Shown here one piece after another: positions 1-64,000 of a DNA stretch of 64,000 nt. The stretch comes from Centroscyllium fabricii (taxonomy: Eukaryota). The position numbers and the translations under genes were made by a program. The stretch is taken from contig JBNRSN020000008.1 of the NCBI GenBank assembly GCA_051313645.2, positions 115,258,001-115,322,000 on the forward strand. Direction: 5' to 3'. A model generated the notes under the pieces. It made no database searches, had not been told where the DNA came from, and saw nothing but the letters and a program-made list of their open reading frames with translations. Within the stretch, counting starts at the first letter, position 1; every line of letters begins with the position of its first letter.

Positions 1-152
1 GAGGTGTGTAGCGCCTGATTTAGTGCTCCAGTCACCTCCAGGGGCGAGAAATGCCAAGTTTGCAGTTGGAGGCGATAATTAGCGGCAGGCGCTAAATTTG
101 GCGCTGCGCCGAGTATAGTGCCCCAAACGGGGCAATACTGAATTTTTCCCCC
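1..152. mobile_element. End of a GC-rich non-autonomous DNA transposon (Harbinger-type MITE end)
   Basis: CpG-rich block ending gaatttttccccc, similar in style to other MITE ends in the window; cut by the window edge. Confidence 0.4.
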
Positions 153-527
153 TTAATCTTTTAAAACTGTGCTTTAATGAAGTGGAACTTAGATCTGATT
201 TTTTGGTAGGAAAACAATGGAAAATTGAGGGTTTTCTTCAATTTGGGAGAAACTGAGCTTTTACTGATTTAACACCCCAATAAAACGTAGGAACTTAGTA
301 GTGAAAATCATTAAAAACTGACTTTGAAGTTCCATGCTTTTCTTTTCAATGTATTTGTGGTTTGAAACACTTCATTGCAACTTACTGTTATATTTTGTGT
401 CTTTTCTGCCTCTTCAATCTGTCTCCGCTCCACTGTACTGCGCTTATTCAATGAGGCTGAAAACAGTTGCTGCCATTTCCTACATTTGAATAACTGTCCG
501 TTACAATCAAAAGTAAACTGTGGTCAC

Positions 528-1052
528 ATACATAGAACATAGAACATAGAACATACAGCACTGTACAGGCTCTTGGGCCCTCAATGTAGTGCCGCCCTTA
601 TTCCGTCTCTGATTTTTCCTGTCCCCCCTACTGTTCCTTCCCTTCCATGTACCTGTCTATCATCCTTTTAAAAGCACCCAGACTGTCCGCATCCACTATT
701 TCAGATGGTAGCCTATTCCATTCCCCGACCACTCTTTGTGTGAAGAACTTGCCCCTGCCATCCCGTCTGAATCTTCCTCCTTGAATCTTGTGCTCGTGTC
801 CTCTTGTTGTCGTTCTTCCCGCCCGGGGAAACAGTCTTTGCACATTTACTCTGTCGATCCCCTTCATCATTTTATACATCTCTATCAGGTCCCCCCTCTT
901 CCTTCTTCGTTCCAGGGAGAAGAGTCCCAGTTCCCTTAACCGTTCCTCGTATGACTTTCCCCCCATTCCCGGCAGCATCCTGGTGAATCTCCTCTGCACT
1001 CTTTCCAGTGCCTCCACATCCCTCCTGTAGTACGGTGCCCAGAATACGTAAC
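528..1052 (-). mobile_element. CR1 LINE 3' fragment (ORF2 C-terminus plus tail)
   Basis: ORF 628-1059 FWAPYYRRDVEALERVQRRFTRM...LGLFSLERRR.RGDLIE..K; (CTATGTT)n tail at 528-553. Confidence 0.92.
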
Positions 1053-2039
1053 TGAGCAAATCACACCGTATAGATGGGAGATTTTCCTGGGTCCGTACTC
1101 AGACATACTGAATCGCCTAAACGCAACAAATATCAGAAAATTGGTTGGGTCAGAGCACACACCTGTAAAGGAATCTGCCTGATTACCCTTCCATTTAAAT
1201 TAGTGGAGGAAAATCAGGCAGGTTCCTTAACAGGCTTGAGCTCTAACCCATCCATTTTCCTGATACCCACTGCCCAGGCAATCCAGTGTATCTGGGTGCA
1301 GACCCAAGAAAATCTCCTAATATGTCTTTTGTTCCAATGTGGCTTGTCTCCCCCTTCTATCCTTTTGTTAGAAAGCTGGTTTTGGACCGTGTCCACAACT
1401 TTTGTATCTCGCTAAACTGGAATGTTGATTTTAACTGCAGTTAATTTTAAAACTCCTATATCTTGTTAAAGCAACATTTATAAACTAAAACAAGGCAAAT
1501 ATACTTCATTTTTGTCACATGACTCCTTCCCTTTTGAATTCTATACTGAATACCATCAATGTGGTGCTTGTGTGTCTCAAATCTGCATTTATCGCTGATC
1601 CGAGATGATGCATTAGTATTTTAGTTTTAGGAATGAGATGACATTGGAGCATTTTGTATTCTTACAAGGCACTGCTCAAACAGTAGATGAACATTTTTGC
1701 CACAAGTTGACCGTCTCTTAGTGTGAGTACAGTGTTCACGAAGTACAATAAAGGCAGTCTTTTAAATACGATTGTCGTTCCCGTAGCAACCAGATGACGC
1801 TGAAACATTCTCTTTCTTTAGAATAAGCACCTATCATGGCTGTAGCCTGCAACTAAGGTAAATAGTTGGGTGTTTCTTTCGTAGTTCATGCAGAAAGCAC
1901 GCCACAAATGAGCTGGTAAACAGAGTGAAAACAGTGCTTTGAAAATGGTAATTTGGATGGGTGGGGAATGTAGGAAAAGAGGAGCGAGTGCAAATTAGTT
2001 TAGCTGACATAAGATAAAGAATACAAACTTAATTACCAT

Positions 2040-2450
2040 TTCTCATAAAAATGGCAGTGCAGGATAGGGCAGCGATGTGTGGTTCCTGCAGGACGTGGGA
2101 GTTTGGAGGAGCAGATGTTAACTTGGACAACACATCTGGGGAAAATATCTCCAACTTGGATTACTTGAGCTCAAGATGTCCGAACTTGAGTCGGAGTTGT
2201 AGTCAATCTAACATAATGGGAAGGGAGTAACTTTTCTGGAGAAAGGGGGCTATCAGTGGAAGAGGAAGGAGTGGTGACTATCCACAGATCAGGGGAAGTT
2301 AAGAGAGTGAGAACCATCCAGAGCACATTATCCTCTAACAAGTTTGAAGCACTGGGGAGGATGAGGACTCTGGGAAGGGCCATCAAATTGATTGCAATTG
2401 CACCAAAAAAACATGAGCTGAGTTGTGTGGGATGGGGTGGGGTGGTGGGG
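2040..2450 (+). mobile_element. Degraded CR1-like 5'/ORF1 fragment
   Basis: Cys-x2-Cys-like start (tgtggttcctgcaggacgtgggag) and LSSNKFEAL motif typical of CR1 ORF1. Confidence 0.45.
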
Positions 2451-2477
2451 AATTAGCAACTCTGTTAGGAATGCAGT

Positions 2478-2499
2478 AGTCATTGACCTGAAACGTTAA

Positions 2500-2534
<35 letters not shown>

Positions 2535-2630
2535 CACAGATGCTGCCTGACCTGCTGAGTATTTCCAGCATTTTCTGTTTTTATTACAGTTTTTCAGATT
2601 TCCAGCATCCACAGTATCTTGCTTTTGCTA
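2478..2630 (+). mobile_element. Penelope-derived 3' tail fragment
   Basis: gacctgaaacgttaactct...gatgctgcctgacctgctgagtatttccagc, same as the tail at 9530-9665. Confidence 0.8.
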
Positions 2631-3112
2631 TAGAAACTATCCTGCCGTATACACTGAGCAGTATCTCCAGTAGCAGGACTGGGAGCCAGCATAAGAGAAC
2701 CACTTCAGGAAGTTGTTCTCCCATATAAATGGGCCATTAGTTTTCCAAAAGGATGGTGCATTCAGAAAATTAGCATATGAATGCAGAATCCGTTCTGAAT
2801 GCCTAACGCAGCATTGGAAGTATTTTTATTCACAGTGCTTTGGTGGAACTATTGTGTTCCACAAAAGTCAGTGGCCCAGAAAACCTGTGGTACCTCATAG
2901 TTGTACCTTAGGTGGGGAGTCTACTGCAGGGGTTAGGAAATAGGCCTGGAACCAGATACTCTGGGTCCCAGCCTGTTGTTGAACTTTCCGGGATAGCCTT
3001 TTGGGGTGGAGTAACCACCTACCCCAAACATGGCCATTGACCTAGGCGGGGGCTCTCTAACTTGGGAAGTTCCTGAATCCTGGGCCTTCAGTGCGACCTG
3101 ACATAGTATTGG

Positions 3113-3400
3113 CTGAAATAACAACAGAAAACGCTGGAGAAACTCAGCAGGCCAGGCAGTATCCGTGGAGAGAGAAACAGAGTTAACGTTTCAGGTCGAA
3201 GACCTTTCATCAGAACTGGAAAAAAGTAGGAAATGGAAAGCAAGTTTAAGGGCTGGGAAAAGGGGGAGGGGGTGAAAGAACAAAAGGGAAGGTCAGTGAT
3301 ATGATAGAAAGCAGGAGAGGTTGAGAGAAATTGAGAGACATTAAGATTAAACACGAGAAGTGAAACTGAAAGCAATGAAGATGAACAAGGTTGAAGAGAC
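3113..3400 (-). mobile_element. Penelope-derived tail with hammerhead core
   Basis: reverse complement of the 9420-9630 Penelope tail. Confidence 0.82.
3181..3217 (-). ncRNA. Minimal type-I hammerhead ribozyme (Penelope-associated)
   Basis: minus strand agtt CTGATGA a aggtc-ttc-gacct GAAACGTT aact: intact core, stem II, palindromic stem III, stem I agtt/aact. Confidence 0.78.
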
Positions 3401-3403
3401 AAA

Positions 3404-4118
3404 CAATTCAATTCAATTCAATTTTTATTGTCATTGCAGAGTACTAGTACAATACAACGAGACGAAGACTCGACTCTCCCGAGAGTAGTGCAAATAAATT
3501 ACATGCAAATTGCATACAGTAAAGTACATTATCAGGCGTGCAGGTACCGGAGTTTATTTTTTTTTAGAGTTCAGGAGGCTGACAGCCCTGGGGAAGAAGC
3601 TGTTCTGAAATCTAGTCGTGCGGGTGCGAATTGATCTGTAGCGTCTCCCGGAGGGCAGGGGGGCGAACAGACTGTGGCTGGGGTGTGTGGGGTCTTTAAT
3701 AATGTTCATAGACCTCCGTAAGCAGCGTTTGAGGTAGATGCTTTCCATTGACGGTAGCTGGGTACCAGTGATTCGTTGGGCAGTTTTGACTACCCGCTGC
3801 AGGGTTTTTCGGTCTGAGATAGTGCAATTTCCATACCAGACAGTGATGCAGCTTGTCAGTATGCTTTCTATTGTGCAGCGGTAGAAGTTGGAGAGGATGC
3901 CGGATGACAGCCTGGCTTTCTTCAGCTTCCTTGGGAAGTACAGGCGCTGTTGGGCCTTCTTGACCAGAGAGGAGGTGTTTAGTGACCAGGAGAGATCTTC
4001 CGAGATGTGGACCCCGAGGAACTTGAAGCTGGACACCCTTTCCACCTCAGCCCCTTGGATGAAGATGGGGGTGTGTCTTCTGCTTCCAGTCCTCCGGAAG
4101 TCCACTATAATCTCCTTA
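3404..4118 (-). mobile_element. Rex1/Babar LINE, 5'-truncated
   Basis: ORF 3554-4105 VERVSSFKFLGVHISEDLSW...KKAQQRLYF...FYRCTIESILT..ITVWYG...SFFPRAV; tail ctctgcaatgacaataaa(ttgaa)n. Confidence 0.9.
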
Positions 4119-4201
4119 GTTTTCTTGGATATCCTGTCGAAGAGAAGAGCAGAACTTCTTTAAGCTGGGCATTCCTAGAAGAGAGGTGGCAGTGAACCAA
4201 A

Positions 4202-4340
4202 CACTAATACGATAGCAAAATACTGCGGATGCTGGAAATCCGAAATAACAACAGAAAACGCTGGAAAAACTCAGCAGGCCAGGCAGCATCCGTGGAGCGA
4301 GAAACAGAGTTAACATTTCAGGTTGAAGACTTTTCGTCCA
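4202..4340 (-). mobile_element. Penelope-derived tail fragment
   Basis: near-identical to 55374-55505. Confidence 0.8.
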
Positions 4341-5309
4341 TATTGGCTGGTTAGACTAGACATACTTTCCCAACAATTGACAGTTGTGTTGACCATCGTT
4401 GCCTGAATTTCAGAAGAGAAAAGGGTTGTCTATTTAAAAAATATATAAAAGCAGCCCCCCTGAAGAGTGGAGTGGGTGTCACAGAGGCAACAAAAGATTC
4501 TTTCAGGGTGTTAGGGGGTGGTGGTGGTGGGTGGTTGTTGCTGAGTTAGAACCTGGTCCTTCTGGATTGGGCATTTTTAATCCAGACTTTGCTGCATTTT
4601 TAGCAGTGGGTGTACCACTTTTTCCTAAAAGAACTAAAATAATAAAATCAACCTTTACTATCACTATTAGCCGGCTAGTTTAGCTTTTCCTTGTTATGGT
4701 CCTGACCCTGACTGGCTCTGGCCTTCAAATAGATGGGCTTTCTCCTCAAACATAGCTGACTGACTGAATCCCTTCCCTTTGTCCATTTTTCTGTGTTCCC
4801 AGCAAGTGGAGGGCTGTCCCTCTGATTTATTCCCCATTCAGTGATTAATCAGTAACGGTGTCAGTAAAACTGACTGCCTCTTTTCCCCCCCATCCCAAGG
4901 GTGTGGGTTTAAAAAAAAATCCTGTGAATCTCAAAATGAATAGGAACCATCCTGGATTTATAGGCCTGAGATGAGACATATGACTCTCAATTCTCTTAAT
5001 TTGAAGTAGAAGATAGGAGTAGGCCATTCGGCCCTTCGAGCCTGCTCTGCCATTCAATGAGATCATGGCTGATCATCCAAATTCAGTACCCTGTCCCTGT
5101 AAACTGTGAGCCATAACATTCTACAATTTGTTGATACTTTCAACTTCTATAATTATATTTCTTGTTGCCATATACTCAATGATTAGCACCTCATCAAAGT
5201 TATATTTGGTATGATTTATCTTTACTAGATTATGAGATCTCCGCACTAATAAACAATCATGTTTGTCTGTTAGATAAACTCGCTCAAATATCGGATGTAG
5301 AAATAAGTG

Positions 5310-6868
5310 ATGTAGAAACACCAGGTTATAGTCCAACAGTTTTATTTGAAATCACAAGCTTTTGGAGCGCTGCTCCTTCGTCAGGTGAAGTGAAGAGATG
5401 CGTATAGGCACAGCATATATAGTCAGAAAACAATGTTAGATGATTACAGGTAATTTTTCTAACTGCCCTTTATCACACCTCGGCAGAGAGATAATCACTG
5501 CAATCAAAGGTGTAAATGGTGTCCAAACAGGTCAGTCAGCAAAACATTCCATCAAAGAACAATGAGGTGGGGTCACGAGAGGTCAATTGTTGCACATGCT
5601 GTATGAAAAACAAATACACAGGATCTGCTCAGACGAGGAGGAACACGATGGACACCTACAGGTGCTGAAAGACGCCCTCGTAAGAATGGGATATGACACT
5701 TGACTCGTCGATCGACAGTTCTGACGGGCCACAGCGAAAAATCGCATAGACCTCCTCAGAAGACAAACACGGGACACAACCAACAGAATACCCTTCGTCA
5801 TCCAGTATTTCCCCGGAGCGGAGAAACTATGCCATGTTCTTCGCAGCCTTCAACATGTCATTGATGACGACAAACACCTCGCTAAGGCCATCCCCACGCC
5901 TCCACTACTCGCCTTCAAACAGCCGCCTAACCTCAAACAGACCATCATTCGCAGCAAATTACCCAGCTTTCAGGAAAACAGCAACCACAACGCCACACAA
6001 CCCTGCCACGGCAACCTCTGCAAGACATGCCAGATCATCAACACAGATACCATCATCATACGTGAGGACACCACCCACCAGGTACATGGTACATACTCCT
6101 GTGACTCAGCCAACGTTGTCTACCTCATACGTTGCAGGAAAGGATGCCTCGGAGCATGGTACATCGGCGAGACCATGCAGACACTGCGACAACAGATGAA
6201 CGAACACCGCACAACAATCGTCGGGCAGGAGTGTTCCCTCCCAGTCAGGGAACACTTCAGCAGTCAAGGACATTCAGCCTCCGATCTTTGGGTAAGCATT
6301 GTCCAAGGTGGCCTTCGAGACACATGACAACGCAAATTCGTCGAGCAGAAACTGATGGCCAAGTTCCGCACTCATGAGGACGGCCTCAACCAGGATCTTA
6401 GGTTCCATGCATGCTCCATATAACCCCACCTGACGTAGAGTCATCCAGACTCGAGTCATCGTTGGCTTGTTCTCTCTACACAGGTGTGGCTGGATCTGCT
6501 GTTATCTCCAGCAAAACCAATTTTTTTTCATTTTATTTTTTATTGCTTTGTTTGTTTTTTGTTTTTCATACAGCAGGTGCAACATTTGACGTCTTGTGAC
6601 CCCATCTCATTGTTCTTTGATGGAATGTTTTGCTGACTGACCTGTTTGGACACCATTTACACCTTTGATTGCAGTGATTATCTCTCTGCCGAGGTGTGAT
6701 AAAGGGCAGTTAGAAAAATTACCTGTAATCTAGCATTGTTCTCTGACTATATATGCTGTGCCTATAAACAATCTCTTCACTTCACCTGACGAAGGAGCAG
6801 CGCTCCGAAAGCTTGTGATTTCAAATAAAACTGTTGGATTATAACCTGGTGTTGTGACTTCTTACATT
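5310..6868 (+). mobile_element. Penelope-like element, 5'-truncated, with inverted pseudo-LTR
   Basis: 5600-6420 encodes a degenerate GIY-YIG endonuclease (PCHGNLCKTC...NVVYLIRCRKGC..WYIGET) with stops; 5310-5580 is the reverse complement of about 6600-6868. Confidence 0.9.
6782..6818 (+). ncRNA. Minimal hammerhead ribozyme in the Penelope pLTR, sense to ITGA6
   Basis: tcac CTGACGA a ggagc-agc-gctcc GAAA GCTT gtga; intact CUGANGA/GAAA core, stem I tcac/gtga. Confidence 0.75.
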
Positions 6869-6982
6869 ACTAAAACTATATAGCAGAAATTGAGTTTTGG
6901 TTGGATTCCATCTGATCCTCGGCCTTGGTAAACAGAAAAGTCACCAGCGATTGTTTGCTTTGCAGCTTAATCCAAAGTGAAC

Positions 6983-7228
6983 AGATATGCGGGTTAGGTT
7001 GATTGGCCATGATAAATTGACCCTTAGTGTTAGGGGGATTAAATATTTGGGGTTACGGGGATAGGGTGGGATATGTGTCGGTGCAGCCTCGATAGGGATC
7101 GAAGGATGTGGGGACAAGGCAGGGTTGCTACTGGGTTTGGATGATCAGCCATGATCTCATTGAATGGCGGAGTGGGCTCAAAGGGCCAAATGGCCTATTC
7201 CAGCTCCTATCTTCTATGTTTCTATGTC
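6983..7228 (+). mobile_element. HE1/V-SINE, 5'-truncated, CR1-type tail
   Basis: gggttaggttgattggccatgataaattgacccttagtg...gatcagccatgatctcattgaatggcgg...(ctatgttt). Confidence 0.85.
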
Positions 7229-7929
7229 TCTATAGCTGTGGTTGTGATCATTGATTTCTCTAGTCAAGATACAAGCTCTTCCCCTATCAGAATTTTCCAA
7301 TGCTTTATGCCAGCACTGTTGGATCAAATTAATGTTTGGACTGGGATTATGGGCAGAAACCAGCAATGCTGATTTTCTCCAACATTCTGTGTTGCCTAAC
7401 CACTATCAGTCAAGGGGAAGAATGTGTGCAAGATGGTCTTGTTCAAAATTGGTGGGTATCTAATTTTAATATGATCATGAGCAGTATATGTACACCTGTT
7501 AATGGCAGCACGCATACTTTCACATTTTATGCTCAGAAGTATACTCGGTGCTCAAATGCCCATTGTGAACCGGTTTAGAGGACTGATTTGCAGGGTTATG
7601 AGGAAAAAGGTTAAGAGTGGTGGGACTAAATTGGATAGCTCTTTCAAAGATGGGCCGAATGGCCTCCTGTGCTTTAAGATTCTCTTAAAGCTTCACTCCC
7701 CATCCTGACAGCCGACATTTTGAAGTTGAAAACTGCATTAACTTAGGCGATACATTCAGAAGAATATATTTTATGGATAGTGAAACTTTGCTGAGTGGTG
7801 TTTAAAGTGCAGTTTGCGTCTAGTTCTTTGCACTTCATTGCAAGCGCTGTAATGGAGATCTCCAAGGGAAATCCATTATCTTTGCTTCCTAGAGGAGCCA
7901 AGGAGATAAATCCACAGGTTAGGTTACAC

Positions 7930-8180
7930 CAGAGGCACATTTACCACAGTTACTACCCTTCAAACCACATGTAGGCAGAGCAAATCGATCCTCAATTTGT
8001 TTTGAGGAACAGGAGGTACTGCTTCAGGCTGTTGTGACTGAATTGTGTCACCAGAGACATAGCTGTGCCAGTGGTACTGAAGATCATCGCTGCTCTCAAT
8101 TTCTATGCTTCAGGATTCTTCCAGACATCCACAGGCGATATCGCGCACATATTTCTGTCTGCTGTCCATGTGTGCATACC
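7930..8180 (+). pseudogene. Degraded PIF/Harbinger transposase fragment
   Basis: 8059-8178 translates IAVPVVLKIIAALNFYASGFFQTSTGDIAHIFLSAVHVCI, aligning with [40 protein letters not shown] of the 61506 transposase. Confidence 0.8.
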
Positions 8181-8684
8181 ATGGCCCCCAGTGTGAACAG
8201 TCATATGCCTCATATAATGGCCAACTGCAGCATTCCCAATATTGGCCAATACTGCGTCTTGAATCCCATTTATCCTTTTCCTTCCCCCTGATGAACCATT
8301 ATCCAAAGTAATAGAACGCTTTAATAATGACATACGGTAAGTGTAGGGGCGATTTCCGTGTCTCCACCACCCTCCTTGCCTCCCAAAAATGGGGTGGTAG
8401 CAGGACCAAATCATAGCGCGGTGGATAATTGTGCTGATTAACTGTCAAGTTACTGTCCGCCCTGAAAGTCAGCCAGAGCTCCCATTGGAAACAGGCAGGA
8501 GGCGTTCAGTGAAAATGAAAAAAAAACACAATTTATTTTAATGCCCCTATGATTTTATATCCCTGGTTGCTCACATCACTGCTCAGGAAATTAATCTTTA
8601 ATTTTAGGGAGTTAAACCATCTTGAGGTGGTTCCCTGCCGGTGGAGGCATGCGGAAATGGCGGACGATTCCGCCACCTCGAGCG

Positions 8685-9665
8685 TGATCTTCCCCTCCCC
8701 TCTGCTTTCAGCATTCCATAGGGATCTCTCCCTCCGCGACACCCTAGTCCACTCCTCTACCACCCCCAGCACCCCTTCCCCTCCGCCCAGCACCTTCCCG
8801 TGCAAGCGCAGGAGATGCAACACATGCCCTTATACCTCCCCCCTTCCCACTGTCCAGGGCCCCAAACACCCATTCCAGGTGAAATAGCGATTTACTTGTA
8901 CTTCTTGCAATTTAGTATACTGTATTCACTGCTCACGATGTGGTCTCCTCTACATCGGGGAGACCAAACGCAGATTGGGTGACCGCTTTGTGGAACACCT
9001 CCGTTCCGTACGTAAGGGGGACCCCGAGCTCCCGGTGGCCTGTCACTTTAATTCACCGCTCCACTCCCACTTTAATTCACCGCTCCATTCCCATTCAGAC
9101 CTCACCGTCCTCGGCCTCTTGCATTGTTCCACGGAAGCTCAGCGTAAGCTCGAGGAACAGCACCTCATCTTTTGATTAGGCACTCTACAGCTCTCTGGAT
9201 TCAACATAGAGTTCAACAATTTCAGATCATAACCTCGGCCCCTATCACACATATATTTTCTTTTGTTTATCCACACTTTTTGTTTGGCCATTTTTTCTTC
9301 CCTCCCACAAGGCAGCTGTCCTTTATTCTGCCAACGCAATTCACACCCGATCTAGAGCCATCCTTCGTTCCTTAACCTGTCCCATTACCACCTCCTCTCG
9401 CCTTGAATATCTCTTAATGTCTCTCAACCTCTCCTGCTTTCTACCTTATCACTGACCTTCTCTTTTGTTCTTTCATCCCCTCCCCCTTTTCCAGCCCCTA
9501 AAATTGCTTTCCATTTCCTGCTTTTTTCCAGTTCTGACAAAAGGTCTTCGACCTGAAACGTTAACTCTGTTTCTCTCTCCACCGATGCTGCCTGGTCTGC
9601 TGAGTTTTTCCAGCGTTTTCTGTTGTTATTTCGTGTTTCCAGCATCCGCAGTATTTTGCTGTTGT
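8685..9665 (+). mobile_element. Penelope-like element (second family), GIY-YIG 3' part plus tail
   Basis: PCKRRRCNTC...NLVYCIHCSRCGLLYIGETKRRLGDRFVEH; in-frame 24-nt duplication 9044-9091; tail with mutated hammerhead at 9530-9566. Confidence 0.9.
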
Positions 9666-9989
9666 ACCTTTTCTTACTGTTGTGCTGTGTAAATTGCTCT
9701 TCTCACCTTGTCCTTCCCATTGTATTAAAAATATATGCATTAAATGAAGATCAGCCAACCATTTTTTTGAGTGTTGATGTGATTTGTGAAGGGGTTTAGT
9801 AATTTAAAGATAGAATCATTAGGAGCCCAGTGGGGAGTGGTACTCACAGGATCTGCGCTTCCTGCAATTGCCACTGGGAGAACTGGATTGTGGCATCATA
9901 TTGGGCTGCTTCATGTGACATTAAAAACAACTAATGGAAAATATTTGATGTATTTGTCTCTGAACATTTTATTTTCACCCTTTTTATAG

Positions 9990-10069
9990 TTGACCTGACA
10001 TTGGAAAGTAAAGAAAATCAATGGATGGGTGTATCTGTGGAAAGTCAGGGACCAGGAGGAAAGGTCATG
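9990..10069 (+). CDS. ITGA6: Integrin alpha-6 exon (human exon 3 equivalent), beta-propeller
   Basis: ttttatag| ... |gtaagt; encodes DLTLESKENQWMGVSVESQGPGGKVM, matching the alpha6 ESKEDQWMGV motif; phase 1 to 0. Confidence 0.95.
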
Positions 10070-10116
10070 GTAAGTTTTGAACTCTTCTATATGGTGCCCC
10101 CTTTTTCAAATATATA

Positions 10117-10497
10117 CATAGAAGATAGGAGCAGGAGTAGGCCATTCGGCCCTTCGAGCCTGCTCCGCCATTCAATGAGATCATGGCTGATCATCCAAAC
10201 CCTGTCCCTGCCTTGTCCCCATATCCCTCAATCCCTATCGAGCCTGCACCGACACATATCCCACCCTATCCCCGTAACCCCCACATATTTAATCCCCCTA
10301 ACACTGAGGGTCAATTTATCATGGCCAATCAACCTAACCCGCACATCTTTGGACTGTGGGAGGAAACCGGAGCACCCGGAGGAAACCCACGCAGACACGG
10401 GGAGAATGTGCAAACTCCACACAGATAGTACCCGAGGCTGGATTTGAACCCGGGTCTCTAGTGCTGTACGGCAACAGTGCTAGCCACCGTGCCGCCC
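10117..10497 (-). mobile_element. HE1/V-SINE, near full length
   Basis: tRNA head (gggcggcacggtggc...ggttcaaatcc), V-domain gtgtggagtttgcacattctccccgtgtctgcgtgggtttcctccggg, CR1 tail. Confidence 0.88.
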
Positions 10498-10662
10498 ATA
10501 TAATATATGTGGGCCTGTATTTTCTAATCGCAGGCCTCCCGCGGGTGGAGGGCTGCGATCTGGAAAAATCTACGCCCTTACCTGAGGGCTCCGGGGACGC
10601 ACACGCTTCCGCTCCTGGGCCTCTCCAAACTCCAAATGCGCAGGGCCCAGGTCCCAGGTATC

Positions 10663-11745
10663 CACAGAAACACAGAAGGTAGGAGCAGGAATAGGCCATT
10701 CAGCCCTTCGAGCCTGCTCTGCTGATTAAAATTAAATAACTCCACCCGATAGACTAGTAAATGGGTTAAACAAGAAGACTTTATTTAGAACCAAAGCTTT
10801 GGGGAGAAAGAGTCTCTGACCCTGCGGTCGATGAGAGCACCTTCTCCCAGATTGTTGGGTTACATTAGTTTATATACATTTTATTATCTCTATATGGTCA
10901 TTTACATACAATCAATCATTATTAAAAATAGCATATACGAGTAACATATGGCCTGCGTACGAACGTGTTTTATCTGATCGTTTAGATTTGTTGCAGTAAG
11001 AATTTACCATGACATCAGTTCGTTTAACTGTTAGTTTTTCCTGTCATAGAATGAATCCCTACAGTGCAGATAGAGGCCATTTCGGCCCATCGAGCCTGCA
11101 CCGACACATATCCCACCCTATCCCCGTAACACCACATATTTAATCCCCCTAACACTAAGGGTCAATTTATCCTGGCCAATCAAACTAACCCGCACATCTT
11201 TGGACTGTCATCAAAAGTTAATTTAGGGTCTCCCTGTTATTGCTTCATGCAGCTGGTGACCATGGGGCCTCAGGGAGTACCAGTTCTGTAAAGCCTTTGT
11301 CCTCCGCGTTGTTTCAAGATAAGATGTGCTGAGAATCTTCGAGCGTTGCCTTTTACCGCATTCCATTCGAGCTCATCATTAATTATTTGTAAAGTTCCAC
11401 AATGGTCAAGCTTGATAATTCCTTTCTTCACCGCCATTTTGATGAGATCATGGCTGATCATCCAAACCCAGCAGCCCCCTCCTACCCTCTCCCCATATCC
11501 CCCAACACCCCCAACTCTATCTCACACACATACTCATGGGCAATTCTTTTTTTAGTATCTCCAATTCACCTAACCTGTATGTCTTTGGGTGGTGGGAGGA
11601 AACCGGAGAACCCGGAGGAAACCCACACGAACACGGGGAGAACATGCAAACTCCACGCAGAGAGGTCCTGGGCTAAGCAGGATTCGAACCCAGGAGCTCC
11701 TTATTGCGAGGCAGCAGTGCTAACCACTGCGCCACCGTGTCGTCC
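10663..11745 (-). mobile_element. V-SINE split by a solo LTR (pieces 10663-10722 and 11431-11745)
   Basis: tail cctgctc(t/c)gc|cattttgatgagatc resumes after the insert; homologous to the + copy at 36545-36922. Confidence 0.85.
10723..11430 (-). mobile_element. Solo LTR (ERV or Gypsy type) with an internal SINE fragment at 11046-11208
   Basis: TG...CA ends, 4-bp TSD CTGC/CCGC, minus-strand TATATAA near 10870 followed by AATAAA at 10780-10785. Confidence 0.75.
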
Positions 11746-13068
11746 AGAGGCACAGGTAGTTCGCAGCATCCCTGGGATCACGTGTGCCATGGGGAGCCAA
11801 TCAAAGAAGGGTATCTCCCTTCATACACTTAACAGGAAGACCTGTCACATAGATGAATGGAGATCACCCCAAAAACATAGTAAAACTTAAAATACATTTT
11901 TTTTATCACATTTTTAAATTGACTTGAAATTACAATATAAAGTATTTTAAACAAAAATGTTATTTTTTGAAATAATAATTAAAGTTTTTTACAGGGCTAA
12001 AAATAAACTTACCTTTTTATAAAAGTATTTTTAAATGATAAATCAGCGAAATTTATTTTGGAACTTTTTTGAACTCTTAAAACTGGTAAAAGCAGGCCTT
12101 ACATTTTTACCAGGCGTAAGAATTGTAAGGGTTTTCTGCAGGCGGAGGGTCTCTAAAAAGCAGAACTATCCGCCCACAGAGGCCCTTCTCCAGGGCAGCC
12201 GGAGGATCTGTTAAGTCCATTCGTGACAGATCGGAAATGCCAGTTTTCAGCACATGTGCAGTGCATGCTGAAACCAGCATTTCTGATGTCCCTACGGGTG
12301 TGTACACAGCTCGTACCCACCCATAGGGATCGGAATATCTGGGCCGTGATCTTTACTGACTATCTTTAAGACTGGTGCCAGTGGTTGATTCATAGAAGCT
12401 TCACACCTTGTGATACCCTGTACTAGTGGACGGGTGGGCCTTGTAATGGCTTCCTCTTCCTTACCCCGCCCCCCCCACCCCCCCCCCCCCAACATCTGGC
12501 CCCCACTTGCATTCCTTTATAGGTTTTGTTACTAATATTTTAAATTAATTATTAATAAATTATTCCTCTTAATTTTATGTTAAATTAGTATGATCATATT
12601 GAAAACATGGCTGAAAGTTTTAATCAATATTTACTGAGTCCTTCTGTTGGATTAGAAAGCAGGAAGGCTCCGAGTTCATCTGCTAATGTGTGCTGACGTA
12701 GCTGTTAGCATGCTATTGATTAACTTAATACCCCTTGGGTGAGCTGTAGGATAAATTAAATCCGGGTTCCACTGCTGATATTATCCAGCGACCGCCCCCC
12801 CCCACCACTGGGAAAGTATACGTGTGAATGTCCGGCGAGGATGGGATTAAGCTCCGTACACTAATGCCTACGATAAATTATTGTTTTTTTCTGTGCCGTG
12901 TCTGTGAAGGATTTCAGTTCCGTTGTTGAGTAGAGCATCTTTAAATAGCTTAGCATAGTAGAACAGGGTGCTATTTAATACTGGGCCAAATAGATAAACC
13001 AATGGAAAATTGCTATGATTATTGGCTAACCCTTAGCATTAAAAGCCTAAAGTATTTTGTAATTTCAG

Positions 13069-13324
13069 GTTTGTGCACATCGATATGAACAAAGGCGATA
13101 TGTGAATACATCCGAGGAATCTCGCGACGTGACTGGACAGTGCTATATTTTGAGCCAGGACCTCGTTTTCCGGGACTATGAAACCGATAACAATGTGAAA
13201 CTTTGTTCTGGGAGACCTCAGGGTCATGAAAAATTTGGTATCTGTCAGCAAGGTGTAGCTAGCGCTTTTACCAAGGGCGATAATTATTCTGTGTACGGGG
13301 CTCCAGGAGCCTACAACTGGAAAG
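13069..13324 (+). CDS. ITGA6: Integrin alpha-6 exon 4 equivalent
   Basis: tttcag| VCAHRYEQRRYVNTSEESRDVTGQCYILSQDL...GHEKFGICQQG...YGAPGAYNWKG |gtaact. Confidence 0.96.
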
Positions 13325-14562
13325 GTAACTTGTAATTTAAAAAAAAACATTGTAATAATATTGTGAGTTTTCTTGTGGTACATAATAATATCCATAAAAT
13401 AAGCATAGCCAACCCAGCAGAATAATGAATCACCTCTTTTGAAAATGATGATGTATGTAAAGAATTAGCAGCTGTAGACTGTATTGCAAGAGTCATCTAA
13501 AGATAGCATGGGGCACTTGCCTCCACGGAGTGTGTTCAACTTGAATTGCTGGTAAGGTCTCGGCTTTTCACACCCGAAAGTGAACTTAAAGGAAAATTCT
13601 GGGCTCGAAGTACAGAACAAACCCCTCATCTCTGACGGATAATAATGCTTCTACATAATAATATTAATACCAGAATCCTCGTCAAATCTTTCATGTGTCA
13701 GGCAGTTCGATGAAACCACATGAGAGTTTAAGAGACCCTCATTTACAGGTAGTTTGGCCGACTGCATAGCTTCCATTTAAATGTGGGGTTGGGAGGAGCA
13801 CTCCTGTTCCTCCGGACTCCATATTCAGGTAAGTAAATGTGAAAAACTTACCTTGTAGGTCAAAGTCTGGTTTTACTGAGTGCAGCTGACGCTGGCCCAG
13901 GCAAACCAATCGTGAAGCGGGCATTAGGTGCATTGCATATGCAAATGAGGGACCTAACACCTGCTTCAGGCATGGGCCCTGGAAGCCGAATGTTTTCCTT
14001 TCCCAATATGGCGGGAGACGCACCTCCAGCCAGAAATGTACGCATGCATCCTGCCTACCAGTTTGGAGGCTTAACAAGCCTGTTAGTGTCCGATAAATTT
14101 ATAGGCCATATCTCAGACTGCCGTACGTTTTGGTAAGAGTTGTTGAGTACTAATATACAGGCGTAAAATGCCAAAACACATTGTCACAGCAGATGAAAAA
14201 TATAGACCCTGTCCATTTATCTAGCATCTAGAAGTAAAAATTCCAATGACGTAATTACAATCATGAAAAAGTTGGAATATGCAGTGAAATTACACTGAAA
14301 AATTCTCATTGGTGACAAATACAACCGTGTTTTTTCATCTTGGAATTTACAAAGCTATCTGAGATACACAAATCATTCACAGACATTTCAAAGCTTATTT
14401 AATCATGTGAGCAATATAAATTTTAAGTGTAGATAGAACAAGAACTCCAATTCTATCTCAATGTATGCTATACGCATCCTGGGACAAGCCCACCATGAGG
14501 TAACCTGCTCCCAGACCCTGCCAGAGCTGCTCATGCTGACACTTAACTGTTTGTTCCCTCAG

Positions 14563-14685
14563 GAATTATACACGTAGAGTCCAGAGATATTGACGAGATT
14601 AACCTTGATGATGGACCCTATGAAGTTGGTAATGAAAATATCAGGAATGAAAAATGGGTACCTGTTCCTGCTAACAGCTACTTAG
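14563..14685 (+). CDS. ITGA6: Integrin alpha-6 exon 5, X1-type ligand-specificity loop
   Basis: ccctcag| GIIHVESRDIDEINLDDGPYEVGNENIRNEKWVPVPANSYLG |gtaagc; DGPYEVG and VPVPANSYLG are X1 hallmarks; not in the ORF track. Confidence 0.95.
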
Positions 14686-15010
14686 GTAAGCATAATGACT
14701 TCAAAAGGGAAGAGGATAAATATTTGTAAAATAAATATTTTAGAGGTTATGGAGAAAGGGCAGGGAAATTGGACTAATTGATAGTTCATTCAGAGATCCA
14801 GCACAGTGGCACTGGGCTGAATACCCTCCTTCTGTGCTATAAGATTTTATTTATCTGCGGTTCACATTACAAGTGCTTCTTTAGTCTACCATTGGTCTTC
14901 CCCTTGGTGACCATGTAAGGTGTGTTTCTCATGCTTTACTTACTTTCTAACCTAATGTTAAGTCTATGTGCTTCCTGAGTGGGAGGAGCAATTGTGCTGG
15001 CAGGCTGCAG

Positions 15011-16925
15011 TTTTTTTTATCCATTGATGGGATGTGGGCGTCGCTGGCTGGCTAGGCCTGCATTTAGTGCCCATCCCTAATTGCCCTTGAGAAGATGGTG
15101 GTGAGCCGCCTTCTTGAACCGCTGCAGTCCATATGGTGTAGGTACACCCACAATGTTGTTAGGAAGGGAGTTCCAGGATTTTGGCCCAGCCTTTGCAGTA
15201 TCCAGTGTATTCAGCCATTTCTTGACATCACGTGGAGTGAATTGAATGGGCTGAAGACTGGAATCTGTGATGCTGGGGACCTCCGGAGGAGGCCGAGATG
15301 GATCATCCACTCAGTATTTCTGGCTGAAGATAGTTGCAAATGCTTCAGCCTTGTCTTTTGCACTCACGTGCTGGGCTCACCATCATTGAGGATGGGGATA
15401 TTTTTGGAGCCGCCTCCTCCTGTTAACTGTTTAATTGTCCACCACCACTCCCGACTGGATGTGGCAGGACTGCAGAGCTTTTATTTGGTCGGATGGTTGT
15501 GAGATCGCTTAGCTCTGACTATCGCATGTTGCTTCTGTTGTTTGGCATGCAAGTAGTCCTGTGTTGTAGCCTCACCAGGTTGACACCACATTTTTCGGTA
15601 TGCCTGGTGCTGTTCCCGGCATGCTCTCCTGCATGCTTCGTTAAACCAGAGTTGATCTCCCGGCTTGATGGTAATGGTAGAGTGAGGGATATGCCGGGCC
15701 ATGAGGTTACAGATTGTGGTTGAATACAATTCTGCTGCTGCTGCTGCTGCTGATGGCCCACAGCGCCTCATGGATGCCCAGTTTTGAGTTGCCACATCTG
15801 TTCGAAATCTGTCCCATTTAGCACGGTGGTAGTGCCACACAACACGGTGGAGGGTATCCTCAACATGAAGACGGGACTTCGACTCCACAAGGACTGTGCG
15901 GTGGTCACTTCCACCAATGCTGTCATGGACAGATGCATCTGCAACAGGTAGATTGGTGAGGACGAGATCAAGTAGGTTTTTCACTCTTGTTGGTTCCCTC
16001 ACCACCTGTCGCAGACCCAGTCTGGCAGCTATGTCCATTGTGGTGCTATCGAGCCACTCTTGGTGATGGACATTGAAGTCCCCCACCCAGAGGACATTTT
16101 GCGTCCTTGCTACTCTCAGTGCTTCTTCCAATTGATGTTCAACATGGAGGAGTACTGATTCATCAGCTGAGAGGGCGGTAGGTGGTAATTAGCAGGAGGT
16201 TTCCTTGCCCATGTTTGACTTGATGCCATGAGACCTCATGGGGTTCTGAGTCAATGTTGAGGACTCCCAGGGCTACTCCCTCCCGACTGTATACCACGGT
16301 GCCACCACCTCTGGTGGGTCTGTCCTGCCGGTGGGACAGGACATACCCAGGGATGATGATGGTGGTGTCTGGGACATTGGTTGTAAGGTATGATTCTGTG
16401 AGTATGACTATGTCAGGCTGTTGCTTGACTAGTCTGTGGGACAGCTCTCCCAACTTTGGCACAAGCCCCCAGATGTTTGTGAGGAGGACTTTGCAGGGTC
16501 GACAGGGCCGGGGTTGACGTTATCGTTTCCGGTGCCGAGTTCGATGCCGGGTGGTCCATCCGGTTTTATTCTTATTGTTTTTCGTAGCAGTTGTAAACAA
16601 CTGAGGGGCTTGCTGGGCCATTTCAGAGGGCATTAAGAGTCAACCACATTGCTGTGGGTCTGGTGTCACATGTAGGCCAGACCAGGTAAGGACGGCAGAT
16701 TTCCTTCCCTAAAGGACATTAGTGAACCAGATAGGTTTTTGCAACAATCGACAATGGTATCATGGTCGCCATTACTAAGACTAACATTTAATTCCAGAAT
16801 TAAATTGAATTGAATTTAAATTCCACCAGCTGCTGTGGTGGGATTTGAACCCATATCCTCAGAGCATTTGACTGAGCCTCTGGCTTACTAGTCTAGTGAC
16901 ATAACCACTACGTCACCGCCTCCCC
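15011..16925 (-). mobile_element. CR1-group LINE derivative with tRNA-like head, APE endonuclease, RT deleted
   Basis: head with A/B boxes 16830-16925; ORFs 16163-16462 and 15481-16131 with APE motifs (ILTES, RGGG, GDFN, LDLVLT, SDH); joins directly to the 3' tail near 15185. Confidence 0.85.
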
Positions 16926-18713
16926 TTTAGTTAGTAAGTGTGGGCCTGAGGTGATGGAGATGAGCATATATGTCTGGGTGTGCATGTATCTCTGGGTAAA
17001 GGATCATGAGATGGTACAGATACAGCTTGAGCCATGTTTGGCAAGTAGTGGCTGTTACGGACTACCCTCTGTCTGACATTTTCTCAATACTTTGAAGGGG
17101 AGGACTGGGTTGGGTAGATGTATGGTCACTCTAGAGAATAAGCTGCCTCTTCTCCTCCCATGCCTCCGACTGCTAGGCATTTCTTCCTGATGACCAGTGA
17201 TACTTATGAGAGCAGAGAGCAACGTGGAGGTTGGGAACTTCCCCACAAGAAGAAAAATTTAAATGAAAGGACCAATAATTCCATGAAATTGTAATTTTAA
17301 TCGAGTTCTGTCCCTTGTAAGGAACTACTTCCTTCCTTCAAGCAGTTTGCAGTTTATCGGGGCCTACCTTGGGTGAGGCTCTTTTTACTATCATTTTGAA
17401 AACATATGGGAAGAAAAATCTGCTTGAAAGTTGGTTATCAGAAGTGAAAGACTGGTGGCTTTCCTGTTTTTTTTGTGACTGTGAGGTCCTTCATTTTGAG
17501 TAAACCATGCTGCATTATAAATACAGAAGGATTAGCCTATGGGATTTGGTTAATGTGAGCAATTCTTGACACAAACAGAGCATTTAAATAAAATAACTGA
17601 ACAGGGCTTTAGTCTTGTGTACCTGGGCTCTGAAATTCCTGGGCGCCTGCTCAAAGGCAATGGTATGGAACCCTGTTTACCATAGCCTGAAAATGAAGAC
17701 CCCAGCCCAAATCCTGGGGGGGCGGGGGCGTCATCTGTATAACCGGGGCAGGTACTTCACCAGTGCCCATCCCGATACGCATACCAGAAGACCGACAGGC
17801 TCACTGCTGTTCTGCCTGAGGTGCCTCCATGCGTGCCTGGGCCAAATAAAAATAAACTTGGCCAGAAAAAGGCTTTGTTCCCAGTGGAGCCTTTGTCCTT
17901 ACAGTCTAAGATAATTAATCCCCTCTGGATTTGATTACCTTACTCAAGCAAAGAGTTAGGGCCTTTCTAAGGGCCTCAGTGGGACTTATGCCAGCTCTCA
18001 GCTGGCATGAATTCCACCGTGGCTTACCAAATATGTAATGAGCTGAATTTTCCCAGGTAAAGTTGGAATCTGCCCCAGTCATGCCCACTTGACATCGGGG
18101 GCAGATGGCAAATACACCTTGGAGAGCCCCACCCCAACCACAAACTGGAATTGAAAGGAGCACTGAAATGGGGTCACAACCAGGTTCTGATTCAGATTCC
18201 TGCCCCCGAGGATCCTCTGGCCTGGGGAAATTTGGAAACCTTGTGTTTAATTGCTGTGCTTTTGATTATAGTTGTAAAACTTATGTCAAACATTTTTTTT
18301 GTAGCTAATTGACTTCCCTACTCTTTGAAAGCATGATTCCTTGCTGTGATGCAGTTCAACGGATGCAGGTCATCTCCAGTCTGTGCCTAATTGCCCATTA
18401 TTCACGTGATGGTCTTGGCAGGACTTTTGACTGTGGCGAATTGTAGCCAAGCCCAATCCTGACCTCACCTGATGCCCACCCATGCAGTCCAGCAGTAGTC
18501 CTGGTGGTTTATCCCCCCTAAATCCAGGAACTCTTGATGTCTGCTCAACTCACAGCAGGACTCAAACACTAAGCCTGGAAACACCTTTGTATTGATTAAA
18601 TAATCAGAGATATAAGTCAGATCTTTCCTCTCTATAGTGCCTTTATTTATCAGTTTGCCCATGGGTGTTTTGTTGATTAGGGTATGCAGACTGATCGTAT
18701 TGTTCTGTGCTAG

Positions 18714-18924
18714 GCTTCTCTCTGGACTCGGGCAAGGGTATCACATCTCAGAACACATTGACCTTTGTATCGGGTGCACCAAGAGCCAACCATACTGGAG
18801 CTGTTGTTTTTTTAAAGAAGCAGGATCATACGAGAAACCTAATGACTGAATATGTCCTGAATGGAGAAGGACTGGCATCGTCCTTTGGATATGACATTGC
18901 TGTGGTGGATCTTAACCAAGATAG
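18714..18924 (+). CDS. ITGA6: Integrin alpha-6 exon 6 equivalent (FG-GAP repeats)
   Basis: gtgctag| FSLDSGKG...FVSGAPRANHTGAV...GEGLASSFGYDIAVVDLNQD |gtgagg. Confidence 0.96.
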
Positions 18925-20007
18925 GTGAGGCATGTACTAGTTTGGGAAGCAAAGAGTACGAGCAGTACCTTCTCATTCTGCGGTCTGAATACTTCCAATC
19001 TTTTAAAGGTTACTTCTGCACTTGATTGAATTTCCCAGCTTGTTAACGTCCTTGCCCTTTCAGCCTTAATATTAGCTTTCTGATAGATCAAACATGATTT
19101 TATACTCTTACATTAACAGACAATCTGGGCTGGATTTCCTTCCAGGGAAGTTTTGCTGGCAGAGGTGGGTTGGTGTGGGACTTCTGCCGACGGCTCAATC
19201 ACACGATGAATCCAACCCATTTCCCTGGGTCCAGTCTAATTAAAGAGTAGGACAGACGTCTGACAGTACAAGCTTTCAGCAAGGGTTGGGAGCAAGTGAG
19301 ATTGAATGTACACTAAATGCTTTCGGTGCTTAGCAAAGTGGTTTCAAACCGGCCTGCCAGCCACGATGAACATTGCATTTCAGAAACAGCTAAATAGGGA
19401 ATGGCTACTGAACATGCCACACTCATAAAGACTTTGCTATAAAAATAATTGCTTTGGTGTGGGCACTGTAGCTGTATTGGGAGAATGAGGGACCGATGAA
19501 TTTTGGTGGGGACAGAGGAACCTTTACACATGGGCCCAATGTGGGAGAGTCAGGGAGGGTTCCGAATCGAGCAGCAGTCAGGTCTTTCTGTCAACAAGCA
19601 TTGGAGTTTCATGAGACTTTAAGCTGGCTTCAAAATTCATGCTGCATTGAAGAAAGCAAGTGTGAGGAATAAAAAAAAATTAAGAATAAAAGTGTGTAAC
19701 TTGCAATTAGTTTATTGTAAAGAATCAATAAATACAATTCACACACTTGCCTTTATCTTCAATTTGAGAAACCATGCTAAACAGGGTTCCACACTGCCAC
19801 CCGGTGCCTTTAATATGGAATTGCATATTGAACACATGCTGATTTTAAACGGAAAATACATTCCAGTGCTGGATTTGGAGCTAATGTTACCACGACAGGC
19901 CTTTTAACATGATAAATACTAATCTCAGCACCACCTAAAGACACATCGAGTACTATAGATAAATGTTGATACTTTAGAATGGATTTTGCCATAGACAGAA
20001 AGAAAGA

Positions 20008-20110
20008 ACTAACATTTATATAGTGCCGTTCAAACGTCAGGGCATACCAAAGTGCTTTACAGCCAATGAAGTACTTTTTGATGTGTATTCACTGTTGTAA
20101 TGTAGGAAAC
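20008..20110 (-). mobile_element. DeuSINE (SacSINE1-like) 3' fragment
   Basis: catttatatagtgcc...aaagtgctttacagccaatgaagtactttt. Confidence 0.7.
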
Positions 20111-20339
20111 GAGACCGGTTCAGACAGGTGTTTTTGATGCATTTTGAGATGGAATTTTGTGACTCAATCATCATTTATAATATTACTGGTTGATGTATTG
20201 AACATAGGTAGTCAAGTTAGAGGGTGGAGGATATTGGAACCAACGTAGTGGAGTGGGGGAAGGGGAGGAGGCAAATAGGAGGGGACGATGAAGGAGAATG
20301 GGAAGAGGAAGGAAAAGAAAGTGGGGGGAAAGGAGAGAA

Positions 20340-21505
20340 AGAAAGATTTGCATTTTACATAGCGTCTTTCACCACCACCGGACGTCTCAAAGCGCTTTAC
20401 AGTACTTTTCTGAAGTGGAGTCACTGTTGTAATTTGGGAAATGCGGCAGCCAATTTGTGCACAGCAAACTCCCACAAACAGCAATGTGATAATGACCAGA
20501 AACAGCACCTCATCTTTCGATTAGGCACTCCATAGTCCTCTGGACTCAACATAGAGTTCAACAGTTTCAGATCATAACCTCCGCCCCTAGCGTGTGTGTT
20601 TCTATATTCCTTTTTAATCCACACTTTCGTCTAGGCTTTTCTCTTCCCTTCCACATGGCAACTGTTCTTCATTCTGCCCGGGCCATTCACACTTCATCTA
20701 GAGTCATAGAAACATAGAAAATAGGTGCAGGAGAAGACCATTCGGTCCGTCGAGCCTGCACTGCCATTCAATTCGCTCATGGCTGAACACAAGAACAGAA
20801 GACACAAGAACACAAGAACACAAGAACCCCATAAATAGGAGCAGGAGTAGGCCAATCGGCCCCCCGAGCCCGCCCCCTCACCCATCAAGATCATTGCTGA
20901 TCCTACCCTAACCTTCGTACCACTATCGCCCTTCTCCCACCCAAAGAACCGTGTGATCTCCTGGGAGAGGCGAAAAACCGGATAAAAACCCAGGTCCAAT
21001 TTGGGAAAAAAATCCGGGAAATTCCTCTCCGATCCCAATCCAGGCGATCGAAACTTGTCCAGGAGATCACTCAGGAGTCATCCTTTGTTCCTTGAATATC
21101 TCTTAATGTCTCTTAATCGCTCCTGCTTTCTATCCTATCACTGACCTTCCTGGTGTTCTTTCACCCAATCCCCCTTTACCCAGCCCCTCCCCCCCTGCTT
21201 TAAAATCTATTCCTTTTCCTGATTTTTTCCAGTTCTGACGAAGGGTCTTCAACCTGAAACGCTAACTCCGTTTCTTGCTCCGCGGATGCTGCCCTGGCCT
21301 GCTGAGTTTTTCCAGCCTTTTCTGTTGTTGTTACTGTTTTTGTTATGTTGGTTGAGGGATAAATATTAGGCAGAACATTGGGGATAACTCCCCTACTCTT
21401 CTTCGAAATAGCGCCATAGGATCTTTTACGTCCACCTGAAAGAGCAGACAGGGCCATCTCCTCCAAAAGACGGCACCTCCAACAGTGCAGCACTCCCTCA
21501 GGGGA
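20340..21505 (-). mobile_element. DeuSINE (SacSINE1-like) split by a Penelope tail (pieces 20340-20500 and 21336-21505)
   Basis: Deu-domain gggaaatgcggcagccaatttgtgcacagcaaactcccacaaacagcaatgtgataatgaccaga continues as gttatgttggttgagggataaatatt. Confidence 0.8.
20500..21335 (+). mobile_element. Penelope 3' fragment, itself interrupted by a CR1 tail (20705-21075, minus)
   Basis: colinear with 9155-9630 on both sides of the insert. Confidence 0.82.
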
Positions 21506-21560
21506 CATGGGAGAGGAACGGGGAGTGGAGGGAAGTGCAGAGGAAGGGGAATTCAGCAGT

Positions 21561-21866
21561 TAGAATCATAGAATCCCTACAGTGCAGATAGAGGCCATTT
21601 CGGCCCATCGAGCCTGCACCGACACATATCCCACCCTATCCCCGTAACCCCACATATTCAATCGCCCTAACACTAAGGGTCAATTTATCCTGGCCAATCA
21701 ACCTAACCCACACATCTTTGGACTGTGGGAGGAAACCGGAGGAAACCCACGCATACACGGGGAGAATGTGCAAAGTCCACACAGATAGTCACCCGAGGCT
21801 GGATTTGAACCCGGGCCCCTAGCGCTGTGAGGCAACAGTGCTAACCACTATGCCACCGTGCCGCAC
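21561..21866 (-). mobile_element. HE1/V-SINE
   Basis: tRNA head gcggcacggtggcatagtggttagcactg, V-domain, (ctatgatt) tail. Confidence 0.88.
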
Positions 21867-21954
21867 GATTGAGGCATGCAACAGTCAGCCATCACAAATA
21901 AACAAGTGGTTAAACTAACAGATAGAATTGAGAAGTTAGTTCTTTTTTCTTTAG

Positions 21955-22445
21955 ATCTGAGAAGGTTAAGGGGAGTCATGATTGAGGCCTTCAGATTATG
22001 AAGGGTTATGATCAGGTAAATAGATTGTTTCCACTAGTTGGCAAAATGATAAGAAGAGGGGTATTAATTTAAGATGATCACTAAATTAAAGGGGAGGTTA
22101 GAAAACGTTTACACAGAAGGAGATTAGAATATAGAATTCTGTGCTGCAAACTGTTGTTGAAGCAGAGTCCCTGGGTTAAACTTTAGTCTTTACCTCTTGG
22201 GCAGTAATCTGGTGGAGTGGATCACCTGTCTATTGTAGAATCTGCCAAACCACCAGTAAGGTGGGGAGGATGAAAATGTTATGTCATAAATTCTTTTAAA
22301 AGGGAATTGGATAGTCGCTTGAAAAAGAGGAAAATGGGAAGACATGGGGAACAAGCTGGAGATTGGCATTCGATTAGGTTACTCATGGGAAGAGAAACAC
22401 CTAATGGACCAAATGGGTTTCTATGCCATAACATTTTATGATTCT
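21955..22445 (+). mobile_element. Old CR1 3' fragment containing a small MITE remnant (about 22170-22280)
   Basis: RRLRGVMIEAF.IMKG-like coding remnant and CR1 tail. Confidence 0.6.
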
Positions 22446-22807
22446 GTTAATAGTATCTGTGTCACAAGTTGAGCTGTATCTTAATTGACTTAAAGATAAC
22501 TCGGGAATGGAAATTTAAAATCGGGTATTTTAAATCTAGGTGTCAGCATAAATTCTGAATATACATCCCTCCATCTGCAGATAGAGGGATCATGCAGGTG
22601 CCTCCAATGTGTTTTATTTAAGGCACATTCCATGATAGCAACCAACTGCAACAATGGCAGAGGCTGGAATGTGTTAACAGGAAGTCTGTGTAGCTGAAAG
22701 AGTTAAATTCAGTGTGCAGCATTATTGAGGTGGATGGTGTGCTAGAGAAATTGTCAAAAAATGTCTACATTTTGTTTCTGCATTTTTAAATGAGAATCTT
22801 TTTCTAG

Positions 22808-23001
22808 ATGGTTGGATCTTGTGGTTGGAGCCCCACAGTTTTTTGACAGAGAAGCAGAAATTGGTGGTGCTGCCTATGTTTACATTAATCAGGGAGGGAA
22901 CTGGGATAAAGCGAAGCTCATTCGTTTAAATGGTACCAAGGACTCCATGTTTGGACTGGCTGTTGAGAATATAGGTGACATTAACCAGGATGGGTATCCA
23001 G
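22808..23001 (+). CDS. ITGA6: Integrin alpha-6 exon 7 equivalent
   Basis: tttctag| WLDLVVGAPQFFDREAEIGGAAYVYINQ...MFGLAVENIGDINQDGYP |gtaaga. Confidence 0.96.
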
Positions 23002-23820
23002 GTAAGATTGTAACTGTTGTACATGCTGAAGAAATAGTTTGTATTTAAGTAAGTTGGTTAGGATTTTTGTGCTTTCTGTGGATGTAAACAAATGAAGGTA
23101 GACTGAAAGCACATAAAAAACTTAGTTTTATGTCCACAAATGTTACTTCCTATAACACTTTTTATGTCAACATTTCTAATAGAAATTTCCTATATAAATA
23201 TTTATAATGGGATACTTGTACGTAAGCATTTCTGTAAACATCTTATAATGGGAAAACTGAATGCCGCGTTTTTTGGGGATAAAAGAATCTGCCATTTATT
23301 TCCTCAGTAACCAGAATTCCGAAGTCCAAAATAAGATTTAAAATGAAATACAAATTACTTATTTCAAAATAATATGATCATATAAATTTGTTTTTGTGCC
23401 TTTTAATACCTTCATTAAAGTGTTTACTTGAAGGCCTCAGCCTCTCCTAAAGGCCTGGGCTTTGACTTGATAGTTTTGCCCAGAAAGCAGATCCTGCAGT
23501 ATGCACAATTTCTCTGGTTACATCAGTAGCATTTAAGCCAAATGATAAAATATTTATCTTTCATTCTCCAATAAAATTCAGTTGTTTTTTTCAGCATTAT
23601 TTGAAGAAAAGCTAGAGGACAAATTTCAAAAAGCATTATTCAGATAAACATTACACAGAGTATTTTTTAAATAGAGAGAAGGTTGCATGTGTTGGTGGGA
23701 GACAGAGGAAAAAAATGAAACTTTACTGATTACACATTTGTAGCTTTAAGTTATGTTCAAATTCTGAATACTCTATTCTAAATTCTTTATAAACTTCAGA
23801 GGTTGAGAGAGACAGATACG

Positions 23821-23999
23821 TAGATTTTGGTCTTCACTGCCTGGGTGGTAATCTGGCCAAGTGGATCGCATGCCCTTTAGAGAACATGTCTGATTTTACA
23901 TTCCATTAATTTCAATGGAATGATAATCAGGTGGGTTCTGTAAAGGGCATACAATCCATACCGTCAGGTTACTGCCCATTTGATGAAGATCAAAATCTA
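23821..23999. mobile_element. Palindromic MITE (about 180-bp hairpin)
   Basis: TAGATTTTGGTCTTCA / TGAAGATCAAAATCTA ends (15/16), centre cattccatt-aatttc-aatggaatg; related remnants near 22170 and 54775. Confidence 0.75.
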
Positions 24000-24992
24000 T
24001 CCTAGCACTGGGGGATAGTGCCACCAAAACATGGGATTGCCCCGAATGCCGCTAAACCTCACAATGTTACCCAGTACTGCTGAATAGTAGGAGGCCTAAA
24101 ATTCATGGGGCTAACGTCCTGCCATAACTGCCCAATAGGAACTTCTGCTGCTGACCCACCAGACTATGCAGGGTCAGGGGAGGATCCCCAAGTCAGATAG
24201 TCCCAGCTGGCACCCAGGAGTTCATCTTGGAAGTCTTCCTGAAAAAAGACAATGGACATTTGGCTCTGGCAAGCAGTCTACAGGGCCTGCCAGCATGCTT
24301 GGCCTGCAAGGAACCAAGGAGAGCTACAGTTGATCTGCTTTATAAAGGGACCAAAACAATTAAATATCAGTCAAAATCTTCAAAGGCTCAGACTAGATCC
24401 CATGCCTGGACCCCCAGGCTTTGCTTCTTCTCACCTGATGTTATGGCCTGATGGTGGATTCCTCAGCTGGGACCAAGTTCCTGCCACCCTGGCAGTTCCC
24501 TTCCTGTTACAGATACGCTTGTTTGGGGTGGACAGAGGTTCTATCCCAAATGAGACCCCTGGAAACTGACAGCAGAACCTTGGACTGAGTGTTTTTGGTC
24601 CCGGCCTATTTCTTTTGGACCTTCTGCTGCACTCCGAGTGCAGCAGAAGGCGCGTGAAAATTTGGGGCCCAGATATCTTAACTCCATCATGATGTGTATT
24701 CTTAACTTTAATTTTATCCCTCATCAGTTTTAAATAGGCAAGGTAAAGACTATTTACAGTTTTCATAAAATAATGGACAGTTGCAGATTTCAAAGCATCA
24801 GTAAAAATAGAACTTGACTTATTCAGTCACTGTAAATTGATGCTATTCACTACATAGCATAAGCACCTTTATTCTTGTAGAACAATATAGCCTTCAATTT
24901 ACCATGAACTGTGCCTTGACAGATCTGCTAGTAGTTATTATAAATCTGTGTTTGTAAAGTAGTTGTTAATGGTTCTGTGTATCCACCTTTAG

Positions 24993-25081
24993 ATATTGCT
25001 ATTGGAGCACCTTATGATGTAAATGGCAAAGTTTTCATATACCACGGGTCTGGTTCTGGAATAAATACAAAACCTGCTCAG
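24993..25081 (+). CDS. ITGA6: Integrin alpha-6 exon 8 equivalent
   Basis: cctttag| DIAIGAPYDVNGKVFIYHGSGSGINTKPAQ |gtaaga. Confidence 0.95.
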
Positions 25082-25928
25082 GTAAGAACTATCGCCAAAG
25101 TTGCACGTTTGTAGAGGTTTTGTAGTTTGTACATAAAGTATTGTTACCAATAGGAAAAACAGTTTGAAAAACCGTTTACTCAACTATACAACAAAATTGT
25201 GACAAACATACACTTTTAGTCGGTTGAATTTTTAACTTGGGTGTTAAACCTTTCACATGCTATTCCTAGCAATACAAAATACAAGATCACACAAAGTATT
25301 TTTCAACAGTGAAGCCATCAGCTAAGACCAGGCAGTTTGGCTACAAGAACTCCATAACGTGCAAGTTTCTACAACCAACATGACTAAAGTGTTAACCTTG
25401 AATTGACCAGAGTATCGTAAGCATCTTTGCTATTGTCAAAGATTGTCTATCTCTTTGATTATGGACGTGTAGCTGTTTAATCTATTGTAATTATAAGAGA
25501 TGAAACTGTTGGTCACCCTTTGTTTGTTTCAGTACAACTACAGAGGTGGTCCCATGTCATCTTTATACCAGCCTGGGATAGTGGATTTGTTTGACAGCTG
25601 TATTTGAGAGCTTTAAGAAGGGAACAGGCTCATTTATTGACTTTAGCCCTTTTTAACAGACCGCTCGGTGGTCAGAGGTCTCCTGTTACAGAATTATGTC
25701 GGGTGTCATGAGTCAGTCTACAGGGAATTTCAGTCTTGTAGTCAGCAGCCTAAGCACTGCCAGTGTTTTAAAATTTCAGCCCAACCAGCAGAAATAGTTG
25801 CACTAGATGTCAAATGGTGGCCTGTTCTACATGGTTAGAAGCGAGTCTGCATTTTGAGGTCAGTGAGATCATTTTGACCTTGTACGATAGTGTAAAACGG
25901 GTGATAGCACATTGGCAACCCAGTTTAA

Positions 25929-26247
25929 ACATAGAAACATAGAAGATAGGAGCAGGAGTAGGCCATTCAGCCCTTCGAGCCTGCTCCGCCATTCAATGAG
26001 ATCATGGCTGATCATCCAAACTCAGTACCCTGTCCCTGCCTTGTCCCCATATCCCTCGATCCCTATCGAGCCTGCACTGACACATATCCCACCCTATCCC
26101 CATAACCCCACATATTCAATCCCCCTAACACAAAGGGTCAATTTATCACGGCCAATCAACCTAACCCGCACATCTTTGGACTGTGGGAGGAAACCGGAGC
26201 ACCCGGAGGAAACCCACGCAGACACGGGGAGAATGTGTAAACTCCAC
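25929..26247 (-). mobile_element. HE1/V-SINE, 5'-truncated
   Basis: nearly identical to 10117-10420. Confidence 0.88.
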
Positions 26248-26779
26248 GTTTACATCTCTCCTCATTTTTATTTCCATTTTCTTCACTATATGAGTTACCC
26301 CCAATATTTGGAGAGAATATGAGTGACGGCTTTATTATTTTATGCATCGAGTAATGTACGTTGCCTTTGTATTTTTTACTGATCATCTGTATTGTGCAAA
26401 TAAGACCACTTTTTGGTTCAAAACCTGAGTCTCAGTCTGGGAAGAATATATATTGTCCACTTTTAAAGAGAGAGAATCATGTGGCTGCATGTGATACCTT
26501 CCAGTAAGCAGTGTGCAGATTAAGGATTCTGTTATGATCCCTGGGTCTCACGATTGTTTACCTAGATATTGATCAGCAAAAGTTATGCTCCAGTTCATAG
26601 GGGATACAAGGTTTGCTTACTGGAGTAACTAATGGTGTTGAACTCGAGGGAAAAAAAACTAGTGTAATTGCCCAGAAATGTGACAAATAGATACCAGATA
26701 TTGCAGCTGAATTATATTCTCATAAAACAGATTGAAAAGTTTGTTTTTGTCAAAAATCATAACTATACATCTCATACAA

Positions 26780-26912
26780 TAGCAAAACAACAGAAAATGC
26801 TGGAAACACTCAGCAGGCCAGGCAGCATCTGTAGAGAGCGAAACAGAGTTAACGTTTCAGGTCGATGACCCTTCATCAGAACTGGAACAAGTTGGAGATG
26901 GAACCGGTTTTA
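26780..26912 (-). mobile_element. Penelope tail fragment with hammerhead core (26847-26883)
   Basis: minus strand agtt CTGATGA a gggtc-atc-gacct GAAACGTT aact; flanked by repeated aactatacatctc (26761 and 26912). Confidence 0.8.
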
Positions 26913-27319
26913 ACTATACATCTCTTTAGTTTGCTGGTATTTTCGATTTTGACCTCAAAGACTATTTGGAAATGGCAGATGAGGAACATCAGTTGCTTTG
27001 TTATTTTCTGGATTGTCTAGATGGCCTTTGCAGCAAAAGAAACCCAGCAGAATGTTTGAATGAAGATCCTTTTTGTAATGTAAGGTTTACATGCTGCATT
27101 TGCTAACACATTTGGATTGTGATGATACTGTTATATCCAAGTGCTGTTCAGCTTTCGATGTCCAGCTCATGGCATTATCTGAGACTTGCCAGCTATTGCT
27201 GTTCTAGATATATAGTTTATTCCATTAGTTGACAATCTCAAAGTAAAATGTAATCAATCCTAATCATTTTTAAATCTCCTTTCCTTCCTTCCTTCTGTTC
27301 CTTTCCTCCTTCCTCCCAG

Positions 27320-27447
27320 GTTCTCGATGGGAAAAATTTACCTGTCACTCACTTTGGCTACTCTCTTGCGGGCAACCTGGATCTAGATGAAAACCACTAT
27401 CCTGACTTGGCTGTTGGATCACTTAGTGATGCAGTCTTTATGTACAG
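27320..27447 (+). CDS. ITGA6: Integrin alpha-6 exon 9 equivalent
   Basis: long pyrimidine tract then cag| VLDGKNLPVTHFGYSLAGNLDLDENHYPDLAVGSLSDAVFMYR |gtgaga. Confidence 0.95.
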
Positions 27448-28149
27448 GTGAGATATTTTGCAGTAGTTTTGTTAAGAGTATAATATCTGGATCACACAAC
27501 ACTTGCAATTCTAAAAAATATTGCTTTGAAAATCCTTGGGCTTCCGGCATACTGGGGCAGAAGTTGGGAACTAGATGGTCAACAGGGTGGAGATTCGGGC
27601 AAAACCCGGAAATGCTCCCATGCTCCAAACCCACCCTTTTTTTGATGGGAAAATTCCAGCCCAAATCTCTGCCCAGAAGATCCCCTGCTGGCAGTTGCAG
27701 ATGGGCCTGGAGCATGTAGAACTTCCGTCCAACCCAAATCAACTGATGACATCAAAGGCTTTCATTCTATTCATTTTCAGCTGGTGTGCAATGGCAATTG
27801 CCCTATCCTGCACATGAGTGCCAGATACCCAGAAAGCTGACATGATTCCTTAATTATACAACAATCGACCGTACCAGCCCTCATGACAGCCATACACCAG
27901 CATGGTTGATTGGTGATCAGTGGTATCCTATGCTGTCTTCTGCACTCCAGGAACACATGTGCCTCTTTAAACAGCTGCAATGTTTTACATGCTGTACCTC
28001 TGAATTTCCCTCTTTCCCAGTGGCAATAAACATATTAGGAGCAGTATTACTGCTCCAAACCTGCCCTGCATACATAATGAGGGCCGCAGTTGGAAATTGT
28101 ACTGCGTTAGCAGCAGAATCACATGGGTGGGAGTTAGTCCTGCTCCACA

Positions 28150-30045
28150 GCTAACATACCATTGGTAGGATAATTCAATCCTTGGGATCAACCTCATAGC
28201 TCTTCTCTGAACTTGCATGTCTCTCTCGTGTCTCAGTAACCAGAATTAGACACAGTACTCGATGTGCAGTCTGACCAAAGTATTATAAAGTTTGATCATG
28301 ACTTCATCTGGCTTTCATAGTCTATAGTTTTGGCTATGTAGTTCAATATTCCATTGGCCTTGTTGATTGCTGCTCTGCATTAGTTGGACATCTTGAGCAT
28401 TGGGACGACTAAGTTCTCTTTCAGTTCATCCTTAACTAATTCAACAGCATTCATGGAGTACATATTTCACTTATTTTTCCTTCCTATGTGCAGTATTTCA
28501 AAATTTCATCTGCTATTGGTCTGCTCACTTACATATTTTATCCTGCTCATTCTGTAACTTCTGGGCTGCCTCTTCCACTTCCAATGCTCCTCCGAATTTG
28601 GTATCATCTGCAAATCTGACTACTTTGCATTGAGTTTCTGAACCAAGGTCATTTATGTAAATTCGAAACAGTAGCACTCCACTCAGTTCTTCCCCCTTAC
28701 TCTGATATAATGGGCTGGATTTTCATTCAGGAGTCGGGTAGGAGGCGGGACTACAACTTTCGAGGTTGTAGTCCCACCTCCATCGAGATGTGGCCAATCC
28801 ACGCGATTTTAACTTGATTGACCTTGTTTGTTGGGCCCGCCCAGCAGGCTTAGCAGACCAATTAAGGGCCACCCAGCAACAGGTGACGTCACAGATTGAA
28901 ATTTCATCTGGCAAGAGGTTTTGACAGATGAAATATCAGTGTTTCACAGCTGTTTGAAGCTGTTAAACACTGACAGTCTTACTTCTAACCTGAGTCCTTC
29001 TCCACAGACTCAGTTAGAAATCTCTCCTGCACAGAAAGCTGAAGGCACAGTTCGCAGCCATTCTGCTTTCTGTGCTGGTGAGATGAAGGACTCCCGAGAC
29101 CTAAAGGAAGGAAGGCTGAAAAGGTCATTTAAACTTCTTTAGATACACCAAACACACTTACCTTTGCACTCATGCACACATCACTCACCTGAACACCGAC
29201 ATCTCGACCCCTCCAAGTCCTTCAACCCAACGGTTCGCCTCGCAAACCTGGCGTGGTTTGGAGCCGTCGGGAATCCCACACTTCAGCATGAAAAATAGGG
29301 ATTAGGCTAAAAACTATCTGTTAACAGGCAGTTAATTGGCACTAATCCCTTCCCGCCTCGGGTAGGCGGATCCAGTGCGGGGCGGGTACTCGCCTCTTTT
29401 GAAACTGGCATGGAGGCGGGTTTGGGTGCGGGATGGGGTCGGGACCCCTGATTTCAGGATTTTAACCCCCCCACACACCTCCAATCCCAACTCCACGGCC
29501 CAATGAAAATGCAGCCCAACATCTCTAACGAGTACTGCTTTAGTTTTAATTAATGGCCTTTCATGTGGAACTTTACTAAACACTTTTTGGAAATTGAGGA
29601 ACATCGTAGGACTTTCCACAGTCCACTTGGAATGTTACTTGTTCAAAGCAGCCACGGATGCTGGTCTGACAGAATCTTCCCCTTTTGAATCCACGTTGAC
29701 AGCTGGTTACTAGGTTATTATTGTACAGATAACCCTCAGGCTCATTCCTGACGATCAATTCATTATTTTACACAGAAGTGAAGTGAGCGTAATGGATCTG
29801 TAGTTGTCTGAGTCGATTTTGTCACACCTTTTCTGAATATTGGCACCATGTTAGCCTGTTTCCAATCTACTAGTATCCACAGTGTCTGTTGGCTCAATCA
29901 TAATGATCATCAGTGCCTCATAAATCTCCTCCCTAGTCTCTCTCAACACACTGGGATAAATACCATCTATCCCTGATTATTTATTTTTGAGCCCTTTTAG
30001 CCTTTATAGGAATTCTATCTCATTTATATAAAAGTTGTTGATTTT
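28150..30045 (-). mobile_element. Old CR1 LINE RT fragment, split by a MITE
   Basis: degenerate RT motifs (QRGFKRGRFCQT, FLNFQKVFSKVPH, ADD, QRRAMRLIP). Confidence 0.8.
28712..29517. mobile_element. Harbinger-type MITE
   Basis: TIRs GGGCTGGATTTTCATT / AATGAAAATGCAGCCC (15/16); flanks AAT/AAC. Confidence 0.8.
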
Positions 30046-30082
30046 ACTTAGGCATTTAATGTATTATTTTCTTCTTACTTAG

Positions 30083-30178
30083 GGCACGGCCTGTTATAGA
30101 AATCATAAAGAAAGTCACTACTTCACCCCCAAATATTGATATTAATGAAAAAAATTGCCCGAATCATAAAGGATTTTG
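30083..30178 (+). CDS. ITGA6: Integrin alpha-6 exon 10 equivalent (start of thigh domain)
   Basis: tacttag| (R)ARPVIEIIKKVTTSPPNIDINEKNCPNHKGF(C) |gtaagt; RPV motif after the propeller. Confidence 0.93.
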
Positions 30179-30240
30179 GTAAGTAATTAAAAACAACAAA
30201 AAGCATCTACCTATCTACATTTATTTAAGATCTCCCGTTG

Positions 30241-30405
30241 TGTGGTTCACTGTTGTATAATACACTGGTGTGGTTCGCTGTTGTATAATACACTGGTGTG
30301 GTTCGCTGTTGTATAATACACTGGTGTGGTTCGCTGTTGTCTAATACACTGGTGTGGTTCGCTGTTGTCTAATACACTGGTGTGGTTCGCTGTTGTATAA
30401 TACAC
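30241..30405. repeat. Minisatellite, 28-bp unit x about 5.9
   Basis: TGTGGTTCGCTGTTGTATAATACACTGG head-to-tail with no spacers. Confidence 0.95.
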
Positions 30406-32154
30406 GAGCTGAGAAGCAGCTGCTGGTGATGGGTGCAGGTCGGGTGTGGGAGAGGGAGGGTTCTGGCCAAAGCTGCAGACTGGCACTTCACAGATGGCTT
30501 TCAGGCTGCAGGTGGTGTCTGGCAGATGCAGCACGTATGAAATTTCTGTTTAATATCAAATACACCCCCGCACACTTCTTTTCTTGCCTTTACCAATATG
30601 GCGGCCAGCTAATTTCCGACGAGGAATGTGCACACGCTTGCCACCCGCCATATTGGATGCTTTGATGCCCAGTTTACACCTGTAAAATGGGCGTGGCATC
30701 AACCAATTTTTAGCATGTTCCCAAAGTGATGGCTGAAGCGGCTTGATACCAGGCAAGTTATATACTTTGAAGTTTGAACTGAGACAAAGAAAGATCAAAA
30801 CGCTGCTTCCACACTTGCCAATCACAAATAGGTTTCAAAGACACACACACTGCAAGACAAGATATCAACCATGTAAATCACAATCCTTCAGGTATAGCTA
30901 GACTGTGAAAGTCTTCCTTCCAGGGCCCCTTGATAGTATATTTGCAAATGTTATGGACAGGAATGTATGACCTGGTGACCAATATTTACTGTTTCTAACA
31001 TTTGAGTGAACCTTGCATTAAGGGATCCATTAGAGGTGATTCTGAAGTTAAACAGGCATGTGAGACAGATAATATTTCATATATAGGCAGGTTGCTTCCC
31101 TGTAATCAAATTAAAGTGACGACAAACTGGACAACTAGCAAAATCTTCTAAGGAAATATTTTAAAATATATTTGAAAGAAGACGGATCTTCCATCCATCA
31201 CAACCTACTCCATCTCAGGTTTTTTTAAATAGTTTTTTTCAACATATTTGATCTTTGGTAACTAAAGAGAGATTAGCCCTTACCTTCTGCAGTCCCCTTC
31301 CCTAAACTCAAGTACACACATGAGTTTCCGTTGTAGGCTCTTCATGACTTGATTGTTGTTTTCACCTGTCAAATCAAGGAGGACCCACAGCAGAAACGCA
31401 CATGCTAACAAGTCTCTCATACCCAGGTACTCGAAAGATTGTGAATACTAAATGAAGAAAAACAAATAAAAGTCAGGCTGGAAACTGGCAGACAGCGAGT
31501 AATGGTAGGGAGACTGGCTAGCAATAGTTGTAGAGTTGGGGCTGGATTGAGCAGAGAGGCTGGATTGCGATCCAGTTTGGTCGGCCAGAGAGACTGGAAC
31601 AGACATAGAAGCTCAGCAAATCAAGACCTGGAGATGCAGCCATGCTTCAAAGTGAGATGCAAGCCGGGCAGAGCAGATTGTGTGGATTGGTGACTGGGCA
31701 ACTGGAAGAGAACAGTTAAACTTGGGGGAAACTGCTAAAAATAATTACATTATTAAAAAACTTTAAATGGCTGTTTTATATGCTCTTCTGAGGATCTGAA
31801 TGCTCTCTGATGTTGTGTGGTTAGCATGAAGTAATCAGGAAAGCTGGATGTTCATGGCTAACTGCAGTATTACTATGTTACGGCCACTCACACAAAGCTT
31901 TTATGGATAGATTCATATTTGGCAAATGGGTAGAAATTGAATATTTGTTCTACCAATCTAAATAATAGTCTAAACGAGGCACTTCTTTCATCCCATCTAT
32001 TCCCCATTTGCCAAATATGAAGTTAGATCTATACTGTGTCTCCAGAATCTAGATTGTTTTCTAATCTGTTGTTTTTAACCCCCCGTTCCAGTAGTAATTT
32101 ACTGCATTATTTTCAGGTTTCTTTGTTTCCAATACAATATGTTTTTCTTTGCAG

Positions 32155-32216
32155 TGTGACTGTTAGGGCATGCTTTCAGTACACAGCTCACCCCAGTGGT
32201 TTCAATCCCAGGATAA
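32155..32216 (+). CDS. ITGA6: Integrin alpha-6 exon 11 equivalent
   Basis: tttgcag| (C)VTVRACFQYTAHPSGFNPRI |gtaagt. Confidence 0.93.
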
Positions 32217-32301
32217 GTAAGTGAAAGAGAAATCTCCCACACCTTTATTGTATTTTTATTTTTAGCTCTTGAGTTATTAATATGATTATTTCCCTATTTA
32301 G

Positions 32302-32468
32302 CTGTAGGCTACCTGCTTGAAGCTGACACTGAAAGAAAAAAGATGGGTCTGCAATCAAGAGTGTCATTTATTAATCAAAACCGTGATCATGGTTACCAGC
32401 TCTCTGGCAAAATTGTATTGGATATGCAAAACAAAGAGACGTGTATCATCGAAATACTGCAGCTTCAT
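32302..32468 (+). CDS. ITGA6: Integrin alpha-6 exon 12 equivalent
   Basis: tatttag| TVGYLLEADTERKKMGLQSRVSFINQ...KETCIIEILQLH |gtgaga; 85-nt upstream intron. Confidence 0.92.
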
Positions 32469-33189
32469 GTGAGAATTTTTTAACATTAAACATTTAGTCA
32501 GTCTATCTTAGTCAGTCTTTTTATATTAGTGGCTGGGCTATACCCATATTAAAATAATCTTTACATACACCTTAAAGATGTTAAACCATCCTAGAAATGA
32601 AGTGCAGCACATTAAGTTTTTCAGCCAGTACATTTGTTAGATCTTCAGTTAATAAATGAAGGACTACAAATACCGGAGGCTGTATGATGCATTGAACAAA
32701 TGCACTGCCTTTTCATTTCTGTGACCCAGTTTTCAGCTATAAAGGATCTATTTGAATTGAATTTCAATAGCGTTAACTCAGTCTTGAATGCATCTGCGTC
32801 TATTGATCCAAACTACTCAAATGGGCAGTCTGACTTTGAGGATGGCTGGTATAGGAAATTCAGAAAACCCACACTGGTGCAATAGTGGGTCCTCTTCTGA
32901 GGTTCAGCGATGGTGTCGGGGAAAACAGAGAGCATTACTCCCTCTCTGGCCGATACTATACTTGATCTGTGTGTATTTGATGCGGGAGGACCTTGATTTA
33001 TCACGGCTCTGCTGGCAATGTGGATCCTCGCTGGTGGTGGGCATCGGTCATACAGCTGGAATTTGTGACTTCGTCCACTTGATTCACATGAGCCTAATAT
33101 TCACATACAGTTTTGAAATAAACCGAGGATGTGCTACAGCGATGCAGGAACCTCAATATGAAATTTTTAGGGAAATGAGATCCCAAACT

Positions 33190-33953
33190 TAGCCGGAAGG
33201 GCGGGAACCTGGCGGGGATTGGTCTGGGCGGCTTCCTGTCCCGCCCACCCAAACAGCTGGGAAGGCCACGCAATTTTAATTTAAAAGTTGTTAAATCCAC
33301 GCCGGCGGCAGCGGGTGGTAATTAACTCAATCGAGTCGGGCTGCAGCGGGGCTGCGAGGAGTTTGATTGACAGTTCCAGCACTGGTTGTTGACCGTTCCC
33401 ACGGAAACACTCCACTGTGACCTCACAGTCGAGTGAAACCAATGGGCAAGGTCAAGTGCTGGTGACTGACAGGTGGGCTGGGGGGACTCAGAATCCTTGA
33501 CAGCTCGCACTGGCTGTGAGCAAATGTGCAGAGCTGAGATTTCTCCGTTTCTGCTCACAGCTGGTGCAGATAGCACGGAGTAACTTACTCCTCTAAGGTG
33601 CTGGAGGCACGCCAAGCATTTGGCAGCATGTCCTTCACACCTTGAAGGAGAAAGTAATAACCAGCGCTGTGCTCCCGCTGGGTTTCACCCAGCGGGGTTT
33701 AAAGTGACGGGGTTAGGGCGGGAAACAGCTCAAAATGGCTGAGGGCCCTTAAAATGGCATTAAAGATGCCAATTAAGGGCCCTTAACGAGGTTGCAACCC
33801 ATCCCCGCCGGCCGGCGGTGGGAAGGTTTCGGGGCGGGGGAAAATGATAAAGCGGCGGGGATACGGCGGGGGGGGTCGCAACCCACTGGTTCCGCTATTT
33901 TGCCGGCCGAGCCACCGAAAACCCTGCCTCACGGGGACATGAAAATCCCCCCC
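33190..33953 (-). mobile_element. Non-autonomous Harbinger derivative
   Basis: 33660-33953 is the reverse complement homolog of 60969-61255 (gggggg-attttcatgtcccc, gttaagggcccttaattggcatc). Confidence 0.82.
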
Positions 33954-34069
33954 TATATTTCCCATCTTTGAGCGAGACTCCATCGCTGCACGCAGCTGAC
34001 CTTTATAAAACTGGCCCATAACCAGGAAACTGGCTTTGCAGTGCCTTTTAAAGAAAGTTTCTGTTTCTT

Positions 34070-34790
34070 AAAAATTTGTTTACGGGATGTGGGTGACATT
34101 TATTGCCCATCCCTAGTTGCCCCAATGACGTGGTGTTGAGACTTAGCCTTGAACCGCTGCAGTCCTCATGCTGCTGTCACAGTGGTATTGGGAAGAGGAT
34201 TCCAGAATATTGACCCAGCGACGATGAACAGACGGTGATGCAATTCCAAGTCAGAATGCGCCTGACTTGGAGGTGATGTTCCCACAATATTCTGTCCTAG
34301 TCCTTCTCAATGGTAGAGGTTGTGTGGAGGAAAGTGCTGTCCTAGTAACCTTGGTGAGTTGTTGCAGTGCATTTTGTAGATAGTATATACTGCATCTATA
34401 GTGATGGAGTGTGTTGATGCTGAGTCCAGTAGCATGGGGCTGTTTAAGCGACGTTCGCTGTCCTGAATGGTGACGAGCTTCGGGTGTTATTTTGGTTTCA
34501 CCCATCCAGTGAGTGGTAATATTCCATCACACACCAGCTTAAGTGTTGTAGATGGTGGAGAGGCTTTGAGGAGTCAGGAGATGAGCTACCTGTCAGAGTA
34601 CCCAGCCTCTGCCCTTCTCTTCATAGCCACAGTTTTGATATGGCTTGTCCATTTAAGCTTCTGGACAGTGATTCCGCCCCCCCCCCCCACCGGTGGAGAT
34701 GGTGGGGGACTTAGCGATGGTGGTACTTTTGTACATTGTTAGAAGATGAGGTGTGAATGTTACCTGCCAAGCCTGAATATTGTACAAGTC
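34070..34790 (-). mobile_element. Old 3' fragment of the LINE family at 58340-60955
   Basis: colinear degenerate match to 58350-59150. Confidence 0.7.
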
Positions 34791-34907
34791 TGTCTTTCAG
34801 GTCCCTCCCAGAACTACAGATACTGTCCAGAAAAGGAGAAATAAAATAACTCTTTATTTAGAGCTGTTAATGGTAGATATGTGCTCCAAGCCCTATGCTT
34901 CTGCTGG

Positions 34908-35482
34908 GTGATCGGGGAGACCAGAACTAGGGGGCATAGTCTTAGAATAAGGGGGGGCTCTTTTAAAACTGAGATGAGGAGAAACTTCTTCACTCAGAGG
35001 GTGGTTAATCTATGGAATTTGCTGCCTCAGGGAGCTGTGGAAGCGGGAACATTAAATAAATTTAAAACGGAAATAGACTTTTTTAGCAGACAAGGGAATT
35101 AGGGGTTACGGGGAGCGGGCAGGGAAGTGGACCTGAGCTATTGTTAGTATAGTAAGACCTGAGTGATCTCCTCGCCTAGATTGGGGTCGGAGAGGAATTC
35201 CCCAGATTTTTTACCCAAATTGGACCTGGGTTTTTATCCGGTTTTTCGCCTCTCCCAGGAGATCACATGGTTATTTTGGGTGGGATGAAGGGTGATAGTG
35301 GGAAGAAGGTTAGGGTAGGATCAGCCATGATCTTATTGGGTGGCGGAGCGGGCTCGAGGGGCCGATTGGCCTACTCCTGCTCCTATTTCTTATGTTCTTA
35401 TGTTCAGCCATGAACGCATTGAATAGGTGCAGGCTCGAAGGACTGAATGGTCTACTCCTGCACCTATTTTCTATGTTTCTAT
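34908..35482 (+). mobile_element. CR1 3' end with composite tail
   Basis: GETRTRGHSLRIRGGSFKTEMRRNFFTQRVVNLWNLLP, then hairpin tail and (ctatgttt) repeats. Confidence 0.88.
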
Positions 35483-35602
35483 AACATGTGTTTGTACCAG
35501 TCCTTAACCTAAGAGTGTGTTGAAATACCCCGAGTGGGAGGAGCAACTATGATGACCGGTTGCTGTTCAGTGTGTGACCTATTGGCATGGTTGTGACTTA
35601 GA

Positions 35603-36432
35603 GGGGTCAATTTTCCTCAAGGTGTGGGGAATTGGTGAGTTCCCCGTTGATCACTTTTTCTTCCTGCTTTCTGAAGGGTGTGGGAGCCCCACGCAATTTT
35701 GGCTCAATTGGCCAGTTAAATCCCCGCGTGTGGGAAGCCCCTGCCAATTGATTGATTTAAGATAAAAGGCCGGCAGGGTTTCCACTGTGTAACCACCATG
35801 ATTGACAGCTCGAACTAGTCTGGTCTGTTTCTTTCTGTTGTTTCAGTGGATTGCGATGTCACAATCCACTGTCAACAGAATCTAAACGCAAGTCGATGAT
35901 TGACAGCTTTAAGTGGTTTGTTTCACTGGCAGGCTCCTGACAGCAAGGGAACGCCTATCTGTCAATCACTAGAAAGCAGCTGGAAGGTAAGTTTTTGAAA
36001 GGTTTTTCCCACTAATCTTGGGCACCCTAGGTAGACAATTAGACCTCCAGCATGCTGGAGGCCAGGACGCCATTCTGCTACAGGTGCTTCAATGCCTTGA
36101 AGGTGAAAGTCAGCAAACCGAATGTGTCCCCGCTGGATTTCACCGGCGGGGTTTCCAGCTGGTGGGTTTTGCGTGGGAAAAGGCTGAAAATTGCAAGGAG
36201 CCCTTAAAATGGCATTATACATGCCAATTAAGGGTCCCTAATGAGCCTAACGACCATCCCTGCCAATGCCGGGCGAGACTGAAGTGGGCTGATCGGACCC
36301 GCCGGGCTGAAACTGACAAGCTGGCGGGAAACCGGCGGGAGGGGTCACGACCCCCCGTTTTTGCGATTTCTTTTTTTTTCCCCTCCCCGGCCGCCGAAAA
36401 AGCCGCCTGTCGGCTCCAGGAAAATTGATCCC
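35603..36432. mobile_element. Harbinger-type MITE with 3-bp TSD
   Basis: AGA|GGGGTCAATTTTCCT ... AGGAAAATTGATCCC|AGA (14/15 TIR); shares the cccttaaaatggcatt...gccaattaaggg motif with the Harbinger end. Confidence 0.85.
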
Positions 36433-36544
36433 AGAATCTCTGAATCAGGAATGATGCAACAGTTGGAGCCATGTCTGACAACATTGTGGCTGCCAGTGCT
36501 TGCTCACTCTTCGGCAGTTGCTCAATCCTCTGAAGACCTTGGCT

Positions 36545-36922
36545 GGACGACACGGTGGCGCAGTGGTTAGCACTGCTGCCTCGCAATAAGGAAATCCTGG
36601 GTTCGAATCCTGCATGGCCCGGGACCTCTCTGCACGGAGTTTGCATGTTCTCCCTGTGTTTGTGTGGGTTTCCTCCGGGTACTCCGATTTCCTCCCACCA
36701 CCCAAAGACATGCAGGTTCGGTGAATTGGGCAAATTTTTTTAGTATCTCCATGAGTATGTGTGTGAGATACGGTTCTTGGAGTTGGGGGTGTCAGGGAAT
36801 GTGGGGAGAGGGTAGAAGGGGGGTGCTGGGGTTGGGTGATCAGCCATTATCTCATCAAAAATGGCGGAGCAGGCACGAAGGGCCGAATGGCCTACTCCTG
36901 CTCCTACCTTCTGTGTTTCTGT
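36545..36922 (+). mobile_element. V-SINE, full length
   Basis: tggcgcagtgg (A box), ggttcgaatcc (B box), V-domain, CR1 tail. Confidence 0.88.
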
Positions 36923-37417
36923 GGACCGTGGACTCCTTGAGAGAATGCTGCCTTATTGGACCTTTCAGTGCTGGGTAACTACAGCCAGATGACCTGCATT
37001 AAAACAATTATTCTTCTCCTGCCACCTCTACTTACTTCTCCTCATTGAGCAACAGTCATTCATTTGATGCTCCTTTCTTACTTCTAGTATTTGTGCTGTT
37101 GAGGCATAAGTCTCTAGAGTCTACATTTTAGCCATTTGATGTTCCTTCCCTTTATACAACCCTGTGGAGGAGTTTTGAATTGTCAGTCACATAGTGGCAG
37201 GTAATGGTCTTTGCACCAGTCTTCAAAATATAATATATAAACTGTCTGCAGGTTGATTGGCAGATTGTGTTGTATATCATAACCAGCTAACTGTTTCCAG
37301 TCAATCTGTGTACCTTATCAGTGCTGGACTGTGAAATTCATTCTGTTCTATATATTTCTAGAAAGGTGGCGATAAGGATCCAAATCCAAATTAATCCATT
37401 TTATTTTGTATTTTCAG

Positions 37418-37558
37418 GACAGTATCAAAGATAAGCTGCGCCCTATTGACGTATCAGTTGGAGTAGAGATCAAACAGTCTAGGCGCAAGAAAAGGCAGCA
37501 TCCTAAGTTAATCGACTTGCTTCCTGTCCTCAGTGAGAGTGAGCCTCAGCGCACAGAG
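37418..37558 (+). CDS. ITGA6: Integrin alpha-6 exon 13 equivalent
   Basis: ttttcag| DSIKDKLRPIDVSVGVEIKQSRRKKRQHPKLIDLLPVLSESEPQRTE |gttagg. Confidence 0.93.
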
Positions 37559-38059
37559 GTTAGGGTTCGATTTGTTGTTTATCTCCTTTATAAAGCAGAA
37601 GGGTTTGTGGTTTCCTTCAATGTATTCGTTCTGCATTGTGAACTCGAACCACAATTCAGTCTTATTTTGCCTGTGTAACCAGCACTCTTAAAGAGTAGAA
37701 GAAGCAACCAAAGGTGAACCGTTACATATTCTTAACAAAAAATATATCTTACAAAGCATTAACGGTATATTCCTCAATTGATTTTTTTTCCTAATAGGAT
37801 GTGTGTAGCAAATCAAATTTACATACACAAATTAGGTAGGTGTGATACTCCCCATTTGAACTGCAAATGCCAGTTACACAGGCAAAATACTTTGGTGTTC
37901 CCGTATGTTTATTTTGTCTTGGCTGCAAGAAATGTTCACATTTGAACCCCAGTATAGTCAGCTTCCCAATCAACCATGGACAACACTGTCTCTGGTTGCT
38001 CACCATGTAGCTTCATTAGGCTTGTTTCATGCAAATGTTACTGGTTAATACTGTCACAG

Positions 38060-38272
38060 ATTGTCCTGGCCAATATCTATCCCTCAATTAACATCACAAA
38101 AGCAGATTATCTGGTCATTATCACATTGCTGTTTGTGGGAGCTTGCTGTGTGCAAAGTGGCTGCTGCGTTTCCTACATTACAACAGTGACTACACCTCAA
38201 AAGTACTTCATTGGCTGTAAAGCGCTTGGGACGTCGTGAAAGGTGTTATATAAATGCAAGTCTTTTTTTTTT
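38060..38272 (+). mobile_element. DeuSINE (SacSINE1-like) 3' half ending just before the exon 14 acceptor
   Basis: ttgctgtttgtgggagcttgctgtgtgcaaagtggctgctgcgtttcctacattacaacagtgactacac...tatataaatgcaag. Confidence 0.85.
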
Positions 38273-38292
38273 TAATTAATATTTTGATACAG

Positions 38293-38411
38293 GTCCAATT
38301 TTTGAAGGAAGGTTGTGGGAATGACCACATTTGCCAGAGTAACCTTGAATTAAAATATCAATTTGGCTCCAGGGTTCAAAATCAGCAGGACAAGTTTGTT
38401 CCTTTACCTGT
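38293..38411 (+). CDS. ITGA6: Integrin alpha-6 exon 14 equivalent (genu)
   Basis: gatacag| VQFLKEGCGNDHICQSNLELKYQFGSRVQNQQDKFVPLP |gtaagt; CGxDxxC genu motif. Confidence 0.95.
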
Positions 38412-38739
38412 GTAAGTCTTTTTTATTTGACCTATTGGCATGGCACCGTAGACCTATTTGGTTAGATCTATAATGATGTAGTTATAGAATAGGAACCCTT
38501 TCTCTTTCAGCACGTGTGAACTCAGCAATAGTTCAAATATGGTAGTCCAATTAAGTAAATTGAAGTTCATTTAAAAAAAAAAAAAAAATGTTTACAAGAA
38601 GTAATAAAAATAAGTCACGCCCAACATAAGCAACCCAGAAAAGCGTTCCCTTGGACATGCATAACTGAGAAGCTTTTGCTTTGTTCATTGATTCAAGTTA
38701 TCAATTCAGTAAATTATTTGTGCTGTTCTGTTTCTTTAG

Positions 38740-38929
38740 GGAGAATAGATTTCCAGTATTTAAATTAAGTGACCAGAAGGACATAGTACTGGAAATAACT
38801 GTTACTAACAAGCCGTCAGACCAAAATAGGCCAGAAGAAAATGGGGATGATGCACATGAAGCTCACCTGATTGCAACATTTCCAGACACTTTAACCTACT
38901 CTGCGTATCGAGTCCTGACACTAAATCAG
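38740..38929 (+). CDS. ITGA6: Integrin alpha-6 exon 15 equivalent (calf-1)
   Basis: tctttag| ENRFPVFKLSDQKDIVLEITVTN...GDDAHEAHLIATFPDTLTYSAYRVLTLNQ |gtaagt. Confidence 0.95.
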
Positions 38930-39483
38930 GTAAGTGCTTCATTTTTTTTTCCCCGATCACTTTTTTTCATTCTGTCCTAAAGGTGCTGACTCTTGCTGAT
39001 GTATGGTTGCGTGGATACCAGCAGTCCCACATTACCTCGTTCAAGTTGGCAAATGTGAGCTAGACAGCAAGTGTACATAGGTGATTCAACTTCGCATCGT
39101 AGGAGTCCAGTATTGTCCTTACCTAATAACCACATGGATGCAATTCTGAGCAAGGGATGCTGGATAGCAATCAGAGTGGGAATCATGACTTATTCCCTCC
39201 TCCCCACACCCCCCCCCCCAGCTGCCCCAAAAATAACCCAGCAAATTGTAATGCTCCAAGTGAAAGCAGCTCGCTCACCACAGACTTGGAATTAGACTTA
39301 GGACATTCTAGTCTATACCAATTAGTGCTACGCAGAGCAGTACTTTTAACCAGTAACCATTAAGGGAGCTGACTTGCTTAATTTTATTTGATGTCTGTTT
39401 TAGTTAGCCATTTCTTTTGATTGATTACTTACTGTAACATACACAGACATTTTACCCTGATCTATGTTCTCTCTTTAAATCAG

Positions 39484-39564
39484 GACAAAACTTTGTGTAC
39501 AGCAAATCAGAATGGGTCGCAAGTAGACTGTGAACTGGGAAATCCCTTAAAGAGAGGATCAGAG
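39484..39564 (+). CDS. ITGA6: Integrin alpha-6 exon 16 equivalent
   Basis: aatcag| DKTLCTANQNGSQVDCELGNPLKRGSE |gtaagc; CELGNP motif. Confidence 0.95.
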
Positions 39565-39742
39565 GTAAGCTAGTCTCTACTTCAACTTTTTATTCTAATG
39601 TATATTTCACTTGTTTATGCTTCTCCGTGTGAAATCTAACAATTAATATTTGCCTCTTTCCTGAATTGAGCAAATATAATTTGTACATGGCTCTGATTTG
39701 TGCTAAATCTAAATCGAATACAATTACTATTTTGGTTTCTAG

Positions 39743-39822
39743 GTTACTTTCCACTTGATCATGAGTACTGCTGGAATTACACTGGACACCAGAAACCTTA
39801 GTATCAATCTACAGCTGGAAAC
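39743..39822 (+). CDS. ITGA6: Integrin alpha-6 exon 17 equivalent
   Basis: tttctag| VTFHLIMSTAGITLDTRNLSINLQLET |gtaagc. Confidence 0.93.
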
Positions 39823-40404
39823 GTAAGCCAACTTAACATTTCTACTTTATTTATATAAATATAGATTAAAATTGCATCTACTGAAGATGCAATAAGATCA
39901 GAACTTTTATTTCCTGAGATTTACCAAAACATCATTCCATATTCTGAGCGTTTGTATCTAGAAATAGAAAGCATTTTATCCACAAGTTAACCTGTTAATA
40001 AATTAGTAAAATAGACAGTGCCACTGTCACTGAAGTGGTAGCTGTTACTTGCATTACATTTAGTTTAAAGGAGAACCAACGTTAATACCCTGTCTTGCTC
40101 ATTACTCCATGCCCTTACCTGATGGCCATATATGTACTTTCAGTCGTGATTGCTGGATAGTGATCAGGAGTGGGAATTATGGCTGATCTCTTTTTTTTTG
40201 TGCCCCAGCAGCAGTTACAAAGATCAAATGCCATGGCCAGTTAGTTCTAGCTAACATTAATTAACTCAAAACTGAACTTGTGATCCTCCTGGTCTGTCTG
40301 GCATAGCTACTTACTGCCTCGACCAGCTGAGCTATCAGGGAGCCAACATTAATATTTTGGTTAATCTGTTATTTTGTGATTGAGGCTTTAATTTTCATTT
40401 ACAG

Positions 40405-40479
40405 GACCAGTAAACAGGTTAATCGGCCATCTATCGCTACTGCTCAAGTGGTGATTGAACTGCTTTTGTCTATAGTTGG
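40405..40479 (+). CDS. ITGA6: Integrin alpha-6 exon 18 equivalent
   Basis: tttacag| TSKQVNRPSIATAQVVIELLLSIVG |gtaagt. Confidence 0.93.
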
Positions 40480-40539
40480 GTAAGTAAGATTTCCTACTTA
40501 CTGTCCTTTTGATGTGGATATATTCTCAATATTGTATTT

Positions 40540-41067
40540 GTGTGTGGTGGCTAGAAGGAAAGATGGCGGCGCGCATAGACGCAGCGGCTTTGCGTCTCCC
40601 GAGGTAATGCTGTCCGCTGGTAGTTCTGGGTCTGTTCGCTCGGAGGGGACGGCATGGTCGGCGCAACGGAGTTGTCGGAGCACCGGGATGTCTGCGATCG
40701 GAGCATCGGGCCAGCATGGTCGGAGCGCCGAGGCCTTGAGGTCGGAGTGTTCGGAGCCGGAGCCTGCGTGGCCACCGAGGTCGGCGTGCCGGGACCTGCG
40801 TGGTAGGAGCGGCGGGGCCTTGGTCACTGAGATCGGCGCGCTGGGGTTTGTGTGGTCGGCGTAGTCGTAGCGCTGGAGGTCGGCGAGTTCGGAGCGCCGG
40901 GGCCTGCGTGGTCGGAGCACCAGGCCCGTCATGGATTAGAACAGACTGGGACTTCAGCAGAGGACATTTTAATATCTGCATTGTTTCCTGGGAGTTTGCA
41001 AGAATGCATTTCGTTGTATTGTGTTTGTTCACTCTGCAATGACAATAAATTTAATTGATTGAATTGA
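40540..41067 (+). mobile_element. CpG-rich non-autonomous retroelement with Rex1 tail
   Basis: starts near AAGATGGCGGC, internal ggtcggagc subrepeats, ends ctctgcaatgacaataaa...ttgaattga like the Rex1 copy at 3404. Confidence 0.75.
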
Positions 41068-41108
41068 TAAAAATGAAAACCTAAGTAATGGTCATTCTGT
41101 TTGAACAG

Positions 41109-41211
41109 TGCTGCAAAACCATCTCAAATATATTTTGGTGGTTCAGAAGTAGGTGAGAGTGCTATGAAGACTGAAGAGGATGTGGGAAGTTTGATTGAGT
41201 ATGAGTTCAGG
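41109..41211 (+). CDS. ITGA6: Integrin alpha-6 exon 19 equivalent (calf-2)
   Basis: gaacag| AAKPSQIYFGGSEVGESAMKTEEDVGSLIEYEFR |gtaagt. Confidence 0.95.
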
Positions 41212-41426
41212 GTAAGTGTGGCAACATATTTTATTTAAAAAAAATACAATTGAAGTTGGCTTTCTATTAAGCAATTCCAAATAATGTGTAAAGTGCTGTT
41301 ATTTTAAAACATTGTCTAGATTAATATAATTCTGTTCATAGTGCAGAGATTGACTACAATTGATTAAGTTAACAACAAGAGGGCGTTATATTGATTTATA
41401 CTTTGGAATGTTTTGTTTCCACACAG

Positions 41427-41600
41427 GTGATTAATTTGGGCAGATCACTTAAAACTCTGGGCACTGCTTGGCTGCAAATCATGTGGCCAAAGGAAATAGC
41501 CAATGGGAAATGGCTGCTCTACTTGATGAAAATTGACTCAAAAGGCATCGATCATGTATCCTGCCAGCCTGATGGTGCAATTAACATCCTAAAATTACAG
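41427..41600 (+). CDS. ITGA6: Integrin alpha-6 exon 20 equivalent
   Basis: cacacag| VINLGRSLKTLGTAWLQIMWPKEIANGKWLLYLMKI...INILKLQ |gtagtt. Confidence 0.95.
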
Positions 41601-41702
41601 GTAGTTAATAATTAAGTATTTACTAAAAGCTGAGATTCACTTAACAGGTTACTGGATCTTGTGCACATTTGCAGGAAGCCTCCAACCCGAATTTCTGGGC
41701 CA

Positions 41703-42046
41703 ATAAGAACATAAGAAATAGGAGCAGGAGTAGGCCCAATCGGCCCCTCGAGCCTGCTCCGCCATTCAACAAGACCATGGCTGATCTGATCCTAACCTCA
41801 ATTTTATTTTTACTCTCCACCCCGCCCAGACCCATGTGATCACCTGGGAGAGGCGAAAAAACAGATAAAAAACCCAGTAGCCAATTTGGGAGAAAAAATC
41901 AGGAAAATTCCTCTCTGACCCATCTAGGCGATCGAAACCTGGTCCAGGAGATCACATGGCCGATCTGAACCTAGCCTCACGTCCACTTACCTGCCCGCTC
42001 ACCATAACCCCTAATTCCCTTTAATTCCAGGAAACTGTCTATCTCA
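41703..42046 (-). mobile_element. CR1 3' tail fragment
   Basis: near-identical to 59873-60205. Confidence 0.82.
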
Positions 42047-42676
42047 GTTATGGTTATGTGTTTGACATACAAACACCTAAAATGTGTATTTGGTTATTTT
42101 TAAGTAAGTAACCTGATTGAGAGAGAGTATACTTTTTACAGCAGCCAGCATTTAATGCTTCCTTGTTTAAAAATTATTTCAAGTAAATATATATTGTGCT
42201 ACTTTATTTTGTACTTTTTTAAAGCCACATCTTAAGAGAACGGGGAAAAAATGAGTGTTTTGACATATTGGCTGTGAAATATGTGTATTTCGTTCCCTTC
42301 ACCCAACACAAACCATTTATTTGGACATCTTTGAGGCCAGTGGCCTTCCAGTGCCTCTCTCAAGTAGCCATTCTTTCTCAGGCCCATACGTGCATGTTGA
42401 TCCCCTGATCGTGATCAGGGTCTAGAACCCAGAAAGTATTTTTTTTCCCCCATTCCCTAGCCAGGGAGTAAGTGAAGTCCGTTATTGCACCCCAACTGCT
42501 GCACTGGCTGCAATCAGTTAACTCGGCACACATTGAGAATCAAAGCCTCTACCTTCTTGGTCTATTCAGTTCATAGTTATAAGTTTCTATTGACATTCTT
42601 TTCCGTATTTACAGACATAACCTGTGGAGCATTTTGTGACCTTCGTATAATCTACATGTAATTTATTTTATTTCAG

Positions 42677-42787
42677 GGAGTTTCTAGTCAAACAAGAAAA
42701 AGAAGGGAGCTTGAGGGCAATGAACCCAACAAGAATCCAGGAGTTATTTCCTCTTTCTTCTCCGATAAAAGAAAATATACAACTCTG
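42677..42787 (+). CDS. ITGA6: Integrin alpha-6 exon 21 equivalent, heavy/light chain furin site
   Basis: tttcag| GVSSQTRKRRELEGNEPNKNPGVISSFFSDKRKYTTL |gtaggt; RKRR at 42695-42706. Confidence 0.93.
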
Positions 42788-42871
42788 GTAGGTGCAGTTG
42801 TTGTTTCACGACCTGAACTTGGACTAATTCCTTTTGTTTCAAAACTGACCATTTACTTTCACATTCTGCAG

Positions 42872-42988
42872 GAGTGTGGCCAGCACAAAAATACTAGATG
42901 TGTTAATATAAAGTGTCCCCTTCAAGGGCTTGATAGCAATGCATTCCTGGTTTTGCGTTCACGGCTATGGAACACCACTTTCCTAGAG
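42872..42988 (+). CDS. ITGA6: Integrin alpha-6 exon 22 equivalent
   Basis: tctgcag| ECGQHKNTRCVNIKCPLQGLDSNAFLVLRSRLWNTTFLE |gtaagt. Confidence 0.95.
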
Positions 42989-43095
42989 GTAAGTATGACT
43001 CTGAATTGTGTGCGCTAATCTTTTGTAAATGTGAGCTGTTAAAATTGATTTTTAATGTAATCTTGTTTTTGAATATACCTTGTATTGTCTTTCAG

Positions 43096-43194
43096 GAATT
43101 TTCCAAACTGAACTACCTTGATATTATTGTTAAAGCCATGATAACTGTTGAATCTGAGGCCGGAAACATAGTGATTAAAAATGCTGAAACTGAG
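43096..43194 (+). CDS. ITGA6: Integrin alpha-6 exon 23 equivalent
   Basis: ctttcag| EFSKLNYLDIIVKAMITVESEAGNIVIKNAETE |gtaatt. Confidence 0.94.
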
Positions 43195-43399
43195 GTAATT
43201 TACTCATTGTAGTGATTAAGCAAAAATGAAGTATGTAATTTGGATATAGAGAAAAACTGTTAATGGAAAAATTTTGAAAAGAATATTTTCTCCAATTAAT
43301 TTAAATGCAATGCTGTATGAAAAAGTAAAATTAACATTTAACATGTAATTACTGAGTAATATCTACTTGTATTAAAGAGTAATTGAGCTGTATGATGTT

Positions 43400-44710
43400 A
43401 TGCATACCAGAACACTGAAGAAGGTTGGCGAGTAAATAACAGATGTATTGATCATAGTTTTGCAAAAATCTTCACGTTGTGGATAAACTTCTAAAAGTGC
43501 ATGATACAGGCCGAAAGTATTAGACACTTGGACAGTCAGCATGGATTTGTAAAGGGCAGGATGTGCATGACTAATTGAATTTTTTTGAGGAAATCAGAGG
43601 AGTGTATAGGTAAAGTGTGTGTGTATGCATGTGTATATATATATAAAGTGCTATATAAAAGACGTGTTACATAAATTAAGGCACATAGTATTGAGGGAAT
43701 GTCACCATATGGATAGAGAGGTGGCTAGAATACGGAGAGCAAAGTGTAGGTGCAAAGAGTCAGCTGCCTGGATCCTAAGTTCTGGAATTCCCTCCTCAAA
43801 CCTCTCTGCTTCTCTAACTCTCTCTGTCCTTTTAAGATGCTCCTTAAAACCTACCTCTTTGGCCAAGCTTGTGGTCACCTGTCCTAATATCTCTCTGTGT
43901 GGTTTTGTGTCAAATTTTGTTTGATAATGCTTCTACGAAGCATATTGGAATGTTTTACTGTTAAATGCACTATATAAATGCAAGTTGTTGTTGTAGTTCT
44001 TGGAATTGACAGTATGTAGATAAGGCCATGTTCTATGTGTGTGTTATGATCTCTTGTTTTCTATTTACATACATAATTTAGAAAAAAGGCTCAAGAGGAA
44101 TGATATTAAAGTTTGCTGGTCCCAAATTAGAGGGCATGGCCAACTGTAAGGAAGAATGACAGGAGGACATAAGACAGGATAGTAGAGTGGGCAGCTAGGT
44201 GGCAGATGCAGTTCAATGCATGCAAAAGTGAAGTAGTACTTTTTAAGAAAGGAAGTATGCTCTAAACAGTAAGATTCTTAAAAGTGGAGAATCAGAGTTT
44301 TAAAGATTGGGAGGGCAGGTAGAACGAACCATAAAAAGGCAAATGAGATTCTGCACTTTATATATACGCATATTGAATATAAAAGGAAGGAGGTGGTGTT
44401 GAATTATAAGGTATTGGCTACACAACAGTGGGTGTATGGTGTGCGGTTCCACACTCTCCATTATTGAAGTGATATTGAAGTCATGAAAAGGACACGAAGA
44501 CGATGCACCAGAAAAATGGCAGTTATCAAGGAAAGCTCACAATATTGGGGCTTTTTCCACAGGAAAAGAGATGTTCAAGGATGATCAAATTGCAGTTTTC
44601 AAGATTATGAAAGATTTTTAGAACGTAAATAGTGAAAGATTATTGCCAGTGGCTGGTAAATGGATAACGAGGGGACATGGACTAGAAGACTGAAGGGGAA
44701 AGTTAGAACA
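43400..44710 (+). mobile_element. Old CR1 fragments with an inserted L2 3' end (43770-43995)
   Basis: QHGFVKGRMCMTN-like and WQMQFN remnants; L2 tail ccttaaaacctacctcttt...tatataaatgcaagttgttgttg. Confidence 0.65.
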
Positions 44711-46266
44711 GTAACTGAATTAAAAGCAACTTCAAGGGCAAGGATGGCTCCTGCTATAGCTTTGAAGGTCACTGTGGCATTAAACTACTAAACAACAAGA
44801 TTCCAGATCATTGCAGGGTCATCTGTCAGATAAGCCAGTCGACTGATCATTCCCGTATAAAACAACTAACTGATGTCATGCTTGCCAGCGGAAAACCCCT
44901 TTATTACTTTCCCAATGGAATAGAAAAAGAGAGAGAATATTCTGACATAGAGGCCCTGAATTTCCACGGATTTTTTTCAGTCACCTGAAATTTTGGCAAA
45001 ACGCCAACAGTAAGTACCATGAAGAAATGGCATAGGCAGCCATTTGAGCTGTTTCTCTAGTTCTGCTGATCTCCTGCTGGAGAACGCCTGCGGAAATTCC
45101 AGGTGTAAATTTTTCATCACAAAAATTGAGGCAGAGGCTATTGGGAAAATGTTCCACCTACACATTGTCAGCAGGGGGAGCACACGCAGCCAACACAATA
45201 ATCATGGGCAGTATGCCTGCAGTTTTCCAATAAGTGCTGCCAACATGTATTTGTAATATTAATCTGTATAACCTCACTTAAAGGGAATTATGTAAATAAT
45301 TGGGAACAAAATAATATAAATGGCTCTGGAAAAGGCCGGGAAATTAGATTTGTGTAGATAGCTCCAGTTGAACAGCTAGCATCGGAACAGGCTTGTGTTG
45401 ATTGGCCTCTTCCTCTGCTGCAATTTCGATGTAACATTGCAGATTTAAATCCCAGCATATTTGATGTGATCCTAGCACTACAATTTTCTGTTTCCTTTTT
45501 AAGTTATCAATGGCTGTTAAATGATTATTAGATTGATATTAAACAGCAAAACTTGATGATATTCTCATTTTTTACATTTAGCATTGAACTATTTTGAGGA
45601 ATATATTTCATCTAAAAAAAAAAAAATTTCATTTTTAAGAATCTTTGAACTTCAGAAAGTTGTGAACTGATGTTCTGTGATTTCTTTAAGTGTCCTTAAA
45701 AAGGGAGCCTCCCATATCCATAATATTTTTAATCTGGTTATAAAGAATTGCCAATAAATTTGAAATGGTGTTTAATGAATATTTTTTAAACTTACTGGAA
45801 TAATTAAAAGCAAACTTGTGGCCGGTCTTTATAGTCAGTAACGCATTGAAAATGAAGGCAAGACGCTTACAAAAAGTAATTCCCTCTGAGGCCTTCAGCT
45901 AAAGATTCATGACCCAAGATTTTGATAATTTTAAACATGAGTACTACTTACTCAAGTGGACAGTGACAGCAAAAAGAGTGTCTTGTATAATTTGTATATA
46001 TTTGTGATTTAAAGTTGTAATCTGAAACTGTGAACGTGGTTCCTCCTGTGCAGTTACTGGCTTTGCTGGAAGATGGTTCTGGTAGACGTGTCTGATAGGG
46101 AATTGAGTGGTTCTTTCATTGTTTATTAATGATCTGTCTTCAACAGATCTAAATGCTATATTGTTGTCCCAATGCGTTTGTTCTGTGCCATTACAAATGG
46201 CTAACCATGTCTAAAACGGGAGCATTTTTTTTTACTGTTATATAACTTTGTTGAATGTTCCTTCAG

Positions 46267-46392
46267 GTGCGAGTCACAGTGTTCCCTGAAAAAACTGTGA
46301 GTCATTATTTTGGAGTTCCTTGGTGGATCATTTTTGTTGCTATCCTGGCTGGAATTTTGATGTTGGCACTTTTAGTATTTTTATTATGGAAG
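46267..46392 (+). CDS. ITGA6: Integrin alpha-6 exon 24 equivalent (transmembrane helix)
   Basis: ccttcag| VRVTVFPEKTVSHYFGVPWWIIFVAILAGILMLALLVFLLWK |gtgagt. Confidence 0.97.
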
Positions 46393-46709
46393 GTGAGTGG
46401 CACTGGAGATGATTTAAGTGGTGCTAAATTCAAAGAAATTAGAAAATCTCAACCTGTTCCTCCTCCAGCAAACCACATGTGGTGGTTGGGATGAGGTACA
46501 GCTTGAACTTATAAAGTATGAAAATATTTCAGCACACCAAACATCTGGTTAAGTAGATTGTATTTCTATATAAAGGTTACACAACAGGACGTAGGTTTTC
46601 GTTCCCCCCCCCCCCCCCACTCCCTCCTCCCCCAAACCCCCAAATTTTCCTCCCTTTTCTCCCACCTTCTTGATGGTCCTGACTCTTTATTGGGTCCTGG
46701 TTCTGTTGG

Positions 46710-46886
46710 TGGGCCAAAATCCTGGAACTCCCTTCCTAACAACATTCTGGGTGTACCTACACCATATGGACTGCAGCGGTTCAAGAAGGTGGTTCACCAC
46801 CATCTTCTCAAGGGCAATTAGGGATGGGCACTAAATGCAGGCCTAGCCAGCCAGCGACGCCCACATCCCATCAATGAATAAAAAAA
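46710..46886 (+). mobile_element. 3' tail of the LINE family at 15011-16925
   Basis: GPKSWNSLPNNI.GVPTPYGLQRFKK..HHHLLKGN* and poly(A); near-identical to the reverse complement of 15011-15187. Confidence 0.85.
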
Positions 46887-48049
46887 TTAAAAAGGTGCTA
46901 GCAGCCTTCTGCTGCCTTTCACTCATGTGGTCATTCTTTGTGTGAGCTCTGACACTTGAGTACTGGAATTACATTCATCCAATCCAAAGTGAGCTTCATT
47001 CTGTTCTCGCTCAAACTTCCATGAACATGCACTTTCCCAAAGGGGTCACTAGATGGCAGTCGGGAGCATGAACCTTTGCTGGTTTTCTTCCCCCCCAGCC
47101 CAGGAGACCCAAGACCCAGTTACTGCGACTGAGAGAAGCCAACTTTGCACAGACTGCGAATCGAACCTGGGATCTTTGTGGTATATATAGCCCAGTTTGA
47201 CATTTTAACTTCTCCCGTGTTTTTCCTTCCTCATAAGGTGCTGACTGTTCACTGGAGTATAGTTCTAAGAATGTTGGCAGCTTTTCAGTAGCTCACTTAA
47301 ATGGCCATTCTTCATTTGTAAGCCTAGATAGTGATTGGCAGAAGACTATTCAACTGTGGGGGGAATCACAGCTGAGCCCAATCCTGCCCTTGCCCTACGT
47401 CCACACATGCCCATTCCAGCAGAGGTCACTGGATTCCAATCCAGTAGGATCCTTGACTGATTTATTTTTTTCAGCCTCCCTCACTCAGAAGTTTTTGACA
47501 TAAATTCCTCAGCTGAGTTCAGGTAATTCAGCACAAAGCTGGACCTCCCTGGTTATAATTCCGGAGTGGTGCCTTTGTTCAGTAGGATATGGGGAGGACG
47601 ACAGGGAAGATTTACTTTTTACATGCCTCATTGAGTTCTGTTGTGTATCTTTACATCATGGTGCTTGATGCTGAGAGATACTTGAAAATGTTACGGTAAT
47701 TGATTGGAGCTTGTTGAAGTGCAGAAAGATGTACCACTGTACACAAACCACTGCTTTTCAGGTCACACATGTGGGAGTTTAAAGGATGGTCTGAATACTG
47801 TAAGTTTAATAAACTGTGTGATGACTTCGAATATAATAAACTTGTCATTATTTATCTGTCAGTGTAAAGTAGACATTTCCCCTATTCTCAAGTTTTTAGA
47901 AAAGTGCATTTTAAAAACATTTGTGTATTGAATCAACATATATTCTGTATAATTACACACATTACCGTTAATTGTGCAGCTTTTAACCATAGCGTGTACT
48001 GATAAGTGGCTTAAAAAAAAACCTTATTACACAACTTGTTTCCTTGTAG

Positions 48050-48160
48050 TGTGGTTTCTTCGGGAAAAGCAGAAAAGATTCCCACTATGACGCCAGGTAT
48101 CACAAGGCTGAGATCCATGTTCAGCCGTCTGACAAAGAAAGACTTACTACTGATGCATAA
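48050..48160 (+). CDS. ITGA6: Alternative cassette exon encoding the alpha6A cytoplasmic tail (exon probably ends at 48187)
   Basis: ccttgtag| CGFFGKSRKDSHYDARYHKAEIHVQPSDKERLTTDA* ; YHKAEIHxQPSDKERLTxDA is the alpha6A signature; candidate donor ttg|gtaaat at 48187/48188; too short for the ORF track. Confidence 0.95.
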   Translation, partial: CGFFGKSRKDSHYDARYHKAEIHVQPSDKERLTTDA

Positions 48161-49870
48161 TGTTGACTCACGTCACTCATTGATTTGGTAAATAGTCCGT
48201 CCGTTGGTCTCCGATTCTTGGCTTGGAGAGGCATGGTGTGTGGAGCTTGGCATCATTTTAATCCTTTTACTCAAAGGGAGACACAATCTCATAGGTTGAC
48301 ACCATTAACACCGAACCAAATCCCCTTTTTGATCATTTAGTCATTTTATTATCTTGGATGGGGGGAGAAACAATACAAATACCAATTGTTCTGATGTTAA
48401 AAGAAAATGAGAAAACAATTTTGAATAGATGAGTTAGCACCACTTACCCTATTCAAAGTTGTACAAGTATTCGGTTAGTTTAGGGTCTGATTTCAATGTG
48501 CAATTATTAACACTACATGAATTTATAATGTCATTCTTCACTAAGCAGAATAGGAAAAAAAAAAATAGCACCTCTATGTTACACACTAGATATTGTAACA
48601 CAAATCTGCCATTACATTAATTGGAACTTTTGGTTCTCTTACAACTTCACTGCAGCCTTTTAATGGTCTTCTTTGCATGGAAACTTCTTGCGTGGGAAAT
48701 GGCGCTTACTCTTTAGGCTACTGGAAATGGGAACTTTTATTCTTCAGTACTTTTGCAGGTTCCAGCTTTCGGAATTGATATCTGAGCTTCACTCTGCTGC
48801 TGTTTGAAAGGCTCTGTATAGAATTGATAGATTTGCTGCATGTCTACATTGTACTTTTTGTAGTGGCCATTATTGAACCACCTTTTAGGCCTTGAATTAT
48901 TGTTTGATATCTGTTTACTAAATGACATTACTGGTGAGATATTTATAGTCTGTATTTCTTTTCTTTTGTGAGCCAAAATATAGTATTTTAAAAGTGAAGC
49001 CAATTTTCTGGAGTCAATACTGCAGCAAAACCTTTCCAGTTTGGGAAAGAGTAACCCTGCAGGATGATCTGTTGCAAACATAGTATTTGATGGAGTTAGA
49101 TTTATCTAACTGAGGAACAGTTAATCCCTTAAATTTCATAACTATACTGCTGCATAAAATCTAGTTTAGTATAAATTCGATAGTTGGTTTTTTTCACCTG
49201 TGAACGAGAAATTTCTGCTAAAAACAAATCAGTTAAGCAGTACCCGACCGATTAACAGACTGACCTGAGGCAGAATTTTCGACAGTGCTTTTAGAGGAGA
49301 TTAACGGTGATCTTTTTGTCATGTTAAAGCCTCTATATGAAAACTATCAAGTTTAGGTGTTTCTGGCCAATTTTCTTCCCTCTCTCCCGAGTCTTGAAGG
49401 GCTATGGGTTAATGGGTAGTGTTGGCCTTCCACTAACTCATCCAAGTCAGCATTGATTGTTTGTTTTATGAGCCACCACAATGTGTTGGCAGACTATTTG
49501 ACCAATGAGGTCTTGTAGCTGAATCCGATGTTGTCTTCACCCAGTGTCCACAGATGTGCACTTCTAGCAGAAGTCACTGATCAGTGAACAATAACCTGAC
49601 TTTTTTAATTGCTTTATCCTGGGGGGTGATAACCCTCTAATGGCCTGTGGTTTAACTTAAAAAATAAATTGCTGGTAATAATAACTTGAGCTATTCTATT
49701 CCATTATTCCTCAGCAGGATGGTAAGTGACTTTAGCACAAAATGTTTCATTTCTGTGTGGTATGCTTCTCAATTAGAAAATGTCTATGGAGGATTGGAGT
49801 GTTTCCTTTCTGAGGGTACAGTATTACACAACTGATCTTTATAATGATCCCATTTTCCCCCTGTTTACAG

Positions 49871-50035
49871 TGTGGATTTTTTAAACGTTCCCGTTATGAT
49901 GACAGTGTTCCACGGTACCATGCAGTTCGAATCCGGAAAGAAGAGCGACAATCCTTTGAGGATGGAAAATTGAACAAGAAACAAGACAAGAAACAATGGA
50001 TGACAACATGGCAGGAAAATGAGAGTTACTCCTAA
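49871..50035 (+). CDS. ITGA6: Terminal exon encoding the alpha6B cytoplasmic tail
   Basis: tttacag| CGFFKRSRYDDSVPRYHAVRIRKEERQ...KKQWMTTWQENESYS*. Confidence 0.97.
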   Translation, partial: CGFFKRSRYDDSVPRYHAVRIRKEERQSFEDGKLNKKQDKKQWMTTWQENESYS

Positions 50036-53000
50036 GATCCATTCTCTTTGTATTCTTGAAATTATTGAATTTAGGACTCCAAAGTAACCTATACTACGTT
50101 GATACTGCATTACTGTGCATTGATTTCTCTTCAACTGTCTGAGGATGGCTCTTGGTTACGTAAAGATTTTCTGTTTTGCACAGCACATATCTTAGTGTGC
50201 CTACCCTCCTTATCTTTAAGTACATTCAGAATGCCTTTTGGAGTGTGTGGTTTTTAGACTGTTCATACTTGACATGTTTTGGTGCATAAGATGTACCTTG
50301 CAAACCAACAGTATGGAATTAGTATCTGCTCCAGAATATAGATGGGAAAAAAACTTCTAATTACATTCAGTAACATTTTGGTCTTAGCCATTTTTAATCT
50401 GAAGTAATGTGCAATAGTCAACTGTGCAACTGACTATTGATTTTCAATTGATGAATGTGTCTCAGTATTGCCAGGACCCAGTTTGTGTATTCAGAAAAAT
50501 AGTCAACATTTTGAACTGGGATTGAAAGTAAACCTGTACATTTTTGTAAATAGTTATATATTTTAGAATGTCCTGGTATTTATTTTGTCATGAATTGTGT
50601 CCTTTTAGTCATTAGTGTGACCACAGATGGCTAAGTTTCCCTTCAGGTAGAAAAACATGTTCTGGATGTAAAAATGGACTACATTCTGCTCTGTTCAATA
50701 TTTTTAGTGACGATGTAGACTTGACCAAGAAGGGTTTAATATCTGGAGTAAGTGCTATCTGACTATTTTCCTATGATTAGTTTTACTTTGAGTTAGCTTT
50801 ACCTGCCATATGCTACTGAAAAGGAAAGGAGAAAAAACACTTTTAATGAACTTGGTGAGCTTGTTAAAGTTGACCTTCTGCAGCATTCTGTAGTTGCACA
50901 ATCAAATCAAAAAATGAGTCATTTGTTCCTTTCCAGACCTGAAGATAAGCAATTCCTCTGTTTTGCTGGTTTTGCCCCTAGTACCTTGAACTTTGCCACA
51001 TTGCTTGTATATTTGCACCACTGCAAAGTTCTCCCCTAGCTGATGACATAGTGGCTGCCTGCATAGCCAACTGGTAATCTACATGAAATACAGAAAGACT
51101 GTTGTCCATATCAATGACTAACCCTAATGGTTTTGCATCAGTATTAGAAGTCCCTTTTGCTGTGGGCTTATTTCTTTCATGCTAACTCGCAGCAGGCAAT
51201 GGGACTACTGCAACAGAATCATTTATGCAGGACTACATGATGGCAGAGAGCTGCTAATGACACGAGTGCTCCATACGTACCACTGCTGGAAGGCATCGCA
51301 CGATGGATATTGCTGTGTGTGAGCAGTGGGCATTTATGAGGTCTCAGGATTTCTCTCATGACTGCCTGTAACTCTTCAAGAAATTGAAGCTAGCTATGAT
51401 TGTATCTTGGACTTTGGATCCCAAAGCATCAGTGAAAATGTCCATGAACAATCCTCCTTGAGCACTGCTCCACTGCAGCTAGGTATGGTCTGCATCACTG
51501 TTGTCACCAGTGCAGGTACCACTGCTGTGTCATGTGCCTAATGGCAAGCTGCAGTGCAAATAACTATTCCAGTATCCTTATTAACATTTCTTCTCTGTCA
51601 GTAGTATTTTTTGAATACATCTTTAATAACTGCTGCATTCCTTTACGTGCATATGTGTTCTGTGCTCGTACTTTTCTGCAATATTCTTGCCTTTTTTTAT
51701 ACATTTGCAACAGGATGCTGTGTTGGTTTTTTCCATGACACATGACCTTGTCTGTTGCCTCATTTTGCCTAGTAGGGACTGAAGGCTTCCCACCAGAAAT
51801 TTGCATCCATTTCTGCATTGCAGTGGTTACCAGTGCATTCAGGGGCAGTTTATTTAAAAATATCTTTGTAAATGTAAAAATTAAAAATATTACACACTCC
51901 ATAGCACTAAAAGTGAACTTTTCAACATTTGTAATAGTTGATTGGCTGATACCCTCCCTCTCCCCAACTATATGTGGATATTTTATTTTTCTCAAGCAAA
52001 GCAAAATATAGTCCCATATGTTATTTATCTAGTATAAGAGTGATAAGACTGCACTGATTTGGTTCAGCACACGGACTTAATGACAAAGGGTAAAATTTTA
52101 AAAGTTAGTTATGGCTCTGATTTATGTTTAAAGAAACACTGATTTTTAGATGCAGATGTTGACTACTATAATTTTGGCAGAAGTTGTGCACATATATTTT
52201 GCATTGTAAAAGCAGATTTATAAAATAAGATGAGTTTATAAGAAAATCAAGCTTTTTTCCAGTTTTATTTGTGAATTAATATTGTATGTCACTCCACAAT
52301 GCAAGTTAAAATTTTTGTTTGCCCCTGGTTTTTTCCTCGCTCTAAGGTGGCTGACTTGCTGAGGTGTGGTTCTATGATTGCTAGTCATCTTCCATGAAGT
52401 AAATTACCCAATTAGGCTTTCCTCGTATGATCCAATATGACAGGCTTTAGATGAGAAGATGACATGTCACAGCTAAGCCTGATCTATTCTCACCTGACGT
52501 CCACACATATGCACTTTCCAGCATAGGTTACTGGACAGCAATTGAGTGGGAACCCTGGATGACTTTCCCTTTACTAATCCTGGGATGCTGAAGCCAAATT
52601 CCAAGTGCTCTTAGTGTCACCCAAAATGAGCACAGACCAGGAATTGGACAGGGAGCTGCATAACAAATTCATTTAGAAATGTTTTTTAAAATAATTTTGA
52701 TAAAGTTAAATTTTACAAAACAGCATTTTCCCTTTTTTTCTTAAAAGAAACGCCTGTAATTTCTGAGACGCTGGCACTGCTATTCTTCTGCAATAACATG
52801 AATGTCTTCCCTTCCTCAAAAAGCTAATCTTTTCACAACTAAGTTCGATTTGTTGATGGCACAGCTTTTCTGCTGTAAGGGGTCCGACTACTCTACAACC
52901 TCTTAAGTCGAGCAACAAAAAAATTGCTCTGTACATTGTACAGTATTATTGCAGGGCAGTTTTGCTTGTTAGGCTTACCAATTTTTAAAATTAATATGGA

Positions 53001-53215
53001 CTTGCTGCTTGCAGCACACTAATACAACTTTGCCATTAAGGAATAATATTAGTAGATGCAGTGTTATGATAATCTTTCAGGTCATCAGTTTGATTTGTGG
53101 ATTAACCCAAAGTTCAACTCACTCCGATGACCACTTCAACAGACTTCTAAAAAAGTTAGATTGGCCTGGGTTTTTTTTTCAAATTGAAATAAAGTTTTGT
53201 AAATCCATGCACTGC
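50036..53215 (+). other. ITGA6: ITGA6 3'UTR (3' end uncertain)
   Basis: AU-rich, largely free of young repeats; candidate poly(A) signals ATTAAA near 51880 and AATAAA 53188-53193. Confidence 0.5.
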
Positions 53216-53271
53216 ATTTTGTACATTTCTTAAGGACACATTGGATAGAACATCTATTCAGCATGGAAAGG

Positions 53272-53685
53272 ATAAGGCTTGCATTTATATAGTGCATTTC
53301 ACCACCTCAGGCCGTCCTAAAGCGCTTTACAGCCAATGACGTACTTTTGAAGTGTCACTGTTCTAATGTAGGAATATGCGGCAGCGAATTGCAGACATCA
53401 AGATCCCACAAACAGCAATGAAATACGTGACCACATAATAAGAAATAGGAGCAGGAATTGGCCCCTTGAGCCAAGTGTGATGTTGGTTGAGAGATAACAG
53501 TGAAGATGGGGCCTTGTTTTAACGTCTTATCTGAAAGTTGACACCTCCAACAATGCAACACTTCCTCAGTACTGTTTGGAAATGTTGGCCTGGATTACAT
53601 GCTCCAGACTCTGGAGTGGGCCTATGAACCCGCAACCTTCTGACTCGGAGGTAAGATTGCTACCACTGAACAAAGGCTGATGCTT
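53272..53685 (-). mobile_element. DeuSINE (SacSINE1-like), near full length
   Basis: tRNA-like head (tcagtggtagc...gggttc), Deu domain, L2-type tail. Confidence 0.78.
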
Positions 53686-55373
53686 CGGAAGTGGAAAATA
53701 GGATGAAAATTGTTCAACAGTCTGACCACAGACCTATCCCAAAATTGAATGCTCAGTACAATACCACAAACATGCAATATGGCAGACACAAGTGTGCATT
53801 GCAGTCCCTGGTCTCAAAGTGTGATTTATTTTCATTGCATTGTCATTAACATATGTTTACCTATCATTAGAAATGTTTTTGATTTAAAAAACAAATTAGT
53901 ATGCAAAGCATGAATAAAGAGAAAAGGCAATAGGAATGCTTCAATATCCGTAGTGGGTCTTGGTTGAAACTAATTTTCATTATTGCAATTTAATTTCATC
54001 TGAACACATCTTTTGTTACATCATCCCCAGATGAGGTTTTTTTTAGTTTAAAAACAGTTGGCGATACCACCTGGTTAGAGCAATCTCTTAATAATTTGAA
54101 TTCCTGGAAATCTAGAAAGAATTCCAGATGAAATGTGAAATGATCTAAGTGCTTTCAGTTTAAGATTATCATAGATACAACACTGGTCAATGATCTAATT
54201 ATTAGCTAAAAGTTAATGATGTGATCATTTCTTTAGCAATGACTCACTTTTGTTTTTGAAGCGACCCCCAGATGATGTGACCTGGCACAACAAGTAGGCT
54301 TCAGGTGTTTGTGTTATTAGAACATGTTTTCAGCAGTTTCTCCATTCAGAGGTATGTAGAGCAGGCAAGTAAGGAATTACTGTCTGTACTGGTGATTACA
54401 GGCTACTGCTGCAATTACCTGAATGTTCTTTTGCTGGTCATGGCACAGTTAAAATAGAATGGATTCTTTCCATGAATTGTAAATGATCAAATATGCTGCA
54501 CATGGTGTACTTGAATTTCAAGGAAATTCAAATATGCCACTTTGAAACTTCTGGGCAAAAATTGCTATAGTGACACAAACATCCGCAGCCTGGTTGTGAT
54601 GCGCAGCTTACAAATTACTTTTCAATACATTTTCTATAATTAACTTAGGAGTTTATCAAGACTATACATTTTTTTAAAGTTCAGCATTTCTCATGCTAGA
54701 TTTGATTAATATCAAATTATTAATATGGATACCAATCTGACCTAAAGATAAACACGCCGTCATCAGCTAGTTAGAATACATTTTCATCTTCACCACCTGG
54801 ACAGTAATCTGGCAAAACTGATTGCGTGCCCTTTGTACAACCCACCTGAAATTCATTCCATTGATTTCAATACAACAAAGTTCTGTAATCAGTGACATGT
54901 TTTTCTTTTACTCTCCTTCACATACACGATCTCTTGGTTTAGAAAGTGCTCTCCATAGACTTTACCTGATAACACTTTTTAAATGAATCCTCTAGCTTTG
55001 CAAATAATTTTGCTATAATATAAAGAAAGATATTCCACCAGTACAGCTAACTAGATGAGACTGATGCACCCGGGAAAATTAGCTACACTCTACATGCACA
55101 GACCGCAATCTAAACTTAAATCACAGCACCACAACTCCGGGACACCCAAGCCCATACCGCAGCTTTTGAGATGAGGTTGAGGCCTTCAAGTAAAGACTTT
55201 AATGAAGCCACTAAAAGACAATTGAATGGATACATTTAATCATGCCACTGTAAAATATGTATTGTTTTACATTTTGTTTAAATCCTTACTGATTTTAAAA
55301 TGGCAGATGAAAAATTTCAGAATGCAGTTTGAGCGACTTGTGAGGAAAAGATAATACAGATGATAAGTTTAAT

Positions 55374-55582
55374 CACTAATACGATAGCAAACTACTGCGG
55401 ATGCTGGAAATCCGAAATAACAACAGAAAACACTGGAAAAACTCAGCAGGCCAGGCAGCATCGGTGGAGAGAGAAATAGAGTCAACGTTTCGGGTCGAAA
55501 CCCTTCTGCAGACCTGAAACGTTGGCTCTTTCTCTCTCCGCGGATGTTGCCTGGCCTGCTGAGTTTTTCCAGCATTTTCTGT
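55374..55582. mobile_element. Two Penelope tails joined in inverted orientation
   Basis: 55430-55500 and 55510-55580 are reverse complements, meeting at the hammerhead region. Confidence 0.8.
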
Positions 55583-57204
55583 TACATAAGTTTAAACAGC
55601 TGGCTTCTGTTAAAAGAAATCACAGTGTGAAAATTAAGGGCATCTCATTTACAGTGATGTCTGCATGTCCATACATGTTACAACATTGTGGCTTTTTAAA
55701 TAACTTGAACCACCTCTATTGGCTCTCTCTGCAGGGAGGTTTTATTCAGAGTACCTCATTGTGCATATGTTTATCTGAAAGAAAGCACAACTACAGTATT
55801 GTGGCTTTTGAAAATGCCTTTGAAAGGATTTCTTTATGTTCAGGATTGCCTATGAGTTTGGCAAATGTCACAAAAGAAAAGCTTTTGCCAGATAACCTGC
55901 CAAGAACAGTTTCTGTTCAACTGCCTGGGAACTGATATCAGACTTCAGGAAGCTTTTCAGAGCTCTGTGTTCCACCCTCATTAGAGATACTCGACCCCTC
56001 TCTAATGAAATAGCTCTTAAATTACATGATACCCTAAATAGCTTTGTTTGAGAACACTTCAAATACTTCACCTGTCCATTTTACAGAATTTGTCTTATAG
56101 GGTTAAACTGAGTAATTACATTTTAGATACATTTCAAAATTAGATTTAAACCCAATAAATCCTGGAAATGTTAACTTCAGCATATGGCTGATTATCTTCC
56201 TGGTTGGTGCAGGTAGCACTTCATTTTCCCTGTATCACCAGGCAACACCACCCTGGAATGCACTTTCACCTGTCTGTGTCAGGCACAGATAGCTCCATGG
56301 TGGAAGAGGCACTAAGAATGCAGCAGATGATGCATGTCAATGTCTTTTAGCATTACACTTTGTGAAGACCATGGAAGAGTTTATTTAAAGCAATTGTTTT
56401 ACTAATTAAACCTGAAGTTTTCTAATTGTAAGTATTTTCCCCAGCTTTATTTCAGGCAAGTTTCACATTTAAATATTAACAAATGCTCCTTTTTCTATTA
56501 CAAACTGCTTAAATGTAATACTCATCAGCCAACACCTATCTGATTAACAGCACCTGTGGGTCTTTTTTTCTAGGCATTGACAACACAAAATAAATATTGT
56601 TTCTCTAAATATCAAAAGTTGAATAGTATTTTAGTTTGTTTTTTCAAGTGATTTACATGTAACTGGCAGATAAATTTGAATTATTGGGTTTCTCCTTATT
56701 AGTTGCAATGTACATCAATCATGACAAGCCCCGCCCAAGTTATTTTTCTTCATCTGAGAGATGGAGAACCATTATTGTGGCATAAAAGTGAATTGTTTGC
56801 TTTCAAATTTAGAAACTGCATAGACAAACTTGTGAATAATTCACATGGTAATTATTATTTCTACATGGAAATTTATGTTGATCTAAGATTGGGAAAGTTG
56901 TGGAATGATGATCCAAATGGTTGAATGATGCTACAAAAAGGACAAGGAGTAGTTTAGGCTATATTCCCCTGCCCCCAATTCCAACAGACAGTGGGGTTAA
57001 AATTCCTCCCTTTGTGTATTAGTTTGCTTTTTGACAATCATTTTTGCTGAGCGACCATGTACATTGGATATAGTACAATATAATTCAAAATTATCCAAGC
57101 AGTCAAGTTTACCTTCTCCTGCAAGATCAAAAAAGAGTATTAATCCTTGAGACTGACTCTTACTGAAATATTTTTCCATGGACGATGACTACCCTTTGGT
57201 TCCT

Positions 57205-58340
57205 CAACAATAACAACAACTTGTATTTATAGAACGTCTTTTAACACAGTGAACCAATCCAAGGCGCTTCACAGGAGCATTATCCAGCAACATTTGACAT
57301 CGAGCCACATAAGGAGATATTAGGACAGATGACCAAAACTTTTTTTAAAGAGGTAGGTTTTAAGGAACATCTTAAAGGAGGAAAGATGGGTAGAGAGGTG
57401 GCGAGGTTTAGAGAGGGAATTCCAGAGCCTAGGCAGCTGAAGGCACGGCCACCAATGGTGGAGCGATTAAAATCAGGGATGCACATGAGGCTAGAATTGG
57501 AGGAGTGCAGAGATCTTGGCAGGTTGTATGGCTGGAGGAGGTTACAAAGATAGCTAGGGGACGAGGCCATGGAGGGATTTGAAAACAAGGATGAGAATGG
57601 GAGCCAATGTAGGTCAGCAAGCACAGGTGCGATGGTTGAACAGGACATGGTGCGAGTAAGGTACAGGGAGCAGAGTGATCATTCTTTATATATAATTATA
57701 AACACACTTTCCAGCACCAAAGCTGAAGAAGCAGAGAGGAATAGGGAGAGATGTGTGGGTTAGGTTGATTGGCCATGATAAATTGACCCTTAGTGTTAGG
57801 GGGATTGAATATGTGGGTTTACGGGGATAGGATGGGATATGTGTCGGTGCAAGCTCGATAGGGATCGAGGGATATGGGGACAAGGCAGGGACAGGGTACT
57901 GGGTGTGGATGATCAGCCATGATCTCATTGAATGGCGGAGCAGGCTCGAAGGGCTGAATGGCCTACTCCTGCTCCTATCTTCTATATTTCTATGTAATTA
58001 CAGAGCAAGGGGCCCAGTAGCCGAAGGCATGGCTGTTAATGGTGGGTCAAAGGGTTGGGGGGCTGAGTTAGAGGAAGAGTGTGTTCGGGGGTGGAGCTTC
58101 TATGGAGCCATGGACAGATCTAAAAAAAAAGGATAAGAATTCTAAATTTGAGGGTTGGGAGATCAAGAGCCAATTTAGGTCAGCAAAAACAGGGATGGTG
58201 GATGAGTAGGACTTGGTATGGGATAGGATACAGGCAGGAGAGCTTTGGATGAGCTGAAATTTTAGGAGGATGCAAAGTTGGCCAGGACAGCAGTGGAATT
58301 GTTGAGTGACAGAAACAGGTGAGGGTTTCAGCAGTAGATA
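57205..58340 (-). mobile_element. L2 LINE 3' fragments, interrupted by an HE1 SINE
   Basis: IAPVLADLHWLP...YLCNLLQPYNLPRSLHSS...GGRAFS; (ttg)n tail. Confidence 0.78.
57748..57993 (+). mobile_element. HE1/V-SINE, 5'-truncated
   Basis: reverse complement of 25929-26180. Confidence 0.88.
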
Positions 58341-60955
58341 TTCTTTTATTCATTCATGGGATGTGGGCATTGCTGGCAAGGTCAACGTTTATTGCCCAAC
58401 CCTAGTTGCCCTTGAGAAGGTGGTGGTGAGCTGCCTTCTTGAACCACTGCAGTCCGTGTGGTGAAGGTGCCGTTAGGGAGGGAGTTCCAGGATTTTGACC
58501 CAGAGATGATAAAGGAACGGCGATACATTTCCAAGTCAGGAGTGTGTCACTTGGAGGGGAACTGGCAGGTGGTGCTGTTCGCATGCATGCACCTGCTGCC
58601 CTTGTCCTTCTAGGTGGTAGAGGTTGCGGGTGTGGCAGGAGCAGCCGAAGAAGCCTTGGCGAGTTGCTGCTGTGCATCTTGTAGATGGTACACACTGCAG
58701 CCACAGTACACTGGTGGTGGAGGGAGTGAATGTTTATGGTGGTGGATGGGGTGCCAATCAAGCGTGCTGCTTTGTCCTGGATGGTGTTGAGCTTTTTGAG
58801 TGTTGTTGGAGCTGCCCTCATCCAGGCAAGTGGAGAGTATTCCATCACACTCCTTACTTGTGCCTTGTAGATGATGGAAAGGCTTTGGTGAACAGGAGCC
58901 AAGACACTCACCACAGAATATTCAGCCCCTGACCTGCTCTTGTTGCCATAGTATTTATATGGCTGGTCCAGTTAAGTTTCTGGTCAATGGTGACCCCCAG
59001 GATGTTGATGGTGGGGGATTCGGCGATGGTAATGCCTTTGAATGTCAAGGGATGGGAGTTAGACGCTTGCATTTTGGGGATTGTCATTGCCTGGCACTTG
59101 TGTGGCACAAATGTTACCTGCCACTTATCAGCTCAAGTCTGAATGTTGTCCAGGTCTTGCTGCATGGGAGCATGGACTGCTTCATTATCTGAGGAGTGGC
59201 AAATGGCATTGTGCAGTCATCAGCGAACATCCCCACTTCTGACCTTATGATGGAGGGAAAGTCATTGATGAAGAAACTGAAGATGGTTGGACCTAGGACA
59301 CTGCCCTGAGGAACACCTGCAGTGATGTCCTGGGGCTGTGATGCTTGACCTCCAACCACCACAACCATTTTCCTTTGTGCAAGTTCTCCCCCCGATTCCC
59401 ATTGACTTCAGTTTTACTAGGGCTCCTTGATGCCACACTTGGTCAAATGCTGCCTTGATGTCAAGGGCAGTCACTCTCACCTCACCTCTGGAATTCAGCT
59501 CTTTTGTCCATGTTTGGACCAAGGCTGTAATGAGTTCTGGAGCCAAGTGGTCCTGGCAGAACTCAAACTGGGCATCAGTGAGCAGGTTATTGGTGAGTAA
59601 GTGCTGCTTGATAGCACTGTCGACAACACCTTCCATGATGATTAAGAGTAGACTAATTGGCCGGATTGGATTTGTCCTATTTTTCTTTTTGTGGTCAGGG
59701 CATAACGGGCAGTTTACCACATTGTCTGATAGATGCCAGTGTTGTAGCTGTACTAGAACAGCTTGACTAGAACCGTGGCTATTTCTGGAGCACAAGTCTT
59801 AAGCATGACAGCCGGAATGTTGTCAGGGCCCATAGCCTTTGCTGTATCCAGTGTGCTCAGCCATTTATTGATATAAGAACATAAGAAATAGGAGCAGGAG
59901 TAGGCCAATCAGCTCCTCGAGCCTGCTCCGCCATTCAACAAGATCATGGCTGATCTGATCCTAACCTCAATTTTACTTTTATTTTTACTCTCCATCCCGC
60001 CCAAACCCATGTGAGGCGGGAGAGGCGAAAAACCAGATTAAAAAAACCAGTGGCCAATTTGGGAGAAAAAATATGGGAAATTCCTCTCCGACCCATCTAG
60101 GTGATCGAAAACTGGTCCAGGAGATCACATGGCCGATCTGAACCTAGCCTCACGTCCACTTACCTGCCCGCTCACCATAACTCCTAATTCCCTTTACTTC
60201 CAGCTAATTCCCTTTACTTCACATGGGAGTGAATCGAATTGGCTGAAGACTGGCTTCTGTGGTGGTGGGGACATCAGGAGGAGACTGATATAGATAAGAT
60301 AAGATTCAATTTATTGTCATTGTAAAGTGAACATACACAAAACAACGAAATGCAAACATGCAATCTCCCAAATTATTAAAATGTCCTTTAGTCCCAGTCT
60401 GATCCATTCCATCCCATCAGGATCACCCGGCGCTGCAGCCACGATGCGGCCGGTGCCCGGCCACGCAGGCCCTGGCGCTCCGGCCACGACGGCCTCGCAG
60501 CTCTCAGCGCCCGACGGCCTTGCAGCTCCCGGGCCTCGCAGCTCTCCGCGCCCGACGGCCCCACAGCTCCCGGGCCTCGCATATGGATCATCCACTCAGC
60601 ACTTCTGGCTGAAGGTGGTTGCAAATGCTTCAGCTTTTTCTTTTGCACTCACGCACTGGGCTCCACCATAATTGACAATGGCGATATTCATGGAGCCTCC
60701 TCCTCCCATTAGTTGTTTAATGGTCCACCACCATTCACGACTGGATGTGGCAGGACTGCAGAGCTTTGATCTGATCAGTTGATTGTGGGATGGCTTAGCT
60801 CTGTCGATAGCATGCTGCTTCCACTTTCTAGCATGTAGTCCTGTGTTGCAGCTTCCCCAGGTTGGCACTGCATTGTTCGGTATGCCTGGTGCTAGTCCTG
60901 GCATGTTCTACTACACACCTTATTGAACCAGGGTTGGTTTCCTGGCTTGATGGTA
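58340..60955 (-). mobile_element. CR1-group LINE RT region (same family as 15011-16925), frameshifted, with nested inserts
   Basis: RPISLL, ALDIKAAFDQVWH, GVPQGSVLGP, MFADD, YKAQVRSVMEY; inserts at 59873-60220 and 60290-60580. Confidence 0.9.
60290..60580 (-). mobile_element. CpG-rich Rex1-tailed non-autonomous element, 5'-truncated
   Basis: tail catttcgttgttttgtgtatgttcactttacaatgacaataaattgaatc(ttatc)n, homologous to 40990-41067. Confidence 0.75.
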
Positions 60956-61505
60956 ACATAGAAACATAGGGGGGAATTTTCATGTCCCCATCAGGCGGGG
61001 TTTTGGGCGGGCGGGAGATGAAAATTAGACAATTTTGGTTCCCGCCCAAGCTCGCCCATTCCCCGCCGGATTAGAATTTTCGTGCGGGCTTTTTTCCCGC
61101 CCCAAATCTTTCCCGCCGGCGCCTGGCGGGGATGCTTGTTAAGGTTGTTAAGGGCCCTTAATTGGCATCAGCAATCCCATTTTAAGGGCCCTTCGCCATT
61201 TTCATGTGTTTCACGCACAAAACCCACCAAGATAAACCCCGTCAGGTGAAACCCTTGTGTGAACTCACTCGGACTGCTGAGTATCTGTGTCCGGTCACTC
61301 AATGAAGGCTCACATTTAATCAGCCGTCATTCGCTTCCCCAAACACATTGTTGTCTCAGTCTTGGGGATATTTGCAACAGGCTTCAGCACACCTGTGGGA
61401 GGTTGAATCCTCAAACACTTCTGCAGTGTGACCTGGGAAAGCCCTCTCACTCCCCCCCTCCCTCCCTCACTCGGTGCTTCCTCAGCCGAGGCTGCCAGCA
61501 CAACC

Positions 61506-62744
61506 ATGGGAGCCATTTTCTTCCTTCCCTTCTTGGGATTGCATGATCTCTACCAGGAGCAGATGTGGCTACAGCAGCAACAGCACCAGCCACACCAGGA
61601 GCCTGACGCTCCTGCGGACCCTCTGGGGGCAGCATGGACCAGAAGGCATCGGCGCATCCAAGGCCGTCACCGCAGAAGATACCCCCCAAACAGGGGCTAC
61701 AGAGTCCGAGCCACCTACCTCAACATGAGTGAGCGGCAGTGCCAAAGGCGACTCCGACTTTCCCAAGAGGCAGTCACAGACATCTGCGCCATGCTGCAGC
61801 AAGAGCTGGAGCCCAGCACACCAGGTAGACATGCCTTACCAGTGGCCCTCAAAGTCACCACCACACTCAACTTCTTTGCCTCGGGCTCATTCCAGGGATC
61901 AGCAGCCGACATCAGCGGAATCTCCCAGTCAGCCGCACACTCCTGCATCACCCAGGTAACTGATGCCCTCTTTGCCCACGCCCACAATTTCATCCATTTT
62001 ACCACGGATCGCGCAAGTGTGAGGGCCTGAGTGATTGGAATGGCTCATCTGGCAGGCTTCCCAAGGGTACAGGGCATCATTGACTGCACACATGTGGCCC
62101 TTAGGGCACCCAGTGACAACCCAGTAGCTTTTCTCAACCGCAAGGGCTTCCATTCACTCAATGTTCAACTGGTGTGTGACCACAACAAGGAGATTTTGCA
62201 TATGTGTGCCAGGTACCCTGGCAGCTGCCATGACTCCTATGTCCTACGCCAATCAACCTTGCCTATGCTCTTCACACCACCGGACCAGCTTCCCCTCAGG
62301 ACTTGGCTCGTGATGCCGGTCAGGAGGCCAGCCAATGAGGCTGAGGAGAACTACAACTCCAGACACATCTCCACCAGAAGCATTATAGAGCACACCATAG
62401 GCTTGCTCAAGATGCATTTCAGATGGTTGGACAGATCAGGTGGAGCCCTGCAATACACCCCAGCCAGGGTCTCCAGAATGGTAGTGGTATGCTGTCAACT
62501 TCACAACATGGCCCAGCGCCGTGGCTTGCAACCTCCTGACCAAGACCTGCCTCCTCACATACCGTCCTCAGATGAGGAGGAGGAGGAAGAGGAAGAGGAG
62601 GAGGAGGAAGAGGAAGAGGAGGACGAGGTAGAGGAGGAGGAGGACGGGGTTGCTGCCGCTCGACCCCAGCCAGCGCCACCATTACGCGAGAACGTTGCTG
62701 GTCGGCAAGCAAGGATGGAGCTCATCCTTGCAAGATTTTCTTAG
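61506..62744 (+). pseudogene. Harbinger (HARBI1-like) DDE transposase, inactivated
   Basis: [62 protein letters not shown]; in-frame TGA at 62028-62030; GDxGY motif missing; C-terminal poly-Glu. Confidence 0.9.
62571..62645 (+). repeat. (GAG/GAA)n acidic tract
   Basis: encodes [25 protein letters not shown]. Confidence 0.9.
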
Positions 62745-64000
62745 ACTACTCAAGCCAGCTTGTGTTACTCTCCTCATCCTAACAGCGCATCCTCAATGAC
62801 ACACTCCAATCAGTTCCACAGCTCATACCTGCATGAGTCCCACTACTATAACGACATCTGTGGGGGGGGGGGGGTTGGGGGAGTGTGCTTCTGGGGCTGC
62901 CAAGTGCCTGTGAAGGCTTTCTGTGCTCGCGCATGCACCCACGCCCCTGATGCACCACACATTTCTTTGATGAACATGGTCCCACCCAAACATCCATCAC
63001 ATGCAATAATGAACACAGAAAGATTAAAGGTTGCAACTGCAACATGCTGTTTAGTAAACATATTAAGCAAACATGGCCACATGCATGGTTGTTCAACTGA
63101 TGACCAGCACTTATGAATCACTGCATTAATGATGTCCCAGGCATCTCAGCTGCAGACCTGCAGGTTGAAACGGTCAAAATGTCATTATCAGCAATGGTGC
63201 ACCTCAGCCAGTCCAGTTTTGAGCTTGCAACTTCATATCCGTTGTCAATCATGTTCCCCCCTCTCACATGCTGCCCCTCCCTTTTCAAGAGTAACACATT
63301 CTGACAAACCAGGGCAGCGCACCTGCACATGAGGCAGGAGCTGTGGAGGGCGGTGAGGGTCAATGTCTGGTGGTTCTTCACCCACCTGATCTAGTTTGAT
63401 GTGTGAGAGCTGAGGCATGCTGGCACCATGGCTCCTTGGCCATTCCATCAGGGTCAGGTGCTGTGAGGGGCCAGTTGCAGCCAGATGATGTTGGATGCGT
63501 GGGTACTTTGGCCAGTTGGCCCATCTTTTCTTTGCCTACCTCCATCCTTTTAAAGTTTTGTTCCTGTTAAAGTTCAGCCCTGAGGCGTGTTTGCTGGTGT
63601 AGCGAAAACATCAGGAGGTTTGTTCAGTTAACCTGGTCATCCTTTGCACCACACATCGGTCATACAGTCCCTCTGTGCGATGGTGTGCGTCACCATGAAG
63701 GTAGGCCGGTTTCAAGGACCTTCACTGTTAACCATTGAGCTGCAGTGTGCTATTGAACCTCATTCGTCTTGCTGTAAGTCCTTCTGCCATGTTGCGTCTG
63801 CATCCTTGCATATCTGTGAGGCCTGCCCGATTGCTGTCCAGCCTGCATAAGGTTTCAATGTGGAAGGGCCATTCGCAAGATGTCAGACATGACAACTGCA
63901 TCAGGTGGCACCTGCAGTGGTCTGCTGTCTGACCACTGCTTTGGACACCTATCTGACTGTTATACTAACACCCAAGTGACTCCCGTTGTGCCTAAGTGTG

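Follow-up and report, generated by a model that had tools for sequence, protein, structure and literature searches.

Does a glycine in the hinge motif of one of two alternative integrin alpha6 tails loosen the clasp at the inner membrane, or is it a substitution with which the clasp still works? The question arises from a 64,000-nucleotide stretch of the Centroscyllium fabricii genome (hereafter the window), for which the original prediction was that exon A of the alpha6 gene replaces the integrin GFFKR hinge with GFFGK while exon B keeps GFFKR, such that the A/B splice switch may also toggle the clasp. We find that the GFFGK hinge is real, that sharks and rays share it as a recurrent variant, and that it is not a new system.

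An intact ITGA6 gene and its two tail exons

Using a splice-site model guided by tblastn, we found that 23 exons at 9990-48160 form a single open frame of 976 residues on the forward strand, with GT-AG present at 22/22 introns; the model begins without the first ~102 residues of ITGA6, whose 5' end was not located in the window. The best protein matches carry the name integrin alpha-6 and, together with the tree placement given below, identify the gene as the ITGA6 orthologue; identity to sawshark alpha6 (P0001) is 91.9% over 940 aligned residues. The ectodomain is encoded by 21 exons (9990..43194, +), followed by a transmembrane exon (46267..46392, +) that ends in LWK with a phase-0 donor common to both tails, so both tails are in frame. 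Alternative exon A (48050..48187, +; 138 nt) is preceded by an AG acceptor, is followed by a GT donor at 48188, and encodes the 36-residue alpha6A tail (48050-48157), closed by a TAA stop at 48158-48160, while the coding part of exon B (49871..50035, +, with its stop ending at 50035) encodes an alpha6B tail of 54 residues. This order of transmembrane exon, exon A and exon B, with a stop inside exon A, is the alpha6A/alpha6B exon layout, and the window gene is an intact, ordinary shark ITGA6.

Re-reading 48050-48157 bore out the motif on which the original prediction turned. Exon A opens with TGT GGT TTC TTC GGG AAA AGC AGA, giving a tail that begins CGFFGKSRK and holds three basic residues in its first nine. 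The claims that exon A is intact and that the two exons contrast also held, in that the A tail is open and has both splice sites, whereas the B tail opens with CGFFKRSR at 49871 and thus carries the canonical GFFKR. Within the A motif, GGG (48062..48064, +) places Gly at position 4, and AAA (48065..48067, +) places Lys at position 5, the clasp position, which is Arg in human. We rejected the idea that the genome holds another alpha6 copy whose A tail is canonical, as a tail search of the same genome gave two matches among the best-scoring candidates, the window itself and an alpha3A-like tail exon with canonical GFFKR (L002:1495-1605, -). Elsewhere in the window, two neighbouring ORFs at 61407-62741, which carry an acidic repeat towards the end, show a motif pattern that we take to be that of a Harbinger/HARBI1-type transposase.

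In five Logan proteins (1074-1097 residues, encoded on 3.9-5.1 kb contigs), the ectodomain is continuous with a GFFGK tail, and the two of them that were put in a tree group with little skate. Since the gene spans >38 kb here, these proteins are most simply read as spliced skate-type mRNAs. Just 3' of the exon A donor lies a UGG-rich stretch (48188..48262, +), with 6 TGG in the 100 nt that follow the donor, a count of at least 6 being reached in 3/32 other 100-nt intron bins; one GCATG lies inside it. A UGG-rich stretch after the human exon A donor is described as a point of ESRP1 control (PMC5930856), and by analogy the shark stretch may be a weak candidate ESRP site, not clearly above background. 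RBFOX-type GCATG near exon A occurred at chance level, with 7 matches in L001 where 5.1 were expected.

The glycine codon among relatives and its history

We compared 47950-48300 with 4 of 21 listed runs, using Logan contigs rather than raw reads, so rare alleles would escape notice. The contigs of X1 and X3, two samples of organism A from one study, from which this assembly may have been made, equal the window with zero differences. Those of X5 and X6, from one study of the close relatives B and C, have A at 48062, giving AGG and Arg; no other difference is listed for them within the coding part of the exon, which has no gap. GFFGK is therefore one A>G transition from GFFRK. With G carried by both X1 and X3, an assembly error is ruled out as far as contigs show. 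It had also been proposed that the Gly might be an insertion, the tail having 36 residues compared to 35 in human. We rule this out, since 36-residue A tails occur in all 13 named sharks and in the chimaera, 12/13 of these sharks have Arg at the Gly site, and relatives B and C differ from the window by one base; the extra residue relative to human is not the Gly. That the Gly is an insertion or an assembly error, or that exon A is a dead exon, is thus hardly credible: the length difference from human and the possible origin of the confirming contigs in the assembly's own samples speak for it, while the shared length, the gap-free difference of one base, the identity of the entire tail with a horn shark RefSeq model from a separate lineage and the five Logan proteins all speak against it.

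The hinge was compared across 280 proteins, drawn from the best 120 of 260 and the best 120 of 249 search matches plus cluster look-ups. Chondrichthyan counts take one A tail per named species (n = 21) and leave out duplicate same-species models as well as six Logan proteins, among them five whose A tail reads GFFGK. On this basis, the A tails read GFFRK in 12 species, GFFGK in 8 (horn shark and all 7 batoids, the skates and rays) and GFFRR in the chimaera, with GFFKR in none, while the B tails read GFFKR in 20/21, the exception being GFFKH in whale shark (P0262). The G-F-F is unchanged in 21/21 A tails and in the window, position 4 is Arg in 13 and Gly in 8, and position 5 is Lys in 20, with Arg in the remaining one. 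The bony-vertebrate figures count records rather than species, with 12 unclassifiable records dropped, the newt GFFKT tail among them; the 154 A-type records comprise 147 GFFKR, 4 GFFRR, 2 GFFRK (coelacanth, P0122) and 1 GFFGR (lungfish, P0124). Since 147/154 keep GFFKR, position 4 is not free outside chondrichthyans. The uniqueness first supposed for GFFGK was lost in this survey, as 8/21 named cartilaginous fishes carry the motif, though 0/154 bony-vertebrate A-type records do, and the motif itself is known already from the RefSeq models of eight species. Among the papers listed in a full-text literature search that covered few subscription journals, none was by title on GFFGK, GFFRK or GFFGR in integrins, none treated shark integrin alpha6 cytoplasmic tails and none had a recurring A-versus-B hinge asymmetry. 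A search for shorter relatives gave 3 matches from 4 candidates, none from sharks.

Other departures were seen near or in the hinge. The leopard gecko alpha6B hinge is GFFQR (P0289). The residue before GFF (48050-48052 in the window) is Cys here and in the horn shark and chimaera A tails, Phe or Leu in 19/21 named chondrichthyan A tails and Cys in 21/21 B tails. We take this Cys to be a palmitoylation site in alpha6, and it may be missing from most A tails of sharks and rays, where Phe or Leu stands in its place.

Trees were built from alpha6 rows only, with tails removed (34 rows and 14 rows; quick trees with SH-aLRT supports). The window grouped with sawshark and sevengill shark, that is, with squalomorph sharks (SH-aLRT 99 and 97), and its position among the shark alpha6 rows agrees with the species tree. 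A single clade of the 6 GFFGK rows was rejected (p-AU 2e-12), as was a grouping of the window with horn shark (p-AU 6e-48). That the window is horn shark, despite the same A tail, is excluded by the tree, by identity outside the tail (82.6%, compared to 91.9% with sawshark) and by the differing B tail. We ran parsimony on a hand-entered version of the tree, in which organisms B and C were entered by assumption as sisters of the window. Arg was favoured as the ancestral state at position 4 for cartilaginous fishes (3 steps vs 4) and for sharks (2 steps vs 3), and Arg and Gly tied for the ancestor of sharks plus rays. Together, tree placement and parsimony at position 4 indicate that Gly arose at least two times within sharks. 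The Gly of batoids and that of lungfish (GFFGR) likely mark further separate origins.

Where the change falls in the membrane clasp

The original prediction held that the clasp residue is lost. In alphaIIb-beta3, the motif is described as a reverse turn in which the two Phe fill a gap against the beta helix and alphaIIb Arg995 pairs with beta3 Asp723 (PMC3771934), and labelling of alphaIIb GFFKR is reported to place G, F, F and R in the membrane and to leave K994 exposed (PMC8569584). Mapped on alphaIIb, the shark Gly takes the place of the residue that is exposed there, and the only change at the clasp position is the conservative one from Arg to Lys. Gly occupies the fourth position, which is Lys in human, while the fifth, salt-bridge residue is Lys here and in 20/20 named elasmobranch A tails; the clasp-breaking idea rests on the wrong motif position. 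The A tail departs from the exact GFFKR sequence that the B tail retains, but it has two Phe after the transmembrane helix and a basic position 5, and this genome has a beta1-like exon that keeps the beta Asp (L003, HDRREF). The hallmark of a broken clasp, loss of the position-5 charge or of a Phe, is absent from the window and from 21/21 chondrichthyan A tails. A PDB sequence search gave 9 matches, comprising transmembrane-tail structures of alphaIIb, alpha1, alphaV and alpha5 and no alpha6 chain.

A natural loss at position 5 does exist, in newt alpha6A (GFFKT) and in whale shark alpha6B (GFFKH). The alpha6A tail of the newt Pleurodeles waltl reads CGFFKTTKK in two independent models (P0282 and P0052), with GFFKR in the B tail. 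As the clasp Arg is Thr in these models, the newt tail fits the clasp-breaking idea better than the shark tail does and is probably the better natural test of a clasp-free alpha6A.

Mice with beta1 D759A are reported to be normal, with undisturbed skin and with integrin that is no more active (PMC2064342). The alpha6A and alpha6B tails are described as having the same regulation of binding, with A-null mice developing normally and with the replacement of alpha6A by alpha6B affecting nothing beyond the migration of lymphocytes and the number of T cells in lymph nodes (PMC2132821). On the strength of these mouse results, the mapping of the Gly to position 4 and the kept Asp, we read the Arg-to-Gly change at position 4 of the shark GFFRK motif as a tolerated substitution with the membrane clasp still working, at a probability of about 0.65. 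Since rays, skates and horn shark share GFFGK and the position-5 charge is kept, the variant is likely tolerated rather than a pre-activating splice switch, and relaxed constraint on a solvent-facing A-tail residue, with the clasp intact, is the likely explanation.

By analogy with alphaIIb-beta3, the two Phe would lie in the membrane packed against the beta helix, residue five would reach the beta Asp and residue four would face the cytosol, such that Lys at position 5 should still pair with the Asp. Position 4 would have become Arg first, through an AGR codon (AGG in organisms B and C), and one A>G transition would then have turned Arg into Gly. The recurrence of Gly in A tails would be explained by this distance of one transition; the exon B Lys (AAA here) would need two base changes to become Gly. 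On this view splicing would act as it does in mammals, with the A/B switch altering the distal part of the tail while the resting state stays the same.

A looser shark A clasp, a milder version of the original prediction, is unlikely by comparison. Lys would weaken the salt bridge and Gly would loosen the turn, alpha6A-beta1 would activate more easily than alpha6B-beta1 and splicing would tune the resting state. This would suit the hinge survey, in which A tails differ from GFFKR in 21/21 named chondrichthyans and B tails keep it in 20/21; on the sequences compared, this asymmetry is consistent and counts against tolerance, as does the retention of GFFKR in 147/154 bony-vertebrate A-type records. 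In addition, 7/7 batoids keep Gly, with no other residue, and selection could likewise account for the pattern. Arg is the salt-bridge residue, and in alpha4 GFFKA knock-in mice deactivation is described as impaired (review PMC4495637), which suggests that the fifth residue is important in some beta1 integrins. Cysteine changes in alphaIIb GFFKR are likewise reported to activate alphaIIb-beta3, in a text that gives no separate K994C value (PMC8569584), and an Arg-to-Lys test at the clasp position (R995K) was not found in the literature searched. On the other hand, the position-5 charge is retained in 21/21, both Phe are invariant and removal of the beta1 Asp leaves mouse beta1 integrins unactivated. 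De Melker is said to have found in 1997 that changes of G, K or R in human alpha6A spared beta1 pairing and surface expression, which also speaks against a looser clasp. The A hinge variants may nonetheless differ in activation.

It is rather improbable that, with the clasp unchanged, loss of the exposed basic side chain makes a cytosolic regulator such as SHARPIN or MDGI bind the membrane-proximal tail less well and has repeatedly been favoured in A tails. K994 is described as the one exposed motif residue (PMC8569584), most alpha-tail binders are reported to use the membrane-proximal motif region (PMC5864728), and SHARPIN is described as binding there without using Arg (review PMC4495637), so the exposed residue could matter for regulators; Gly also stands on separate branches. 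However, AGR is one transition away from Gly, hence selection is not required for Gly to recur. Moreover, Arg is retained in the close relatives B and C, and nearby basic residues remain. A broader proposal, tentative and somewhat doubtful, is that sharks and rays have since their origin combined a non-canonical alpha6A hinge (GFFRK, repeatedly GFFGK) with a canonical alpha6B. Splice choice would then set clasp tightness or inhibitor binding as an isoform-specific activation switch, and Gly would have been selected independently in batoids, horn sharks, the window lineage and lungfish.

As a tolerated variant, the shark hinge would imply that the 'invariant' GFFKR is really GFF-x-basic in alpha6A. 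The natural allelic series of KR, RR, RK, GK, GR and KT (newt) offers a way to probe the importance of the alpha-beta1 salt bridge, on which mouse beta1 D759A and alpha4 GFFKA disagree. If the A tail were easier to activate, alternative splicing would be tuning the integrin clasp itself.

Comparison with known integrin tails

The window shares with the vertebrate ITGA6 A/B tails the order of transmembrane exon, A and B, the stop inside exon A and the conserved distal tails. It differs in its A motif (GFFGK instead of GFFKR) and in having an A tail one residue longer; exon A is 138 nt compared to 130 nt in human (PMC5930856), and identity to human alpha6 (P0082) is 60.3% over 925 residues. Heterodontus francisci alpha6A (XP_067891516.1) has GFFGK and the same tail as the window at 36/36 residues, and skate and ray RefSeq alpha6A models (e.g. 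XP_055493950.1 and XP_059822636.1) share the motif.

Position 4 also varies in other alpha tail exons of the same genome, with GFFDR in L014 and GFFRR in L016 (about 1500-1560), which we take to be alpha8-like and alpha9-like, respectively. The human alpha8 hinge is GFFDR and the human alpha9 hinge is GFFRR. In these tails, as in the window, position 4 varies while GFF and a basic fifth residue are kept, but the alpha8 and alpha9 variants are whole-gene differences, whereas in the window only one of the two alternative exons carries the change. The clasp mutants alphaIIb R995A/D, alpha4 GFFKA and beta1 D759A concern the same motif and the same question of the resting state; these remove or reverse the charge, whereas the shark Arg-to-Lys change keeps it.
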